Part shown: one piece after another, positions 1-64,000 of the stretch
How positions within the stretch are numbered: position 1 is the stretch's first letter
How the letters are laid out: the number at the start of each line of letters is the position of its first letter
Source of the DNA: a virus
Length of the DNA stretch: 64,000 nucleotides
IMG/VR virus record: IMGVR_UViG_3300031951_000017
Coordinates: 1 to 64,000 of that record
Strand: one strand, 5' to 3'
Translations under genes and position numbers: made by a program
Notes under the pieces: model-generated
What the model was told of the DNA's origin: nothing
Database searches by the model: none
The model's input: only the letters and a program-made list of their open reading frames with translations

Positions 1-636
1 TGGTACACCTCCGTTAATTGTTAAATTAATCTCACCACCAGGTGTTAAATTACATACAGAATCGTTAGTAACATCAGTACTTAACGTGAACCCTTGTGCA
101 TCATTATTAACTATAAGATTACCCGTAATTCCTGTACAACCTCCATCATCTTCTAAAATTACGTAATAATTACCTAGTGGTAATCCACTTATGATATATG
201 GATTATCATTAGATGACGTAATTTCTAATAGTCTATCACTATCCGCATCATATAAACTAAACGTATAAAATCGGTTAAAAACAGGTTCTATTGATATTTC
301 AACCTGTCCATCACTATTACCACAAGTATTATTTGTTACAATCGTATCAAACGTAAAACCAGAAGATATGTAAAAATTAAGTGTAGCTAATTGATTACTT
401 GGTGAACTATCGGTAACTTGTACTGTGTAGGTCCCCGCAGTCAAACCCGTAAATAAAAATTCCCCACTAGGTAATAACCCATAAGATGCCCCTGTATATG
501 GTGCAATAATTTGTGCCGTATATGGTCCAGTTCCACCCGAAATGTAGACGGATACTATACCATCGGGTGTTGGTCCTGTACACGTACAATCTCCTGTAGT
601 ACTATAAATGACTGGGGATAAAAAAGGTAATGCCAT
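1..636 (-). CDS. SprB-repeat protein (partial, runs off left edge), probable tail fibre/adhesin; missed by ORF track
   Basis: ATG at 636-634 overlaps the TAA of the upstream gene. Hand translation: MALPFLSP...CTGPTPDGSISVYISGGTGPYT...FTGLTAGTYTVQVTDS...TCGNSDGQVEI...SGLPLGNYYVILEDDGGC...CNLTPGGEINLTINGGVP. This matches the C-x-G-x2-DG-x-I...GGT-x-PY...GL-x-AG-x-Y-x-V-x-V-x-D SprB repeat consensus. Frame is open to position 1. Confidence 0.75.
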   Translation of the reverse strand, partial: MALPFLSPVIYSTTGDCTCTGPTPDGIVSVYISGGTGPYTAQIIAPYTGASYGLLPSGEFLFTGLTAGTYTVQVTDSSPSNQLATLNFYISSGFTFDTIVTNNTCGNSDGQVEISIEPVFNRFYTFSLYDADSDRLLEITSSNDNPYIISGLPLGNYYVILEDDGGCTGITGNLIVNNDAQGFTLSTDVTNDSVCNLTPGGEINLTINGGVP

Positions 637-3596
637 TAGTTACAAATTATACTATAATCAACGTTTAATTTTATTTCAATATTGGTGGTGTTACTAAGTG
701 GGTTAAATCCTAAATATGTAATAATTATATTACCATTTTCAATTTCATAGGTAAATCCGTAACTTAATAGAGTCGGTAAATTAGCTTCTAACGTATCTAC
801 CCAAAGATTATTTGTTGGTGTGTCACTATTACCATATCCAATATAAAAATTTTCATTGATTACATTGGAACCATTAAGTACCACAACTATTGACCAATTT
901 GTTTGTATAGAATTTTGGTCACATGTCAGTCCTTGGGTTATTTTTTCGTTAATATATTCACCACTTATTTGATTTAATAATGATTGGAAACTAACATATG
1001 AAGTATTACCATTAGTCCAGGGAAACACTGGGAATGTCACAATTTGTTCACATCCACCTTGTAAAAATAAATTACCTTCAATTAAACAAGGTTTACACAA
1101 AACATTTGGAACATCTACATTACAATTCCTTGGGATTTTGTAGATATACTTCTGTCTTTGGAAGGGGGCGTTTTCGTATTTTATACCTCCGTTCCAAATA
1201 GTTGATGCCGGAATCATTTGTTCAACAAGTTTAGTCCAATATTGTCCTAAATTGTTAACATAATTAATTAGTGTTTGATATGTAAAGTTATTATTAGGAA
1301 CATTTATTGCAGTTCCTGATTGTAAATATTCCCAATATATTGAGGCTAGGTCATCATATCCTGACGTAGTTTGTCGGTTTGATGCGTTAATTCTATTTTG
1401 CCAAAAAGTCGAAGCAAATTCAAAAAAAGTTTGTTTGTTTGGTGGTACTGAAACACTATTACCAAATTTAGTACTTTTTAGTTTTCTTAAAGTAACAGGG
1501 GAGGTATTTGGAATAGGGAACCCATATTTTTTAGACATTTCCCAAACATCATAGACTAACCCTTTAGCAGGATTCATAAATACGTCTATATTTTTAACAT
1601 TTAATACCAATCTATCGTCCTGAGCATAGTAATAGGAATTAAATCCTCCAGTATTTGAAATCCTTAATTTATTATTCTGAATAGACCAACTCTTTTTATT
1701 ATCATATACTTTAAGAAGTTTAAACCCTTCGTTCATATATGGAAACTTTCTAAATCTGTCCAAATATTTTTGACCATAAGTAAATTTTTGAAATTCTGTT
1801 TGGATATTTGGATTTTGTCCTGTGAATACTGAACTATCTCTTGAAACGTCCTGTGGACTTGTGTGTGGTGGAGTTAATTCATACCATCCAGCCCCAAGTT
1901 GGAAAAAGAACGACTCAGTGTCTCTAGGTGCTTTTGGGTAACCTTCAGCATCAACAGGATAATCTTCTTCACTAGTATCAACATTTGTTATTTTAAACTC
2001 AGTAGTAAATCCTGAAAATGGTTGACCATAAATAGAAAATACATTAGATGAATCAAAAACAGTTACTTCCTCAACATATGTCCCCCCAGAAATTTCAGCC
2101 CACTGAGTATTAAAATTTCTCATATTAATTTTTTGGTCAGCCAAATAAATTGTTTCATTAAATTCAATCATTGCTTCGGGAGCCCCAATTAATCTTAACA
2201 AAAACTCAATAGATTTTCTTGTACCTTTGGACTTAAATAACCAAGCGGAGTTTAGGATTAAATTCTTATAAAACTGAAAATTAATCTCAGACGGAGTTAA
2301 ACTTCTAGCCATTCCAGGGAATGGTGATTTAGCACCATTTCCAAAAATAGATTTTAAAAAGTCTTCCTCTGTAATTGGAGAGACGTTAATATTCCAACCC
2401 AAAGTTTGTGATAAATTTTTAAGTAAGGCTGATGGTACATCATTTTTTGTGTTGTAGTTTACTGAATTCATAAATGCTAAAGCATCAATAAATTTTTTCA
2501 CTTCATCAAAACTTCTACCATAAATTGATAAAACTTTTTGTACTTTCTGGTCAGTGGTATCAAATTCTTTAAACGCATCAGTTACTAAAAATCTTGTAAT
2601 TAAATTGGTTTTAGCTGCGTCAAAATTTGTCGCAATTTCATTTAACTGATTAATATAGTTTGTAAACTTTTGTGTTCGTATATCTAGATTCCAAGTACCA
2701 TCTAAAGGCCAAGTAACCGTCTCATTGTCAATGAATATCGAACCATCGTCGTTTTGTTTTGGAACTTGGAAAATTGCACTATATTTTGGAACAACTAATC
2801 TATTAAGAAGATATCTTTCAATTTCGTCAAATGGTTCGGTAAATGCAACTTCTGTATAGTATTCATTTGGTCGAATAATAAGTGTGTCAACAATAGTAGT
2901 AACATTACCTGTAAAAGGTTGTCCTGAAACAGTTAAAGTTAAGTAACCCGTTGATAATGTGTTAGTTGGGACAATGTTTATTACTTGGTATTCATTATCA
3001 TTAACATTTAAGGCGTATTTAGAGTATTGAACCGTCATATTTCTTAAAAAAGAAACTGGCATTTCTCTAACTTCCATATTTCTTGTAGAATTGATAGTAA
3101 AATCAATACCAAAAGGATTTCTAGTTCTAGATAATGGTATTGAAAACGTAGTGGTATTATCTTCACCATCATATTGAACATTTAGTGCGGTATAACCAGA
3201 GGATATGTCCTCAGAATACTGATAAATTTCTAACGCTGCGGGAAAATAATTTACTATTTGTGTTACGGAAGCCGCAAATCTTTTGGTTAATGGTCCGTAT
3301 ATTGAAAATTTAGTAACATTTGTTAAGTCAAAGTTTGGGTAAACACCAAATTCTTTATTAACAATTCTTTTAGTTTCTTCAACTGAAGATATTTGTAAAT
3401 TATCTAATGTTATTGGTTTTGAAAATGCTCCAATACTAAAGGTACGATTAACTTTTTCAGTTAAACTAGTTGTAAACGCAAAATTCCCTTGGGTTAGTCC
3501 TCCCCCATCAACAACTTGGAATCCGACAATATTATCGGAGAAAGTTCCAGCTCCGGAAGATGGTCTAGGTGGATATTTAAAAAAATTTGTCGGCAT
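636..3596 (-). CDS. baseplate wedge / tail formation protein (T4 gp7 / P2 gpI-like domain)
   Basis: 986 aa; LLKNLSQTLGW...LFKSKGTRKSIEFLLRLIG is typical of gpI/gp7-like wedge domains; lies in the baseplate operon. Confidence 0.6.
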   Translation of the reverse strand: MPTNFFKYPPRPSSGAGTFSDNIVGFQVVDGGGLTQGNFAFTTSLTEKVNRTFSIGAFSKPITLDNLQISSVEETKRIVNKEFGVYPNFDLTNVTKFSIYGPLTKRFAASVTQIVNYFPAALEIYQYSEDISSGYTALNVQYDGEDNTTTFSIPLSRTRNPFGIDFTINSTRNMEVREMPVSFLRNMTVQYSKYALNVNDNEYQVINIVPTNTLSTGYLTLTVSGQPFTGNVTTIVDTLIIRPNEYYTEVAFTEPFDEIERYLLNRLVVPKYSAIFQVPKQNDDGSIFIDNETVTWPLDGTWNLDIRTQKFTNYINQLNEIATNFDAAKTNLITRFLVTDAFKEFDTTDQKVQKVLSIYGRSFDEVKKFIDALAFMNSVNYNTKNDVPSALLKNLSQTLGWNINVSPITEEDFLKSIFGNGAKSPFPGMARSLTPSEINFQFYKNLILNSAWLFKSKGTRKSIEFLLRLIGAPEAMIEFNETIYLADQKINMRNFNTQWAEISGGTYVEEVTVFDSSNVFSIYGQPFSGFTTEFKITNVDTSEEDYPVDAEGYPKAPRDTESFFFQLGAGWYELTPPHTSPQDVSRDSSVFTGQNPNIQTEFQKFTYGQKYLDRFRKFPYMNEGFKLLKVYDNKKSWSIQNNKLRISNTGGFNSYYYAQDDRLVLNVKNIDVFMNPAKGLVYDVWEMSKKYGFPIPNTSPVTLRKLKSTKFGNSVSVPPNKQTFFEFASTFWQNRINASNRQTTSGYDDLASIYWEYLQSGTAINVPNNNFTYQTLINYVNNLGQYWTKLVEQMIPASTIWNGGIKYENAPFQRQKYIYKIPRNCNVDVPNVLCKPCLIEGNLFLQGGCEQIVTFPVFPWTNGNTSYVSFQSLLNQISGEYINEKITQGLTCDQNSIQTNWSIVVVLNGSNVINENFYIGYGNSDTPTNNLWVDTLEANLPTLLSYGFTYEIENGNIIITYLGFNPLSNTTNIEIKLNVDYSIICN

Positions 3597-4504
3597 TATT
3601 GGACTATATTATTGAAGTTTTTACTAAAATCAATATTATCATTTCTGTCTTGTCTGACTTCAAATAATAGTTTATTAAATTGGTCTCTGACCTCAAATAA
3701 GTTATATTGTTTGTAGATATTATTACTACTATCGTACATAGTGTAGATACCATCATCAATAGACTTAGTTTGATTTCCAAACAATGCAATTGCTAATGTT
3801 GATGCATCATGTTCAACCATTTCCACTTCTACTACCGTAGGGTTGAAGAAGGTATTTGTTATAACTATTGATTGACCTGGTTGTCCAATAAATGGTGTTG
3901 CGTTTGGTTTGTTTGTCGGTGCCGTGGATGGTGACAAAGTACAAAACATTAGATTTGTCTTTGAATCAGTGTATCGATATCTAACTGCCTTTTGAACCGT
4001 ATTTGTTAAATTCTGTGTTACAGGTTCACAATAAAAATTAGACGTTATAAGTCTGAAAAAATTTGGTATTTTTGCTCCCGAATCTCTTAAATATTCAACA
4101 CGATACCCAACAAGTTCTTGTGGTACAAATTTATTTAAAAATTCAGTAGGTACATTAGACAAGTCAATTACAATTCCTTTAACATTTGGTAAAGAAGTTA
4201 AAACTCCACAATCCGTTATTGTAGTTCTGATTTGTGCAGGTCTTATATAAACAGTATATATACCTAAAGCGTTAAAATCTGAAGCAGGTAATTTTAAATT
4301 ATATAAACCCCCTAAAATTTCAACATCAGCATTACCACCTGTTTCAGCATTATTGAAATAGGGTCGTAAAACATCTCTAGAATTTAATTTTTTTAGTACA
4401 AAATTACTTGTAACGTCCCTTGATGGGGTATAGTTTAGTATTACCTCCACATCATCAGGGGATACATCTGCAGGTCTTATTGTACCATATGAACCAACTG
4501 CCAT
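3596..4504 (-). CDS. putative virion structural protein (baseplate region)
   Basis: 302 aa, translationally coupled to its neighbours in a structural operon; no recognisable motif. Confidence 0.5.
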   Translation of the reverse strand: MAVGSYGTIRPADVSPDDVEVILNYTPSRDVTSNFVLKKLNSRDVLRPYFNNAETGGNADVEILGGLYNLKLPASDFNALGIYTVYIRPAQIRTTITDCGVLTSLPNVKGIVIDLSNVPTEFLNKFVPQELVGYRVEYLRDSGAKIPNFFRLITSNFYCEPVTQNLTNTVQKAVRYRYTDSKTNLMFCTLSPSTAPTNKPNATPFIGQPGQSIVITNTFFNPTVVEVEMVEHDASTLAIALFGNQTKSIDDGIYTMYDSSNNIYKQYNLFEVRDQFNKLLFEVRQDRNDNIDFSKNFNNIVQ

Positions 4505-4505
4505 T

Positions 4506-5660
4506 TTATCTTAATTTAAAAAATTTATATCCATATTTTTCCAAGTCACCCATATTATCAACTTCATTCAATCTTTCAATCCTTTCAAGTGCGGAATTCT
4601 TACCTCTTTCAATAAATACATTACTTTGTATTTCTGTTTGAAAAGCTACGTTAATTAATACCTCTTCTTTTGTAATTGGTTCCGCAACCAACCAATCTTT
4701 CGTTAATCCGTATGACTCTACAAATTGAATTGTTGTACCATCTTTGAAATCAATGTATCTATCTTGTTGGATGGTGTAACCTGTATAATTCTCAGTAATG
4801 TCAGTTATTTGTCCGTAGGGTTCTCCTCCTTTAAAGATAACTGATTGTTTAAATTTCTGAACACCATACGATTGTAATTCATTAATTCTTGATTGAGTGT
4901 ATGATGATACTATAAGTGGGGCGTCTATATAACTACTAGAAATTTGGTCTTCAACAAAATTATTAGAATCTCCTGTAAATAAATAATCGTAGGATATTGG
5001 GGTGTCCGCCCAATTTAAATTAAAAGAAGTGAAAAACACAGTTCCGTTAGGATTCTCAATTGTAACATCAGTAAAAGGAAGTTTAATTTTTTTAAAAATT
5101 TCATTGATTCCCCAGGGTGTTGTTTGGGTGAGTTTTATATTATATTCTGTTTGTTCAAGAATATTTTGAAATGTGTGGCTAATATAATTGGGTGCAAAAT
5201 TATTTAAATTCTCAGAAAACCCATCACCCCATTCTATTTTAAAACTAGTTTGTTTTATAAAGTTAGATTTATTATCGGAAGTATTATAAACATAAACGGT
5301 ATAAGGGTCAGCAGAAGTTGCGGAAAATACAAAATTTGTAACAACGTCTTTCTGTGATATTGCACCATCAAAAACACTATAAAACCCATAATCAACCGCA
5401 CTCTCAACTAACAAAATTGGTATTGACATATCAACGAATGTTGATGTTCCATTTGTCCCTCCTGTCACTAATTGTGTCATTGAGGAATAAACTGACACAA
5501 ATTCAGTTGGTATGAATGTCGATGTTGTAGTAGTCGTATCACAACAAGGGTCAACTTCTTGGGTAATCGTTTCAGAAGGGCCATCGTAAGGTACTGTGAA
5601 TATTTTATTCAGGATTACCTCAGGCGATATTTTTACATAATATTTATTTTCGTTATTCAT
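4506..5660 (-). CDS. putative structural protein with PKD-like segment and poly-Thr tract
   Basis: 384 aa; IEWGDG...SHTF...YNIKLT resembles a PKD domain; DPCCDTTTTTST near the N-terminus. Confidence 0.5.
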   Translation of the reverse strand: MNNENKYYVKISPEVILNKIFTVPYDGPSETITQEVDPCCDTTTTTSTFIPTEFVSVYSSMTQLVTGGTNGTSTFVDMSIPILLVESAVDYGFYSVFDGAISQKDVVTNFVFSATSADPYTVYVYNTSDNKSNFIKQTSFKIEWGDGFSENLNNFAPNYISHTFQNILEQTEYNIKLTQTTPWGINEIFKKIKLPFTDVTIENPNGTVFFTSFNLNWADTPISYDYLFTGDSNNFVEDQISSSYIDAPLIVSSYTQSRINELQSYGVQKFKQSVIFKGGEPYGQITDITENYTGYTIQQDRYIDFKDGTTIQFVESYGLTKDWLVAEPITKEEVLINVAFQTEIQSNVFIERGKNSALERIERLNEVDNMGDLEKYGYKFFKLR

Positions 5661-6445
5661 TAAGGATTAATATATTCATACCATTTTATGGGACTTGTGT
5701 CACCAACTCTTAATCCTGCATCATCATATACTTTATATGTGAAATTATCGTAGTTTAAATCTACTTGATAATAAAAATATTTTGACGGGTCAAATGTTGT
5801 TCTAGACCCTCCAATTTGATTTTGGGGTCGGTTCATCATTTTAACAAAAATACCTAATCTCGCATCAAAAAATTTAGCGGTCATATAAAAACGACTTATA
5901 TCAAGGTATTGTCTATTTCTTAACCAATAAATGAAATACCCTTCTAAATCCCCTATATAGTCTAGTTTAAATTTTGGTGTTTTAATCTTAACTTCATTTA
6001 AACCAACGGTTGTTGTTGTAGTATCTCCCTGTTGTGTCGGTATAATTATTGTGAGATAGTTAATCTGTTCATTTTCAATTTTACTATCGTAAAAATCTAT
6101 TTTGAAGAAAGAGTTTTTAAATTGTTTACGGAAATAATAAACTTCGGTCGCTGTAAATCCTTCCGCTAAATATGAATTAAAGTATTGTATATTATTAGGT
6201 GTCGACCCTGTTGGTGAGAAATAAAACTCATAATTTATATCGGTCTTAGGTGTTAACTCGTGTTTGGCATGTGAGAATCTAGCGACCTCAAAATCACTTC
6301 CGTTGTTTAGGATTTCTGAAAGAACTTTTGTTTCATAAACACCGATGTCATTCAACTGGTCCAAATAATCATTATTTGTCTCAATCGGAAGGACTAGTTC
6401 CCTATCCTCTGTATTAAATAATATTTTAAACTTATTGACATTCAT
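5660..6445 (-). CDS. putative structural protein
   Basis: 261 aa, overlapping start/stop with neighbours; GDTTTTTVG tract. Confidence 0.5.
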   Translation of the reverse strand: MNVNKFKILFNTEDRELVLPIETNNDYLDQLNDIGVYETKVLSEILNNGSDFEVARFSHAKHELTPKTDINYEFYFSPTGSTPNNIQYFNSYLAEGFTATEVYYFRKQFKNSFFKIDFYDSKIENEQINYLTIIIPTQQGDTTTTTVGLNEVKIKTPKFKLDYIGDLEGYFIYWLRNRQYLDISRFYMTAKFFDARLGIFVKMMNRPQNQIGGSRTTFDPSKYFYYQVDLNYDNFTYKVYDDAGLRVGDTSPIKWYEYINP

Positions 6446-8186
6446 CTAATGATGGTAATTGTATATCTAATACATATTCGTTTATGTTTGTTTCGGGATA
6501 GATTTTGAAATTTATATTTTCAAATGGGTAATGTGATTTGTTTAAATATGGATAATTTACTCCGTTCCCACTTGAGTCGATATACCCATACCCATATATG
6601 TCTCTCCACCTAAATAACCCTAAATTTTCAGAATAAAAAGCGTAGTTTGGAATCCCTACCACATTTTCAGAATTTGCCTCTTCGACATAGTCTGAAAAAA
6701 CTCTAATTGTCATTTTATTATGTGGTTTGTAATAATAACCATTACTATTTGTAGTTGGGTTTTGATTAATGTTAAAAACATTGGGGTTAAATTCAAACTT
6801 ATGGTAATATTCGGAGATTACCATTTCTTCTTGTAAGTAACTATTAAACTCACAAAAATCCCCATAAATCGTATCACCTTCTTTCAAATCTTGATTGTAA
6901 TAGAATGTATAACTATTACCATTAGATGTCTTAGTGTAATTACTAGTTGGTATTTTTGATGAGTTAAGTAAATTACCATCATCCCACCATTGTCCAGAAG
7001 TACGAGCAATGTTAAATTTATATCCCTCTTTCAAGGCTGAATTATCACTACCTAAAGGATTTCTTGGTCTATTAAACCAACCAAAATAACCTTTATTAAT
7101 AATTGTTAAAAATAGTTCACTGACAGGACGATTTAAGTTATCTAATTCATCATCTAAATTAATATCTTTACTAAAAGTAATATTAAAATTTTGAGACCCG
7201 TCAGTTTCAACAACACTCGAAATAAAATTTGGTGTTAATGCCGATGTTTGAAACTTCTTTTTACTAAAAAATCCATTTTGTGAAAACCCTGATTTCAAAG
7301 GTAATGAATCATCAATATTAGTTAATATTTTGTGTTTTCTAACATAATAAATCGATTTTGTGTCTTGTGGGTTTGTTATATCAACAATCTTCTTAAATGT
7401 ACCTAAATTAGAATTTGCAAATGCAGTCGTCTCATACCCAATGTCGTAAATATTAAAAATGATTGATTCCGTACCATAATTAACATCACCTAATACGTCA
7501 ACCTGAAAAATTTTATTGTCATTTACACCCGTCCATCCCCCTAGAAACTCCAATTCAACATAATCACCAGCCAATAAATTATGATTCATAGGACAAGTAA
7601 ATTGTATGTAAGTTCTACCATTAATTTCTTGTCTTGAAATTATAAAAGGTATTCCATCAGAACAAGTCCAACTTATACTATTATTAGGGTCAAAAAAATG
7701 TTGTAGGGTTTTTGTTGAGTCATTTTCATAAGCATAACTTAGGTAATACCCCCAATTATATGTAAATGCACTACTATTAACAAAATCTATATGTGTTGTC
7801 GTATTATCTCTTCTATAAAAATTAAACTCTTTATATTGTGGATACCCATACCATATACCAGGGTGAGAACCACTTACAATTGAATTTTCGGCATCTGTGT
7901 ATGCTAAATCATTTAAGAAGGGTGTGTAATTACCCCCATTTATGTTTGTTGTACCAGTGTAAGCATTAAAAAATACAATATCAACACTAAAAGTTGGTCT
8001 GAATACAGTACACGCCTGCCTCTCATCATCAAAAACTTGGTTAAGATTAACATCAATTGTTCTGTCGTATTCCTCAAGTTCTTGTTGTTTTGAATCAATA
8101 AGTGGTATAAGATTTAAATTAGTGTCAGGATTACTTTTAAATCTTTTTGAACCTAAAACTATCTCTACAGGACTATGTGTATTCAT
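6432..8186 (-). CDS. putative structural protein (baseplate/tail tip)
   Basis: 584 aa, beta-rich N/Y/F/T composition, coupled to neighbours. Confidence 0.5.
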   Translation of the reverse strand: MNTHSPVEIVLGSKRFKSNPDTNLNLIPLIDSKQQELEEYDRTIDVNLNQVFDDERQACTVFRPTFSVDIVFFNAYTGTTNINGGNYTPFLNDLAYTDAENSIVSGSHPGIWYGYPQYKEFNFYRRDNTTTHIDFVNSSAFTYNWGYYLSYAYENDSTKTLQHFFDPNNSISWTCSDGIPFIISRQEINGRTYIQFTCPMNHNLLAGDYVELEFLGGWTGVNDNKIFQVDVLGDVNYGTESIIFNIYDIGYETTAFANSNLGTFKKIVDITNPQDTKSIYYVRKHKILTNIDDSLPLKSGFSQNGFFSKKKFQTSALTPNFISSVVETDGSQNFNITFSKDINLDDELDNLNRPVSELFLTIINKGYFGWFNRPRNPLGSDNSALKEGYKFNIARTSGQWWDDGNLLNSSKIPTSNYTKTSNGNSYTFYYNQDLKEGDTIYGDFCEFNSYLQEEMVISEYYHKFEFNPNVFNINQNPTTNSNGYYYKPHNKMTIRVFSDYVEEANSENVVGIPNYAFYSENLGLFRWRDIYGYGYIDSSGNGVNYPYLNKSHYPFENINFKIYPETNINEYVLDIQLPSLDECQ

Positions 8187-11100
8187 TATATCAATTCGTC
8201 ATTAATGTATTTATTTCTAAACTTATCAAATGCCGATGACCCTTTGACAACTCCAAAATAGAAAAAGAATGGTGTACCAAAAGTGATTGTGTCATTATAC
8301 CCACTTGGGACCGCATCTGTTGGTAATCCATTTCCATCTACATTATAAATAAACCCTTTCCAATTTTTTTGTAGTGTTGAGCCCACAACTTGATATTGCG
8401 AGGTTGGGGAGAATCTATCCAAAGATTGGTATCTTATCTTAAAATACCCGCTCTCATTTGTATCCCAATTGTTATTTTGATTTCCAAAAATGGTATTGGA
8501 AGAACTATACTTAACATTCCATTGGTACATAGGAACAATTTGTGATTTAGTTGTAATGTAACTAAAATCTCCAATGTTTGGACTAACTGTTGCGTTATTA
8601 TTCCATATTTTTCTTCTTGGTGTAATATAATCTCTACTTTGGTTATCTGCAGAAAAGAATATTTCAAAATATGCGTAATTACTACTATCTCTCTTCAACT
8701 TCACATCAGTATTCATATTATAACTTTCAGGTGAAAACTCACTAACTCCAAACTCTGAATTTGTTGATATCATTTGGGAGTAATCTCCGTCAATTACTCC
8801 AGGTATTAAATTTCCTGATGGATTCCATCTGTCATTATTAAAAAATCCAGATATTGATGGGTCACTACCTCCTCCTGAACCTGGTATTAATAATGAAATA
8901 AAACTTTCATTAACAAGTCTACTAAGAATTAAAATGTTTAAAATGTCGGTAACATCTTTAAATGATGTTGAGTCTAATTGGTCAACAATATATCCATCGT
9001 AATCGTCATTGAAAACAATTTCTTGTAAATATGAAACTTTGGGACCTAAATCAAGGATTGTTGTTGGTTGGCCCAATTGTTTTTTATTCCCAGCACCATT
9101 TGACCTTTCGTTTTGGTCTCTACCAATGAATTTACCACCACTTGCCGAGGAATAAGGTGAACTTCTATAATAAAATGTGTTAGTAGGGTCGTGGAAATAA
9201 ACTAAGTCCTTACAATAGTTATAAAATGGTTTATTTTGAGTATCGAAGAAAGTTGTCATCTGAAATGGATACATATACAAAGTACCATTTATCCAATTAT
9301 TCCCAAATGTGTGTGAAAATACATCAAAACATAATGCTAGATTTAGTTTTAGTCTTTGGAAAAACTCAGTTAATAAAGTGAAATCTTTAACAATTGAGAT
9401 GATTGGAAAAGATACTAAATTATAACACCCAACACCATAATCAAACCATTTTCGATATCCGCCATTGTTATAGTTTTTACCACAACAACTTCCATCTGAT
9501 TGGTCACAAGGTTTTAGTGAAACTGTGCCATCAGCATTAGTTACATAACACTCTAAAGGTAACGCTTTACTACACTCAGATAATGTTTCAACAAATCCAC
9601 TATATCCGTTAGGAATATCTTCAGTTTCTACCTCAGAAAATGTGTAAGACACAGGTGAAGAACCTAATGAACCAGCTGAACCACTTTCATCAAATAAATA
9701 AATTGTAAAACTGCTATTTTGATGTAGCAGATAAACACCATTACCAGTAGTATTACCTGTTGATACCTGTGTTGATGATGGTAATCTATCGGTCCTCATA
9801 ATTAATTTACTTGGGTTCACCATATTAACTGATGTTGTGGACGGATAGATGTTACTAATATATGCGGCAGGTATCGAACCAACTCGATACGGGAAGGCGG
9901 CACACGCTGGTTCATCTATACTATCTGTCTGTTGTATTAAATTTTGAACACAAGAACTTCCTCCCTCAAGATATTCCCCACTTTGATAACCAAAGAAACT
10001 ATTGTTACCTGTACCAAAGTTATATCCTAATCGTAATGAATAATTCGTGCCACAATCACATGGTCCTTCATTAATATTTGACACAAACCCAGAACCTTGT
10101 ATTTGAACCTTTGTGAAAATACCCCCAGTTTCACTTACCGCGGTTGAACTTACCGATTCACCCAATCTTGAGTAATATCTGATTAAATTACTAGTGTACC
10201 CTGAAAACGTGTTCTGAACATTGAACGTTCCATTAAAAAATATCGTACCAAAAATATCGGTAGAGTTGTTTGTTTGGAACTGGTCATGTCTAGGTAATTT
10301 TAAATTATTGGATGCTTGTATAGGAATATTTAACTTATATTCACCTGTTATTTTTAACCCGGGTTGATTATAATCATTCCAACCAAATATTCTAGATAAA
10401 TCAACTTCTTGTTGTACTTTAGGTGAGTGTGGGTCAACACCTCTTTGTAATATTATTATACCTAAACCATCTCTTCCATCTAACCAATATAACGGACTCC
10501 TAACATTAGAATTTTCAGGGACGTTATATAAAGGACTTGGTGCCAATGCAATACTTCTCCAAAATTGATTAGTACAATCAGTATTTGTACCTAAGAAATT
10601 GGCTAGTGTCATATAAAATTTCATTTCATTAAGTAGATACCTATTTAAAAAATCGGGTCTACTATAATTTCTATTTAAGAAATTACTATTAACACTTGTA
10701 CTATTTGGTGTTAGTGCGGTAAATGAACTTAATGTTAACCCCGTTAGAACCTGGAAATATTCCATATCAGTAGGGTAAACTAAATAGTCTGGGGTTTCTC
10801 CAGTGTAATTTATTACATAATTTACTGGACCAACGTTATTTGCTGGAGCATTTGGGTCAGCATAATTCACAGACCATATACCACCATTCGTAATCGGTGT
10901 TCCTGTTATTGAATTTGTACCTCCAGTGTTCGCAATTGTACTCCCCGTTAAATTTGGGTCACTTGATAATAAAGGATTACTAAACGATATAAGTTGACCT
11001 GTTGGGAAACTTGATATTTCTCCATTATCCACAACTAAAACAATAGTGTTATCAAAATGAAATAATCCTCCATTCCCAGATATTGTTCTTTTTACTTGAT

Positions 11101-13462
11101 TCCTACCCACCCCACCATTTACTGGTGTGTTATTAAAGTACTTGTCTTTTAAGTTAAACATATTTAACTTCTCTGACGTAGTTAGTGAATTCGTGAAGAT
11201 TATATCTTTTGAATTGTCCTCATTTAGTGATGCACTTGAGTCAAATGCTGTTTGTCTAATAGGCCCTTCCATCACATATGGTAAGTCATCCTCGGTACCA
11301 TCCATATTGTAAGCGTCGGCGCTATTGAAATCGGCGAGTGGACTTGAGTTAACCGAACCCGATTTTGCCGACTCTAAATTAGAGTTAGCTTCACTTGCGA
11401 CATCATTACCACTAATATCCATCTCAGTGTCTTTACAATCACATCTTTCACACCCATCACTAGTGTATAGAAACAATGGTAACTTTATATTTTTAAACCA
11501 ATTATCTTTCCATTTTGTACGTTTTGGTTTATCACCACAATCCCCAGGTTCCTTACCTATCCAACGTCTAATTTTATTTATAGCTTTACAAAGTCCATAA
11601 ATTAATAATTGTAATAAATACACAATTTGCATTATGACAAATATTATTGGCCATAAAAACGCCAAAATATGAGTTACAATTAATATTGGTGTAAACGCAA
11701 ATTTGAAAATTGTAATAAAAAAACTTAGAATAATAAAAATCGCATCAAATCTATATTGTACATCATTAGATGGAAACTTATTAACTGAATTTTCACATTC
11801 GATGGTATTAATATTTTTAATTAAAGTTGTATTCCAAGAAAATCTTCTAGATTGGTATCTATCTAATAATTGTGATATGGTATACACTTTATTATATTGC
11901 ATTTGATAGAACGTATCCTCACAATCTATGGCGTCGATAGGATTAGCATAGTCACTCCAACTCAAACTAAATGCGTATGACGCTTCTAATTGAAACTTTT
12001 GTGCTGAAATTACTTTAAAAACTAAACTGCCCTGATTTTCATTTGGAGTGGTGTATGAAATCGTGTAGTTCCCATCTTGGGATAAATTGGTTCCATTTAT
12101 TACCTCGTCGTTTGGTCCTGTAATTGATAGATTTTCAAAATTACTCTTACTTTCAATTTGATATACGTATCCATTTGGTACTGATATGTTTGCAAATGCT
12201 GGTACGTCTCCAGTTGCCGCAGGTAATAATATTTCAAAAGATTCACTACCTTCATTTGCTGGGTCTGAATTAGAATTAGACCATCCTCTTTCTCGAATGT
12301 TTGGTACTAAGAAATATGCTCGTCTACTCTCTTCTTTAAGACCAGAAGGTTGTTGCCATTTAATTTTGAATCTGTATTTTCCCTTTGTTGGGATACCTAA
12401 ATTTGGGTCTTCACTTAATACTTGTTCGCCAAATTCATTAGTATATACATAATCAAGGTTCATTGGGACCTCTATTAACCACGTACCGTCAGCATCTATC
12501 ACTTTTCCTTCTTGTGGTAAGTCAGCAACTTCTAATATTGGATAACCTAATTCATCTTGTCTGATTGTTTGTCTGATTGCTAAAATCTGTCCAGGTCCGG
12601 GTGTTAATGCACACAATTGACCCATTTTAGATTTAACCTTACATCTTCTCTTAACTTTTCTTAAAGTATCTGTCGAGAAAATTGAACCCATGAATACCGA
12701 AGTTGGTTCAATTTTAATATTTGCAGCACCTGAAGATAAATCAAAATCAGCTCTTGTAATACCAACTTGACAAAGGTCTTCTTGCCCCCAAAAAGCATTA
12801 ACTTGTACTATCTTTGTCTCATAAACAATTTGTGGTAATTCATTAAAATTATTAGAAGATTTAAATCTACTTCCGTTAAATTGACTTTCAGTTCCTCTAC
12901 CCATCCTCAATAAATCTTGAGGGGTTAGTGAGAATTCACCAATATCAGATAAATCCACATTTAACACTAATGTATGTTGTCCAGGTGGTACACCATAAAT
13001 CATATAGTCACCACTTTCGTTGGTTGTAACCGTATACTTATAATATTTTTGATAAAGTTCTGAGGCGATTGGGTCTCTCAATACATCTTCCCTAGTTGGA
13101 AATGTTCCTGTTGGTGTGTGTCCTGAATATGACGGAGTATATGGTAGAAGATTGTATTTAAAACCATCTTCATTTATATCTGATAATGTTCTATAAGGAT
13201 AATAAGATGTTAGAATTGGGTTATTTTCATCCTCTTGTTGTAGAGGTATAAAAACCGAAACTTTACATTTTGGTAGTCCGTAACCACCATTTACAAATAC
13301 CCTACCAGCAATTACGCCATAATTTGCACAACTTTTCGGATATACTTCCGATTGTCTTATTTTTAAAGATAATAACTCAATTTCTTCAAAATCTTGGTCT
13401 ATCTGTATTGATATATTTTGGTCTTTTCCTGGTGTAGATTTAATCCTGAATGACTTACCCAT
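8186..13462 (-). CDS. large tail-tip/baseplate protein with N-terminal carboxypeptidase-regulatory-like beta-sandwich and an internal hydrophobic segment
   Basis: 1758 aa; GVIAGRV...TVTTNESGDYMIYGVPPGQHTL is CarboxypepD_reg-like; ~55-aa hydrophobic stretch; Cys-rich; preceded by TATTTAT. Confidence 0.55.
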   Translation of the reverse strand: MGKSFRIKSTPGKDQNISIQIDQDFEEIELLSLKIRQSEVYPKSCANYGVIAGRVFVNGGYGLPKCKVSVFIPLQQEDENNPILTSYYPYRTLSDINEDGFKYNLLPYTPSYSGHTPTGTFPTREDVLRDPIASELYQKYYKYTVTTNESGDYMIYGVPPGQHTLVLNVDLSDIGEFSLTPQDLLRMGRGTESQFNGSRFKSSNNFNELPQIVYETKIVQVNAFWGQEDLCQVGITRADFDLSSGAANIKIEPTSVFMGSIFSTDTLRKVKRRCKVKSKMGQLCALTPGPGQILAIRQTIRQDELGYPILEVADLPQEGKVIDADGTWLIEVPMNLDYVYTNEFGEQVLSEDPNLGIPTKGKYRFKIKWQQPSGLKEESRRAYFLVPNIRERGWSNSNSDPANEGSESFEILLPAATGDVPAFANISVPNGYVYQIESKSNFENLSITGPNDEVINGTNLSQDGNYTISYTTPNENQGSLVFKVISAQKFQLEASYAFSLSWSDYANPIDAIDCEDTFYQMQYNKVYTISQLLDRYQSRRFSWNTTLIKNINTIECENSVNKFPSNDVQYRFDAIFIILSFFITIFKFAFTPILIVTHILAFLWPIIFVIMQIVYLLQLLIYGLCKAINKIRRWIGKEPGDCGDKPKRTKWKDNWFKNIKLPLFLYTSDGCERCDCKDTEMDISGNDVASEANSNLESAKSGSVNSSPLADFNSADAYNMDGTEDDLPYVMEGPIRQTAFDSSASLNEDNSKDIIFTNSLTTSEKLNMFNLKDKYFNNTPVNGGVGRNQVKRTISGNGGLFHFDNTIVLVVDNGEISSFPTGQLISFSNPLLSSDPNLTGSTIANTGGTNSITGTPITNGGIWSVNYADPNAPANNVGPVNYVINYTGETPDYLVYPTDMEYFQVLTGLTLSSFTALTPNSTSVNSNFLNRNYSRPDFLNRYLLNEMKFYMTLANFLGTNTDCTNQFWRSIALAPSPLYNVPENSNVRSPLYWLDGRDGLGIIILQRGVDPHSPKVQQEVDLSRIFGWNDYNQPGLKITGEYKLNIPIQASNNLKLPRHDQFQTNNSTDIFGTIFFNGTFNVQNTFSGYTSNLIRYYSRLGESVSSTAVSETGGIFTKVQIQGSGFVSNINEGPCDCGTNYSLRLGYNFGTGNNSFFGYQSGEYLEGGSSCVQNLIQQTDSIDEPACAAFPYRVGSIPAAYISNIYPSTTSVNMVNPSKLIMRTDRLPSSTQVSTGNTTGNGVYLLHQNSSFTIYLFDESGSAGSLGSSPVSYTFSEVETEDIPNGYSGFVETLSECSKALPLECYVTNADGTVSLKPCDQSDGSCCGKNYNNGGYRKWFDYGVGCYNLVSFPIISIVKDFTLLTEFFQRLKLNLALCFDVFSHTFGNNWINGTLYMYPFQMTTFFDTQNKPFYNYCKDLVYFHDPTNTFYYRSSPYSSASGGKFIGRDQNERSNGAGNKKQLGQPTTILDLGPKVSYLQEIVFNDDYDGYIVDQLDSTSFKDVTDILNILILSRLVNESFISLLIPGSGGGSDPSISGFFNNDRWNPSGNLIPGVIDGDYSQMISTNSEFGVSEFSPESYNMNTDVKLKRDSSNYAYFEIFFSADNQSRDYITPRRKIWNNNATVSPNIGDFSYITTKSQIVPMYQWNVKYSSSNTIFGNQNNNWDTNESGYFKIRYQSLDRFSPTSQYQVVGSTLQKNWKGFIYNVDGNGLPTDAVPSGYNDTITFGTPFFFYFGVVKGSSAFDKFRNKYINDELI

Positions 13463-13476
13463 CGAACTTTTTATTA

Positions 13477-13483
13477 ATAAATA
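13477..13483 (-). promoter_or_regulatory. TATTTAT putative late promoter (1758-aa gene operon)
   Basis: One of 13 copies found ~5-35 nt upstream of gene starts. Confidence 0.6.
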
Positions 13484-13538
13484 CTTATGACCACATTTTT
13501 AAAAACGTAATCAACATAATAATAAACAGAACCGAAAA

Positions 13539-15377
13539 TTAAGAAACAGAAACGGATTGGAAATTCTTGACTCTAACTCTAATGTCTTTAGCTGGGAATC
13601 TGATTTGGTATATCTGATTCGGTAAAGCAAATAAAGTTCCGTCTTGAGGTTCAATTTGTTTTGTAGTACTATCAGAATAAGCCATTGATGTTTGGGACGA
13701 TGAGTATTCACCTCCAACTTCATTGAAAATGTCTATTTGTGTTACCGATATTACGCCATTTTCAGATTGTAATATTCTATTAACTTCAGATATATTAACA
13801 TTTTGTCCTAATTCTCTAGCTGATGGGTTAAAATAATCAGCAATTTTTTGAATGATTGTACTAATAATCGCACCTTGATTTTGGGTAGACTCAAGTACAA
13901 CATACACATCAACACTTAAATCAATAACATCCGCAGTTTCAATTGAGATGTAGTCATTTATCATTCGGTAATTTGAAAGGTATGACGCTAAGTTATCCAT
14001 TAAAGCGTTTGATACAACAGGCGTCAATGCTCCAGTTGTGTCAAAAGAAAGGATTTTAATTTTAATTTTATTATCTTCCTCCATTACGGCAACTTTTGCA
14101 GGTGCTCCAAATTGACTTGGCATTTTTCTAATGATTGCCTCATAGTCATTTACAGTAACTGCTCTGTTTTGACTTGCAAAGTTAAATGCCACATAGTTTC
14201 TAACTTCTTCAATCGTAGGTTGTCCAGCACCACCGATTGCGGCAGTAACATTTGTACATCTAAGTGAATTTACAACAGAAGTATTCGTTCCTTCTGATGG
14301 ACCATTCACCACAAATATGACTGTACCTATTTGATTGATTACGTTTACACCTAAATTACTACCGACCCCACCACCAGAACGATACTGAATAAACAGAGTT
14401 GTATTAGATTTAAGTGTTGACCCTAAAGCAAAATTATTCAAAAAGTTTTGGATTGTTGGCATATTACCTGTTCTAGTAAACTCAACCAATTGTTCTTCAG
14501 CTGAAGTATTACCACCACCAAAAGTAACTTTTAAGAAACCTTCAGGGGTATATTCACTAATAAATCTATTATTAGTTTGTATCCATTTTCCGATTTTAAC
14601 ACCAGGTCTATCTGATGGTTTTGTTGAATCTTCAACAAATACTCTATCTTGAGCAAGTGCATCAACTTCATACCATCTTCCAATCTCACCTAAAAATTCT
14701 TGAGCAGATGGGATATTAGCATAATTTGTACCATCTTTTTGTATAATACTTGTAATACCTAACACATTTTTACCAGGTAAAAATATTTCATAAAATGGTC
14801 TAACGTCATTTGGTGTAATAACTTGTTTAAATACTTTTGTAACACCATTAACAACTAATTCTCGTTTTGTAATTGTGTAGTTAATTAAATTACCTCTTGA
14901 GTCAAAGTTTGGTATTTTTAATCTGTTTGGATATCCTTGTGCGTTATATGGTGATGTGAAATCAATATCATATATTGTTTCAAATATTTGACCAGCACCA
15001 ACAACCTGAGAACCCCTTCTTAAAATACCTTCATACCTTTCATCATCCTTATCACCTGAAGCTGGAACAGTAATTGAAAAGTCAACTAATGCAACTGATG
15101 GTCTTTGTCCTGGTATTTTTAATCCGTATGTTCTAGCTAAGTTGTAAATTGAGGAACGTTGTTGAGCAAATTGTAATACCGTCTCCTGAACACTTCTGTC
15201 AATATGGTAATGTAAATTATCCGCAACAGCCGCGTTTAAGTCCATAAAAACGGAAAATACGGATGCGTCATTGAAGTTATCAATTAACTCAGGGTAATAA
15301 GCTTTTACAAAATTTACTAATTCTGTTCTAATTCCTTGGAAATCCCTGACGGTATACGCTATTCTTTTTTCAGCCAT
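13539..15377 (-). CDS. baseplate wedge subunit (T4 gp6 / baseplate J-like)
   Basis: 612 aa; YTVRDFQGIRTEL...DFNDAS, AQQRSSIYNLARTYG, FASQNRAVTVNDY are gp6 family motifs; directly follows gp25. Confidence 0.88.
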   Translation of the reverse strand: MAEKRIAYTVRDFQGIRTELVNFVKAYYPELIDNFNDASVFSVFMDLNAAVADNLHYHIDRSVQETVLQFAQQRSSIYNLARTYGLKIPGQRPSVALVDFSITVPASGDKDDERYEGILRRGSQVVGAGQIFETIYDIDFTSPYNAQGYPNRLKIPNFDSRGNLINYTITKRELVVNGVTKVFKQVITPNDVRPFYEIFLPGKNVLGITSIIQKDGTNYANIPSAQEFLGEIGRWYEVDALAQDRVFVEDSTKPSDRPGVKIGKWIQTNNRFISEYTPEGFLKVTFGGGNTSAEEQLVEFTRTGNMPTIQNFLNNFALGSTLKSNTTLFIQYRSGGGVGSNLGVNVINQIGTVIFVVNGPSEGTNTSVVNSLRCTNVTAAIGGAGQPTIEEVRNYVAFNFASQNRAVTVNDYEAIIRKMPSQFGAPAKVAVMEEDNKIKIKILSFDTTGALTPVVSNALMDNLASYLSNYRMINDYISIETADVIDLSVDVYVVLESTQNQGAIISTIIQKIADYFNPSARELGQNVNISEVNRILQSENGVISVTQIDIFNEVGGEYSSSQTSMAYSDSTTKQIEPQDGTLFALPNQIYQIRFPAKDIRVRVKNFQSVSVS

Positions 15378-15381
15378 GTTC

Positions 15382-15843
15382 TTATATATTAATTATTACA
15401 AAATCTTTAGAATTAAATACATTATCTGTAATAATATAATCAATTCTAACTTTTGCAGTGTATTCTAAATTATTTAATCCAGGCATCCTGTAACTTCTGT
15501 TTGTAGCATTACCTTCAGTAGTAACAACAATATCCTCCTCTTCCGATGAGGCTGCCGTAATAGTTATTTTATTTATTTTTAAGTTCGGAATATACCTTTC
15601 ACAACTTTCTCTAATTTCAGATTCAATACCATCAAAGGTTGGTGAGTCCATTGGTTCGAAAATATATTCATATAATCTTGTCCCAAAATCAGGTAAATAA
15701 TATCTAGTTCCCTTTCTAGTAAGTAGAAGATGTATCAAATTGTTTCTTATTTCATCGTCCGCAGTTTGAGATAAACTCAAATATTGTCCATATTGGGAAT
15801 TTCTGAAAGGAAAATCAATACCATATGTTTTACCATTTGCCAT
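15382..15843 (-). CDS. baseplate wedge subunit gp25-like (sheath initiator)
   Basis: 153 aa; IRNNLIHLLLTRKGTRYYLPDFGTRLYEYIFEP is the GPW/gp25 signature. Confidence 0.9.
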   Translation of the reverse strand: MANGKTYGIDFPFRNSQYGQYLSLSQTADDEIRNNLIHLLLTRKGTRYYLPDFGTRLYEYIFEPMDSPTFDGIESEIRESCERYIPNLKINKITITAASSEEEDIVVTTEGNATNRSYRMPGLNNLEYTAKVRIDYIITDNVFNSKDFVIINI

Positions 15844-15848
15844 ATTGT

Positions 15849-15855
15849 ATAAATA
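15849..15855 (-). promoter_or_regulatory. TATTTAT putative late promoter (gp25/gp6)
   Basis: 5 nt upstream of the gp25 ATG, downstream of the nrdA terminator. Confidence 0.65.
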
Positions 15856-15893
15856 TAATGTTGTGAAATTTTAATTAAATAGTGTAAAAAATA

Positions 15894-15917
15894 AAAACCC
15901 GACTTGTGTCGGGTTTT
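15894..15917 (-). terminator. intrinsic terminator after nrdA
   Basis: AAAACCCGAC-ttgt-GTCGGGTTTT inverted repeat followed on the minus strand by a T-rich tail; separates replication from baseplate genes. Confidence 0.8.
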
Positions 15918-15921
15918 AATA

Positions 15922-18354
15922 TTAGGATGAACATCCAAAACAATCAAATTGACTATTGTCTGGTTTTGGAGGTAAATTCATTTCTTTATAGTCTACTTTT
16001 GGTGGTTCAGGGGTTACTTTTGGTTTAATCGTTTTTGATATGTCGACCGCTAAATGTTTAGCTCCTGTTGAAATCGCCTTTGTTCTAACATAGTAGCAAA
16101 GTGTTTTTAAACCTTTTTCCCATCCGTAAAAATGTGATGATGAAATCTTAGATAGAGTTGGGTTACCCATATAAATGTTCATTGATTGTGATTGGTCAAT
16201 GAATGGTGCTCTATCTGCCGCCATTTCAATCAAAGACTTCTGAGAAATTTCCCAAATTGTTTTATATTTCTGAATCAAATGTTCGGTTCTTTTAACTTTT
16301 GAGTTGTATTTCTTATCTTCTTGGTCGAGGTAATTATTAAAATTTATTCCTTGTATTGAACCTTCGTTCATGATGATTTCATTCTTCAAATCCTCAGACC
16401 AAATTCCAATCTTTTCAAAATCGTTAATTAAATACTTGTTAACAATCATAATTTCACCACCAACTACACGTCTGTTAAAAATAGCTGAGTGGGCAGGTTC
16501 GGTCATTTCATATGAACCTGTAATCTTGGCCGAAGATGCCACAGGCATCTGAGCAGTAAATAAAGAGTTACAAACACCATATTTACTAACATTTTGTTTT
16601 AAGATACCCCAAGGCCATCTTCCTGACAACTCATCTTCTTTTAATCCCCACATATCAAATTGAAAATTACCTTGTGACATAGGTGAACCTTCAAAGTGTG
16701 AGTATGGTTTGTATTCACCATCAATACACAACCTATTACTTTCAGTGATAGCTGCGAAATAGATAGTTTCAAAAATTTCTTTGTTTAATTTACGAGCTTC
16801 GTCAGATGTGAAGATGTAATCCATCAAATAGAATACGTCAGCAAGACCTTGAGTTCCAATAGCAATTGCTCTTTGGGCTAGTCCACCAATTCTACCTTTT
16901 TCAGTTGAGTAGCTATTGATATCGATTACTTTATTCAACGCTCTTACCACCTTACGGGTTTCTTCATACAATAGTTGGTGATTAAACTCCCCGTCTTTAA
17001 CGAAGTTCTTTAATACCATAGATGATAAAGTACAAATCGCCGTAGTGTCCTCATCAGTATATTGATAAATTTCATTACAAAGATTTGATTGTTTAATTAC
17101 ACCAATATTTTGGTGGTTAGTTTTCTTATTAGCATTGTCTTTAGAACAAAGATAAGGAACTCCGGTTTCAATTTGAGATTCGATAATTTTATTCCAAATG
17201 TCTTGAGCTTTAACTTTTTTACCAAGTCCTAATTCAACGGCTTTATTGTAATTAGTCTCATACTCATCACCATAACATTCTTGTAGTGGTTTGATACCTG
17301 ATTTCTTAATATCATTAGGACAAAACAAATACCAATCGTCATTATTCTTAACCGCTCTCATAAAATTGTCAGGAATCCAAAGTGCTGTAAATAAATCACG
17401 AGCTCTTAATTCTTCAGCACCAGTATTCTTTTTAATATCCAACAAATCCAAAACATCTTTGTGCCAAGGTTCTAAATAAATAGCCGCAGAACCTGGTCTA
17501 CGTCCTTGTTGGTTAAAGAAACGGAGTGACTCGTTAACAATCTTCAAATACTTCAATAATCCACCCGCATATCCCCCTGATGAGTTAATACGACTTTCCT
17601 TACTACGAATATTTGACATACAAAGACCAATACCCGCAGCATCTGATGAATACGTTGAGATGTCTCTCATAGTGTCTAAAAGACCTTCACGCGAATCGTC
17701 ATCATTGTATTTCAACACACAAGATGCAAGTTGTGGTGTCTTTGTACCAGCATTAATCATAATTGGTGTTGCGGGTGATATAAGTTGATTTGACAATGAC
17801 TTATAATATTCAACGGCCTCCTCAAATGACTTAGTTACCCATAATGCGACACGCATGTACATATGTTGGGGTCTTTCAACGACTTTACCTGTAGGTAATT
17901 TTAAAAGATACATTTCTTGTAATGAACGCCATGCAAAATAGTCAAAATTGTAATCATTATCGTGATTAATAACATCATCAATATTACTAGGTCCGTATGA
18001 TTCAATAATTTCCATTAATTTATCATTAACAATACCATCAACATGTAGTGTGTGCATAACATTAGAGAAACTCGGGTCTGTTTCTTTGTGATAAGATGAT
18101 ATTGCAACTGATGACGCTAAACGAGAATAGTCATGGTGACTACCCGTAAACGCTGCTGCAATTTCATAAATTAACTTGTCCAAGTCCTTGGTAGTGATAA
18201 TGCCTTCAGTTGGAACTGAAGTTATTACCTTGATGAATATTTCGTCAGAATTAACCGTTAATCCTTTAGCGGCTCTTTTAATTCTGTTATAAATTTTTTG
18301 TGGGTTGAACGACGCATCGTCACCACTTCTTTTTTTAATTCTAAGTGACATCAT
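15922..18354 (-). CDS. nrdA: ribonucleoside-diphosphate reductase alpha subunit, class Ia, with ATP cone
   Basis: 810 aa; N-terminal ATP cone (IKKRSG...FNPQKI), ERPQ, SPATP, QLASC, SNLCNEI, ICTLSS, DQSQSMN, C-terminal CxxC (CFGC). Confidence 0.97.
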   Translation of the reverse strand: MMSLRIKKRSGDDASFNPQKIYNRIKRAAKGLTVNSDEIFIKVITSVPTEGIITTKDLDKLIYEIAAAFTGSHHDYSRLASSVAISSYHKETDPSFSNVMHTLHVDGIVNDKLMEIIESYGPSNIDDVINHDNDYNFDYFAWRSLQEMYLLKLPTGKVVERPQHMYMRVALWVTKSFEEAVEYYKSLSNQLISPATPIMINAGTKTPQLASCVLKYNDDDSREGLLDTMRDISTYSSDAAGIGLCMSNIRSKESRINSSGGYAGGLLKYLKIVNESLRFFNQQGRRPGSAAIYLEPWHKDVLDLLDIKKNTGAEELRARDLFTALWIPDNFMRAVKNNDDWYLFCPNDIKKSGIKPLQECYGDEYETNYNKAVELGLGKKVKAQDIWNKIIESQIETGVPYLCSKDNANKKTNHQNIGVIKQSNLCNEIYQYTDEDTTAICTLSSMVLKNFVKDGEFNHQLLYEETRKVVRALNKVIDINSYSTEKGRIGGLAQRAIAIGTQGLADVFYLMDYIFTSDEARKLNKEIFETIYFAAITESNRLCIDGEYKPYSHFEGSPMSQGNFQFDMWGLKEDELSGRWPWGILKQNVSKYGVCNSLFTAQMPVASSAKITGSYEMTEPAHSAIFNRRVVGGEIMIVNKYLINDFEKIGIWSEDLKNEIIMNEGSIQGINFNNYLDQEDKKYNSKVKRTEHLIQKYKTIWEISQKSLIEMAADRAPFIDQSQSMNIYMGNPTLSKISSSHFYGWEKGLKTLCYYVRTKAISTGAKHLAVDISKTIKPKVTPEPPKVDYKEMNLPPKPDNSQFDCFGCSS

Positions 18355-18373
18355 AGTTTATAAAGATAGTAAA

Positions 18374-19321
18374 TTAAAAGTCATCAGTAAATGAGAGGGA
18401 CTCATTTAATTTCGCTTTTTGATATTCAACCGTTCTTGATTCGAAGAAATTCCCTTTCGTTTCAACGGCTATTTGTTCCATAAATTTAAATGGTTGTTCA
18501 ACATTGAATTGTTTTTTACATCCCATTTTAACAAGTAGTCCATCGACCACGAATTCTAAGTATTGTTTCATTAAATTTTGGTTCATACCAATCAATGAAA
18601 CGGGTAATGATTCAGTAATAAATTCTTTTTCAATCTCTAGAGCCGATAAAAGAATTTCTTTAATTCTCTTTTCACTTGGTTTATTTTCGACGTGATTATT
18701 CAACAAGTGGATTGCAAAATCACAATGTAAATTTTCGTCTTTGAAAATCAAAGAGTTTGCATTACACAAACCTTGCATGATTCCACGAGACTTTAACCAA
18801 AAGATTGAACAAAACGACCCTGAAAAGAAAATACCTTCAACTGCTGCAAATGCAACAAGTCTTTCTTGGAAGGACGCGTTTTCAATCCAATCTAAAGCCC
18901 ATTTAGCCTTCTTTTGAACTGCTGGTAGATTATCTAATGCCGTGAAACATTTGTTCTTTTCTTCCTCATTTGAGATATAGGTATCAATCAATAATGAATA
19001 CATCAATGAGTGGATATTTTCCATTGCAAGTTGCATTCCGTAGAAAAATTTAGCCTCTGGATATTGAACTTCTCTATAAAAATTTTCCGCTAAATTTTCA
19101 TTAACAATTCCGTCAGAAGCGGCAAAGAATGACAATACATTTTTAATAAAATATTGTTCATTTTCCGATAAATTCTCCCAGTCTCTAATGTCGTTTGATA
19201 AATCAACTTCTTCAGCCGTCCAAAATGCCGCTTGATGCATTTTATAATATTCCCATATGTCGTTATATTGGATAGGAAATATCACAAATCGGTTTGGGTT
19301 TTCTTTTAATATTTTTTCCAT
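18374..19321 (-). CDS. nrdB: ribonucleoside-diphosphate reductase beta subunit, class Ia
   Basis: 315 aa; [44 protein letters not shown] di-iron and tyrosyl-radical motifs. Confidence 0.97.
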
Positions 19322-19348
19322 AAAATGTAATTTAATCTGTTTTAATAA

Positions 19349-20722
19349 TTATACTTGTTGTTGTTTTCTTTTCTCCATAACCTCTTTAATTCTGTCTTTT
19401 TTCTGTTGCTCTCTGTTCTCTTCCAATCCTAAGAAAGTAACAGAACTTTCAGTGTCAATTTCCATCAACTCATTATTAAATTTACAATTTTCAAATACAA
19501 TTCCGTCTTTACCAATACGTGATTTTGTAATTGCAATTGTTGCCAAATTTAATTCTTTTTGTTGTAAAGATTTAGCAATTGTAATAATAACGTGACCAAC
19601 TTGAGCTTTCTTAATAGAACCCCCCATTTGGTCAGTAGTAACAACCTCAGATGAGATTGAACTTCTATTACCTTGGGTTGCAGTCCAACCAGCAATATGT
19701 AATTCATGACACATGGCTTCAAATGCTCTCATTACAGAACCTTCAGATTTCCATTCGTCCTCTAAAGATTTTTCAGGTGTAACACAATCAATATAATCCA
19801 AAATAATAACATCAAGGTTAATACCATCAGCAATCATCTTTCTTAATTGATTTTTAATCTGATTCATAGTTAGAGTATCTGAAGGAAGTTTTTTAAGGAT
19901 AAGTTTATTTTTCATCTTATCCTTAATTTCCTTCACCTTTTCCAAAACTTCTTCTTTGTGTTCACCCAATTTGTCAGGAGCAATTCCTGTCCACATAGTG
20001 AAATGTTTCCTTTGGATAATTTTTGGGTTATCCTCAAAAAATATCTGAAGAACGTTAAATCCCATATTAAAAGCGTGGTTAGCAATTTTGGATGTAACGG
20101 TGGTTTTACCTACCCCTGTTGGGGCTAAAATTACACCAATTTCACCCTTTGCCAATCCCCCTTTAAGTAAGTTGTCGATTCCTGGTATTCCCATTGGGAT
20201 TGGGTGTCTGTAATCGTCCGATAATACGTCATCAAGATTTTCAAAGACATCTCCAGTCCCCCTATCAACTTCACCCACTTGTAAAGCATCTCTAACCATT
20301 TCTTCAAGTTGGTCATAATTTTCGAATTCACCCGAATCAATGATTTTTTGAGCCTTACTCATTACTTTCTGTAACTCTTGTTGTTTACAGAATTTTAATG
20401 CCTTTTCTTGGACAAATGTTTTACCTTCGTCAGGGGCAATTTTAATTTCCCCAATAGTGTCAAGTACTATTTTTCTTGCCAATTCTTGTGAAATTTCACT
20501 TTTTGCAATTTGAGACAGAGTTTCAAAATTAGGACTAGCCTCGTATTTTGAATAATACTCTTTAATCATCTGAATGATAATCTTGTAGTATTTATTTTCA
20601 AAATAACTATTTTCAACAACCTCCACAATTGAATGTGCAAAGTCTTTATCTGTGATGATTTGATTCAGTAATTGTAACTGAAATGTTTGTCCTAAATACT
20701 CGAAATTTTTGTCTGTACTCAT
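19349..20722 (-). CDS. dnaB: replicative DNA helicase (DnaB / T4 gp41-like)
   Basis: 457 aa; Walker A APTGVGKT, LDYID, WTATQGNR, IAITKSRIG. Confidence 0.92.
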   Translation of the reverse strand: MSTDKNFEYLGQTFQLQLLNQIITDKDFAHSIVEVVENSYFENKYYKIIIQMIKEYYSKYEASPNFETLSQIAKSEISQELARKIVLDTIGEIKIAPDEGKTFVQEKALKFCKQQELQKVMSKAQKIIDSGEFENYDQLEEMVRDALQVGEVDRGTGDVFENLDDVLSDDYRHPIPMGIPGIDNLLKGGLAKGEIGVILAPTGVGKTTVTSKIANHAFNMGFNVLQIFFEDNPKIIQRKHFTMWTGIAPDKLGEHKEEVLEKVKEIKDKMKNKLILKKLPSDTLTMNQIKNQLRKMIADGINLDVIILDYIDCVTPEKSLEDEWKSEGSVMRAFEAMCHELHIAGWTATQGNRSSISSEVVTTDQMGGSIKKAQVGHVIITIAKSLQQKELNLATIAITKSRIGKDGIVFENCKFNNELMEIDTESSVTFLGLEENREQQKKDRIKEVMEKRKQQQV

Positions 20723-20749
20723 AAGTGTCTGTTGGTTTTTTGATAAATA

Positions 20750-21202
20750 TTAACGAGCCAAGCGAACACCCATATAATCTAAAGTTAAATTTTTAGTTGA
20801 GAAAACGTCGGTCAAATTACGTAACAATTCTTTTAAGAAGATACGTACGTCAACAGTGTATCTAACTTTTGGTGGGTATGGTTTAGCGTCGAACTGACGA
20901 TGACATACCAATTCTCCGTCAATTTTGATGAACATATTAAAGTTTTCCGGACCATCTGTATAAGACGTTTCCAACATTTGTGGGTCTTCCATAATTTGGT
21001 AGTCGTTCTCTAGAAGATAGTCGATAGACCGCATTTTTAAATGTCTTTGTAATAACTCTGAAAAGTCCAAAAGTTCATAATAAAGCTCCATAGAATTTTT
21101 AGCTTTAGGATTATACCCTCTTACGTTGTAAAATCTTTGTACAACGATGTTGTCGTTTAGAGTTAACAAAAACTCCATTTTTGTCATTTCATTTTGATTC
21201 AT
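20750..21202 (-). CDS. hypothetical protein in replication block
   Basis: 150-aa ORF tightly packed between the exonuclease and helicase genes; no motif recognised. Confidence 0.6.
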   Translation of the reverse strand: MNQNEMTKMEFLLTLNDNIVVQRFYNVRGYNPKAKNSMELYYELLDFSELLQRHLKMRSIDYLLENDYQIMEDPQMLETSYTDGPENFNMFIKIDGELVCHRQFDAKPYPPKVRYTVDVRIFLKELLRNLTDVFSTKNLTLDYMGVRLAR

Positions 21203-21205
21203 TTT

Positions 21206-22210
21206 TTATCTATTTTTTGGTTTGTTTTTTTCTTTTCTCGTTAGTTTCATAAAAGGTTGGATAAAATATGTCCATCCGTTATCTCCTTTTGGGAGATACT
21301 TGAATAGTCCATCTTCGACCATAAATTTGATTAAGTTTTTATAACTCCGACCCTCAATATCCAATCTTTCTTCATATAAACTTTTGACTTGTTCTTTGTC
21401 TTCATCATTTAATAGTGGTTCTGATAAATCCACAATTTGTCGATTAATTTCAAAGTATTCTTGTTCGTATATTCCTGACTTTGTTTTACCTGTTAGTAAA
21501 TTTTTTAAAGTTTGACTATCTTTTTGTTCTTTTAAGAGTTCCTCACCCTTTTTCAAAATATCGTCAAAAGAAACTGGTTTATCAAGTATCTCAGGAAAAA
21601 ATTTTACTAGAGTTTTTTCACCCAAAAGGTATATCCCTTCAATATTATCTGATTTATCACCAATTAATATCTTCAAAGTTAACACATTATAGTGTGGAAA
21701 CTCAAAATCATCAAATTTAATTTTATCACCATTTTTGTAGGTGACTTTAAGATTTGGGAGATATTGTGATACTTTCTCAGAAATCAATTGAGTTAGGTCT
21801 CTATCTGCCGAAAATATCAGTTTGTTTTCATTTTCAGAAATTTGACAATAATAAGCAATTAAATCGTCAGCTTCTCTACCAGGAATTTCAATTTGTCTTA
21901 CGTAAATTTCTTCAAGATATTGTTTAATACGATTACGTTGTTTTAAATAGGATTCATGAATCCCATCCTCCATTTCAAATTTACGATTTTGTTTATATTT
22001 GGGATAGATAGTTTCTCTAAGTCCCCTAGAGTCTTCTCCATCCCAAAATACAATTACTTTATCAAAATTTTGTTCATCTACAAACCTCCTGATAGTGTTT
22101 AAAAAGTGATATACTGCACCAATGTGTTCACCATTATTGAAGTAGTCTTTAACACCATGAAATCCGATTTTGAAGAGGTTGTTACCATCTATTAATAAAG
22201 TTTTTTTCAC
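21206..22210 (-). CDS. 5'-3' exonuclease / RNase H (T4 rnh, PolI N-terminal-like flap nuclease)
   Basis: TLLIDGNN, VFWDG, YKQNR, EADDLIA, SADRDLTQL, GDKSDNIEGI...GEKT. Start moved from the track's 22288 to GTG at 22210 (VKKTLL), which removes the overlap with the MTase. Confidence 0.9.
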   Translation of the reverse strand: MKKTLLIDGNNLFKIGFHGVKDYFNNGEHIGAVYHFLNTIRRFVDEQNFDKVIVFWDGEDSRGLRETIYPKYKQNRKFEMEDGIHESYLKQRNRIKQYLEEIYVRQIEIPGREADDLIAYYCQISENENKLIFSADRDLTQLISEKVSQYLPNLKVTYKNGDKIKFDDFEFPHYNVLTLKILIGDKSDNIEGIYLLGEKTLVKFFPEILDKPVSFDDILKKGEELLKEQKDSQTLKNLLTGKTKSGIYEQEYFEINRQIVDLSEPLLNDEDKEQVKSLYEERLDIEGRSYKNLIKFMVEDGLFKYLPKGDNGWTYFIQPFMKLTRKEKNKPKNR

Positions 22211-22221
22211 TTTTAAGTTTT

Positions 22222-23205
22222 TTAGTTGTTTGTAACCATATACTCTTGAAAGAATTGTTTGAAGATTTCTTCCATAACCGGAACACATATTGAATTACCT
22301 GCAAGTGCTACGTGATTTTTAGTACTAATACTTGTTGATAATAATTTTTCAATATCCTCTTCCCTTACACCCATAAATCGGTAACCTTCACGTGCTGTAA
22401 TATTTCTTACTCTACCATCTCTAGTCATAATTTGTGGTGAACCACTGGTAGTTAAACAAGGTGAACAACCATCAATAGAGTAGATACGTCTAGCTTGGTC
22501 ATATTTTACATCATTTCGTCTAGCGATTAACCTACAAGTAGATTGTTTTTTTGGTTCATTAATCTCATATTCACAATCAATGAATAGGGATTCATCGACG
22601 TTTTCAGTCTCCACAAAATCCTTCATAGGTATATGAGTTTTTTTGTTTTCTAAAACTCTTCTCATTTTGATTTCAACTTCTTCATTAGTTTCACCAAAAA
22701 CTGACATCATAAAAACTCTTTCTCTGTTCTGTGGACACCCATAATCAGCACCATTTAACATCAACCAAGAACATCCATACCCTATTGAATTTAGATAAGT
22801 TATATGGTCTTCAAAATTTTTAATGTGGTTTTTAGAAATTAAATTTTTTACATTCTCCATCAAAAGGAACTTTGGTTGGTTTTTACTTAGAATTCTTTCA
22901 ACTTCATATAATAATCCACTTCTAGTACCTTTTTGAATTCCTTTTTGTATTCCTGAAATTGAGATATCTTGACAGGGAAATGAATAGGTTAAAAAATCAC
23001 ATTGTGGGAACGTGTTTTCATCAACCTTAGTAACATCGCCTAAATTACCAATAGTCGTAGTGTGTATTGAGTCATAAGCAATATTTGCAGTATTTAAAAT
23101 ATCACAATTTGCTATAGTCTCAAAATTAACCCCAATGTATTTAAGGGCCAATTCTTGAGTGCCATAACCTGAAAATAATGATATTACTTTTAATTTATTA
23201 TTCAT
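22222..23205 (-). CDS. DNA (cytosine-5)-methyltransferase
   Basis: 327 aa; motif I LFSGYG, motif IV FPCQ, motif VI ENV, motif VIII QNRERVF, motif X AGNSI. Confidence 0.93.
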   Translation of the reverse strand: MNNKLKVISLFSGYGTQELALKYIGVNFETIANCDILNTANIAYDSIHTTTIGNLGDVTKVDENTFPQCDFLTYSFPCQDISISGIQKGIQKGTRSGLLYEVERILSKNQPKFLLMENVKNLISKNHIKNFEDHITYLNSIGYGCSWLMLNGADYGCPQNRERVFMMSVFGETNEEVEIKMRRVLENKKTHIPMKDFVETENVDESLFIDCEYEINEPKKQSTCRLIARRNDVKYDQARRIYSIDGCSPCLTTSGSPQIMTRDGRVRNITAREGYRFMGVREEDIEKLLSTSISTKNHVALAGNSICVPVMEEIFKQFFQEYMVTNN

Positions 23206-23232
23206 TTAATTTAAAAATCTTTATCTTTATTA

Positions 23233-24234
23233 TCAAAAATTTTCTGAGTCGTCGTTTTGGAAAATTTCTTCTGTCTCATCTAAGATAATTTCTCCAGTTC
23301 CTGAAAGAATTGCGTTCCAATATTGGGAATACTCTTTTTTGTATTTTTCAAGAGCGTCTTTATCGTCAGCAATATATCCTTGTGGTGTTGCAATAATCTT
23401 ACCGTCTTTATATCCTAGTCCATTGATGTGGTTCTTTAAAACTGATATTTTAGTTCGGATAGCGTAAGATACTGTTCTACCATTTTTAGTTGCCGTAATG
23501 TGATTAATACCAGCATTTTTCTGATTACCGAATAAGAATACAAGTGCTGATGCTAACCACATTGCCTCCCCACCTTTAGCTTTAATTGTTGGTTGTCCAA
23601 ATGGATTATCCGGTAATTCAACCCAAGGTTGATTAACAACAACCATAGTATTAGTATAAGGATAATCTTCTTTACGTGATTTAGTAATACGGGCTTGGAT
23701 ACCCATACCGATTTTGTCCGCTAATACGGATGCGTTATGTTGTTTTCCACCTTTACCATCAAAAGTCATTTTACAAGGGATTGAACCAACCGAATCCCAA
23801 AGGAAACAAAGTGAATATGGGATATTACCTTTTTCCTGTTCATCTAAAAGTTCGTTAATATAATCAGTAACTTGTTCAATATAGTCAAAATTATCGTTAA
23901 ATAAAAATTGACCATCCCACTCCCCATCTACCATTTGAGCTTGTAACCCCAATTCTATGGCGTGTTCCCACGACCATTTTTTTTCAGTAATAATGAAAAC
24001 GGGTAAATGCCCCTTCTTCTGTGCCGATACAGCAGCTTTAACAAGAGCTGTGGTTTTCGAAGAGTTCGAATGACCGAGGAACATATTGATGTTACCCAAA
24101 GCAGGACCAGGTAAACCACAAGCACTGTGGAACGCTTCATCCACTTCATAAAACTCCGTCTCTTTGTATTTAGTTTTTGTAGAATACTTGTTTTTGATTG
24201 CATCTAATGAGAATTCTTTTTTCTTTATTGCCAT
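23233..24234 (-). CDS. recA: RecA/UvsX-like recombinase
   Basis: 333 aa; Walker A-like GHSNSSKT, ITEKK, LWDSVG, VVVNQ, KGGEAM, KNH. Confidence 0.85.
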   Translation of the reverse strand: MAIKKKEFSLDAIKNKYSTKTKYKETEFYEVDEAFHSACGLPGPALGNINMFLGHSNSSKTTALVKAAVSAQKKGHLPVFIITEKKWSWEHAIELGLQAQMVDGEWDGQFLFNDNFDYIEQVTDYINELLDEQEKGNIPYSLCFLWDSVGSIPCKMTFDGKGGKQHNASVLADKIGMGIQARITKSRKEDYPYTNTMVVVNQPWVELPDNPFGQPTIKAKGGEAMWLASALVFLFGNQKNAGINHITATKNGRTVSYAIRTKISVLKNHINGLGYKDGKIIATPQGYIADDKDALEKYKKEYSQYWNAILSGTGEIILDETEEIFQNDDSENF

Positions 24235-24272
24235 AAATGTATATGCGTTTTAATTGTTAGTGTTAAAATAAT

Positions 24273-24312
24273 AAAGGAGGGACACTTGTATAGACAAAGT
24301 GCCCATCCTTTT
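24273..24312 (-). terminator. hairpin/terminator between the ParB-like gene and recA
   Basis: Minus strand AAAGGATGGGCACTTTG-tctata-CAAGTGTCCCTCCTTT imperfect stem, then TATTATTTT. Confidence 0.65.
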
Positions 24313-24319
24313 AAACTTT

Positions 24320-25051
24320 TTAAGGAAATCTTAAATTGACTCTATCCTTTCTTTTGTAATTATAAATTTTTTCAACCAACTCAATATATGTATCTGATTT
24401 TATACAATTTACAAGGGATGTTGGTTGTTGTTGTAACTTAACAATAAACTCATCAAATTTGAACTCCTTATTACCCATTAATGTCATCATCGCATTAATA
24501 AACATAGTTCTTTTATAACCAGCATAAAATGGTCTAATCATTAACAACTTTTCCATAAAATCACATGCTCTTTCATAACTTTCAATTTTAAATTTTCCAT
24601 TTTTAAAATCATTAGTATATGACCTTTGGTGTTTCCATTTCAAAATTTTCTGAGAGTCTGAGTGATTCAAACTATATTTTTGTTTAAATTCTTTGTATTT
24701 AACATAATGTGGATTCTCTTGTTTTATAAAACATCTCAAATAATCGTCGTTTGTCCAATTTGTATTATTTGTGTTAAGTCTTTTCATTTCTTCCTCACCA
24801 TATCCATTAATTACAACATAGAATAATGGTAAATTAAGTTCTCTTATTGCATAATACCTATGTTGTCCGTCACAAATTTCGTTTTTTTCATTCACAGTTA
24901 TCAATGTAAATAAATAATCTTGTTTCATAGACTCAATCAACGATTTCACGTGAGTTTCATTTACTGGTCGATTTAAAGGATGAAACTTAAAAGTAGAATA
25001 ATCTGTAGTACAATTTATTGATGGTATTGTAATTGTATTATTTAAAATCAT
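24320..25051 (-). CDS. ParB/Srx-like (DGQHR) domain protein
   Basis: 243 aa; NRPVNETHVKSLIESMK...ITVNE...ICDGQHRYYA. Confidence 0.75.
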   Translation of the reverse strand: MILNNTITIPSINCTTDYSTFKFHPLNRPVNETHVKSLIESMKQDYLFTLITVNEKNEICDGQHRYYAIRELNLPLFYVVINGYGEEEMKRLNTNNTNWTNDDYLRCFIKQENPHYVKYKEFKQKYSLNHSDSQKILKWKHQRSYTNDFKNGKFKIESYERACDFMEKLLMIRPFYAGYKRTMFINAMMTLMGNKEFKFDEFIVKLQQQPTSLVNCIKSDTYIELVEKIYNYKRKDRVNLRFP

Positions 25052-25080
25052 AATTTTAATTATTTAAAAGTTAAACTAAA

Positions 25081-25117
25081 GAACTTGGACACCTTGTCTA
25101 AGTAGATGTCCAAGTTC
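25081..25117 (-). terminator. hairpin/terminator after the SSB gene
   Basis: Perfect 11-bp stem GAACTTGGACA/TGTCCAAGTTC with a 15-nt loop, followed by TTTAGTTT on the minus strand. Confidence 0.75.
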
Positions 25118-25123
25118 AATGAA

Positions 25124-25969
25124 TTAGAATGGTAAGTCACCATCAGGTTCAGCACCTTCTTGTGGGTCTGAATATGAACTAGAACCTCCACCCATACTCA
25201 TTTCTGCAGATTCACTATTACCATAAACATATCCACCTTTGTCCGAATCCCATCTTGGGGTTTCACCACGAGCAATCGCTTCAAGGTATTCAGTTGGTTT
25301 TTTAGAGTAAACATCTCTCCAAGTCAATTCATCATTAACCCAAGATTTACCTGTTACCTCGTCAGTGTGAATTGGGGTAGCATCATCATACATAACTGTT
25401 TGGATGATTGTATATTCCTTACCTTTTGGAGTTTTAGCTTTAGCTAATTCAATGATAAGGTCACGTCCTTTTTCAGGGTCAGTGATATCACCTTTTGCTT
25501 TCCAAATTGGGATGATTTTGTCAAGAACTCCTTCGTTCTTATAGTTGTGTTTGAAACGCCAGAACTTTGGTCCGTCCGCCTCGTTATCACGGTCAATTAC
25601 TTTAACGATGTAGAATTTACGTGCCTTATATTGTTTAGCAAGTTCCTTGTCGGAATCCTTACCTGTACTAATAAGTGCGTCGTGTACATCTGTTAGAGGT
25701 GACGCCTCGTTGTCGTTTTTACCTGGGTCATAGAATTTATTCCATTGACCACCTACCTGAATTTCATGGAACCATCCCTCAACAAAGGGTGAACTACCAT
25801 CTTTTGTAGGTAAAATTCTAATTCTCTTCTGAGCTGAAGATTGATTAGCTGGAAGGATTGCTGCGAAATACTTTTTCATTCGCTCTTCCTGCGTCATTTT
25901 GTTTGACGCACCGCCTGACTGTTTTGATTTTTCGTACTGTGCCAGAACTGAATCTAAGACTGATGACAT
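25124..25969 (-). CDS. single-stranded DNA-binding protein (T4 gp32-like)
   Basis: 281 aa; RIRILP...PF...H, GDITDPEKGRDLII, acidic tail ending DGDLPF. Confidence 0.85.
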   Translation of the reverse strand: MSSVLDSVLAQYEKSKQSGGASNKMTQEERMKKYFAAILPANQSSAQKRIRILPTKDGSSPFVEGWFHEIQVGGQWNKFYDPGKNDNEASPLTDVHDALISTGKDSDKELAKQYKARKFYIVKVIDRDNEADGPKFWRFKHNYKNEGVLDKIIPIWKAKGDITDPEKGRDLIIELAKAKTPKGKEYTIIQTVMYDDATPIHTDEVTGKSWVNDELTWRDVYSKKPTEYLEAIARGETPRWDSDKGGYVYGNSESAEMSMGGGSSSYSDPQEGAEPDGDLPF

Positions 25970-26002
25970 AAATTATAAGTTTTAAAAAGTTAATTATTAA
26001 AA

Positions 26003-26033
26003 CAAATATAATCTAAAATTCCAAAAAGTCAAA
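26003..26033 (-). promoter_or_regulatory. Bacteroidota housekeeping-sigma promoter for the SSB-recA-dnaB-nrd operon
   Basis: Minus strand TTTG-actttttggaattttagat(19 nt)-TATATTTG is an exact -33/-7 (TTTG / TAnnTTTG) consensus. Confidence 0.85.
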
Positions 26034-26723
26034 TTAGATTTTGTAAAAGTCCTCGTCACTAGTTGGTGGTGTGAACGTTTTTTTAATCTCCGTGGGTGAA
26101 AAATCTTCAACCTCATTAGATGTTAAAACGTACTCATTTTTACCTGACTTTTCCAAGTCCTCTTCCTTCTCATCAAAGAAATCAGTAAGTTTTTGATTAA
26201 ACGGATATGAATCCAAACTTCTTAATTCCAACTTTTCTTCAGGTGTTTTTGTACGATATTTTTCAATCTTTGTTTCCAACTGATTAATTTTATCAACAAT
26301 CTTGTCCATTTCTGACAATTTAGAAGTTAAATTCTCCAATTGACCGAATAATTGTCCAAAATAATCATCCTGTTTTGTCTGAGTTTCTTTTTGAGCATTT
26401 ACCAAATCAGTAATCTCTAATTCTTCAGTACCATCACCTTCTGGTTTAGACTCCATAGATTCTCCACTATCATCCACTTTTTCAACTTCAGTATCCGTAT
26501 TAACATCAACCACTTGTGGTTCTGCTGGTAGTGCTGTAGTAGCATCGGTAGTGGCCGCTGGTTCAGCCCCAATTGTAGGTTCAGCGGGAGGTGGAATTGT
26601 TGCTTCATCACCAGGAGCTGGAGGTAATGCTGCCGCATCTTGCTCATTTAAGTATTGATTAATACTTCTATATCTTTTAATTTCAGAGATAATTTTTTTA
26701 TCGATTGCCATTTTATTAACCAT
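26034..26723 (-). CDS. acidic Pro/Ala-rich coiled-coil protein, possible prohead core/internal head protein
   Basis: 229 aa; N-terminal IISE...YLNEQ followed by a low-complexity P/A/E linker and a coiled coil. Confidence 0.5.
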   Translation of the reverse strand: MVNKMAIDKKIISEIKRYRSINQYLNEQDAAALPPAPGDEATIPPPAEPTIGAEPAATTDATTALPAEPQVVDVNTDTEVEKVDDSGESMESKPEGDGTEELEITDLVNAQKETQTKQDDYFGQLFGQLENLTSKLSEMDKIVDKINQLETKIEKYRTKTPEEKLELRSLDSYPFNQKLTDFFDEKEEDLEKSGKNEYVLTSNEVEDFSPTEIKKTFTPPTSDEDFYKI

Positions 26724-26940
26724 TTAATAATCTTTTAATTCCATTCGGAGTTTCTACATTAACTTTTTTGTTAACATTCATAGTGTTGTCAACTCTTTCA
26801 ATGAGACCATCTTTCATTCTTACTGTGTAACAATCTCCACTATCTAAATCACACACTTCTTTAAACCCGTTTCCAGTGTCTTTTTCTGAATATCTTGTTC
26901 TTTTACCAAGATAATTATCTAAAATTAATTGCAAACTCAT
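26716..26940 (-). CDS. hypothetical protein
   Basis: 74 aa; preceded by TATTTAT and an A-rich leader; overlaps the next start. Confidence 0.65.
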   Translation of the reverse strand: MSLQLILDNYLGKRTRYSEKDTGNGFKEVCDLDSGDCYTVRMKDGLIERVDNTMNVNKKVNVETPNGIKRLLNG

Positions 26941-26978
26941 ACTCTTTTTTTTATATAAATATACAGATTATTATAAAA

Positions 26979-29900
26979 TTAAATTAAACCTATCGCTTTT
27001 GCCTCCAAATAGGCTTTTTTAACTATTTCTTTTACATTATTATAGTAATCAACATTTTTAGTTTTGAACTCTGAAAAACTCTGAGGAGTCATTCTATCCA
27101 ATTGACTCCAATAAACGTAGTATATCTCCAAAGATTTATCGATTGATGTTTCATCTATCTCATTCGCATTTGTTAAATTAAGTGTTAAAACTATATTTTT
27201 GTACTTAGAGTTCATCATTTGAAATGCTGTTGGTATTGAGGCAAAGACAGCATATGGGTAAGATTTACCATCAGAACCTTTTTGACAGAAATATGTTTTT
27301 TGTAATGATGTAATCAAAGGACCCCAATCACCTAATAAATCTGCATTTCCAATATTGTTATTGAAATATAAAAACTCAGAATTCTTGTATGATGTTAGGT
27401 AAGCGGTCAAGAACATCATCCATTTGGCAGCTCTGTTAGCCGAACCTGTACCTTCAATTGCAGTTTTAACCGATGTAATTGAAAGTGCCGCCCCTTGTAC
27501 CGCATTTGTTGGTTCAAATAATTGATATTTTTGATTAGTTGGTTTACAAGAATTTTGTGGTGCCGTTTCTCCAATTGGTTGGGAGGTTATTGGTGCGACA
27601 CTAGAGGACTGAGCATTTATTGTTGTTGTCGTAGTGACGGTATTAATTGAGCCACCATTTTCTGTTGATTCTTGTTTTCTCAATTCCAAAACTTCGTCTA
27701 AAATTTCTCTAACTGCTCCTTGTATATATGAATCAATCTTAGGGAAGACAAACATAGATTGTCTTGACCCAGTAAACCTAGTAGTAAAATTACCTGGGGT
27801 TATTGTGTGTTTGACACTCATAATCATATAAGTCCCATTAAACATCGGTACGTGTCTAAGATTAAAATACATAAGTGGTTGAATTACTGCATTACCGATA
27901 CATTCTACCGAACATTCGTAGTTCCTAGACTTATAGAAATTCCATAAAGAAGTATTTTGTGTCGTATACTTCTTACCTGACGCTTGGCTAACAACATTAT
28001 CTAAATGTTGTGCTGCTTCCAACGTTAATTTTGCAGCATTTTGTGATATATCAAATTTAGTGAAAATATTCTGATTTCTTATTCCAATATCAACATTAAA
28101 CCCAACAACTCTATTTGACCTAGCATAATCCACTTTTCCATTTAAAGTTTCTAATAGTGGATTATCCGAAGAACGACGTAATTCAAAACTATCTGAATTG
28201 TACTTATAGTCTTTATTATTACCCATATCCAAGTACTTACTTTGTCCATCCTGATAATAACATAAAAATTTAGTACGTGTCTTTCTCGTATCTACCGATA
28301 GAAAGGTTCCAAATAAATTATTACCAAACTCCAACGTCCCATCAACTTTAGGTGTTGTTTGGTCAGCAATTTCCTCAGCATTGTAAAAATTAATATAACC
28401 TGGAACTATCATGTGGTATAAATGATGTTCAGCTAAAATACTTGCTACAAATGTGTAAACACTACCGGACATATTAATACTATCAAATCTATTCTTTAAC
28501 TTGAATGGATTTATAATAATTTTGTCACCAATATTTCTATTAGCTCTGTCTAAAAATAAAAAGTCTTCAAATAATGTAGTCTCACTAAAATCACTTCCTG
28601 CTATCCAAGTGTCGTTAACTCCTTTAAAACCATCATATAGTTCTAATTTCATTTGTTCACCTTCATAACCTACTTTATTTGTATCCTCATTAACCTCGGA
28701 AACATTTGGAAGTTGGTTTCGTACTTTATTAAAGAAATAATCTAAACTAATATCCATATTTAATTTAGTGGTTCTTAAATAACTTCTAATATTATTCAAG
28801 AACTCAGGACCAATCCCTGACACACTAGGTGGGGTTTGTTGTTGTGATAAAGTTTGTGGAGTGTTAGTTTGATTGTATTGATTGGTATCAACAACATATT
28901 GTGGATTTTCAGGGTCATTACTTGTATTACCATAAACCGATATGATTGATTCATCAACTAATTGTTTAATTGTTATTTCAGAAGACACAAATTGTCCATC
29001 ATACTCTAATATACCTAAAGCATTTCTCATTTGTGCCTTTCTTCTCGAACCTGATTTTGTAATTGTAATTTCAGAACCATCTTTTAAAGTTGATTTTGCA
29101 ACTATGTTTGAAGGAGTATTTTGAGTAATATCAGTTATGGTCGGTGGTACTATTGGTGCGGTTTGTAGTGCTGGTGTCGGTGGGGCAACTTTATTATATT
29201 TTTGAGTTGCGTAAATTTTAATAAGTGGTGCCAACAATATTACATTATCTTCAGAAAATTCAATATTTAAATCGATAAAGAAATCAGTAATAAATGACCC
29301 ACTATTGGTATAATCCATATTAGGGATTGTTGAGAACCCGACGTATGTTTGTAAGGCTTTCCAAGCATTCGGGTTCTGTTCCTGTGATTGTTGTAAGGAT
29401 GGTGACCCTAAACTACTAGGTAATGAACCTGGTGTATACAGATTAAATGTGTATGGTTCTTCTATGTAAAATTCAGTTGTTTGAGCCAAACTATAGAACA
29501 ATTTTTTATCAAATTGTCCGGGGTTACCAATTTTTAATAATTTATCGTACAATAAGAATTTATTTAATTCAGGTAACAATTGGGCATCTTGTTTTAACAT
29601 TAAAGTTTTCAATAATGTTATTGGTTCAGGACTTGATGATGGTTGTAAACCAAATAAGTTTTTCATCAACAACTGAAAATTTTGTAAAGATGCATCAGGA
29701 GTATTCTGTAATTTATTAATTGTTTCTCTAACTATTACATTATTTTCATTCTTTAATATTGCAAACTCATATTGTGATTTAGAAAAATTTAAGAAATGAT
29801 TTTCCATTTCATCCAAATCTTGTTTACTAAAAACACCAAATAAATCTTCTATTGAGGAGTAATCCGTAAAATTAAATGCCATTTGGTTTTCTTGAGCCCT

Positions 29901-32900
29901 GTAAATACGTTTCATATATTGTAGAGGAGTTGGTTTTGATAGACTTGAATTATCAAAATACCCGAATTGGGAACTTGACCAGAACATTCTAACCGAACCA
30001 TTAAAAATAGCAGGGTTTCCAATTACAGGTATGCTTGCAATTGGGGTTTTACCAAAACAATCGTAATCAACTTGAGAGAAGTTAGACCCTAATGATGGTA
30101 CTAAATATTGTTTTCCATTTATTTTATCGGTAACTGTACACGCCCACCCCCTATATTGTAAAGCAGTATTTGGGTGTGTTGTGTCGTGAGTTTTTGTTTT
30201 ATTTAAATTAGTACCTACTAATGGTATCACATTAATGTCACCATTTTGAATTTTTTCATTAATTTCAGTATCAGTAAATGTTTGGAATATTGTTGTACCA
30301 TTAACAAATAAACTAATATCATTGATAAGTTTTGGATAAAATCCGACATTTATACACTCGGTTGATACTCCACTTAAACTTTTATTAGTCTGTAATTGTA
30401 TTGATTGTGGTACGTTGTTTATTGAAAAGACATAGTTTCTCGCAGGGTCATTAGTTATTGGGTCAAAACTAGAAACCGCATCAAAATCTTTCCAAACATC
30501 GTCAAGAAAATCGACTCCGGTATCAATAAATGTTTTATATCTATTCCAAACTGAACCAATTTTTAAAATAAAAGCATATGGTAATCTATGGACCCCACCA
30601 TATTTTTTCAAAGTTGCAAATATGTAATCAGAGTAGTTAGTAAAATTATTTTCAAAAGAAGTATACTTTTCACTTACATTTGAAATTGGTAATGAATTAA
30701 GGAATAGGTATGCCGCAGCAACAAAAGGAGTTTTTTCTCCACTTAACCAATTATTCACCCCTTTAGAAATTGCGTTAACAAAATAAGGTGTGTTAAAAAT
30801 TGATGTGTTTTGTTGTGGTGATAACTTACCTTGGTAGTCTTTATAAACTAATTTACCTTGTGTTGGGTATAATTCTCTTTCGTCTACTGGACTATCGTAA
30901 AAAGTATTGAATGTTGTTAATACGGGTTGTTTTGGTATTGTTGCAGTAACAAATTTATAGCTTGTAAATGGTCTATTTTGGTAAGCTTTAGTGTCAGGCG
31001 TGAAATTAGTCACTAAATTTTTACTCTGGTATAATTTAAGAACCGAATTAGTTTTCCACGAACTTTCAAAAGTTTGACCTTCACCATAAGCTAAACTACT
31101 AGAGTAAAAACTATTTATAGCTTGTGGGAAAACATCTAATAAATCAGTATTGGATGTATACTCGGCCCCCAAATAATCCACCATTATTTGTTGTGATGGT
31201 GGAACTTTTGTTATTACCGAACTATCAAAACTTTCAAAACTTTCAATTACAAAACTATCCGAGACTCTGTTTTGTAAGTAAGGTGTATTAAAAATACCTC
31301 TAATAAATTTTTGCCAACTTTCCCCAATACCATTGTTTGATATATTAGCAAGAAATGGGACATATATTGTAGAACTAAGATTGTATTGTTTCAGTTTTTG
31401 TGTAAGGTATGGTGACCCACCTGCTAAAGATTGTTGTAAATTCAAAAATTCAGCATCACCAACACAAGAATAACCCTGTGCTTTCATAAAATCACCACGA
31501 TTAAACCTTTGGTAATAAAAGGGAAGAATAAATCTTTCGTAAATTTCATAAAAAAACTTAACCTCTTCTTTGTTTGCAAAAACTAAATTTGTTAATGGGT
31601 AATCAATCGCATTAAAAGACGCTCTATTAATTACTTTTGAGTCGTCTCCTTGTGGGACTGGAATTTCTAATGGTTTATCAATCAACATCCTTCCTTTGAG
31701 GTACTCCTCAACAAATTCTACTTCAGGCCAATAAGCGTAGATATATCCTTTTGTCTTATTACTAACCGCAGGGTCTCCAGGGTATCTCATTTCAAATCGT
31801 TCACCTTTTTCAGTATTTGTTTCAACAAAATAATGAGGCCAAGGATAAACAGGTATAAGATTAGTACCTCCTTCTTGGACGGAGTCTTTAGCATCTGGGG
31901 ATGGTGCTGCAGTATCAGTACCTAAAACAGCCTCAAGTCTATATTTATTACTTCTTTGATTCCAAGCTGATTCATGTACATCCTCCATTAAACGTATGAA
32001 AGCTTCAGCACTTGCCATAATCACCGCAATCACATTAACTAGTGTTGGTTCAAACCCTAGGCCCGTATCACTACTTTGTATTTTTTCTTCAAGTGCTTTG
32101 TTTAACGCGTCATCAATTTCTTTTTTCTTCTCATCAACCTTCGCATTCAAACCTTTAATATAGGTATCGAAAGAATTATCTCCATCTATTTGGTAGGTGA
32201 CAATACTAGTTGTTTTTACTCCGTATTTTTCTAATTCAATTGTAATATCTTTTTTTTGACCACTTTCACCAGGTTTTGGAGCTTCTTGTGATGCTTGGTC
32301 TTGTTGTGATTGAGTACTAGTACCCCCACCTCCAGTTATGAGTCCTTGTACTTCACTCTTTAACTGATTGATACTTACAGAATTAAATTCAAGTTGTAAT
32401 TTTGATATTGTTATTTGTGTTGGTTCTTTACTATATCTTTGTCTATATGTCTCAGGAAAATCAATATCACTATCGGTAACAATTCTCAAAAATTTTTCAT
32501 AGTTAACCTGTTCTGCAGGATTGACAATTCTTGTAGATATAATCTTATTATTAACAATAACATTTCCAGGTAATAACCCAAACGTTGGGTTTTTCATCAT
32601 TTGGTCTTGGAACTTTTTTAATACCGTATCTAAAGATTGTAATGATTCAAGTATTCCCCCACCTACCGCATAATTTGGTTTTAGTTTATATACTTTCAAT
32701 CCTTTAGTTGTTACCCAAAACTCATTTTTTGTACAATACTTACCAAACCAACTATCTTCACCAGTGTAAGCCACTACTTCACCTTCATATTGTCTTAATA
32801 TTTCTCTAAAATTTTTAACTTCTGTTTGTGAACTTAAATCTTGTTTACCAAATGATTCAAGAACATATCTTTCCATAAATTCTAACTTGTTCATTAATTG

Positions 32901-33815
32901 TTTTACAGTTAGTTCAGGAAAAGTATTTGGTATTAAATTTTTAGCTTTGTATTCAGAATAAACTTCTTTAATTTTTTGTAGTCCTTTTGACTCATTTATT
33001 GTAATAACATCATTAGTTAATGGTGTTGCCCCTGCAGCAATTGTTGGACTAACTTGGTATTTTTTATTGTACATGTATGGTACCGCAAGTACGTTACCTA
33101 ACATTAAACTATTAAGGATGTTATATTTGAAGGCGGACATCCTTAAACTTATATTGTAATTACCTGTTGTGGTATCAAATCTTGCAGCAAAACTCGTTAG
33201 TGTTAATTGGTATTTAACCGCTTGACCTATATAACCTTTAATAGTTAAATAAAAAATAGGGTATGGAAGATTAAAAAATGCCGCGTATGGAGAATTCTCA
33301 CCTTTCTCAAATAAAGCCCTTCCTCGTATGTCAACTAACTCTATTTGAACTTCGGGTTGTCCAATATTTTGGTTTTCAACTATGATAGAAGTGATACCTA
33401 ATAAACCAGTATCAACATTATTAATTGTTTGTTGTTGGAAATAGTACTCTGTGGACTTGTCAGCTCCTGAAACTTTTTGTCCTTTTTCTGATGGTTGGTT
33501 TAACCCTTGTCCACTTCTACTATTTTCACCTGTAAACTCATCGTAAAACTCATTCTTTAGTAATGATTCTCCACCAGGTTTTAAAAAGTTAATTGAGGCT
33601 ATGTTAACAACTTCAGCTGTGGCACCTTGTGAACCACTTGCCAACCTTGTTCTAGGAAATAAATTACATTCTAAATTTGCAAAACAAACAAGATTCTCAG
33701 GTGGTAAAAATCTCTCACCAACTTTACCCTCACTATCAATTACTTTATTTGGGTCAACAAGAATGATGTTCTCATAATCAAATTCAACCAATACATTTTT
33801 GTTTTCACCTACCAT
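26979..33815 (-). CDS. baseplate hub protein (gp27/gpD-like), very large
   Basis: 2278 aa; N-terminal GITSI...VQIELVDIRGRALFE...FYLTIKGYIG and C-terminal CSVECIGNAVIQPLMYFNL...GTYMIMSVKHTITPGNFTTRFTG resemble hub-protein beta-barrels; follows the LysM/gp53-like gene. Confidence 0.65.
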   Translation of the reverse strand: MVGENKNVLVEFDYENIILVDPNKVIDSEGKVGERFLPPENLVCFANLECNLFPRTRLASGSQGATAEVVNIASINFLKPGGESLLKNEFYDEFTGENSRSGQGLNQPSEKGQKVSGADKSTEYYFQQQTINNVDTGLLGITSIIVENQNIGQPEVQIELVDIRGRALFEKGENSPYAAFFNLPYPIFYLTIKGYIGQAVKYQLTLTSFAARFDTTTGNYNISLRMSAFKYNILNSLMLGNVLAVPYMYNKKYQVSPTIAAGATPLTNDVITINESKGLQKIKEVYSEYKAKNLIPNTFPELTVKQLMNKLEFMERYVLESFGKQDLSSQTEVKNFREILRQYEGEVVAYTGEDSWFGKYCTKNEFWVTTKGLKVYKLKPNYAVGGGILESLQSLDTVLKKFQDQMMKNPTFGLLPGNVIVNNKIISTRIVNPAEQVNYEKFLRIVTDSDIDFPETYRQRYSKEPTQITISKLQLEFNSVSINQLKSEVQGLITGGGGTSTQSQQDQASQEAPKPGESGQKKDITIELEKYGVKTTSIVTYQIDGDNSFDTYIKGLNAKVDEKKKEIDDALNKALEEKIQSSDTGLGFEPTLVNVIAVIMASAEAFIRLMEDVHESAWNQRSNKYRLEAVLGTDTAAPSPDAKDSVQEGGTNLIPVYPWPHYFVETNTEKGERFEMRYPGDPAVSNKTKGYIYAYWPEVEFVEEYLKGRMLIDKPLEIPVPQGDDSKVINRASFNAIDYPLTNLVFANKEEVKFFYEIYERFILPFYYQRFNRGDFMKAQGYSCVGDAEFLNLQQSLAGGSPYLTQKLKQYNLSSTIYVPFLANISNNGIGESWQKFIRGIFNTPYLQNRVSDSFVIESFESFDSSVITKVPPSQQIMVDYLGAEYTSNTDLLDVFPQAINSFYSSSLAYGEGQTFESSWKTNSVLKLYQSKNLVTNFTPDTKAYQNRPFTSYKFVTATIPKQPVLTTFNTFYDSPVDERELYPTQGKLVYKDYQGKLSPQQNTSIFNTPYFVNAISKGVNNWLSGEKTPFVAAAYLFLNSLPISNVSEKYTSFENNFTNYSDYIFATLKKYGGVHRLPYAFILKIGSVWNRYKTFIDTGVDFLDDVWKDFDAVSSFDPITNDPARNYVFSINNVPQSIQLQTNKSLSGVSTECINVGFYPKLINDISLFVNGTTIFQTFTDTEINEKIQNGDINVIPLVGTNLNKTKTHDTTHPNTALQYRGWACTVTDKINGKQYLVPSLGSNFSQVDYDCFGKTPIASIPVIGNPAIFNGSVRMFWSSSQFGYFDNSSLSKPTPLQYMKRIYRAQENQMAFNFTDYSSIEDLFGVFSKQDLDEMENHFLNFSKSQYEFAILKNENNVIVRETINKLQNTPDASLQNFQLLMKNLFGLQPSSSPEPITLLKTLMLKQDAQLLPELNKFLLYDKLLKIGNPGQFDKKLFYSLAQTTEFYIEEPYTFNLYTPGSLPSSLGSPSLQQSQEQNPNAWKALQTYVGFSTIPNMDYTNSGSFITDFFIDLNIEFSEDNVILLAPLIKIYATQKYNKVAPPTPALQTAPIVPPTITDITQNTPSNIVAKSTLKDGSEITITKSGSRRKAQMRNALGILEYDGQFVSSEITIKQLVDESIISVYGNTSNDPENPQYVVDTNQYNQTNTPQTLSQQQTPPSVSGIGPEFLNNIRSYLRTTKLNMDISLDYFFNKVRNQLPNVSEVNEDTNKVGYEGEQMKLELYDGFKGVNDTWIAGSDFSETTLFEDFLFLDRANRNIGDKIIINPFKLKNRFDSINMSGSVYTFVASILAEHHLYHMIVPGYINFYNAEEIADQTTPKVDGTLEFGNNLFGTFLSVDTRKTRTKFLCYYQDGQSKYLDMGNNKDYKYNSDSFELRRSSDNPLLETLNGKVDYARSNRVVGFNVDIGIRNQNIFTKFDISQNAAKLTLEAAQHLDNVVSQASGKKYTTQNTSLWNFYKSRNYECSVECIGNAVIQPLMYFNLRHVPMFNGTYMIMSVKHTITPGNFTTRFTGSRQSMFVFPKIDSYIQGAVREILDEVLELRKQESTENGGSINTVTTTTTINAQSSSVAPITSQPIGETAPQNSCKPTNQKYQLFEPTNAVQGAALSITSVKTAIEGTGSANRAAKWMMFLTAYLTSYKNSEFLYFNNNIGNADLLGDWGPLITSLQKTYFCQKGSDGKSYPYAVFASIPTAFQMMNSKYKNIVLTLNLTNANEIDETSIDKSLEIYYVYWSQLDRMTPQSFSEFKTKNVDYYNNVKEIVKKAYLEAKAIGLI

Positions 33816-34128
33816 AATAATAAAAATGAGTATCTAATAAAGTTTTATAGTCTTGTAATGAAGGTATTAAAGGAAATGGAATTGTCAATAAACCATTGTC
33901 AGGAATTCCACTTTCTAATCCACCATATTGTGGATTTGCTTGTAAAATTAACCAACCATATAAAGGTGAACCATAATATTCTTGTGAAATCTTATCTAAT
34001 CTAGAAACGTTTGATATATAAATGTATTTTTTGTCCGTAGATTTACCATTAAGTTTAATTCCAGGGACAACAGTCTGTTTTCCATTAATCAAAAATAAAC
34101 TATATCTATCGTAAGTACTTTCAGCCAT
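33805..34128 (-). CDS. LysM/gp53/gpX-like baseplate protein
   Basis: 107 aa; RLDKISQEYYGSPLYGWLILQANP...LTIP. Confidence 0.8.
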   Translation of the reverse strand: MAESTYDRYSLFLINGKQTVVPGIKLNGKSTDKKYIYISNVSRLDKISQEYYGSPLYGWLILQANPQYGGLESGIPDNGLLTIPFPLIPSLQDYKTLLDTHFYYYGR

Positions 34129-34130
34129 AA

Positions 34131-37100
34131 TTAATTGAATTTATGTTTACCATTAAAGGTCGATTTATCCTCGTTTGAGTTACCTGTCTTGTAAATATTT
34201 AATAATCTATCTTTCCAAGTCCCGTCAGCAGGAATAATAGCATAATTATACTTTCTATCAACATTTTTTATACTAGTATCTAATTTTAGATAAGTCTGTC
34301 CTTCAGCAGAATCACTCCAAGTTTTAATTTTTTGTTGAGCCTTTGTTATCTCAGTTAAATAAACTTTATAACTTTCGAACCTTACTTTTAATTCAATTTG
34401 AGCCGTAGTTCTATCGTTACTATCTTCAATATTTTCTGTTAGTTTTTTTGTTAAATCTGTAAGTTCGGCATCATTTCCTAAATATTTGGACATTATAACA
34501 ACAAATAAAGCATCTTGATTGGTTAAATCTAAAATAGCGAAATTAGTATCCGTTGTCTTATAATTAACATTACCTAATAGTCCTGTACCACTGATTGAGG
34601 TGTAAAAATTATTTAAATTATCAGTTATTGTTTTGTAATCGGCTTTTAATTTATCATCACTACCACCAATACCACTAATAGATAATAATTCTACTGATTG
34701 GTCACTTTTAATTTGACCATCATAACTTCCAGACACCAGGTCCATTTTTTCAAAAAATAAAACCATTGATTGTTGTTGTTCAATAGAACTTTGGATGTAT
34801 TTAGAAATATCTGTAGTAAAATCAATCTTATATGTGTTTAAAAAATTCACAAAATTTGAATTAATCTTTTTTCTGTCTTTTCTTTTAACAATGTTTTTAT
34901 ACACATCATTGTTTTGATACGATAAACTCTCATCTTCAACTGCGGTAATTAAACTACTTATCATACCATCAACTGATGTTTGTATACTATCCGTTTTACC
35001 TAATATTTGAAGTGGCATTTCGTCATTATAAGGTTGTACTTTACCTTTAGAGTATAATTGTTTTGATGTCGCGATTTTTAAAATTACATCGTTATATATT
35101 AAACTAGTATCAGTCAAATACGTAATAAATGCATTTACATAATTTTGAGCAGAATCAAATGTTTCATCAAATAACTTCTTATAATTAAGTGTTCCTCCGG
35201 TTGCATTACTACTTTCAACAACCCCTAAATATGTTCCTCCATTATTTTGAACCGCGTTTTGAACAGTTGTTGCCCCTGAAGATTCGTTTCTATCACTTAA
35301 TATTTTCTTAACTAAATCTTCGTCTAATTTCTTAAATGAATCATCGGTCCACTCCGCCCTCTCATCAAATATTTCAGTATTAGCGTAGTAGTTAAACGAT
35401 AACGCATTTTGTAATGTATCAATAGGTTCTTTTAATCCTGAACCACCAACAAATTTAAAAGTCATATTAATCTTAGCAATCATTGGTTGGAAACCGATTC
35501 CTTCGGGATTAAAATCAAATAAATTTTCATATGTAATTCCTATTGACTCAGGAATTATTCTAGTATTATAAAAGTCACCAATTCTTAAAATAAGCACTGG
35601 TGGTGCTCCAAATGCAGTATTAGTCGCTGATGAATATTTAGGTTTACCATCAGTACCAATTGTAGGTATTGTATCACCAGGTCTTGAACATTGATTAAGG
35701 AAAGTTAATCTTGAGTTCAAACCTTCGGGTGTCATTGAGTGGAAAGCAGGATGAAAATACTTCAATTTTTGTTTAATTGAATCATAAATCATCGGGTTTT
35801 CCTGTTGGATTGCGGTAAAGTAATCACATTCGGATAATAAATCTCTCAATATCTTTTTAGAAATTCCTTCTCTGATTTTTTGAGTTGTAGTTATTGTGGG
35901 TGGTACTACTGGTGGTGGTGGTACTAATGTTTCTTGTGGATTTGTTACCACAGTATCAGTTGTTGGGTTACCTTGTGGTGTATCACCACCTGGTTGACCC
36001 TCAACTTTAATTTCTTGTATTGCAACCCTTCTACACCACATAGCTTGATATGAATATATTTTATCATATCCAGTTACCCCAGTGTCAGCATCAGTACAAC
36101 TTTGTAAGGCTGTTGGTATGTTAGCTCCACTATCACTTTTAACTTTTGGTTGTGACTCAGTTTCTTCCTCCCCTTTACCATTTGGTTCAACAACTATCTT
36201 TCTTTCAGCAGCATCACTCATATATTTACCTAAAACAGTACTTTTTAAGTAATTTTCAACAGAAGAAATTCTTCTTTGTGATAAGTTAACATTATATCCT
36301 TGTGAAGCTGGAGCTGATGCACTACCTCTTAATTTCAGAATAATTTTAGTGACTTTTGGATTTTGTTCCATAAAATCAAATAATTCTTTAACAAAAGCGT
36401 CACTTTCAGTACGATTATATTCGACTACATTTTTAAATGTGAACTCAACTCGTTGTTTTGCTAATTGTTTTTCTTCTTGAGTTTGTGGTTTTATCGTTGA
36501 CTTATCTAAATATTCGGTCTCTCTTCCTAAATAATCTGTATAAGTACTTAACCAATTTACATCAGTTTTAGTAATTCTTGTATTTGGATTTGGTTGGTCA
36601 TTATGAAAATACCATCCTAAATTCACCCATTTAGATGCAAGTTCATTACCTGGATTTGTAGTATTAGTATTATTATTAGCACTTGAGTCATTATTACCAC
36701 CCAATTCACCCCCTTCACTATTTGTCACAACCACTCCAGCTTCTTGAGCCGCAGTAGCTATTTGGTCAGCATTTGCCGATGGATTGGTGATTATCTGTTG
36801 ATAAACAAATAAATCTCTTGTAGGTATTGTTGTAAATCTTCGTGCTAATTCATATAAGTCGTATTTAACACATCCAGCAAAAAATGAATCAACAATAGAA
36901 TTTACTTTTTCAGTGTTTGACTCGTTTTGTAAAATTTTATTAGTGATAGTATTCAAAACTGATGGATGGTCAACAACCATTTTCCAAGATAAACTACCAC
37001 CACGAGTTGTACTTCTATAGGTATATATTGGTTCTGGTCGACCCAAAACTTCAATACCATCAAATCTAGGTGATATTGTTTCACTGAATGTTAAATCATA

Positions 37101-39116
37101 TGGTGGAAACCACATTACTCTACCCCCATTTGGACCTCTTTCACATACAGGTAAATCGTCATATGTAAATCCTGGTCTATTTGATGTTCTCCAAGCTAAA
37201 TTTTCAATGGAAAACATATATTTTTTAACTTTGTTATCTTTAATATTAGTTGACCCAGGATTTTTTAAAGGTGCAATATTCAAATTGTATGAACTATCCA
37301 CAATAGAATACGTGAATTTTCTTCCAGCATTTGTAATACCATCTGTTTTTTGTAAATCAGCAAATGTGTAATATGGTGTATCTTTAGTGAAAACTCGACA
37401 ATATTCAACCCCACCACCGTGTTTATTAGTTGCCGCATCATAAGTATACGAAACAACTTTTGAACCTTTCGTCATTTCCTTATATCCATCGTGAAATACT
37501 TTTGATAATTGATTAATAGCATTACCAACGTGTGATAATCTTGCAGCACCTTCAGGAGTTGATTCTAATAATCTTTGTGTATTATCAAGGATACTATCAT
37601 TTCTGAAATCAATATTTGTGGAAACAGAACTTCCATCAAACTGACTACTAATTTGGTTAAATTCTGAGTCTTGTGTTGATGCTGCATCACCTCCAACAGT
37701 CGCTTTAAATCCAGCGTTATTATATTTTGTAGATGTCCAAGTAAATCCTCCAGTAATACCACCAGCATCTATCGTTGTTTTACCAGCTAATCCAAATTTA
37801 AAATTTTGGTCTTCTCCCTCATACAACTTACCCATAACATCGGGTCCAACAACAGGTGATTTTACTTGTTGCCCAACTGAATTAATAGGTAATTGACCCG
37901 GAGGTGAAAAAATGTCTGATGGGTCTGAGTTATTTGCCCCAATATAAAAATCAGATGGTGGTGCTTGTTCACCATCTAACAAATTTTCAATACCTTCCAA
38001 GATACCTCTACCGAGATTTCTTAACGCACCTCTGTCATATCTTGGTTTATATTTATTATAGTCAATACTATTGAATAGTAGTGACCTTTGACCAAAACTA
38101 GTGTTATTTAAAAATAACTGAGAAGGATTTGTATCATTTTTTAGTAATCCAAAAAACTTACCTATAGCAGTTTCTCTAGGGTCTTTACCACCACCAAATG
38201 CAGATGTTATTTGATTTAATGCCGTTGGTCTCCACTGAGCCATATCCTCATCAAAATAATCACCAGGGATAACTGAAGACGGATAATATGTTCCTGAAAG
38301 TCTAAGTAAAAAATCGGCACCTGCAACAACTGGATTAGCCGCAACTGTAATTCTATAATTTAAATCTATTAAAGGTCGTCGACCTGCCGCTACTTGTTGT
38401 GCAAAAACAGGGTCTTGTAAGGCTTCTGTTAAATTTTCTCTGCCCGATGTATTTCTTTCAATTTCTCTGTCAATCCTATATTGAAACGCGTCCCTTAAAA
38501 AAGTTGCTGACAACTGAGCTAACATACTATCTTGAGATACACTTCCATCTGAACCTTGTGGGTTATCACTTCCTAAAATATCATATGGAGAATAAGTAGA
38601 TGGTACAAAACTTATTGGGTTTGGATTCGCATAAAATGTGAACGTTGGGACAAATTGTATATTATTAATCGTCTCCAAAAATACCTCGTCAAAAGAGTAT
38701 TTGTTAAGGGATGGGATGTTTTGTTCTGCCGAAACTTGTGCAAAACTTGGCCAACCTTGTCCCACCAAACTTTGTTCAGGTAGTGAAGCGTCCATAACAG
38801 TATATTCACCCCCATTAGCATTTTGAACTAATGGTTGTGATTGTGTTATAGTAACCCCATATCCACCTTGTGGTCCGTATTCATTTAAAACATAAAGTCC
38901 GTGGAATTGGGGTGGTATAAGATTTGAGGGTGGGTCGTCAATAAGTCCGTTTGGTGAGTCAACTACCGAAAAATTATTTTGATTATATTCATAATTTTGT
39001 TCGGCAACAGGTGGTGTGAACGCACCAGCAATAGTATATGGTTGTAAATTCCTTACAACTAGACTATCTCTAAATGTTGACGTATTTAAAAACGATAATG
39101 GACTATCTATTGGCAT
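34131..39116 (-). CDS. tail tube initiator / baseplate protein with inserted OmpA-like domain
   Basis: 1661 aa; WFPPYDLTFSE...LGRPEPIYTY...RGGSLSW and PPVLILRIGDFYNTRII...GITY resemble tube-initiator folds; between them lies the OmpA_C-like GSAS...YNVNLSQRR...GKGE...RRVAI; follows the tape measure. Confidence 0.6.
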   Translation of the reverse strand: MPIDSPLSFLNTSTFRDSLVVRNLQPYTIAGAFTPPVAEQNYEYNQNNFSVVDSPNGLIDDPPSNLIPPQFHGLYVLNEYGPQGGYGVTITQSQPLVQNANGGEYTVMDASLPEQSLVGQGWPSFAQVSAEQNIPSLNKYSFDEVFLETINNIQFVPTFTFYANPNPISFVPSTYSPYDILGSDNPQGSDGSVSQDSMLAQLSATFLRDAFQYRIDREIERNTSGRENLTEALQDPVFAQQVAAGRRPLIDLNYRITVAANPVVAGADFLLRLSGTYYPSSVIPGDYFDEDMAQWRPTALNQITSAFGGGKDPRETAIGKFFGLLKNDTNPSQLFLNNTSFGQRSLLFNSIDYNKYKPRYDRGALRNLGRGILEGIENLLDGEQAPPSDFYIGANNSDPSDIFSPPGQLPINSVGQQVKSPVVGPDVMGKLYEGEDQNFKFGLAGKTTIDAGGITGGFTWTSTKYNNAGFKATVGGDAASTQDSEFNQISSQFDGSSVSTNIDFRNDSILDNTQRLLESTPEGAARLSHVGNAINQLSKVFHDGYKEMTKGSKVVSYTYDAATNKHGGGVEYCRVFTKDTPYYTFADLQKTDGITNAGRKFTYSIVDSSYNLNIAPLKNPGSTNIKDNKVKKYMFSIENLAWRTSNRPGFTYDDLPVCERGPNGGRVMWFPPYDLTFSETISPRFDGIEVLGRPEPIYTYRSTTRGGSLSWKMVVDHPSVLNTITNKILQNESNTEKVNSIVDSFFAGCVKYDLYELARRFTTIPTRDLFVYQQIITNPSANADQIATAAQEAGVVVTNSEGGELGGNNDSSANNNTNTTNPGNELASKWVNLGWYFHNDQPNPNTRITKTDVNWLSTYTDYLGRETEYLDKSTIKPQTQEEKQLAKQRVEFTFKNVVEYNRTESDAFVKELFDFMEQNPKVTKIILKLRGSASAPASQGYNVNLSQRRISSVENYLKSTVLGKYMSDAAERKIVVEPNGKGEEETESQPKVKSDSGANIPTALQSCTDADTGVTGYDKIYSYQAMWCRRVAIQEIKVEGQPGGDTPQGNPTTDTVVTNPQETLVPPPPVVPPTITTTQKIREGISKKILRDLLSECDYFTAIQQENPMIYDSIKQKLKYFHPAFHSMTPEGLNSRLTFLNQCSRPGDTIPTIGTDGKPKYSSATNTAFGAPPVLILRIGDFYNTRIIPESIGITYENLFDFNPEGIGFQPMIAKINMTFKFVGGSGLKEPIDTLQNALSFNYYANTEIFDERAEWTDDSFKKLDEDLVKKILSDRNESSGATTVQNAVQNNGGTYLGVVESSNATGGTLNYKKLFDETFDSAQNYVNAFITYLTDTSLIYNDVILKIATSKQLYSKGKVQPYNDEMPLQILGKTDSIQTSVDGMISSLITAVEDESLSYQNNDVYKNIVKRKDRKKINSNFVNFLNTYKIDFTTDISKYIQSSIEQQQSMVLFFEKMDLVSGSYDGQIKSDQSVELLSISGIGGSDDKLKADYKTITDNLNNFYTSISGTGLLGNVNYKTTDTNFAILDLTNQDALFVVIMSKYLGNDAELTDLTKKLTENIEDSNDRTTAQIELKVRFESYKVYLTEITKAQQKIKTWSDSAEGQTYLKLDTSIKNVDRKYNYAIIPADGTWKDRLLNIYKTGNSNEDKSTFNGKHKFN

Positions 39117-39144
39117 ACATTAATAAATACATTTAATCTATTTT

Positions 39145-41118
39145 TTATCCAAAAGATTCTCTTTTGTAATAGTCCATTTGTTTAATAAATTGATTTTTAA
39201 ATTCGTTTGAATACACAATATTACTTAATGCGGTATTAAATTGTGTTGCATCTAATTTAATATTCATTTCGTGAGTATGTTTTACCTCCTCAGTTTTTGA
39301 GGTCGTTTGAGGGTTCGTATTAACCGCTATGTTTGGTGACGCTAATATTTTATCTTCAGGGTCAATCATTGTTGCAAATTTACCCTTAATATCTGAAACC
39401 ATAATTCCATCTTTATTTATAAGAGCATCTTGTACTTGAGTTACAGGTGGTGTTATTGTTTGAACCTCATTAGAGGTTGGGGAAACTTTGTTAATCATAT
39501 CCTGTACTACTGATGGTACTTCTATAGCCTTTTGTCCAGTGTGTGTTTGTTCATATTTTTGTCTAGCCTTTTCGTATTCTTCAGAAATATTAATTTGTGA
39601 TATTTTTTTAACAATTTCTTTAGAACCGTCTACCATATTATTTGCAACCTTACCTAACGCATCAGATAAGGATAAATCACCATTTTTTAAAGAAGTAGAT
39701 ACATCACTTAAAGACGATGTGACAGAATTAATACCCTCTCTTAATCCTTGAGTACTAATTTGTTGATTTATAGTATCTAAAACAGGTGTAAAAGCCCCTC
39801 CAATCATTTCTTTAATTCCAGTTAAAACATTACTAGTTGCTGCGGCTCTTATTGGTTTATCAGTCAATAATGCCGTGTTATTAGCAACCTCTTTCAACAA
39901 ACCATTAGCGTCAATTTGTAATTGTTCAATTGTTTTAGAAGCATTTTCTTGAGCCTTTTTTAACCCCGCCATGTCATCAATACCTCTACTTTTATCAACA
40001 GTTAAGCTATCAACAGCCTTTTTTACATTTTGACCTAATTTTTCATCATAAATTTCAACTTCAAATTTACCAGTTTGTTCGTTAAGTTGAGCCATATTAG
40101 CAATCAACTTTCGAGTATCATCAGAGGCAAATTCATCGGCAGTTGGGAACTTAATTTGACTCATTTTTTTACTTAATTCTGAAGACTCAATACCTAAATT
40201 TAGAAATTCATCGGTTGTCATATTAACTAATTTAGCAATTTCCCTTACCTCTCTCCCCGCACCTGGCATCATCTGGAATCTTCCTTGTTCTTTATTAAAC
40301 TCAACATATCTTTGGGAAAGTTCAATAAGATTTTTCTGTAGTTCTTCAGGGTCATTTTCCGCCATATTCATTAATGATATTGGGTCAAGTAATCCACTAA
40401 TTTGGACTCCCATCCTTTGCAATCCTGCGGCTAAATCCACTGCTTGTTGCGGGTCAAATAACTTCTCCGCAAGTTGTAAAGTGTTTGACATGTTATATTT
40501 CAACATCACAGCTTCAGCTGCCATTTTGGCCATACCTTGGACGCCATTATCAAAATTATATAGATTTAAAGTTTTAACATTTTTTTCGAGTTCATCGTAA
40601 ACAGCACCTGCGGACACCCCAATTGACAATGCGTTTTGTACTATCTTTTCACCTTGGGTTACTACCCCATTGGCACTATAACCTAATTTTGTAAAGGTGT
40701 CGTATGCTTTAGATGCTTGAGCAGTTGCATCCTCACCAATTCCTTTAGTAATATCACCTAATGCTAATAATTGACTATATTGTTGTTGTTGTAATAGGAA
40801 ATTAGTTTTTTCAATTCCTGTAATGTTACCCCTAAGTTTTTGTAAATCAACTAATGTAAATCCTAGTTTTTGTGCAGCGTCCGCGGCACCAAGTATATTT
40901 TCCCTAACTCTATCAGCATTTGCTGCCCCACCCCCTAATTCTTTGTTAAAAGTAATTGAAATTTCTTCAAATTTATCGAAAGTTTCAACAATTGTTTTAC
41001 TTATACCATCTAATTTAATACCTAAGGCATTAATAGCATCACTTAATGGTGTTATATTATCAAGTTTGTTTTGATTTAATTGACTACCTCCTGTATTATT
41101 ATCTGTAGATTGTAACAT
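39145..41118 (-). CDS. tape measure protein
   Basis: 657 aa, helical and A/L/Q/K-rich; sits after tube and chaperone and before the baseplate hub genes. Confidence 0.7.
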   Translation of the reverse strand: MLQSTDNNTGGSQLNQNKLDNITPLSDAINALGIKLDGISKTIVETFDKFEEISITFNKELGGGAANADRVRENILGAADAAQKLGFTLVDLQKLRGNITGIEKTNFLLQQQQYSQLLALGDITKGIGEDATAQASKAYDTFTKLGYSANGVVTQGEKIVQNALSIGVSAGAVYDELEKNVKTLNLYNFDNGVQGMAKMAAEAVMLKYNMSNTLQLAEKLFDPQQAVDLAAGLQRMGVQISGLLDPISLMNMAENDPEELQKNLIELSQRYVEFNKEQGRFQMMPGAGREVREIAKLVNMTTDEFLNLGIESSELSKKMSQIKFPTADEFASDDTRKLIANMAQLNEQTGKFEVEIYDEKLGQNVKKAVDSLTVDKSRGIDDMAGLKKAQENASKTIEQLQIDANGLLKEVANNTALLTDKPIRAAATSNVLTGIKEMIGGAFTPVLDTINQQISTQGLREGINSVTSSLSDVSTSLKNGDLSLSDALGKVANNMVDGSKEIVKKISQINISEEYEKARQKYEQTHTGQKAIEVPSVVQDMINKVSPTSNEVQTITPPVTQVQDALINKDGIMVSDIKGKFATMIDPEDKILASPNIAVNTNPQTTSKTEEVKHTHEMNIKLDATQFNTALSNIVYSNEFKNQFIKQMDYYKRESFG

Positions 41119-41145
41119 AGTTTTTTTTAAATAAATAGATTCAAA

Positions 41146-41307
41146 TTAATTTTCCTTTGGTTTACTATCCTCTATATATTTGTCAAGTAAAAATCTACGT
41201 GTACTTACTGGCATGGTCATAAAATCAGAATACGAAATTCTTAAAAACCTAGCTAAATAATAAAATTCTAAATTTTGATTTTGTCTATAATCAGAAGAAA
41301 GGGCGAA
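41146..41307 (-). CDS. tail assembly chaperone C-terminal extension (gpT / T4 gp51-like), probably reached by frameshift; missed by ORF track
   Basis: The +1 frame from the TTTTTT run reads FALSSDYRQNQNLEFYYLARFLRISYSDFMTMPVSTRRFLLDKYIEDSKPKEN*. S-Y-S-D-F-M-x-M-P-x3-R resembles the gpT/gp51 motif. No start codon precedes the conserved part. Confidence 0.7.
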   Translation of the reverse strand, partial: FALSSDYRQNQNLEFYYLARFLRISYSDFMTMPVSTRRFLLDKYIEDSKPKEN

Positions 41308-42043
41308 AAAACTCAACCCCAAAGAGAATATTAACAGAAATCTCTTTTCCTGACGGGGTAATAACTTGTCTTCTTAAATCCAATTTAGGTTCATTCTTAT
41401 CTATATAATTTTTAATATACTTTGAATCCATGATAGGCATAGATTCAATAAATTTAGATATTAATTCTCTGTCAGTTGAGCCGTCAACCGAGACAATCAT
41501 TTTATTTAATCTCAATGTTTGTTTTGGGGCGATTCTACCAGGAGGATAGGATTCAACCATTCGTTCAATTTCTTGAGTATCCCCTAAAGTGAGAGGTCTA
41601 ATTTTTACACTATTTCCTGATTTTGGTAGTGTGATTTGAAATGTACCGTCTTCATCAGGTTCAGCATCAACATCTGTAGAGTATAACTCTGTTAGATATA
41701 TTTCAGTTGAGAACTCTTTACTAGTATCGGGGTCAGTTGCGGTAATTTCATACGTTGGTCCGAAGGAAGTGTTTCTTAAAAAGATAAGAATCGCTTCTAC
41801 ATCACCATTTAATAATTCTTCAGGACGAATATCAGGTTCATATATTTTGTTTCTCAAAAGTGTCATAACAACACCTTCACGTAAAGTACCACCTGCCATC
41901 AAAATATTTTCATCTGACGCAGTTAAATAACCAATTTTTAATGTTTTCTTTTTATTCTTATAGAATTTACCTCTAGATGGTAGAGTTACCACGTCGTGAG
42001 GCAAGTTAAAATTCATTTGTCCATATTGAGCACTTTGGTCCAT
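41291..42043 (-). CDS. tail/baseplate hub assembly chaperone (T4 gp26-like)
   Basis: 250 aa; VTLPSRGKFY...YLTASDENIL, DVEAILIFLR...FG..Y, LPKSG..VKIRPLT, ends GVEFFRPFF; lies between tube and tape measure. Confidence 0.8.
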   Translation of the reverse strand: MDQSAQYGQMNFNLPHDVVTLPSRGKFYKNKKKTLKIGYLTASDENILMAGGTLREGVVMTLLRNKIYEPDIRPEELLNGDVEAILIFLRNTSFGPTYEITATDPDTSKEFSTEIYLTELYSTDVDAEPDEDGTFQITLPKSGNSVKIRPLTLGDTQEIERMVESYPPGRIAPKQTLRLNKMIVSVDGSTDRELISKFIESMPIMDSKYIKNYIDKNEPKLDLRRQVITPSGKEISVNILFGVEFFRPFF

Positions 42044-42082
42044 AGTCTTTTTTTAGATAAAATAAGTTTGAAATTTAAAAAA

Positions 42083-42196
42083 TCAATCTTTCTTATCTTT
42101 TTTGTTGTGTCTGTTTTCAAATTCTTCTTCTGTTTCAAACACTTTACCACATTGTGGACATACATACTCGGTATTACCTGAAAAAAAAAGTTCCAT
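42083..42196 (-). CDS. small zinc-finger-like protein (37 aa); missed by ORF track
   Basis: MELFFSGNTEYVCPQCGKVFETEEEFENRHNKKDKKD*; Y-x-C-x2-C-GK-x-F-x5-F-x3-H resembles a C2H2 finger with only one His. Confidence 0.5.
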   Translation of the reverse strand: MELFFSGNTEYVCPQCGKVFETEEEFENRHNKKDKKD

Positions 42197-42218
42197 ACAC
42201 ATAAGTATATGGAACTTT
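42187..42218 (-). terminator. intrinsic terminator after the tail tube gene
   Basis: AAAGTTCCATA/TATGGAACTTT stem; 9-T run on the minus strand. Confidence 0.8.
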
Positions 42219-42241
42219 AATATATAAATCAATGAAAAATT

Positions 42242-42730
42242 TTAGTATACTAAGATACAACGGTCGGGTCTAAGTGTTGCAGTAATTGAAGCAAGTGCGT
42301 CTGAGTTGTATGCCAAGTTATCAAAGTTTACGTTTGATAGGAATGTACCTTGGAGAATCCATTTTTCAACCACAACTCCTGTCGGGTCTAACAATTCTAA
42401 ATCAACGTCTTTTTTATAACCTGCAGCATAACCCATACGACCTGTAACAGATTCTGCATGTAAACGTACCCACTCCATAAGTGCTTGGGCTGCAGACGGT
42501 CCAATTGGGTCACGGAATTTAACATTAATAGTACCCCACGTAAATCTTCCTGCTACGTAAGTAGATGTGTTTAGAAATTGGATTTCAACAGGATTAATGG
42601 TAATTGCAGGTCTCGATGTCGATTCCACAAACCATTCGTTAATTCCTAATGAAGAAGGAAATCTCAATATAAATCTATTTTGTCTTTTGGGTTCGTAAGG
42701 AACCGGCATTTTCATCAGTAAATCTGCCAT
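42242..42730 (-). CDS. tail tube protein (T4 gp19-like)
   Basis: 162 aa; EPKRQNRF, YVAGRFTWGTINVKFRD, LMEW, YKKDVDLELLDPTGVVVEKWIL.G.F, TLRPD. Confidence 0.92.
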   Translation of the reverse strand: MADLLMKMPVPYEPKRQNRFILRFPSSLGINEWFVESTSRPAITINPVEIQFLNTSTYVAGRFTWGTINVKFRDPIGPSAAQALMEWVRLHAESVTGRMGYAAGYKKDVDLELLDPTGVVVEKWILQGTFLSNVNFDNLAYNSDALASITATLRPDRCILVY

Positions 42731-42761
42731 TGTTTTAAGTTTTTAATTCGTTTTATTATCT

Positions 42762-42768
42762 ATAAATA
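42762..42768 (-). promoter_or_regulatory. TATTTAT putative late promoter (tail tube)
   Basis: 31 nt upstream of the ATG, followed by an A-rich leader. Confidence 0.6.
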
Positions 42769-42848
42769 GTGTTGTTTATTTTTTTTTCTATTTACTTTCA
42801 TTTATTTTAGAAATATTCTTATAATAGAATTAGTACTAGTATAATATA

Positions 42849-43706
42849 TTAATTATCTTTTTTAACTTTTACTTTCTTACCAGTTTTAGTTGAATATATA
42901 TTTAAACTTTCTTCATCACCAAAGTGTTTCTTAATAGTTTCTATATTCTTTGGGTCATCGTCAGAAAATCCAATTTCAACTGATGGTAAAAAATAATTTT
43001 TAACTTTTTTCTTTAAAAAGGCTTTTTTCCCCAACTCCTCGGATAAATCTTTTACATAACGAATAAATTCGTTTAGAGCAGTTACTTTTAATTCTTCTGG
43101 AGAAGCTGCAGAACCTTGTCCATAAGTTACCGGGTAAAATTTACATAGGTCTAAGTATTCTTTGATGACTTCCATGTCTGTAAGGTCTTCAAAATCGGCT
43201 AAATCCCTATATTTTCTTAAATTTTTCAAACACTCGTTAAAATCTATCCCTCCCTTACTAGAGATTATTAAATTAAAACAAGATTCTTTGAGTGTATTTG
43301 GGTTGTGACCTCTAGCGGTAATGATTGCAAAAATGGAACCATTATTTATACACTCCACAAAATCATTCCATGAAGGTCCAGTTTCGGCCATAAGTGAATC
43401 GATTAAAAATTTATCGTCACCCTCAATTCCAAATTCTCTAAATGGGTCTTTTGCAAATCCAACGATTACATGACCCTCATACTTAAATTCTTCTTCCCCA
43501 ATTTTACTTCTATATTTAGCAAAATCGTGAGTAGACATTCCAACCTCTTCATTATCAGAATTAATTAGAATGATTTTTGTAGGCATATACATAAGATTGT
43601 CATCCCAATCAAATGCGTAGTATTTCATGTCAGGAGTACCTCCCTCCGAAATCTTTTCTGTAAGAAATCGGAGGGGTTGGGTACTGATTTTATTTTTTAT
43701 TTTCAT
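42849..43706 (-). CDS. HAD-superfamily phosphatase-like protein
   Basis: 285 aa; motif I FDWDDNL, motif II IITARGH, Lys in EELK, motif IV GFSDDD; lies between sheath and tube. Confidence 0.75.
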   Translation of the reverse strand: MKIKNKISTQPLRFLTEKISEGGTPDMKYYAFDWDDNLMYMPTKIILINSDNEEVGMSTHDFAKYRSKIGEEEFKYEGHVIVGFAKDPFREFGIEGDDKFLIDSLMAETGPSWNDFVECINNGSIFAIITARGHNPNTLKESCFNLIISSKGGIDFNECLKNLRKYRDLADFEDLTDMEVIKEYLDLCKFYPVTYGQGSAASPEELKVTALNEFIRYVKDLSEELGKKAFLKKKVKNYFLPSVEIGFSDDDPKNIETIKKHFGDEESLNIYSTKTGKKVKVKKDN

Positions 43707-43708
43707 AA

Positions 43709-46700
43709 TTAGATATTATCAAATGATGCTCCTGTTGGTGTAATCAAGAATTCGATGTCGATGAATTCTAAAGATTTGGTTGGTTTTACATAGATTTTAC
43801 CAACTAACTGATTTCTGTCTAGGTCTTCAGCTGATGAAGAAACCGTTACACGGAAATCATACAAACCTCTATCTCTTCTAATCGAATCCAAGATTGGGTT
43901 GACTGCGTCTAAGAAATCTTGTCTAACCTTTTGGTCATTTTGTTCAAACAACAATCTTACTGAAACTGCAGAAATCAACTTACGTGCCTGTAATAACAAT
44001 CTTCTTACATTCAATCTGTCTAATGCAGACTCTCTGATTTGTAAGGTCTTGTTACCCCAAATTACTGTTCCAACATCCGAGAATGTTGCGATAGGATTAA
44101 TTCTACCTTTGTACAATGTATCTCTATCTTCTTGAGTTAATTTCTTACGTGCTTTGATTGCATTTACAAGACCACGTGTGTAACCCGCAGATGCAAACCA
44201 AGGGAATGAGATGTTATCAGTTAACGCTAAGTTTCTACAAACTTCCGCTGTTGGTGGGATGTAGATTTGAGTGTTGTTAACAGTATCACGAGTCAATACC
44301 CAAGGATAGTAAGTAGCGGTGTAGTTAGAATCGATACCTGCCTCTTCCAAACTATCTACAACATCTTGTGGGTAAAATAATTCGTCAATAGTGTAAGTAG
44401 GTGTAAACAAGTTACTATCTGGTGTTGTTAAGATGTAGATAGAATCCGCTCTATCAAACTCAACCATATCGATAGCTTCCTCAACAAGATTACTATTATT
44501 CACAAAATCAATACCTGGAGTTGCAAACACGTTAATATTTGTTGCTTCAGGGTTTTCAAAAGTTCTAATACCCATTAAGTATGCGTAGTAGTCAGTATTT
44601 GCCCAATCTTGAGTTCCGTCACCGACACTGATTAATTTGAATGAACCATTACCAGTTGCTGTTGGGAATCTTAGACTTGGACAAGCTCCCCATAGGAAAC
44701 CTCTTTGGCCAACTCTAAATATGTCTCCATTGGTACGATATTCTCTGTAGATGTCCCATCCGTCAAAACCACCTTGTACTAAGAAAGTAAACTTACGAGA
44801 GAATAATCTGTAGTAAGGACTACTTGGATTGGTTGGTTCTGAATTAAAGGATGCTGCTCCGACTTCAAATGCCGATTGACCAGATAATGTATAACCTGAA
44901 GGTATTGTTACAACAGTTGCCCCACTATCCATATGGAAACCTTTAGAAATGTAAGCCCATTCGTCACCACTAGTGTCGAAACAAGGGTCGATTGGTCCAC
45001 GTTTTCCTTTATACATATAGTAATCTAAATCATAACCTACTGTGTCAGAAACACCTAGATATGTTCTTCTTACGTTGTCACCACCTGCTGGTACGGCATC
45101 ATCACCACCTGCTGTTGTTCCAAAAGGAGGATTATAAATGATTTCACCAGGAGTAAAGTACTTTGTTTTAAATACTGGAGATGGAGTTACCGCACCTTCG
45201 TATAATCTGTTTTTAAATCCTTCAAAACCACAAGGTACCGCATCAATAGGTGCGTCAATATTGTAGTCAATCATGATAAATTTAGAATTTAACACAAACT
45301 CACCATCAGAAGAACCTACTTTTTTAGCAATGTAGTTATTCTGTCCTGGGTCCATACCACAATTAGTGAATTTCTCTAAAACAACTGGTGCGTCGTCAGT
45401 ATCATAGAAATCTCTAACAACTAAATCAAATGATTGATTTGAGAAAGACACGTTCAAAATTGAAACTTTGATTTGGTAGTTAGCCGAATTACCATCAGCA
45501 ATTGATATAACTCTGAAAAGTTTGTATACATCATTACCACGTAATTCTGAAACAACCCAAGGTGAAGTTGAGGATTGGTATTTTTCTAAGTACCAACCAA
45601 TTGAATTCAATTCAGTATATCCTTGTCTGTAACCAGGTAATGCGACTAGTTCAGAACTAATACCACGAATATAACCTTTATTATATGCGTCATTAAGTAA
45701 GAAACTATATTTCTCTTCAACCATTAATGGGGTTGCTAATCTAGGTTTAGTAAAGTTACCATAACCTAATACCTTCTCAATTGCTGTAGAATCTGTCGAA
45801 GACATTGAAACTTTGAAGTTAAAGTTCGCCCCGTCGATTGTAGAACCAGTAATTGCAAAAGGTGAGAAAGGATTTAAAGTTGCCGCAGAATATGAACCAC
45901 TAAAATCCAAACCAACATCAGATGTACCACTTACTTGGTAAGTAGGTCCGTTGTTAGTTGAGGTGTAGAAACTAAAACCTCTTGACCTTAAAGTTGCAAT
46001 CACCATATTATGATATTCTTCATAAGTTTGACCAGTCATCGGGAACAAATATCCGACAACATTTCCAGAATAACAAATATTTGGAATATTTGGTGTTGAA
46101 GTTGGTGTTGCGGTAGGTGTTGGTGTGACATCACAAGGGTTAAAAGTAGATGTTACAGTAACAGTTGGTTCTGGTGTTGTAGTTGTAGTTACAGGAAGTT
46201 CTTCTAAATTTTCAATGATGAAAAGATATGAAAAACCTGAATATCCATTATTTGTTGTTGGATTCCACAAAGCATAATACCAAGTATCATTATAAGGTGA
46301 GGTAAAACTACAATTGTATGAAGAGTTACCACTTGTTCCAAGATAGTTAGTAATGTTTGTGAAACCAATACCTGTATATGCGTCAAACACATCACCAGGT
46401 ATAATACCCCAAACACCTAGTGAATCACCACTTAATGTTGTATCTGCCAAAATTCCTTGTACAAAACCTTTCATATCGTCGAATAAACTAGAAGTTCCAC
46501 CATCAAACTGAGTGTAAACATTGTTTATTCTTGTTTGGATTTCACTAGGGAAATCCTCTAAAAATGCAAATTGTGTTAAATCAGCTGAACAACCAGAGAA
46601 ACCAACATTGATTTCTGTAGTTCCTGTTATAATACAATTTGTCTCACAAATTGCTGGGTCAACACTAAAATTAGGAGATGTTGTACAACTATAAGGATAA

Positions 46701-47065
46701 CCTACAGTTGTTGAGTCAACATTTGCAATTGTTTTAATTGACCAAGATGGTCCAGCATCATAACCAGACAAACCTAATACTCTTGTAACAAAAAGTTGAT
46801 TTGATTGTTGTAGGTATGCCTTAGCAATGTAAGACATCTCATACTTTGGGATTTGTGTGTTTACGAATTTTTCGGGTGTTGTTCCTCCAAAATAAGTTTG
46901 GAATTCATCATAGTTTGTAATAAAAATTGGTTCAAAAGCAGGTCCCTTAACTGCCTCACCAACTAGACCTAATGTTGTTACACCAACACTAGACGTTACA
47001 AAACTTAAATCTCGTTCAGATGTGTATACACCTGGAGAAACGAATACTTTGTTTGCTGTTGCCAT
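43709..47065 (-). CDS. tail sheath protein (gp18-like) with large insertions
   Basis: 1118 aa; VSPGVYTSERDLS, GPAFEP, YYPW, PWFASAGYTRG, RDTLYKGRINPI, WGNKTLQ, LNVRRLL, FEQND, EFIDIEF. Confidence 0.95.
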   Translation of the reverse strand: MATANKVFVSPGVYTSERDLSFVTSSVGVTTLGLVGEAVKGPAFEPIFITNYDEFQTYFGGTTPEKFVNTQIPKYEMSYIAKAYLQQSNQLFVTRVLGLSGYDAGPSWSIKTIANVDSTTVGYPYSCTTSPNFSVDPAICETNCIITGTTEINVGFSGCSADLTQFAFLEDFPSEIQTRINNVYTQFDGGTSSLFDDMKGFVQGILADTTLSGDSLGVWGIIPGDVFDAYTGIGFTNITNYLGTSGNSSYNCSFTSPYNDTWYYALWNPTTNNGYSGFSYLFIIENLEELPVTTTTTPEPTVTVTSTFNPCDVTPTPTATPTSTPNIPNICYSGNVVGYLFPMTGQTYEEYHNMVIATLRSRGFSFYTSTNNGPTYQVSGTSDVGLDFSGSYSAATLNPFSPFAITGSTIDGANFNFKVSMSSTDSTAIEKVLGYGNFTKPRLATPLMVEEKYSFLLNDAYNKGYIRGISSELVALPGYRQGYTELNSIGWYLEKYQSSTSPWVVSELRGNDVYKLFRVISIADGNSANYQIKVSILNVSFSNQSFDLVVRDFYDTDDAPVVLEKFTNCGMDPGQNNYIAKKVGSSDGEFVLNSKFIMIDYNIDAPIDAVPCGFEGFKNRLYEGAVTPSPVFKTKYFTPGEIIYNPPFGTTAGGDDAVPAGGDNVRRTYLGVSDTVGYDLDYYMYKGKRGPIDPCFDTSGDEWAYISKGFHMDSGATVVTIPSGYTLSGQSAFEVGAASFNSEPTNPSSPYYRLFSRKFTFLVQGGFDGWDIYREYRTNGDIFRVGQRGFLWGACPSLRFPTATGNGSFKLISVGDGTQDWANTDYYAYLMGIRTFENPEATNINVFATPGIDFVNNSNLVEEAIDMVEFDRADSIYILTTPDSNLFTPTYTIDELFYPQDVVDSLEEAGIDSNYTATYYPWVLTRDTVNNTQIYIPPTAEVCRNLALTDNISFPWFASAGYTRGLVNAIKARKKLTQEDRDTLYKGRINPIATFSDVGTVIWGNKTLQIRESALDRLNVRRLLLQARKLISAVSVRLLFEQNDQKVRQDFLDAVNPILDSIRRDRGLYDFRVTVSSSAEDLDRNQLVGKIYVKPTKSLEFIDIEFLITPTGASFDNI

Positions 47066-47096
47066 TATTTAATTTCTTTCTTAATTTTATTTCTCT

Positions 47097-47103
47097 ATAA
47101 ATA
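47097..47103 (-). promoter_or_regulatory. TATTTAT putative late promoter (tail sheath)
   Basis: 31 nt upstream of the ATG, followed by an A-rich leader. Confidence 0.6.
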
Positions 47104-47160
47104 TTACCTTTTTTTTCAAAAAACTTTACTTTTTGGATGGTATTTATAAATTGGAAGAAT

Positions 47161-47181
47161 TTTTTCTACCTTTTTTCTACC
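47161..47181 (+). repeat. tandem direct repeat TTTTTCTACC x2, candidate operator
   Basis: Copies at 47161-47170 and 47172-47181, directly upstream of the RHH-like ORF start (47183). Confidence 0.5.
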
Positions 47182-47182
47182 T

Positions 47183-47338
47183 ATGGAAAAGAAAATAAAA
47201 AACATAAAAATATCAGTTGAGTCACATTCATTACTAAAAAAGTATTGTGAAAAAAAAGGGTATAAAGTTTATAGGTTCTTAGAAGAACTAATACGGAAAG
47301 AATGTGAAGAAGAGAAAGATTTGTATGGTGAGAATTAA
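47183..47338 (+). CDS. small ribbon-helix-helix-like DNA-binding protein (51 aa); missed by ORF track
   Basis: MEKKIKNIKISVESHSLLKKYCEKKGYKVYRFLEELIRKECEEEKDLYGEN*; alternating beta-strand KNIKIS then helix-G-helix; TATTTAT at 47141 upstream. Confidence 0.7.
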   Translation: MEKKIKNIKISVESHSLLKKYCEKKGYKVYRFLEELIRKECEEEKDLYGEN

Positions 47339-48375
47339 ATTAAGGTGTTTTGGAATTTAATAGTTGAAGTCAGAGTATCGTCTGTTCTGACAACATCAAA
47401 CCTAACACTATCACCCGAATTAATCTGTATAAAATTTACATTTGACCCGTAATATAGGTTGTTTATATAAACTTCATAACTTTCAATATTATCACTAGTC
47501 AATAATTTTAAATCCACACGTTCTGGAAATAAATCACCCAAAGAATTAACACCTAAAGGAAAATTAATATTTTCATAAAATCTATTAGGATTATAGGGCG
47601 GAGTTCTTTTTCCTCTTGTCTTACGGTCAGTTTGAAATTCAAATAATTGTAAAACTCTTGAAATACCAGGTTTAACTTTAAATTCATCCTCGTCAATCAA
47701 AAAACCTAACATAGTAAAATCATAAGATACTATGTAATACTTTCTTTTTTCAATTTCCATTACAGATTCGTCAGAAACATTATCCCATACTATTGGAATA
47801 TAATGTCCTTTCACTTTGGTATAGGCTTGTCTTGATGAAAAGTTCTCAAGAACCACTTTGTTTAATTGATTTACTTCACGGACTCGATTACATATAAATT
47901 TTAAAGTATATTTTATATCAATAGGAATTGGTTGTGGTATTTGATAAACATCAACACCACTTCTTTGTCCATCAAAAGTTGGGACGTAGGCGTAAAAAAA
48001 TTCTTTTCTTACTGGTATCGTATATTGTAATGATGGATTTGTACCATATTTCATATCATTTGACCTGATGACCGTAACAAAAGGAGGTGAAGCATTTTTA
48101 TCTAAGTCTTGGAATTTCCAAGTCTGTGTAAATTGAGCCCAATTTTGAGTGGTAACGATAATATCGACTACAGGTACAGATTTTCCATCAACACTAAAAC
48201 CTAACTTATTTTTAACAAAATCTAAAAACCCTCTATCTAAATCAGCATGTAACACAGACTTTGGTAGAAATGTACCATCTTGTTGGATTTCTTCCAACAT
48301 TTCTTGTCGTCTAGCTAACCCTACTTTATTTGGGATTAAATCAATATTTTTTTTAATTTGTTTAGAAAATCCCAT
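47335..48375 (-). CDS. tail completion / terminator-like neck protein (gp15-like)
   Basis: 346 aa; LHADLDRGF...VPV...W..F...PPFVTVIR...PIPIDIKYTL; located upstream of the sheath. Confidence 0.55.
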   Translation of the reverse strand: MGFSKQIKKNIDLIPNKVGLARRQEMLEEIQQDGTFLPKSVLHADLDRGFLDFVKNKLGFSVDGKSVPVVDIIVTTQNWAQFTQTWKFQDLDKNASPPFVTVIRSNDMKYGTNPSLQYTIPVRKEFFYAYVPTFDGQRSGVDVYQIPQPIPIDIKYTLKFICNRVREVNQLNKVVLENFSSRQAYTKVKGHYIPIVWDNVSDESVMEIEKRKYYIVSYDFTMLGFLIDEDEFKVKPGISRVLQLFEFQTDRKTRGKRTPPYNPNRFYENINFPLGVNSLGDLFPERVDLKLLTSDNIESYEVYINNLYYGSNVNFIQINSGDSVRFDVVRTDDTLTSTIKFQNTLI

Positions 48376-48376
48376 G

Positions 48377-48925
48377 TTATTTAGAAATGATTTCGTTTAT
48401 GACAAATAATTTGTTTTTCAAATTAATCATATCAACTTCTTTAGCGTTGAATACTGGTGTTTCTGTATCTTTGTAAACAAATGAATCATGTTTATACGGG
48501 TTATAGGTTACAACTCTCGTTGATGATTCCTCAGGTAAATTTTCACATGGGTATTCACAATAATCGATTAAATCTCCGATTACAAAAGCATGTACATTTT
48601 TTTGTTTGTCGACTCTAACTTTTTCTCTACCACCTTTTCTTACTCTAAACTCAACATCACCTAATTTAACATAATCAGCGTGAAGAACTACTTTAGTTTT
48701 ATATACTACAGAAAAAGTATGTAAATGAAGGTTATAATATACTTTTACTTTCTTACCTATAAAGTTTTCATCTGAATTATTATGACCACATTTATGACAA
48801 ATGTATGGGTCATTACCCCCCTCACTTAATTTCCAAGACCAACCACACTCTTCACACGTAACTTTATTAGTGTTAAGTTTTTCAGTTAATATACGTAATT
48901 GTTCTTCTGTTAATAAAATGTTCAT
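48377..48925 (-). CDS. zinc-ribbon-containing phage protein
   Basis: 182 aa; LLTEEQLRILTE leader, CEECGWSW...CHKC ribbon, then VYYNLH...FRVRKGGREKV...KNVHAFVIG...YNPYK. Confidence 0.6.
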   Translation of the reverse strand: MNILLTEEQLRILTEKLNTNKVTCEECGWSWKLSEGGNDPYICHKCGHNNSDENFIGKKVKVYYNLHLHTFSVVYKTKVVLHADYVKLGDVEFRVRKGGREKVRVDKQKNVHAFVIGDLIDYCEYPCENLPEESSTRVVTYNPYKHDSFVYKDTETPVFNAKEVDMINLKNKLFVINEIISK

Positions 48926-49434
48926 AACCCTCTAAATTCATTATTTGTTACAGGTGCACATATTATTGTTCGATAATATGGTTTATATCCACCATAATTA
49001 TGTTTGTTATCGGATGTGACCCTACCATCATTGGATACTGTATAATATCTAACTCTATTTTCAGTTTCATAATAACCAATATAATCACCATACTCAATTT
49101 CGGTACCCATCAGTTCTAAATCCTTAATATAAACACTAAGTTGCATAGTACCAGGTTCGAGTTGTTCAATTTTTGAGTTACCCAAATATTTGTTTTCAGT
49201 CCCCAAAATTTTAACATAAGCTTTAAATTCAATTGGAGGGTGAAATTTAATTCCGTCTTCAACGGTTTCCCCATAAACATCATCTGTGTTAGTTCTATAT
49301 CTATCTACTTTATATAGAACACAGGTAAAATTCATATCACCATGAAGCCATTCTTGACCCATCTCTAATTCTAGGTTAAAGTCAGAATCACCAAAAAATT
49401 TACCTAATCTTGTTATTGGAACTTTGTTTGTCAT
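48922..49434 (-). CDS. head closure / neck protein (gp14-like)
   Basis: 170 aa; LYKVD...DDVYGE...F..PIE, GDYIGY...YYTV; preceded by TATTTAT. Confidence 0.6.
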   Translation of the reverse strand: MTNKVPITRLGKFFGDSDFNLELEMGQEWLHGDMNFTCVLYKVDRYRTNTDDVYGETVEDGIKFHPPIEFKAYVKILGTENKYLGNSKIEQLEPGTMQLSVYIKDLELMGTEIEYGDYIGYYETENRVRYYTVSNDGRVTSDNKHNYGGYKPYYRTIICAPVTNNEFRGL

Positions 49435-49492
49435 AATCTATATACTTGATAAATATCTACTTTAAAGTTATCTTTATACTTGAAAATATAAT

Positions 49493-51256
49493 ATTATAGA
49501 ATCTCCGATTAAAATATCTGAAATTGAAGCTTTAGAAATTCTCCAAAATTACTCTGGGGCTAATAACTACATTTTAAAATTAAAACAACAACAATCGGTC
49601 AATAAAAAATTTTACCCTACTAGGGCTCAAACCGATTATATTATTAATTATCACACTAAAGAACCAAAAGTCGCTAAAAGGTGGGTTGAAATTGATAACT
49701 ATTTTGCAAAAAAATTAGTTGAAGATAACCCTTTCATATCTGAACCTGAGAAAATTTATGTTGAAAAACTTTTGGTTGAGAAAGATAAATCATTCCACAT
49801 TTGGGGAAAAATTCATAGTGGGGATACGCTCCATGATTTTTGGGTTCCTAAAGCGGCAATAATTAAAGAACCAAAAAAAAATATTGTAAATGTAGATTAT
49901 TCCAAATATGATAATCGACCCCCACTTAGTCATCAAAAAGAAGCTATAGAAAAATTTTTAGCATACGATAAATTCATATTAGCCGATGATATGGGTCTCG
50001 GTAAGACAACCTCAACAATAATTGCGGCTTTGGAGAGTGGTGCTAATAAAATATTGATAGTTTGTCCCGCGTCTTTAAAATTGAATTGGGAAAGAGAAAT
50101 AAGGAATTACTCAGATAGACCTGTTTATATATGTGAAGGAAAAAAATATGAGGATGCGGATTTTGTGATTACAAACTATGATATTCTTAAAAATTTTCAT
50201 AGTGAAAGAGAAAAAGAAAATTCATTAATATTAAAATCAAAGTTTGATTTGGTAATTATTGATGAGGCTCACTACATTAGTAATACACAAGCTCAAAGGA
50301 CTAAATTAATTAATGATATTGTCTCAAACATAAGCAAAATATGGTTACTTACAGGTACTCCAATCACGTCTAGACCAATTAATTACTTCAATCTTTTACG
50401 TATGGTTGAAAATCCTGTTGCACAAAATTGGATGGCTTACGTTATCCGGTATTGTGAGGGATTCCAATTTAAGACAGGTAACCGAAAAGTTTGGAATGTA
50501 AACGGGGCGTCAAATTTAGAAGAATTACGTAATCGTATTTCTAAACAAGTTTTAAGACGATTAAAAACAGATGTTTTAGACCTTCCTGAAAAAATAATTT
50601 CACCTGTATATCTAAGATTACACTCTAGACAATATGAAGAATTTATGGGTGAATACTATGATTGGTATACTAATCGTGAGAATGAAAATAAATCAGTTGC
50701 TTTACAATTTTCTAAATTAACTAAGGTTAGACAAATAATTGCTGAAGAAAAAATTACTCATACCATTGAGGTTGCTGAAAATATTATTGAACAGGGTAAA
50801 AAAGTTATAATCTTTAGTAATTTTACAGAGCCGTTAAAGAAAATTTATGAACATTTTGGAAAAAAAGCGGTCTATCTAGATGGAACAACGACAAAACCAG
50901 CTAGACAAAAGGCCGTCGATGACTTCCAAGAGAATGACAAAGTGATGGTATTTTGTGGTAATATTAAAGCCGCAGGTGTTGGTTTAACATTAACTGCAGC
51001 TGAGGCTGTAATTATGAATGATTTATCATTCGTACCATCTGACCACTCACAAGCGGAAGATAGAGCTTATAGATATGGTCAGAAAAATTGTGTTTCAGTT
51101 TATTATCCAATCTTTGAAAACACAATTGAAGGTATTATTTATGATATTCTAAATCGTAAAAAAAATATCTTTGAAACTGTTATGGGTGACAATATTGATA
51201 AGACGGATATGGTGTTTGAAATTATGAATCAAATAAATTCTAATGAAAAAAGTTAA
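49493..51256 (+). CDS. SNF2-family (HARP-like) helicase; N-terminus extends upstream of the track start
   Basis: LADDMGLGKT, IIDEAH, LTGTP, RRLK, GVGLTLT, QAEDRAYRYGQ. The frame is open from 49484, 96 codons before the track's TTG at 49772; start placed tentatively at ATT 49493 (or ATA 49496). Confidence 0.85.
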   Translation: MIESPIKISEIEALEILQNYSGANNYILKLKQQQSVNKKFYPTRAQTDYIINYHTKEPKVAKRWVEIDNYFAKKLVEDNPFISEPEKIYVEKLLVEKDKSFHIWGKIHSGDTLHDFWVPKAAIIKEPKKNIVNVDYSKYDNRPPLSHQKEAIEKFLAYDKFILADDMGLGKTTSTIIAALESGANKILIVCPASLKLNWEREIRNYSDRPVYICEGKKYEDADFVITNYDILKNFHSEREKENSLILKSKFDLVIIDEAHYISNTQAQRTKLINDIVSNISKIWLLTGTPITSRPINYFNLLRMVENPVAQNWMAYVIRYCEGFQFKTGNRKVWNVNGASNLEELRNRISKQVLRRLKTDVLDLPEKIISPVYLRLHSRQYEEFMGEYYDWYTNRENENKSVALQFSKLTKVRQIIAEEKITHTIEVAENIIEQGKKVIIFSNFTEPLKKIYEHFGKKAVYLDGTTTKPARQKAVDDFQENDKVMVFCGNIKAAGVGLTLTAAEAVIMNDLSFVPSDHSQAEDRAYRYGQKNCVSVYYPIFENTIEGIIYDILNRKKNIFETVMGDNIDKTDMVFEIMNQINSNEKS

Positions 51257-51289
51257 AGTTTAGATTATTTATCGTATATTTGTGCCTTT

Positions 51290-52927
51290 ATGAAAAAGAT
51301 AGAAGAAAAAATTGATTTGATTGAATCTCAAATCAATGAAATCGAGTTAACCAAGAATAAAGATTTCTTGTTGACCGAAATGAAAAAAATTGGGATTGAA
51401 AAATTACCCTACTCCTACTCAGCCTTAAAATCATTCATTGATTCAGAAACAATGAATGTTCACTATAACAAACATTACAAAGGATACGTAGATAAATTAA
51501 ATGCTGCGTTAAGTAAGAAAAAATTTGGTGATATGGATTTGGAACAGATTGTTAAATCCATTAGTAAATTTAGTAAGGACGTTAGAAATAATGCAGGTGG
51601 TGCATACAATCACGCATTATTTTGGAAGATGTTATCACCAAAACCACAAAAACCTAAAAAATTGGTTTTAGCAAAAATTAACAAAGATTTTGGTGATATT
51701 TCTTCTTTTAAGAAAAAATTTAACCAAATTGCAAAGGAAAATTTTGGGTCAGGCTGGGTTTGGTTAATTGTTACCGATAAAAATAAATTAAAGGTCGTTA
51801 CTACACCAAATCAGGACAATCCACTAATGAATGATGCTGAAGACAAAGGGTATCCAATTTTAGGATTAGATTTGTGGGAACACGCATATTATTTGAAATA
51901 TAGAAATCAAAAAGATGACTATATTAAAAACTTTTGGTCAGTTGTAAATTGGGAATTTGTTGAAGAATTATATAAAATGAAAATGGAAACTAAACTTAAT
52001 GAATCTGTCATAACTCGGACATTGTTAGAACAAGAAGAAGATATCGTATTAAGTATTACCCCACAATATTGTAATGGTGGTGAGACTAACGTGATTTCAA
52101 AAATTATATTTGATACTAATCTAGAAAAAGACCAAAGGTCAAAAAGACAAGAGACTTGGAGGTCGATGATGTCAAATGGTATTCAAGAAATTTTAAAAAA
52201 TCACTTCCCAGAAAGATGGGAAAAACCTAGTCCTCTTCATAAACCAGGAGTCTATAGAGTACAGAATGGTATTAAAGTCAGGTCATTACTTAATAATTTG
52301 ACATCATCATATACAGCACTATGTGTTATTTATAAATTCATAAATGATTATCTCCGTCTCACTGACCAACCTCTTTTGGACTTTGATAGAGATAATTACG
52401 AAAAGACCACTTCAGAGGTGAAAAGATTTTTGTCAATTATTGATTCACTAAGAGGATATATCTTTAACCCAAGTACTGAAATTAATAAAAAAATTGGGAA
52501 TGCTCTTAAATTCTCTAGTTGTGAAGGTGACCAAAACGAAAAAGTTGCTTTACAAATTTTAATTGAGAATTATGGAGAGGGTTGTGCTAAACTAGAATCA
52601 GGTTTAGGGTTGACTAAAGATATGATTGGTGGGATTGATTGTATATTAAACACGGATGAAGGTGAAAAAACCGTACAAATTAAACCATTTAGAGCTCTAA
52701 AAGAAGAAAACTCTGAAATACATGTTTTAGGTGCCTCTTCAGTTAAGGACCATTCCGTTGACTTGTATATGTTCGTTGATAAGGACAACGGAGTCTTACA
52801 AATATTTAAGAACGAAGGTGTTAAGTTTGCACATAGAACATTTATATTCCCTAATACTTCACATATGGATAGTTTATCGGCTAAAAATCCTATTGAAAAA
52901 GTTAATTGTAGAATGTATCTTGTGTAA
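51290..52927 (+). CDS. Fe/Mn superoxide dismutase fused to a C-terminal PD-(D/E)xK-like domain
   Basis: LPYSYSAL, HYNKHY, NNAGGAYNHALFW, FGSGWVWL, NQDNP, DLWEHAYY supply all four metal ligands. ~300 extra aa follow, with E...KDMIGGIDCIL...TVQIKPF. Confidence 0.88.
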   Translation: MKKIEEKIDLIESQINEIELTKNKDFLLTEMKKIGIEKLPYSYSALKSFIDSETMNVHYNKHYKGYVDKLNAALSKKKFGDMDLEQIVKSISKFSKDVRNNAGGAYNHALFWKMLSPKPQKPKKLVLAKINKDFGDISSFKKKFNQIAKENFGSGWVWLIVTDKNKLKVVTTPNQDNPLMNDAEDKGYPILGLDLWEHAYYLKYRNQKDDYIKNFWSVVNWEFVEELYKMKMETKLNESVITRTLLEQEEDIVLSITPQYCNGGETNVISKIIFDTNLEKDQRSKRQETWRSMMSNGIQEILKNHFPERWEKPSPLHKPGVYRVQNGIKVRSLLNNLTSSYTALCVIYKFINDYLRLTDQPLLDFDRDNYEKTTSEVKRFLSIIDSLRGYIFNPSTEINKKIGNALKFSSCEGDQNEKVALQILIENYGEGCAKLESGLGLTKDMIGGIDCILNTDEGEKTVQIKPFRALKEENSEIHVLGASSVKDHSVDLYMFVDKDNGVLQIFKNEGVKFAHRTFIFPNTSHMDSLSAKNPIEKVNCRMYLV

Positions 52928-52934
52928 TTAATAA

Positions 52935-52965
52935 ATCGGCTAATATTTATAAAATAAAAGCCGAT
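52935..52965 (+). promoter_or_regulatory. late-promoter motif inside a hairpin that occludes the neck-gene start codon
   Basis: ATCGGCT (52935-41) pairs with AGCCGAT (52959-65, including the AT of ATG); TATTTAT at 52944-50 lies in the loop. Confidence 0.55.
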
Positions 52966-54085
52966 GTCTAAAATATCACAACCCGAAAGAAACAAGTTAT
53001 TTACAAAAGTAAGACACTTACTTGGTGCACCTTTAAGAGGTATTGAATTGGAAGATGAACAGATGGACACTCTGTTAGAATTTTCTATTGATGATTATTC
53101 ACAATATATACAAGATTGGTTAACTGAATCACAATGGTCATCATTGTATAATTTAAACTTGGATGAACAATCTTTGTCTAGAGCTTTTGTAACTAGAACT
53201 TTAGATTATGAAACAAGATACACTTATGCGTATTCAAAAATTGTTGGGTTACAAACTGGTGGTGATTGGGTTCTAAAGAAAGATTTTATAGAATTAAAAA
53301 AGAACCAACAAATTTATGAAATTCCTGCTGGTCGTGAACTTAATGAGTTACTTTGGTTCACACCATCAACACTGACAAATATTTTATTTGACCCTTGGTC
53401 TTTTGGTAGTATGGGTGGACCTGGTATTGGTGGACCAGGAGGATATGCACAATTAGGTTATAGTGGTTCATATTTCTTAATGCCAGCTTTTGACATGCTA
53501 TTAAGGATGCAAGAGATTAATATCCAAAGACGTATCATTGCTTCTGAAATGACTTATCGTGTTACTGCATTACCTGATGGTAAAAAAGCAATACATTTAA
53601 TGAATACTCCTGGTGGTAAGTTTGACTTTGGTAGTTCTAACTTCGTAAGTGGTAGAGTTTGGTATTGGTATTACGATGTGGGTCCCGCAGATAAAAATTC
53701 ATGTTTAAAAGCTAATCCCGATATTATTAGAACACCTAATGATGTCCCATATGAAGAACTTACATGGGACGATTTAAATAACCCATCAAGACAATGGGTT
53801 AGAAGATGGTTTGTTGCATATTGTAAAGAAACTTTAGCAAGAGTACGAGGAAAATACAGTGGAAACTTGAAAACTCCAGATTCTGAATTAACTTTAGATT
53901 ATACATCATTAGCGACTGAGGCTAAAGATGAAAAAACTAAACTTATTGATGAGTTGATTGGAACTGATGGAAGACTTACTAGATTAAAGCCTGAAAAGGT
54001 TATGGAGAGAGAAGCACAAATTGCCGAAAATCTTAACAAGTCTCTTAAATTCAGAGCAGCACCTCGTCAGATTTATGTAATTTAA
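52964..54085 (+). CDS. neck protein / head-tail adaptor (T4 gp13-like)
   Basis: 373 aa; LLGAPLRGIELEDEQMD and WVRRWFVAYCKETLARVRGKY are gp13-family patterns. Confidence 0.8.
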   Translation: MSKISQPERNKLFTKVRHLLGAPLRGIELEDEQMDTLLEFSIDDYSQYIQDWLTESQWSSLYNLNLDEQSLSRAFVTRTLDYETRYTYAYSKIVGLQTGGDWVLKKDFIELKKNQQIYEIPAGRELNELLWFTPSTLTNILFDPWSFGSMGGPGIGGPGGYAQLGYSGSYFLMPAFDMLLRMQEINIQRRIIASEMTYRVTALPDGKKAIHLMNTPGGKFDFGSSNFVSGRVWYWYYDVGPADKNSCLKANPDIIRTPNDVPYEELTWDDLNNPSRQWVRRWFVAYCKETLARVRGKYSGNLKTPDSELTLDYTSLATEAKDEKTKLIDELIGTDGRLTRLKPEKVMEREAQIAENLNKSLKFRAAPRQIYVI

Positions 54086-54088
54086 TGT

Positions 54089-54424
54089 ATGTCAATTATT
54101 AAGACAAGACCTGTTGACCGGGTTATTAATGGTCAAATTATTACTGGTTCTGAGGTTACCTTAGTATCAGAAACGTATTATGTTTGTAATGGTGAAAGTG
54201 TGGTAATTGTTAAAAATACACCATTCACAAAAATAAAATTAAATTCACTTAAAAACGACAGAGTCACAATTAAGTGTCTGACAAAAGTTTTATTACTTCC
54301 AGATTTCGGTAAAATAGATGAGATTTTTGATGAAATGGAGTTAGAAAATGGTGCTAGTGTTGAGTTAATATTTGCAATTGGTAACTGGTATATCCTATCA
54401 TCAGATGGGTTGAAACAGTCTTAG
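54089..54424 (+). CDS. hypothetical protein (small beta-rich, possibly structural)
   Basis: 111 aa; VTIK...GKIDE...GASVEL...GNWYILS resembles a tail-fibre-associated module. Confidence 0.55.
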   Translation: MSIIKTRPVDRVINGQIITGSEVTLVSETYYVCNGESVVIVKNTPFTKIKLNSLKNDRVTIKCLTKVLLLPDFGKIDEIFDEMELENGASVELIFAIGNWYILSSDGLKQS

Positions 54425-57216
54425 ACCATTTCTTCCCACCCTTCTTCAGCTAACTCATAGATATATTCAGGGTCAATTCCTCGTTTTTCCCAATATATTT
54501 TTTCTTGTTCGGTTATTGTTAATAAATCATCAATACTATCTTGGTCTTCGGGTTCAAATGGAACCCCATTTATTAATTTACATTGTTCCTTTGTAAAGAT
54601 ACCTCTTTTACTTGGGTCATCAACAATTAAGTTATTTCTAACTTCTTCACCAAATACAATCAACAATGGTTCAATACGTTTGTTAAACGTTACTATAGCT
54701 CTTGGTACATTGTATTCACCTAATAAACTTGGATTATTTTCTACTTCTGTTGGATTCAAACGATAACAATTAAGCTGAATGATTGAATCAATACTATCAT
54801 CGAGTATTTTACCAAATTCTTTTAGGTATTGTTCTTTGGTTTCATCTGACCAACCTTTTTTTGGTTTATTTACTTTCTGAACATCCCCATGAGAAGCCTT
54901 AACACCATTATTAACATAAAGAATAACCTCACCCAAACTAACGGCAATTTTATCTCTTATAGCCAATTCCATATGTGCCATTCTAGACATCTCATTACCA
55001 GCTTTAGTCTTTTCTTTTGAACGTTTACGATAATCATCCATAGACAACTTAACCTTTGCTCTTTGTGCGATTTTCATAAGTGGAATTTGTTTATTATAAA
55101 TATTTTCCAAGTATTCATAATACCACTCAACAAAATCTTGACCATTACCTTCTAACAACATTTTAATTCCTTTGTCCAAGAAATCTTCAATATATAAAGG
55201 TAGTTTCTTACTTTTGATGGAATTACCTGTAAGTTTAATCTTTCCGTTGTGTTCCATTGTTGCGTAGTTCTTACGAGCAATGTTCATACAGGATTTCCAA
55301 GTCCCATCACAATCAAGACCCATAGCACCTTTCATAAACATATCGTTAAACTCGGCAACATCCGCATCATAACCTTTATATTCCTTACCTTCTTTAACTA
55401 ACCAATTGTTACCCTTACCGATATACACTCTATCGTCCACACCACCTTCAGGTAACGAGAAGTTCATACCATCCGTATCACATACAAGAGGAGTATAACC
55501 TCGTTTCATAAAGAAACGTAACATCTGACGTAAGTATTGTCGTCCTGTACAAGTAATCTGTTCACCCATATACATATCACCCCAGTGGTATACTTGTGGT
55601 GCGGATAACGCTCCAAACATTGAGTTAATGAAAATCTTAATCGGTAATTGTTTGCGGTCATAAGATGTTGCTTGTTTTTTGTCAATATCCTGATATTCCT
55701 TAGCTAAGTTTTTATACTTGATACGGGTGTTACGGAAGTAATTTAACATTCCTTTCATCGCACCTGTAATATCGCAGGTTGGGAATACGTCATGAACCAA
55801 CTGAATGGAAGGATAAAGTGACGAGAAGTCAAGTTTCAATACATCGGTTGAAAAACCAACCTTTAGTAGTCGTGACAACCCTCCAACAAATTCTGTCTTT
55901 TCATTCTTAGCAGGGATTGCTAACTTATGTTTATAAGACCATGCTCTCATTTGAATTTCCCATAACGTAGCGGTTCCCATAGTTGAGACCCTTTCATATG
56001 TTGTTGGAACCAAAGACGCAAGTAGGAATGAACCCTGATTGAATTCTTCGTCAACTGTCAGAGTTTCTTCCAAGTCATCGTCAAGATATCTCTCAACCAA
56101 ATCATCACCTGTTGTTTTAATATATACGTTTGAATGTTTTGAACACGCTTCGTCAATTGTGGGGTCAATCCCCACTTTCTTATATTTACCATTTTGGATG
56201 TTCAACCAAAACGCTTCTTTCTTCGCGTAGAACGGACCGATATCTGTATGGTCAATGTATACACGGTCAGGTGCCTCAGCTTTAATATATTGAGTGATAT
56301 ACTTCAAACCTGCTGATTTAATAGATGAGTTAATTGCTTGAGCTCGTCTAACAGCATGTAATGTATCCACAACATTATAACCCCACATTGAAGTTTGGTT
56401 AAACCTTTCGACCTCGTTTGCCAACTTCAACATACTTTCAGATTGTTTGATTGGGTTCATTGGATTGAGGGTTTTTGCTATTTTCTTAATATCCAACTTT
56501 AACGCTTTGGCTCTTTCAAATATCCAAAACCAGTCAAAGTTGAATCCGTTGTAAGATGCGATAATACTTGGTTTGAGTTCATCTATTGTGTTGAAAAATT
56601 TGATAATACCTTCTCTTTCCTGTTCTTCAGTTGAGCACTCAATTACCTGACTAAAACCTTTATTGGTTTTCATCCCTATCATAAAAATACGACCATCCTT
56701 TGGTTCTAATGCGGTCGTCTCTAAGTCAAATACAAACCTCGTGATACTATTGTAATCGTCAAACCCCTTAAACAATCGTTTCTCTTTTGTGACTAAGAAT
56801 TGTTCAACAGGTGGTAAAATCAAAACTAAACTTTTAGTTTTTTCACCCCAAGGGTCAACACCCCCCTCTCTAAAAAATTGGATTAGTGAACGATATCCGT
56901 TTAATGATTTAACCATAAAAGTTAATCCTCTCTCTAGTCTATCATTACCATCAGTTCGTAATTTTTCAATGACAATTTTATGTTTTGTCATTGCTTCTTT
57001 TTGCAACGCCTTTGATGATTGATAAAAGTTTAGTCCACGTAAATCACCCACCCAGGCAAATGGGATGAATGTATCTTTTTTAATAAGTTTTCCATGAATT
57101 GGGTCTTCAATTATTTTCCAAATACAATCTTTGACGTAATCGTATTCTACTCCGATGATGTACTTTTCATCGTCATTTCCTTGTAGGAAATTCTCAATTT
57201 CTTCATTTGTTATCAT
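54421..57216 (-). CDS. polB: family B DNA polymerase with 3'-5' exonuclease
   Basis: 931 aa; ExoI FDLET, ExoII YNGFNFD, ExoIII YLDDD, motif A LDFSSLYPSI, motif B KIFINSMFG, motif C CDTDG, RKNYA. Confidence 0.95.
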   Translation of the reverse strand: MITNEEIENFLQGNDDEKYIIGVEYDYVKDCIWKIIEDPIHGKLIKKDTFIPFAWVGDLRGLNFYQSSKALQKEAMTKHKIVIEKLRTDGNDRLERGLTFMVKSLNGYRSLIQFFREGGVDPWGEKTKSLVLILPPVEQFLVTKEKRLFKGFDDYNSITRFVFDLETTALEPKDGRIFMIGMKTNKGFSQVIECSTEEQEREGIIKFFNTIDELKPSIIASYNGFNFDWFWIFERAKALKLDIKKIAKTLNPMNPIKQSESMLKLANEVERFNQTSMWGYNVVDTLHAVRRAQAINSSIKSAGLKYITQYIKAEAPDRVYIDHTDIGPFYAKKEAFWLNIQNGKYKKVGIDPTIDEACSKHSNVYIKTTGDDLVERYLDDDLEETLTVDEEFNQGSFLLASLVPTTYERVSTMGTATLWEIQMRAWSYKHKLAIPAKNEKTEFVGGLSRLLKVGFSTDVLKLDFSSLYPSIQLVHDVFPTCDITGAMKGMLNYFRNTRIKYKNLAKEYQDIDKKQATSYDRKQLPIKIFINSMFGALSAPQVYHWGDMYMGEQITCTGRQYLRQMLRFFMKRGYTPLVCDTDGMNFSLPEGGVDDRVYIGKGNNWLVKEGKEYKGYDADVAEFNDMFMKGAMGLDCDGTWKSCMNIARKNYATMEHNGKIKLTGNSIKSKKLPLYIEDFLDKGIKMLLEGNGQDFVEWYYEYLENIYNKQIPLMKIAQRAKVKLSMDDYRKRSKEKTKAGNEMSRMAHMELAIRDKIAVSLGEVILYVNNGVKASHGDVQKVNKPKKGWSDETKEQYLKEFGKILDDSIDSIIQLNCYRLNPTEVENNPSLLGEYNVPRAIVTFNKRIEPLLIVFGEEVRNNLIVDDPSKRGIFTKEQCKLINGVPFEPEDQDSIDDLLTITEQEKIYWEKRGIDPEYIYELAEEGWEEMV

Positions 57217-57272
57217 AAATTAAAATTTGGTCTATTTGCTTCCGAATTATAGGTCGGAATTTACCTTACATG

Positions 57273-57303
57273 CAAATATAAACAAAAATATTAATTTATC
57301 AAA
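57273..57303 (-). promoter_or_regulatory. Bacteroidota housekeeping-sigma promoter for polB
   Basis: Minus strand TTTG-ataaattaatatttttgtt(19 nt)-TATATTTG. Confidence 0.85.
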
Positions 57304-57684
57304 TTAACAACAAGCTTTGTCGGAAATAAAACTATCTTGTACGTTAATATATAGTTTTTCTCGTATTGGGACTATTAGGTTACCTTGTTCATTTCTCAAT
57401 AAAAATTGACCTTCATACCTTCCAGGTTTATTTGTATCCTTTTCAGAGAATTTATAATAGATATAAAACTCTGTTGGGGTTGTTTCATTTAAGAAATTTT
57501 TAGATACAAATCCTCCTTGTTTGGATAGGAATTTAGGAATACCTGTTTCAGTATCAACCATAGAAAATAGAATAGTTGATGTCTCAATTAAATCCATAAA
57601 ATTATGATAGTCACTTCTTCCATCCTTAACTACTTGCATTTTAAGTAATGGAAGAGTCGCACCCTTTTTAATATAAAATTCCAT
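57304..57684 (-). CDS. BppU N-terminal-like (baseplate upper) domain protein
   Basis: MEFYIKKGATLPLLKM...IYYKF...DT..PGRYEGQF...P. Start reassigned to ATG 57684 because TATTTAT sits 5 nt upstream of it, inside the track's extra 8 codons. Confidence 0.6.
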   Translation of the reverse strand: MEFYIKKGATLPLLKMQVVKDGRSDYHNFMDLIETSTILFSMVDTETGIPKFLSKQGGFVSKNFLNETTPTEFYIYYKFSEKDTNKPGRYEGQFLLRNEQGNLIVPIREKLYINVQDSFISDKACC

Positions 57685-57708
57685 AACAATAAATACTACG
57701 ATATTCAA

Positions 57709-59385
57709 TTAAGATTCTTTTCTTAATTCTTTGTCATAGTGGTCAAATCTATTGTGTTCAGTAGGTGTTGCTAATAAAATTCCAGCATTAATCAAATTTT
57801 CTTTGGTCATTTGGTAAACGTGAGACATCCAAGTTTGTTCGTGAGGGTGAGCCCATTTAGTATTTAAAAATACTTTACGACTACCTTCTTTGGTCATAAC
57901 CTGTGGCCAATTACAATAATAAACTTCCCCTGTTGCATATGGAACACCTTTATATGACATTATTTTATCATATTTTGTTTTGGGGGCGTTAGGGTCTAAT
58001 CCTTGTTGTGGTAACTTATCATTCTCAGGAAAATATTTTTGTCTAACATTCTGAGGTACGTTATACCAACTCCATTGTGTTGAATTGTCTCCGAAGAATT
58101 CCGTGAAATTCAATTTAAGAAAATCAAAACTATTTTCTTTGGTTATCAAAAGACTTTTTGTATAAAGTCTATCTATTTTTCTAACAAACCCATTCTTACA
58201 ATTTACATCGGGACCTGAATAGAAAAACATATCATCCTCAAAAAACATCATAAAATCGGAATCACTCTCATCAAAATGTTCCGCAATATATTGTCTACCA
58301 CCACATATTCCTAAATTTGTATGGGGTTTATAATGAGTAAAACCATATTCCTTACATAGATTATCATATTCCATATAAGTTTCAGAGTTTGTTGAATTAT
58401 TAATCAAATATTTTTTTGGAAGTTTTAGGAAGTCCTCGTCGTAGACCTCCATAGATTTAATTAATGTTTTAAATTGGTTTGGACTATTAAATGTTAAAAC
58501 ATATAAGGAACATTTTTTAATATTTAAATCAGTCTTAACTTGTGTTTTAGGGTCAAAAGTTTTTAAGTTTTCAAAAAATGGCCAAACTAATCCATTACCA
58601 GTAATTTCATAACGATGTATTTGATTTGGGTAATTGTGGGCAAGGATGGTGAATAAACACTCGTCCGCACCCATAAGACCTTCATTTATTGTTCTATAAA
58701 GTACATTATAATAATAATTGTTTATTTCATGTACTTGTTCTTTACTACCCCCAAAAAAACCACCTCGACACACATACTCAACAAAAGTAGTATTACAATA
58801 TTGAGCCATTTTTTTTCTTTCAAATCCGTGAATTTCATCATTTGCAGTGTATGGATAACTGATAAAAGTAAATTTATCTACAAATTGTGTATATTCTGGT
58901 AACCTATCAAAAACTTTATCTGTTGTAAAATAACCAGGATTAACAGTTGACGTTATCCCACCATCAATCCAATAAAAATATTCACTTCTAAATGGATTAA
59001 GTATAGCCGTATCATTAACCATAAACATTTTACACATCATCATAGGATTGTAAAATTCTAATCCCGCTTGTGGGGAATCTTTTAACCACCCTGCAAAATT
59101 AAACCATTCAGGATTTGTTCTAATTTTTTGTAATTCATTAAAAAATGGAAACCACGTTTTAAAATCCTCTAGCTCTTTGAAATAAACAACGGTGTTATGT
59201 CTCTTACGTATTTTCCAAACCTCAGACTCTAGTGACCTTGGAATCCAAATACATAGATTTGCATCAGTTTCTAGTAATTCAAAAAATTTTTGTTTATACG
59301 TATCAAAACTACGTTGTGCCCATCCATTTAAGTTTTCCCTACCTAAGTCCCACAATCCGGTGACAATTGTAACTTTACTATTCAT
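57709..59385 (-). CDS. two-domain glycosyltransferase (HtrL/YibB-like plus GT2-like)
   Basis: 558 aa; N-domain TIVTGLWDLGR...RSF..Y...K.FMV....NPF.SEYFYWIDGG...GGFFGG...ADE; C-domain NLGICGGRQ...MMFFEDD. Confidence 0.75.
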   Translation of the reverse strand: MNSKVTIVTGLWDLGRENLNGWAQRSFDTYKQKFFELLETDANLCIWIPRSLESEVWKIRKRHNTVVYFKELEDFKTWFPFFNELQKIRTNPEWFNFAGWLKDSPQAGLEFYNPMMMCKMFMVNDTAILNPFRSEYFYWIDGGITSTVNPGYFTTDKVFDRLPEYTQFVDKFTFISYPYTANDEIHGFERKKMAQYCNTTFVEYVCRGGFFGGSKEQVHEINNYYYNVLYRTINEGLMGADECLFTILAHNYPNQIHRYEITGNGLVWPFFENLKTFDPKTQVKTDLNIKKCSLYVLTFNSPNQFKTLIKSMEVYDEDFLKLPKKYLINNSTNSETYMEYDNLCKEYGFTHYKPHTNLGICGGRQYIAEHFDESDSDFMMFFEDDMFFYSGPDVNCKNGFVRKIDRLYTKSLLITKENSFDFLKLNFTEFFGDNSTQWSWYNVPQNVRQKYFPENDKLPQQGLDPNAPKTKYDKIMSYKGVPYATGEVYYCNWPQVMTKEGSRKVFLNTKWAHPHEQTWMSHVYQMTKENLINAGILLATPTEHNRFDHYDKELRKES

Positions 59386-59392
59386 AATTAAA

Positions 59393-60433
59393 TTATTTTG
59401 TATTTCCTAAATTTAAATAAAAACCCTCAAAAGACGATACAACATAAGTTTTTTCTGGGTCAATATTTGTTTTAAAATAAGTTCTCCATTTTTTTGGTAG
59501 TTCTTTTGCAATATCTGTTTTAAAGAACTGGTCATAATCAACAAATCCGTTATTTGATAAGTTTAATTTTTTATAATTATTTTTTTTAAGTTGTTCCTCT
59601 ACAATGTTTGTAACATCTATTGTAATTTTTTCTTGGCTATGAAGACTGCGTCCTTCATCCCGTTGTTCATTAAAATATCCATATTCAGAACTAACCAACT
59701 CAATTTTTAAGTTTGATAAATCAGTTCCATCGTAAAAATATTTTGGTATTATTGAGTAGTGTGAGTCATAACAAAAATGAAAAAATTCATAGTATTTTGT
59801 GTCGTTTTTAAATTTATTAGACTCCATTAACCATGCTTCACACTGCCACCTAGAACCTCCCCAAAAATTCATAAAAGGGATGTTATTTCTAATATAGTAT
59901 GCATTTACCCACCAAAAATTTCCCCAATACCAAAAATTGTGACAATGTACACCAACAATGTTGTAAGTGTTTAATTTTTCAAGACATATTTTCCATTTTT
60001 CAATTAAAAAATATTCAAGCATCTCAACCCAAGAATTTTCTGATTCAATTTTAAGTTCATCAATTTCAAAGTTTACAAAATTTTTGAACTTATTAAATAC
60101 TCCTTTAGTGTGGAAATAAAGAATTTTGGCGTCCTCATATTTAAAAGATAGTTCATACACTTGATTAAGTGCTAATACACCTTCTCCATAATTTTTGAAC
60201 CCATGAATAAAATTTATTTTTTCATATTTAATTTTAAGAGTTTCAACAATATTAGAGTATTCTTTTTTTTCGTCCGTTAAATATATGAAAATATCGTCAG
60301 CTTTCTCATATAACCCAAACAATTCTAATTTTCTTAATTGCTCCTCAAGTTTGAGTTGCCAATCATTAACCATGTAACAATGAGCAACAACAAAAATTTT
60401 AGAGTTGTCTATCATTTTTTTATTTTTTAACAA
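59393..60433 (-). CDS. putative glycosyltransferase-like protein
   Basis: 346 aa; ILYFHTKG...W..MLEYFLIEKW..CL...GNFWW...E.W pattern familiar from phage and giant-virus glycosylation clusters; embedded in the GT operon. Confidence 0.55.
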   Translation of the reverse strand: MLKNKKMIDNSKIFVVAHCYMVNDWQLKLEEQLRKLELFGLYEKADDIFIYLTDEKKEYSNIVETLKIKYEKINFIHGFKNYGEGVLALNQVYELSFKYEDAKILYFHTKGVFNKFKNFVNFEIDELKIESENSWVEMLEYFLIEKWKICLEKLNTYNIVGVHCHNFWYWGNFWWVNAYYIRNNIPFMNFWGGSRWQCEAWLMESNKFKNDTKYYEFFHFCYDSHYSIIPKYFYDGTDLSNLKIELVSSEYGYFNEQRDEGRSLHSQEKITIDVTNIVEEQLKKNNYKKLNLSNNGFVDYDQFFKTDIAKELPKKWRTYFKTNIDPEKTYVVSSFEGFYLNLGNTK

Positions 60434-62849
60434 TTATTGCAGTAATACTCCAATTAGGCCTTACTTTAACTATTTCACAACTTTTTATATTTTCTTCTAG
60501 ATATTTTGTTTCAGATTCTGTTAAATAATCAGAAAAAATTCTACCTGTTTTTTGAAACTCTTCTAACATTTGTAAGGTCGTAGTTTTTTTAGGGTCTCCC
60601 CAATTACACCAAGCTTTTTCAGGCATCAGGGCTTCAATACTAGTATGTAAATCTTCCATCACAAATATACCTCCACTTTTAATTGATTTAAATAAAGTTG
60701 CTAAAGTTATTTGTTGGTCGTACATCCTATGACTCCCGTCATCTAGTATTACATCAATGTCAGTATTTTCTTCTGAAAACTTTATTAGTTCTTCTTTTTT
60801 AGACTGGTCCAAAAGTTTTATACTAATCCTTTCAAAGTTATTAAATTGTCTAATTGATTCTGGGTTATTATCTAAACCCAAAATTTCAGAATTAACAAAG
60901 TAATCGGACCAAACTTTTAATGAATTCCCGTCTAAAACACCAATCTCTACAAATTTTTTAATTTGGTCTTTTATTGGTGAAAAAGTTTTTTCATAAATCT
61001 TACTAAAGTAGTCATGTTCGTGGTGTTTATCCGTGGGATAAATTTCCGCTAATTGTGTTAACATAAATTTTGATGTATCTATTTTTATATTGAATTTATT
61101 TCGATAAATAACGTCGATAGTTCTGTATGGGGTATTACCATATGAGAATGCATGGAATATAAATTTATTCTCATTGTAATCTCTAGAATTTAAATCACCA
61201 TTAGGGATGATTTTAAATTTAGTTCTATCGTCTAATCTTTCGCGTACATATTTTAAACAGGTTTGGTCATGCCAAAGTGCGTTTTTATAATGTGGATATT
61301 CTTCACAAACATCCCACCAATCACGCATAAATTTTTTAACAAAATCTGAATTTTTAACTAAGAATACTCCAGCATTAACGATTGAGGGTCCAAAATCTTC
61401 GGTCATCAATACCTCAAAATTACCATGAATAAATTCCTCAATACGTCGATAATTGTTACAGAAAATCGCATCAATATCTAAAAATAAAACATAATCTAAA
61501 TTAGGATTTTTTTCTAACATTTCTAAAACTAGTTTAGGTTTATACCAAGTTGCGGCACGTCCCTCTAGTTTAGTTCTTATTTTTTCAGTATTTTTTTCTA
61601 CAAAATAATAATAATGATTTTCTTCACAATATTTCTCATTAATAGCTTCAGTATACCTACCATATAATACGTTATCAGTATAAAATTGACAAACACCAAT
61701 TTTTAAATTGGTGTCTGCACATATTGTCGTACTTTGTTTTTTAGGGGTTTTATCTAAGACTAACCATTTTTTACCTTTAAAATCAAACATCTCACTTATT
61801 TCGTTAAGGTCTATCCCATCGACTTCGGTAGTTTCTAAATTTAAATTATTAAAATTATTTTGAACCTCCCCGTCAAATTGGACAATTAACCTACCACCTT
61901 CCTGAACTGAATTAATGTACTCATCAATTAATTTGGGGTTAGTGTTTTTAAAAATGTCAACATTTGGAATAACTAATGTGTGAATAGAGTTTTTCCCAAA
62001 AGGACAAAATCCTCTGAAATCATAACTACTCCTCACTTGTCTTCCATAGAACTCCCAATTGTATTTATCTTTATTGTAGGCGTACCACATAGCGGTATAT
62101 TCCCCATCACCATACCAAGTTTTTACAGGGGTGTGATTCCAAAAATTAACATCCGAGTCAATAATTACTTTTCGCTTCATCGGAATATTTTGGTAATAGT
62201 AGTCCAATACATCCTCAACAAAATATTGTCTTTTACCATTCGTATAATGAATAGTAAAAAATTTTTCACCTAGAATATATTGAGTACAAAGTAAATTTGT
62301 CGTTTTAACAACAAAATCTCCATTGTTAATGAATTCAAACAAAGCTTTATCTTCTATAGTTTGGTTTGTTAAATTTTCATGATTCACTAACCCACTACAT
62401 ACTCTTTTTGATAAGAATAGACCAGCACCACCACCTGAATTATTACGTAATACATCAGCATTACCTAATTCTTCTAAAACATTATCTAAAACATAATGAT
62501 TCACATAAGACCCATCGTCAATTCTAAAAATATAATCAAATTCCTCATTTTTCAACACCCATCCTATTGCTTCTTTTAATCTTTCAAACATAAATGATTT
62601 AGTCTGCCCTTGGATTGGTGGATTATGGTCGTAAGTCTCAGGTGAAACACAATGTAATATCTTGTCTACTGGGTTGTATGTAAGTTTATCATTACCTCCA
62701 TCAAAAAAAATAACTTTGTGACCTAATGACTCAACTTTAGGTACCCATGTCTCTAAACAAGACATTTTTCTTGTTAATGAAGCGTCAGATATTTTAATAT
62801 GATTACCATCATATTTTTTACTAGTAAATGCTAAAAAAACTATTTTCAT
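60420..62849 (-). CDS. multidomain glycan-modifying enzyme: GT31-like, GT34-like and SAM-dependent sugar O-methyltransferase
   Basis: 809 aa; ETW...FDYIFRIDDGSYVN...IED (GT31/Fringe-like); WYKPKL...VLFLDIDA...NAGVFLVKNS...WW...HDQ (GT34/MNN10-like); TDK...HDY...EIGV..G.SL..W..YF...DQS...ILDDGSH...GGIFVMED (MycE/TylE-like MTase). Confidence 0.78.
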   Translation of the reverse strand: MKIVFLAFTSKKYDGNHIKISDASLTRKMSCLETWVPKVESLGHKVIFFDGGNDKLTYNPVDKILHCVSPETYDHNPPIQGQTKSFMFERLKEAIGWVLKNEEFDYIFRIDDGSYVNHYVLDNVLEELGNADVLRNNSGGGAGLFLSKRVCSGLVNHENLTNQTIEDKALFEFINNGDFVVKTTNLLCTQYILGEKFFTIHYTNGKRQYFVEDVLDYYYQNIPMKRKVIIDSDVNFWNHTPVKTWYGDGEYTAMWYAYNKDKYNWEFYGRQVRSSYDFRGFCPFGKNSIHTLVIPNVDIFKNTNPKLIDEYINSVQEGGRLIVQFDGEVQNNFNNLNLETTEVDGIDLNEISEMFDFKGKKWLVLDKTPKKQSTTICADTNLKIGVCQFYTDNVLYGRYTEAINEKYCEENHYYYFVEKNTEKIRTKLEGRAATWYKPKLVLEMLEKNPNLDYVLFLDIDAIFCNNYRRIEEFIHGNFEVLMTEDFGPSIVNAGVFLVKNSDFVKKFMRDWWDVCEEYPHYKNALWHDQTCLKYVRERLDDRTKFKIIPNGDLNSRDYNENKFIFHAFSYGNTPYRTIDVIYRNKFNIKIDTSKFMLTQLAEIYPTDKHHEHDYFSKIYEKTFSPIKDQIKKFVEIGVLDGNSLKVWSDYFVNSEILGLDNNPESIRQFNNFERISIKLLDQSKKEELIKFSEENTDIDVILDDGSHRMYDQQITLATLFKSIKSGGIFVMEDLHTSIEALMPEKAWCNWGDPKKTTTLQMLEEFQKTGRIFSDYLTESETKYLEENIKSCEIVKVRPNWSITAIIVKK

Positions 62850-62854
62850 AAAAA

Positions 62855-64000
62855 TTATAAATTCCCAGTGATTCGGTTACACCATCCTTTAGATTTAGAG
62901 TAAGGCCAAACAACCCAATATTTTGGTTGTTCTGCAGTTTGGAAGTCTCTCCACAATTTACAATACCCGTCAGGGTCACGCATTAGGTTATTAATTTCAT
63001 TAATGTCTGCGTCTTTTCTGTATAAAGTATTATCTTTTTCATCGTGGAAAGCAACAACCCAAAATTCATAATCTTTTTCAGGTACCTGTGAAAACCCTAA
63101 ATCAATACAATGTTTGAAAATTCTTGCAAAACTATCTTCCCATTCCTGTTCAGTACTAAACGTATTTGGATTTGGTGGATATTTTTTATCTAGTGTCCAT
63201 TGTTGAACAGCTCGTTTACCAAAATGTAATCCTGCATATTTTTCATAGTCTCTTAAAGTTCTTTCAGTACCAAAACCAAAAACACCAAATTCTTCAGGAT
63301 TATATTTTTCACCATCCATCGAGAATAATTTACGATTTTTTAAATGGCACTTGTTATTTCTTTCTACCCACTTTTTATCGTCGTCCCATTGTTTTGTTCT
63401 ACCTTTACGGGTATACTCATGCCAAATAACAACTTTATGAGGGTGAAATAAATCATATCCGTGTGTATATGCTCTTGCCGCAATTGAAATTTCTTCTCCG
63501 TGAAAATAGTATTCAGGGTCGTGTTGAACTTCTTTTGAGAACTGTCCTACTGTAAAACAAAAATGTGCGGAATAAAATCTCGCAGGGATTGGCTCGGTCA
63601 TTTTTTTCCATCCAGGGATTGTCTCGGGTAAAAAGAAAACCGCACCTTCAGGAATAAATCTATCAAAAGCCATTCTCCAAGGCTCTTTAATTCTTGCGGC
63701 AGGGTCATTATCAGGGTCAAAAGACGATACATAACCCGTTAATAAAGGTTTCTTATGTCCTTTCTCTTGGAGTTGTGTAATCATTCCAATTAAGGTCTCG
63801 TCCCAGTCCTTATCAAATCTCATATGAGAATCAACCTGAAGAGTATATTCTTCATTCTTATAGACTTGTTGTATAAGATTTCTAGCCCAACAAGCACCTT
63901 GTGATTCGTTATAAGGGATATCAATAATTCTAAAACGTTTATCTTTTTTATATTTTGTAAGGTCATCAAATCCATCATTTGGGTTGAATTGTCTAGCAAT
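62855..64000 (-). CDS. GT60-like polypeptide/hydroxyproline N-acetylglucosaminyltransferase (partial, N-terminus beyond right edge)
   Basis: Frame is open from 64000. Hand translation adds ...SQGACWARNLIQQVYKNEEYTLQVDSHMRF, then FYSAHFCF...DPEYYFHGEEISIAARAYTHGYDLFHP...WHEY. The DSH and GEE motifs are those of Skp1-GlcNAc transferase (Gnt1)/GT60. Confidence 0.8.
   Translation of the reverse strand: MARQFNPNDGFDDLTKYKKDKRFRIIDIPYNESQGACWARNLIQQVYKNEEYTLQVDSHMRFDKDWDETLIGMITQLQEKGHKKPLLTGYVSSFDPDNDPAARIKEPWRMAFDRFIPEGAVFFLPETIPGWKKMTEPIPARFYSAHFCFTVGQFSKEVQHDPEYYFHGEEISIAARAYTHGYDLFHPHKVVIWHEYTRKGRTKQWDDDKKWVERNNKCHLKNRKLFSMDGEKYNPEEFGVFGFGTERTLRDYEKYAGLHFGKRAVQQWTLDKKYPPNPNTFSTEQEWEDSFARIFKHCIDLGFSQVPEKDYEFWVVAFHDEKDNTLYRKDADINEINNLMRDPDGYCKLWRDFQTAEQPKYWVVWPYSKSKGWCNRITGNL

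Follow-up and report, generated by a model that had tools for sequence, protein, structure and literature searches.

A phage gene block around a GT60-family enzyme as a candidate pathway for mucin-type O-glycosylation of virion proteins

Several described systems resemble parts of the locus analysed here. Dictyostelium Gnt1 is a cytoplasmic Skp1-Hyp enzyme, and to our knowledge the members of its family, GT60, are known solely as polypeptide transferases. Protist GT60 enzymes add alpha-GlcNAc to Thr and thereby start mucin O-glycans, as on the Thr-rich mucins of T. cruzi (PMC3769586). In chlorovirus PBCV-1, A064R glycosylates the viral major capsid protein. It is a multi-domain protein with two glycosyltransferase (GT) parts and a methyltransferase, and the chlorovirus glycans are of an atypical N-linked kind. 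In actinobacteriophages (mycobacteriophages), GTs encoded close to the capsid and tail genes modify the phages' own structural proteins in the cytoplasm. Virions of the Xanthomonas jumbo phage XacN1 yield at least two Schiff-stained glycoprotein bands, which were reported without gene assignment and without recognition of a GT60 enzyme (PMC5852040).

Here, we analysed a window of 64,000 nucleotides from an uncultured large phage (positions 1 to 64,000 of IMG/VR record IMGVR_UViG_3300031951_000017; contig completeness 56% by CheckV), whose minus strand carries four ORFs at 57709-64105. XacN1 has an orthologous GT60...HtrL block, adjoining baseplate genes, in the same order, on the same strand and close to a DNA polymerase gene (GT60 match ORF334, 51% identical; HtrL-GT match ORF330, 42%). 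It differs in its middle genes, a carbamoyltransferase and two small ORFs, and in its host, a GC-rich gammaproteobacterium; XacN1 also has another annotated GT. In the literature searched, we found no description of a GT60-based phage system; actinobacteriophages likewise encode GTs near structural genes, but of other families, and no GT60 initiator, mucin-like Thr/Pro stalk or swappable flanked cassette has been reported for them there.

Domain content of the block

An earlier note on this DNA had described four co-oriented, tightly packed genes, which the ORF coordinates and the spacing between them (5-7 nt, or a 14-nt overlap) confirm. The features of the block, with the ORF that follows it, are:

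62855-64105 (window part 62855..64000), minus strand: 416-aa ORF, GT60/PF11397; 105 nt of it lie past the window end
60420-62849, minus strand: 809-aa ORF, Fringe-like + GT34/A064R-like + TylE/MycE-like O-methyltransferase fusion
61740..62849, minus strand: Fringe/GT31-like lead, fusion residues ~1-370, motifs FRIDDGSY and GGGAG
61110..61712, minus strand: GT34/DUF273-type GT-A domain, fusion residues ~380-580, PF05637, PF03314, PF03407
60423..61082, minus strand: class I SAM methyltransferase of TylE/MycE sugar O-methyltransferase type, fusion residues ~590-809
59393-60433, minus strand: 346-aa ORF, family unassigned, glycosyltransferase lead
57709-59385, minus strand: 558-aa ORF, HtrL + GT-A tandem enzyme
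58546..59385, minus strand: HtrL/YibB-like first domain of the 558-aa enzyme, residues ~1-280, PF09612
57715..58530, minus strand: second GT-A domain of the 558-aa enzyme, residues ~286-557, invariant E383-D384-D385
57304..57708, minus strand: 134-aa ORF (probably 126 aa, from an internal ATG), directly downstream of the block

Membership of the 416-aa protein in GT60, as the note had proposed, is firm by sequence: it matches PF11397 at E 1.6e-72 (245 bits against a cut-off of 21) and phrog_24687 at E 1e-168, and both motifs quoted for it, QGACWARN...LQVDSHMRF and FHGEEISIAARAYTHG, are present. D92 and H94 of the D92-S-H94 motif and G203-E204-E205 are invariant among 33 homologues. When the predicted model (pLDDT 92.6) was submitted to a VIA structure search, ranks 1-29 for its catalytic domain were all polypeptide GalNAc-transferases (GT27; Z 19.4-22.4, ~275 residues aligned, rmsd ~3.5 A), with generic GT-A enzymes lower, at Z 16.9 or less, bearing out the suggested likeness to initiators of mucin-type glycosylation. 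The phage enzyme and the animal GT27 enzymes have the DSH metal motif and a Gal/GalNAc-T-like GEE motif in common, but they are only 11-16% identical, and the phage enzyme lacks the Pfam ricin-type lectin domain, a membrane anchor and a secretory-pathway setting. With the protist enzymes TcOGNT-2 of T. cruzi and Gnt2 and Gnt1 of Dictyostelium it shares PF11397, the DxH and GEE-type motifs and a GT-A catalytic domain, its candidate acceptors are mucin-like and rich in Thr as in T. cruzi, and like Gnt1 it is probably soluble, having no transmembrane segment; it differs in being encoded by phages and bacteria, in an extra conserved beta-rich C-terminal domain of ~90 residues and in its linkage to the HtrL tandem enzyme. 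None of the proteins of the block has a transmembrane segment.

The HtrL assignment of the 558-aa enzyme also held (PF09612, HtrL_YibB, E 2.6e-16; 60.5 bits against a cut-off of 24.1), with W139 and D141 invariant. Its second GT-A domain resembles B4GALNT1 (Z 16.4) and POMGNT1 and GnT-I (both Z 15.0) in the VIA structure search, and the two-domain fold as a whole matches LH3, Mimivirus R699, LARGE1 and K4CP.

For the 809-aa fusion, Pfam bears out the GT34 domain (PF05637, E 4.8e-13; PF03314, E 1.1e-9; PF03407, E 8e-5; GT34 and DUF273 bit scores 49.8 and 38.6), and a match to PDB 2p6w (PBCV-1 A64R; E 1.2e-3) suggests relatedness to domain 1 of the chlorovirus protein. The proposed MycE/TylE-like methyltransferase is supported by PDB 8ia9 (TylE, demethylmacrocin O-methyltransferase; E 9.5e-19), 3ssm (MycE; E 4.8e-11) and phrog_21658 (E 2.4e-21); homologues of this domain adjoin GT genes in mycobacteriophages such as Omega. 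The N-terminal domain, which the note had called GT31, has 43 stand-alone homologues of ~369 aa but matched neither Pfam nor PDB sequences, so that its GT31 assignment stands as a Fringe-like lead, from hhalign against a phage Fringe-like family (probability 79.5%, E 1.5e-5) and Atlas features pointing to Galactosyl_T/Fringe (0.84-0.85). The fusion resembles A064R in being a virus-encoded protein in which a sugar O-methyltransferase comes after two GT domains, and differs in that its N-terminal and methyltransferase domains come from other families and that the predicted initiator alongside it is an O-linking GT60 enzyme.

The 346-aa protein (motifs YFHTKG and GNFWW) is probably a glycosyltransferase, judging from language-model and Atlas-model leads. 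It has 933 representative homologues, many of them one domain within multi-GT proteins, and no match in Pfam or among PDB sequences; its Atlas model gave TM 0.62-0.71 to clusters auto-named glycosyltransferase or part-DUF8361, with one Atlas row fused to GT34. The note's tally, some six GT-like domains and one O-methyltransferase of the sugar type, stood in number, two of the domains (Fringe-like and 346-aa) being leads.

We could not recover the BppU-like virion gene expected directly downstream: the 134-aa ORF there has no Pfam or PHROG match, and a family B DNA polymerase gene comes after it. In relatives, the domain it encodes is the N-terminal module of Thr/Pro-rich proteins (438-893 aa, 14-25% Thr) encoded directly after the GT block. 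That the block abuts a DNA polymerase gene counts against protein as its target.

A fixed pair around a swappable cassette

GT60 and the HtrL-GT enzyme occur together in 53 of 61 phage loci, adjacent or flanking up to 10 genes (0-10), and in 21 bacterial or MAG loci; in one MAG they are fused in a single 1210-aa ORF. They are thus a fixed pair in phages and bacterial chromosomes alike. The genes between them, by contrast, are a swappable cassette, with 27 compositions in 40 loci. In relatives, these include fucosyl- and galactosyltransferases, PLOD-type GTs, carbamoyl-, sulfo- and O-methyltransferases and UDP-galactopyranose mutase (Glf), a content that suggests the building and decoration of oligosaccharides. 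The "full initiate-extend-cap assembly line" of the earlier note is an overstatement: the pair of genes in the middle is just one cassette among many that replace one another, additional GT genes of this phage lie at 77-89 kb, and conservation extends to the GT60 and HtrL tandem enzymes only.

A bacterial counterpart lies on the chromosome of a Jiulongibacter sediminis isolate, where two GT60 genes flank the gene of a 262-aa protein, and genes for a carbamoyltransferase and an FkbM-HtrL-GT fusion come next. The 262-aa protein has an N-terminal hydrophobic stretch, which we read as a putative signal or membrane anchor, and an extended TP/SP tract.

Thr/Pro-rich candidate acceptors

We found 18 runs of at least five Thr in 10 of 160 ORFs, a number far above chance for proteins with a few per cent Thr (per-locus expectations mostly well below 1). 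The candidate acceptors are:

46061..46207, minus strand: Thr/Pro-rich segment PVTTTTTPEPTVTVTST...TPTPTATPTSTP in the tail sheath insertion
64150-64650, 64664-65983 and 70658-74530, just upstream of the block and beyond the window: Thr/Pro-rich candidate acceptor proteins

The sheath, assigned by phrog_23 (E 8.9e-61), contains the peptide PVTTTTTPEPTVTVT and an insertion of ~820 residues; the 589-aa sheath of the complete relative G004 aligns to residues 6-96 and 915-1115 only. Both sheath and portal have Thr tracts, and a 784-aa candidate acceptor adjoins the portal gene. The note's mucin-like inserts are therefore present as Thr/Pro-rich candidates; homology points to a place in the virion for the sheath and portal only, and the others may belong there too. 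No virion domain is recognisable in the Thr/Pro-rich proteins that adjoin the block in this genome; in relatives, such proteins have domains of fibre or adhesin type (Gly_rich_2, DUF285, FGE-sulfatase-like). Thr/Pro tracts in fibre-like proteins are commonly plain linkers.

Of 37 dereplicated phage lineages, 28 have Thr/Pro-rich genes no more than 10 kb from GT60; the background is 21-37% of genome positions. Within the flanks, these genes are concentrated within 3 kb of the module, where 54 of 91 are found in phage loci (p 4e-5) and, in bacterial loci, 16 of 22 (p 2e-4). Common descent and the module's position at the margin of the structural genes inflate these statistics, and the two giant Thr-rich genes of G004, at least 38 kb away from GT60, count against the main reading.

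Candidate targets of glycosylation

We consider it probable, at roughly 0.6, that the block is a phage-encoded cytoplasmic pathway for mucin-type O-glycosylation of the phage's own virion proteins. Soluble GT60 would place the first HexNAc on Thr (or Ser) in Thr/Pro-rich tracts as they are synthesised in the infected cell, by analogy using UDP-GlcNAc to give alpha-GlcNAc; the HtrL tandem enzyme would then add one or two sugars, and the lineage-specific cassette would complete the chain. Here, the Fringe-like GT, the GT34/A64R-like GT, the TylE/MycE-type O-methyltransferase and the probable GT of 346 aa may yield a methylated oligosaccharide. Acceptors could be the upstream Thr/Pro-rich proteins, the portal-adjacent 784-aa protein and the sheath segment, and we infer donor, acceptor residues, order of steps and presence of the products on the virion.

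Glycosylation of these proteins outside the virion, released or cell-associated as matrix-binding or decoy mucins, for example, is an unlikely reading. Those next to the module match no known virion families, some in relatives have BspA-like DUF285 and lectin-like FGE-sulfatase domains typical of cell-surface adhesins, and the bacterial counterpart resembles an anchored or secreted envelope protein. In phages, however, Thr/Pro-rich genes sit within structural gene runs, after the baseplate wedge genes in XacN1, beside the portal gene here and beside the sheath gene in G004; sheath and portal themselves have Thr tracts, XacN1 virions stain for glycoprotein, and one giant Thr-rich protein ends in Gly_rich_2, which we take to be a phage tail fibre domain type.

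It is similarly doubtful that the block remodels host surface glycans (LPS core or O-antigen, capsule, surface glycoproteins), for instance against superinfection, with the virion not its target. E. coli htrL/yibB lies near LPS core genes, and the hydrophobic start of the bacterial Thr/Pro-rich protein would make it an envelope protein. The wholesale swapping of cassettes between conserved flanks resembles O-antigen and capsule loci, and Iyer and co-workers read the polymorphic GT clusters of jumbo phages as host-surface remodelling (PMC7824862). Against this, none of four genomes encodes a flippase-like or other polytopic membrane protein of the Wzx, Wzy, WecA or ligase type, the module proteins lack transmembrane segments, the GT60 fold scores far higher with peptide-directed initiators than with GT-A enzymes acting on lipids or sugars, the module has Thr/Pro-rich genes clustered next to it, and XacN1 virions carry glycoproteins.

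Glycosylation of hydroxymethylated phage DNA, for escape from restriction as in T-even phages, is highly improbable. It would fit the adjoining DNA polymerase gene, the further GT genes (77-89 kb), whose neighbours include dUTPase, exonuclease and PhoH genes, a weak match (E 0.005) of the second domain of the 558-aa enzyme to phrog_842 (beta-glucosyl-HMC alpha-glucosyltransferase) and two C5 DNA methyltransferases on this incomplete contig. The location of those further GT genes among nucleotide-metabolism genes counts against a protein target. Three complete relatives with the pair nonetheless lack ThyA-like hydroxymethylase, TET/JBP and C5 methylase genes, an absence shown for them rather than for this phage, whose contig is 56% complete. 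The fold matches peptide-directed enzymes, and no DNA-sugar system is known with cassettes that reach 10 genes and include fucosyl-, carbamoyl- and sulfotransferases. Cytosine modification blocks BssHII and NaeI. Both of these enzymes, and SpeI, cut XacN1 DNA (PMC5852040), and the comparative data together with that paper point to protein rather than DNA as the target.

We give very little credence to the building or decoration of a small glycosylated metabolite, with Thr/Pro tracts as ordinary linkers nearby by chance: O-methyltransferases of the TylE/MycE type and carbamoyltransferases of the NodU/CmcH type are classic enzymes of natural-product tailoring, and one bacterial GT60 neighbour starts with a domain that by eye looks PqqD/RRE-type, but no aglycone-forming genes were seen adjoining the module, GT60 members are, as far as we know, all polypeptide transferases, and adjacency to Thr/Pro-rich genes recurs across phyla.

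Composition of the block and its predicted enzymes

The window is the leading 64 kb of an IMG/VR viral contig of 163,928 bp (~31% GC, CheckV completeness 56%), and the glycosyltransferase (GT) block at its right end comprises four ORFs with gaps of 5–7 nt, one ORF pair overlapping by 14 nt. Replication genes border the block.

Features of the block and its downstream flank (window coordinates)
57709-59385, minus strand: HtrL tandem GT-A enzyme, 558 aa (ORF)
59393-60433, minus strand: probable transferase, 346 aa, a lead (ORF)
60420-62849, minus strand: fusion protein, 809 aa (ORF)
62855-64105, minus strand: GT60, 416 aa (ORF, running 105 nt beyond the window end)
54421-57216: family B DNA polymerase (PF00136, PF03104, phrog_262), second gene downstream of the block, after a 134-aa ORF

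The earlier note had proposed a BppU-like gene directly downstream of the block, which we could not confirm: the 134-aa ORF lies there, followed by the polymerase. A nucleotide search of 54–64 kb against cultured phages returned zero matches, and a sigma-70 promoter scan of the same interval found 46 sites versus 49.9 in shuffles, i.e., no excess.

The 416-aa protein matches PF11397 (CAZy GT60) at 245.3 bits (cut-off 21, E 1.6e-72) and phrog_24687 at E 1e-168, bearing out the GT60 identity that the earlier note had suggested, and it contains both of the GT60 motifs quoted there. D92-S-H94 (D92 and H94; the DxH metal-binding motif) and G203-E204-E205 are invariant in 33 GT60 homologues. PDB sequence searches with the protein and with its profile found nothing at E up to 1. 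An alignment-based model (pLDDT 92.6) adopts a GT-A fold, and polypeptide GalNAc-transferases, which initiate mucin-type O-glycosylation in animals, take ranks 1–29 of its structural matches (Foldseek, VIA-align; Z 19.4–22.4), with generic GT-A enzymes below them at Z ≤16.9 and no solved GT60 structure among the fold matches listed. VIA alignments to ranks 1–28 gave an rmsd of 3.2–4.2 Å (~3.5) over 260–282 residues (~275). The catalytic-domain fold of the GT27 polypeptide GalNAc-transferases, with its peptide-directed GT-A architecture, is thus also present in the phage GT60 model; GT27 enzymes, however, carry a C-terminal ricin-type (beta-trefoil) lectin domain, which the phage protein lacks (Pfam: PF11397 only), having instead a conserved beta-rich domain of ~90 residues (~residues 325–416), so we did not file it as GT27. 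The fold ranking, taken with the linkage to Thr/Pro-rich genes described below, lends indirect support to the view that the phage GT60 may, as expected of the GT60 family, use UDP-GlcNAc to attach alpha-GlcNAc to Thr or Hyp hydroxyls of a polypeptide. Protist GT60 enzymes begin mucin O-glycans by alpha-GlcNAc addition to Thr (PMC3769586).

The 558-aa protein matches HtrL_YibB (PF09612) over residues 4–258 at 60.5 bits (cut-off 24.1, E 2.6e-16). Its score of 60 is far under the NCBIfam equivalog cut-off of 264.9, and we therefore rejected it as an equivalog of E. coli YibB. In the model (pLDDT 91.6), the HtrL domain is followed by a second GT-A domain, and Foldseek returned LH3/PLOD3, Mimivirus R699, LARGE1, K4 chondroitin polymerase (K4CP), and COLGALT1 at E 1e-11 to 1e-7, the first four of these within 1e-11 to 1e-8; a profile search of the PDB gave chance-level matches only. 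Domain 2 reaches Z 16.4 to B4GALNT1, with B4GALNT1, POMGNT1, and GnT-I spanning Z 15–16.4. W139/D141 in domain 1 and E383-D384-D385 in domain 2 are invariant. With two modeled GT-A domains and an acidic motif in each, the protein fits the bifunctional tandem GT-A type represented by LH3/PLOD3, LARGE1, and K4CP and is predicted to belong to it.

The N-terminal family of the 809-aa fusion (~370 residues) has 43 stand-alone homologues and the motifs FRIDDGSY and GGGAG, and we tentatively call this domain Fringe/GT31-like: hhalign paired it with a phage family that has a Fringe match (probability 79.5%, E 1.5e-5), GGAG being common to both and DDG standing where the phage Fringe-like family has DDD, and Atlas feature scores for its Fringe/Galactosyl_T leads were 0.84–0.85. 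Pfam gave zero matches for this domain, to Fringe and Galactosyl_T or otherwise, a PDB profile search gave chance-level matches only, and an HMM of the family detected no related protein in the retrieved loci. The middle domain matches GT34 (PF05637) at 49.8 bits (cut-off 23), its best stretch being profile positions 34–99 of 238, as well as DUF273 at 38.6 (cut-off 30) and domain 1 of chlorovirus A64R. The C-terminal domain is a predicted SAM-dependent class I sugar O-methyltransferase of the TylE/MycE type, matching the macrolide enzymes TylE (8ia9, E 9.5e-19) and MycE (3ssm, E 4.8e-11) and also Pfam methyltransferase families. The 346-aa protein, a probable transferase that we treat as a lead only, belongs to a large unassigned family of 933 representatives with the motifs YFHTKG and GNFWW, which is often a domain within multi-GT proteins; its profile gave chance-level matches in the PDB, Pfam returned nothing meaningful for 40 members, and NCBIfam contributed no further assignment. 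The earlier note was right to count about six GT-like domains and one methyltransferase, although two of these domains are weakly supported.

A fixed core pair and its cassette in phages and bacteria

Among 62 related phage loci, 61 have a GT60 match, and in 53 of these the GT60 gene occurs together with the HtrL tandem enzyme, either adjacent, often with a 25–28 nt overlap, or with 1–10 genes between. These intervening genes fall into 46 BLAST families that include carbamoyltransferases, PLOD-type GTs, GT10 fucosyltransferases, rhamnosyl-O-methyltransferase-like and FkbM methyltransferases, sulfotransferases, GT31, GT2, a second GT60, UDP-galactopyranose mutase, and a sugar nucleotidyltransferase; the two middle genes of our contig have homologues in 2 loci only. 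Even where the GT60s are 90–97% identical, 62% of phage pairs have no cassette family in common, and 40 loci hold 27 cassette compositions. The architecture is a fixed two-enzyme core with a swappable decorating cassette, of which this phage holds one variant. The system appears widespread, with >7,000 metagenomic homologues of the GT60 protein, the best 120 of which are 75–98% identical over nearly the full length, on contigs up to 320 kb.

A bacterial genome scan yielded 374 loci, of which 80 were kept, and the pair recurs in 21 of them. In a Myxococcales MAG, the two core enzymes are naturally fused in a single ORF of 1,210 aa (L158:17-3649, plus strand), with GT60 at residues 2–408, HtrL at 416–689, an insert of ~250 residues, and a second GT-A domain at 944–1209. 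Of the STP-rich genes flanking the module in the bacterial loci, 16/22 lie within 3 kb of it (p 2e-4 in a distance-based test); strict next-gene adjacency of Thr/Pro-rich genes (5/24, p 0.18) was not significant. The cultured isolate Jiulongibacter sediminis JN14-9 has a compact locus in which a short GT60 paralogue is followed, in order, by genes for a 262-aa protein, GT60, a carbamoyltransferase, and an FkbM-HtrL-GT fusion; its setting is chromosomal, with a UDP-glucose dehydrogenase and an epimerase. The 262-aa protein has a hydrophobic N-terminal segment, which we interpret as a putative signal or membrane anchor, and a long TP/SP tract. A TP-rich protein is also encoded directly upstream of GT60 in a Gemmatimonadaceae MAG (L127:9230-9955, plus strand); by eye, its start resembles a peptide-recognition domain of the PqqD/RRE type and is followed by a hydrophobic stretch and a TP/SP tail.

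Thr/Pro-rich proteins and the nature of the acceptor

Several Thr/Pro-rich proteins of this phage are candidate acceptors, and relatives hold proteins of the same kind.

Proteins rich in Thr or with Thr/Pro-rich segments (genome coordinates)
64150-64650, 64664-65983, and 70658-74530, minus strand: Thr-rich proteins, upstream of the block and beyond the window
43709-47065, minus strand: tail sheath, 1,118 aa (within the window), with a conserved core at ~residues 1–96 and 827–1116 only
13255-20307 and 130079-135271, minus strand, in the complete 174-kb relative G004 (L097/L098 and L103): giant proteins of 2,350 and 1,730 aa, ~31% threonine

The upstream proteins, one of which (64664-65983) has a ~120-residue tract of TPT[LNS]T-type repeats, are candidates, as are a 784-aa Thr/Pro-rich protein adjoining the portal gene and the PVTTTTTPEPTVTVT...TPTPTATPTSTP segment of the sheath. 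This segment lies in a ~820-residue insertion with Cys-rich and Thr/Pro-rich segments that has no counterpart in the 589-aa sheath of G004. In relatives, the place of the 134-aa gene that follows the block is taken by genes for Thr/Pro-rich proteins of 438–893 aa, whose N-terminal module is homologous to the 134-aa protein. At one locus, the pair alone, with no cassette, is flanked by Thr/Pro-rich giants of 2,891 and 2,574 aa. In 28/37 dereplicated phage lineages (21/27 and 11/15 at coarser clustering), Thr/Pro-rich genes are found no further than 10 kb from GT60, against a background of 21–37% of positions in four genomes, and 54/91 such genes in the phage flanks lie within 3 kb of the module (p 4e-5); these linkage statistics are inflated by shared ancestry and so count as support, not proof. 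Domains of the fibre or adhesin type (Gly_rich_2, DUF285, FGE-sulfatase-like) occur in Thr/Pro-rich proteins from relatives. The second G004 giant (1,730 aa) adjoins the sheath gene and has a Gly_rich_2 domain at its end.

An orthologous block is present in the cultured Xanthomonas jumbo phage XacN1, running from ORF334 (GT60, a 51% identical match) to ORF330 (HtrL-GT, 42%) in the same order and on the same strand; it comes after the genes for the baseplate wedge and for a 3,313-aa protein that contains a TP tract. The XacN1 paper reported at least two Schiff-stained glycoprotein bands from purified virions, but neither assigned these bands to genes nor recognised GT60 (PMC5852040).

On the reading that we consider best supported (probability roughly 0.6), the block serves the phage to O-glycosylate its own Thr/Pro-rich proteins in the cytoplasm by a mucin-type mechanism. 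Donor sugar, acceptor residues, and step order are inferred: GT60 would start the sugar chain on these proteins, the tandem GT-A enzyme would extend it, and the cassette would finish and methylate it. The gene linkage, the recurrence in bacteria, and the missing machinery for rival routes point to protein as the acceptor, over DNA or exported polysaccharide. Remodeling of host-surface glycans, put forward for other jumbo-phage GT clusters (PMC7824862), seems to us an improbable role for this block. Lipid-linked loci of the Wzx/Wzy type need a polytopic flippase, a polymerase, or an initiating phosphoglycosyl-transferase; hydropathy screening of every ORF in four genomes found none with >4 TM-like segments and no such segment in the module proteins, so a flippase, polymerase, or lipid-carrier transferase is absent from these genomes. 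We give similarly little credence to glycosylation of Thr/Pro-rich proteins outside the virion; the XacN1 bands come from purified virions. Glycosylation of DNA is very unlikely: base glycosylation of the T-even kind needs a ThyA-like hydroxymethylase or a TET/JBP enzyme, and ThyA-like (PF00303), TET/JBP (PF12851), and C5 methylase (PF00145) genes are all missing from three complete pair-carrying relatives, two of which have terminal repeats, with PF00303 and PF12851 likewise unmatched in our 56%-complete contig. Small-molecule glycosides, a product to which a macrolide-type methyltransferase might lend itself, are just as hard to credit beside the linkage to Thr/Pro-rich genes.

Three further observations touch on DNA modification. 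The XacN1 genome was mapped by BssHII, NaeI, and SpeI digests (PMC5852040). Our contig encodes two C5 DNA cytosine methyltransferases (PF00145), at 22249-23193 in the window (minus strand, E 1e-62) and at genome positions 158551-159393 (plus strand, E 4e-42). A strongly matching ThyA-family gene (E 1e-88), for either a plain thymidylate synthase or a hydroxymethylase, occurs in one relative from the closest clade that is 71% complete (L070, G002:C1:124234-125370).

Wider readings and neighboring genes

O-glycosylation of Thr/Pro-rich proteins may form part of a larger picture, which we offer tentatively and regard as somewhat doubtful: a system shared by large phages and bacteria of multiple phyla, homologous to the eukaryotic GT60/GT27 initiators, in which the GT60 and tandem GT-A core would prime Thr/Pro stalks. 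A cassette, exchanged as a whole among closely related phages much as serotypes vary, would determine the outer sugars and their decoration (methyl, carbamoyl, sulfate, fucose, galactofuranose). Particles would on this view be covered by a variable "glycocalyx" shaped by diversifying selection, with adsorption, defence, or avoidance of capture and grazing as candidate pressures, and mucin-type initiation in eukaryotes could have its evolutionary origin in the prokaryotic and viral system. Few phage systems have documented virion glycosylation, and these rely on other enzyme families; the literature searched held no description of GT60/PF11397 in phages or of a GT60-led mucin-like system. If such a GT60-led system is real, mucin-type O-glycosylation reaches prokaryotic viruses and bacteria, and many environmental jumbo phages would bear variable glycan coats on fibres or sheath, which would affect how hosts are recognised and how stable, sticky, and antigenic the particles are. 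The contributions of this analysis are the recognition of GT60 and HtrL as a fixed core that also occurs fused, figures for cassette turnover, the locus in Jiulongibacter, searches of complete relatives for genes of DNA modification and export, and the XacN1 glycoprotein evidence. Two cultured systems, XacN1 (ORF334–ORF330) and J. sediminis JN14-9, allow direct testing.

We also considered a prolyl-hydroxylase/Hyp-GlcNAc route as in the Skp1 pathway. A 209-aa protein encoded beyond the window, at genome positions 66883-67512 (L001:4884-5513, minus strand), has an HYD...H...RxxxxS pattern by eye (HxD...H...R) suggesting a possible 2OG-Fe(II) oxygenase; we dropped this route because Pfam returned nothing for the protein and the related loci lack homologues of it.

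The nearest MAG-binned copies are labeled Saprospiraceae or Bacteroidetes, and a GT60 neighbor in a close relative (L008:6661-9879, plus strand) has SprB repeats (PF13573), which together hint at a Bacteroidota host for the phage group. A second, scattered glycan gene set lies beyond the window at genome positions 77255-88868 (L003:3255-14868, plus strand), encoding a GT4-like protein (406 aa), a double GT2 (503 aa), a CmcI/rhamnosyl-O-methyltransferase-like protein (215 aa), and a GT2 (282 aa), and its members are interspersed with nucleotide-metabolism genes (PolB-type exonuclease, dUTPase, PhoH).
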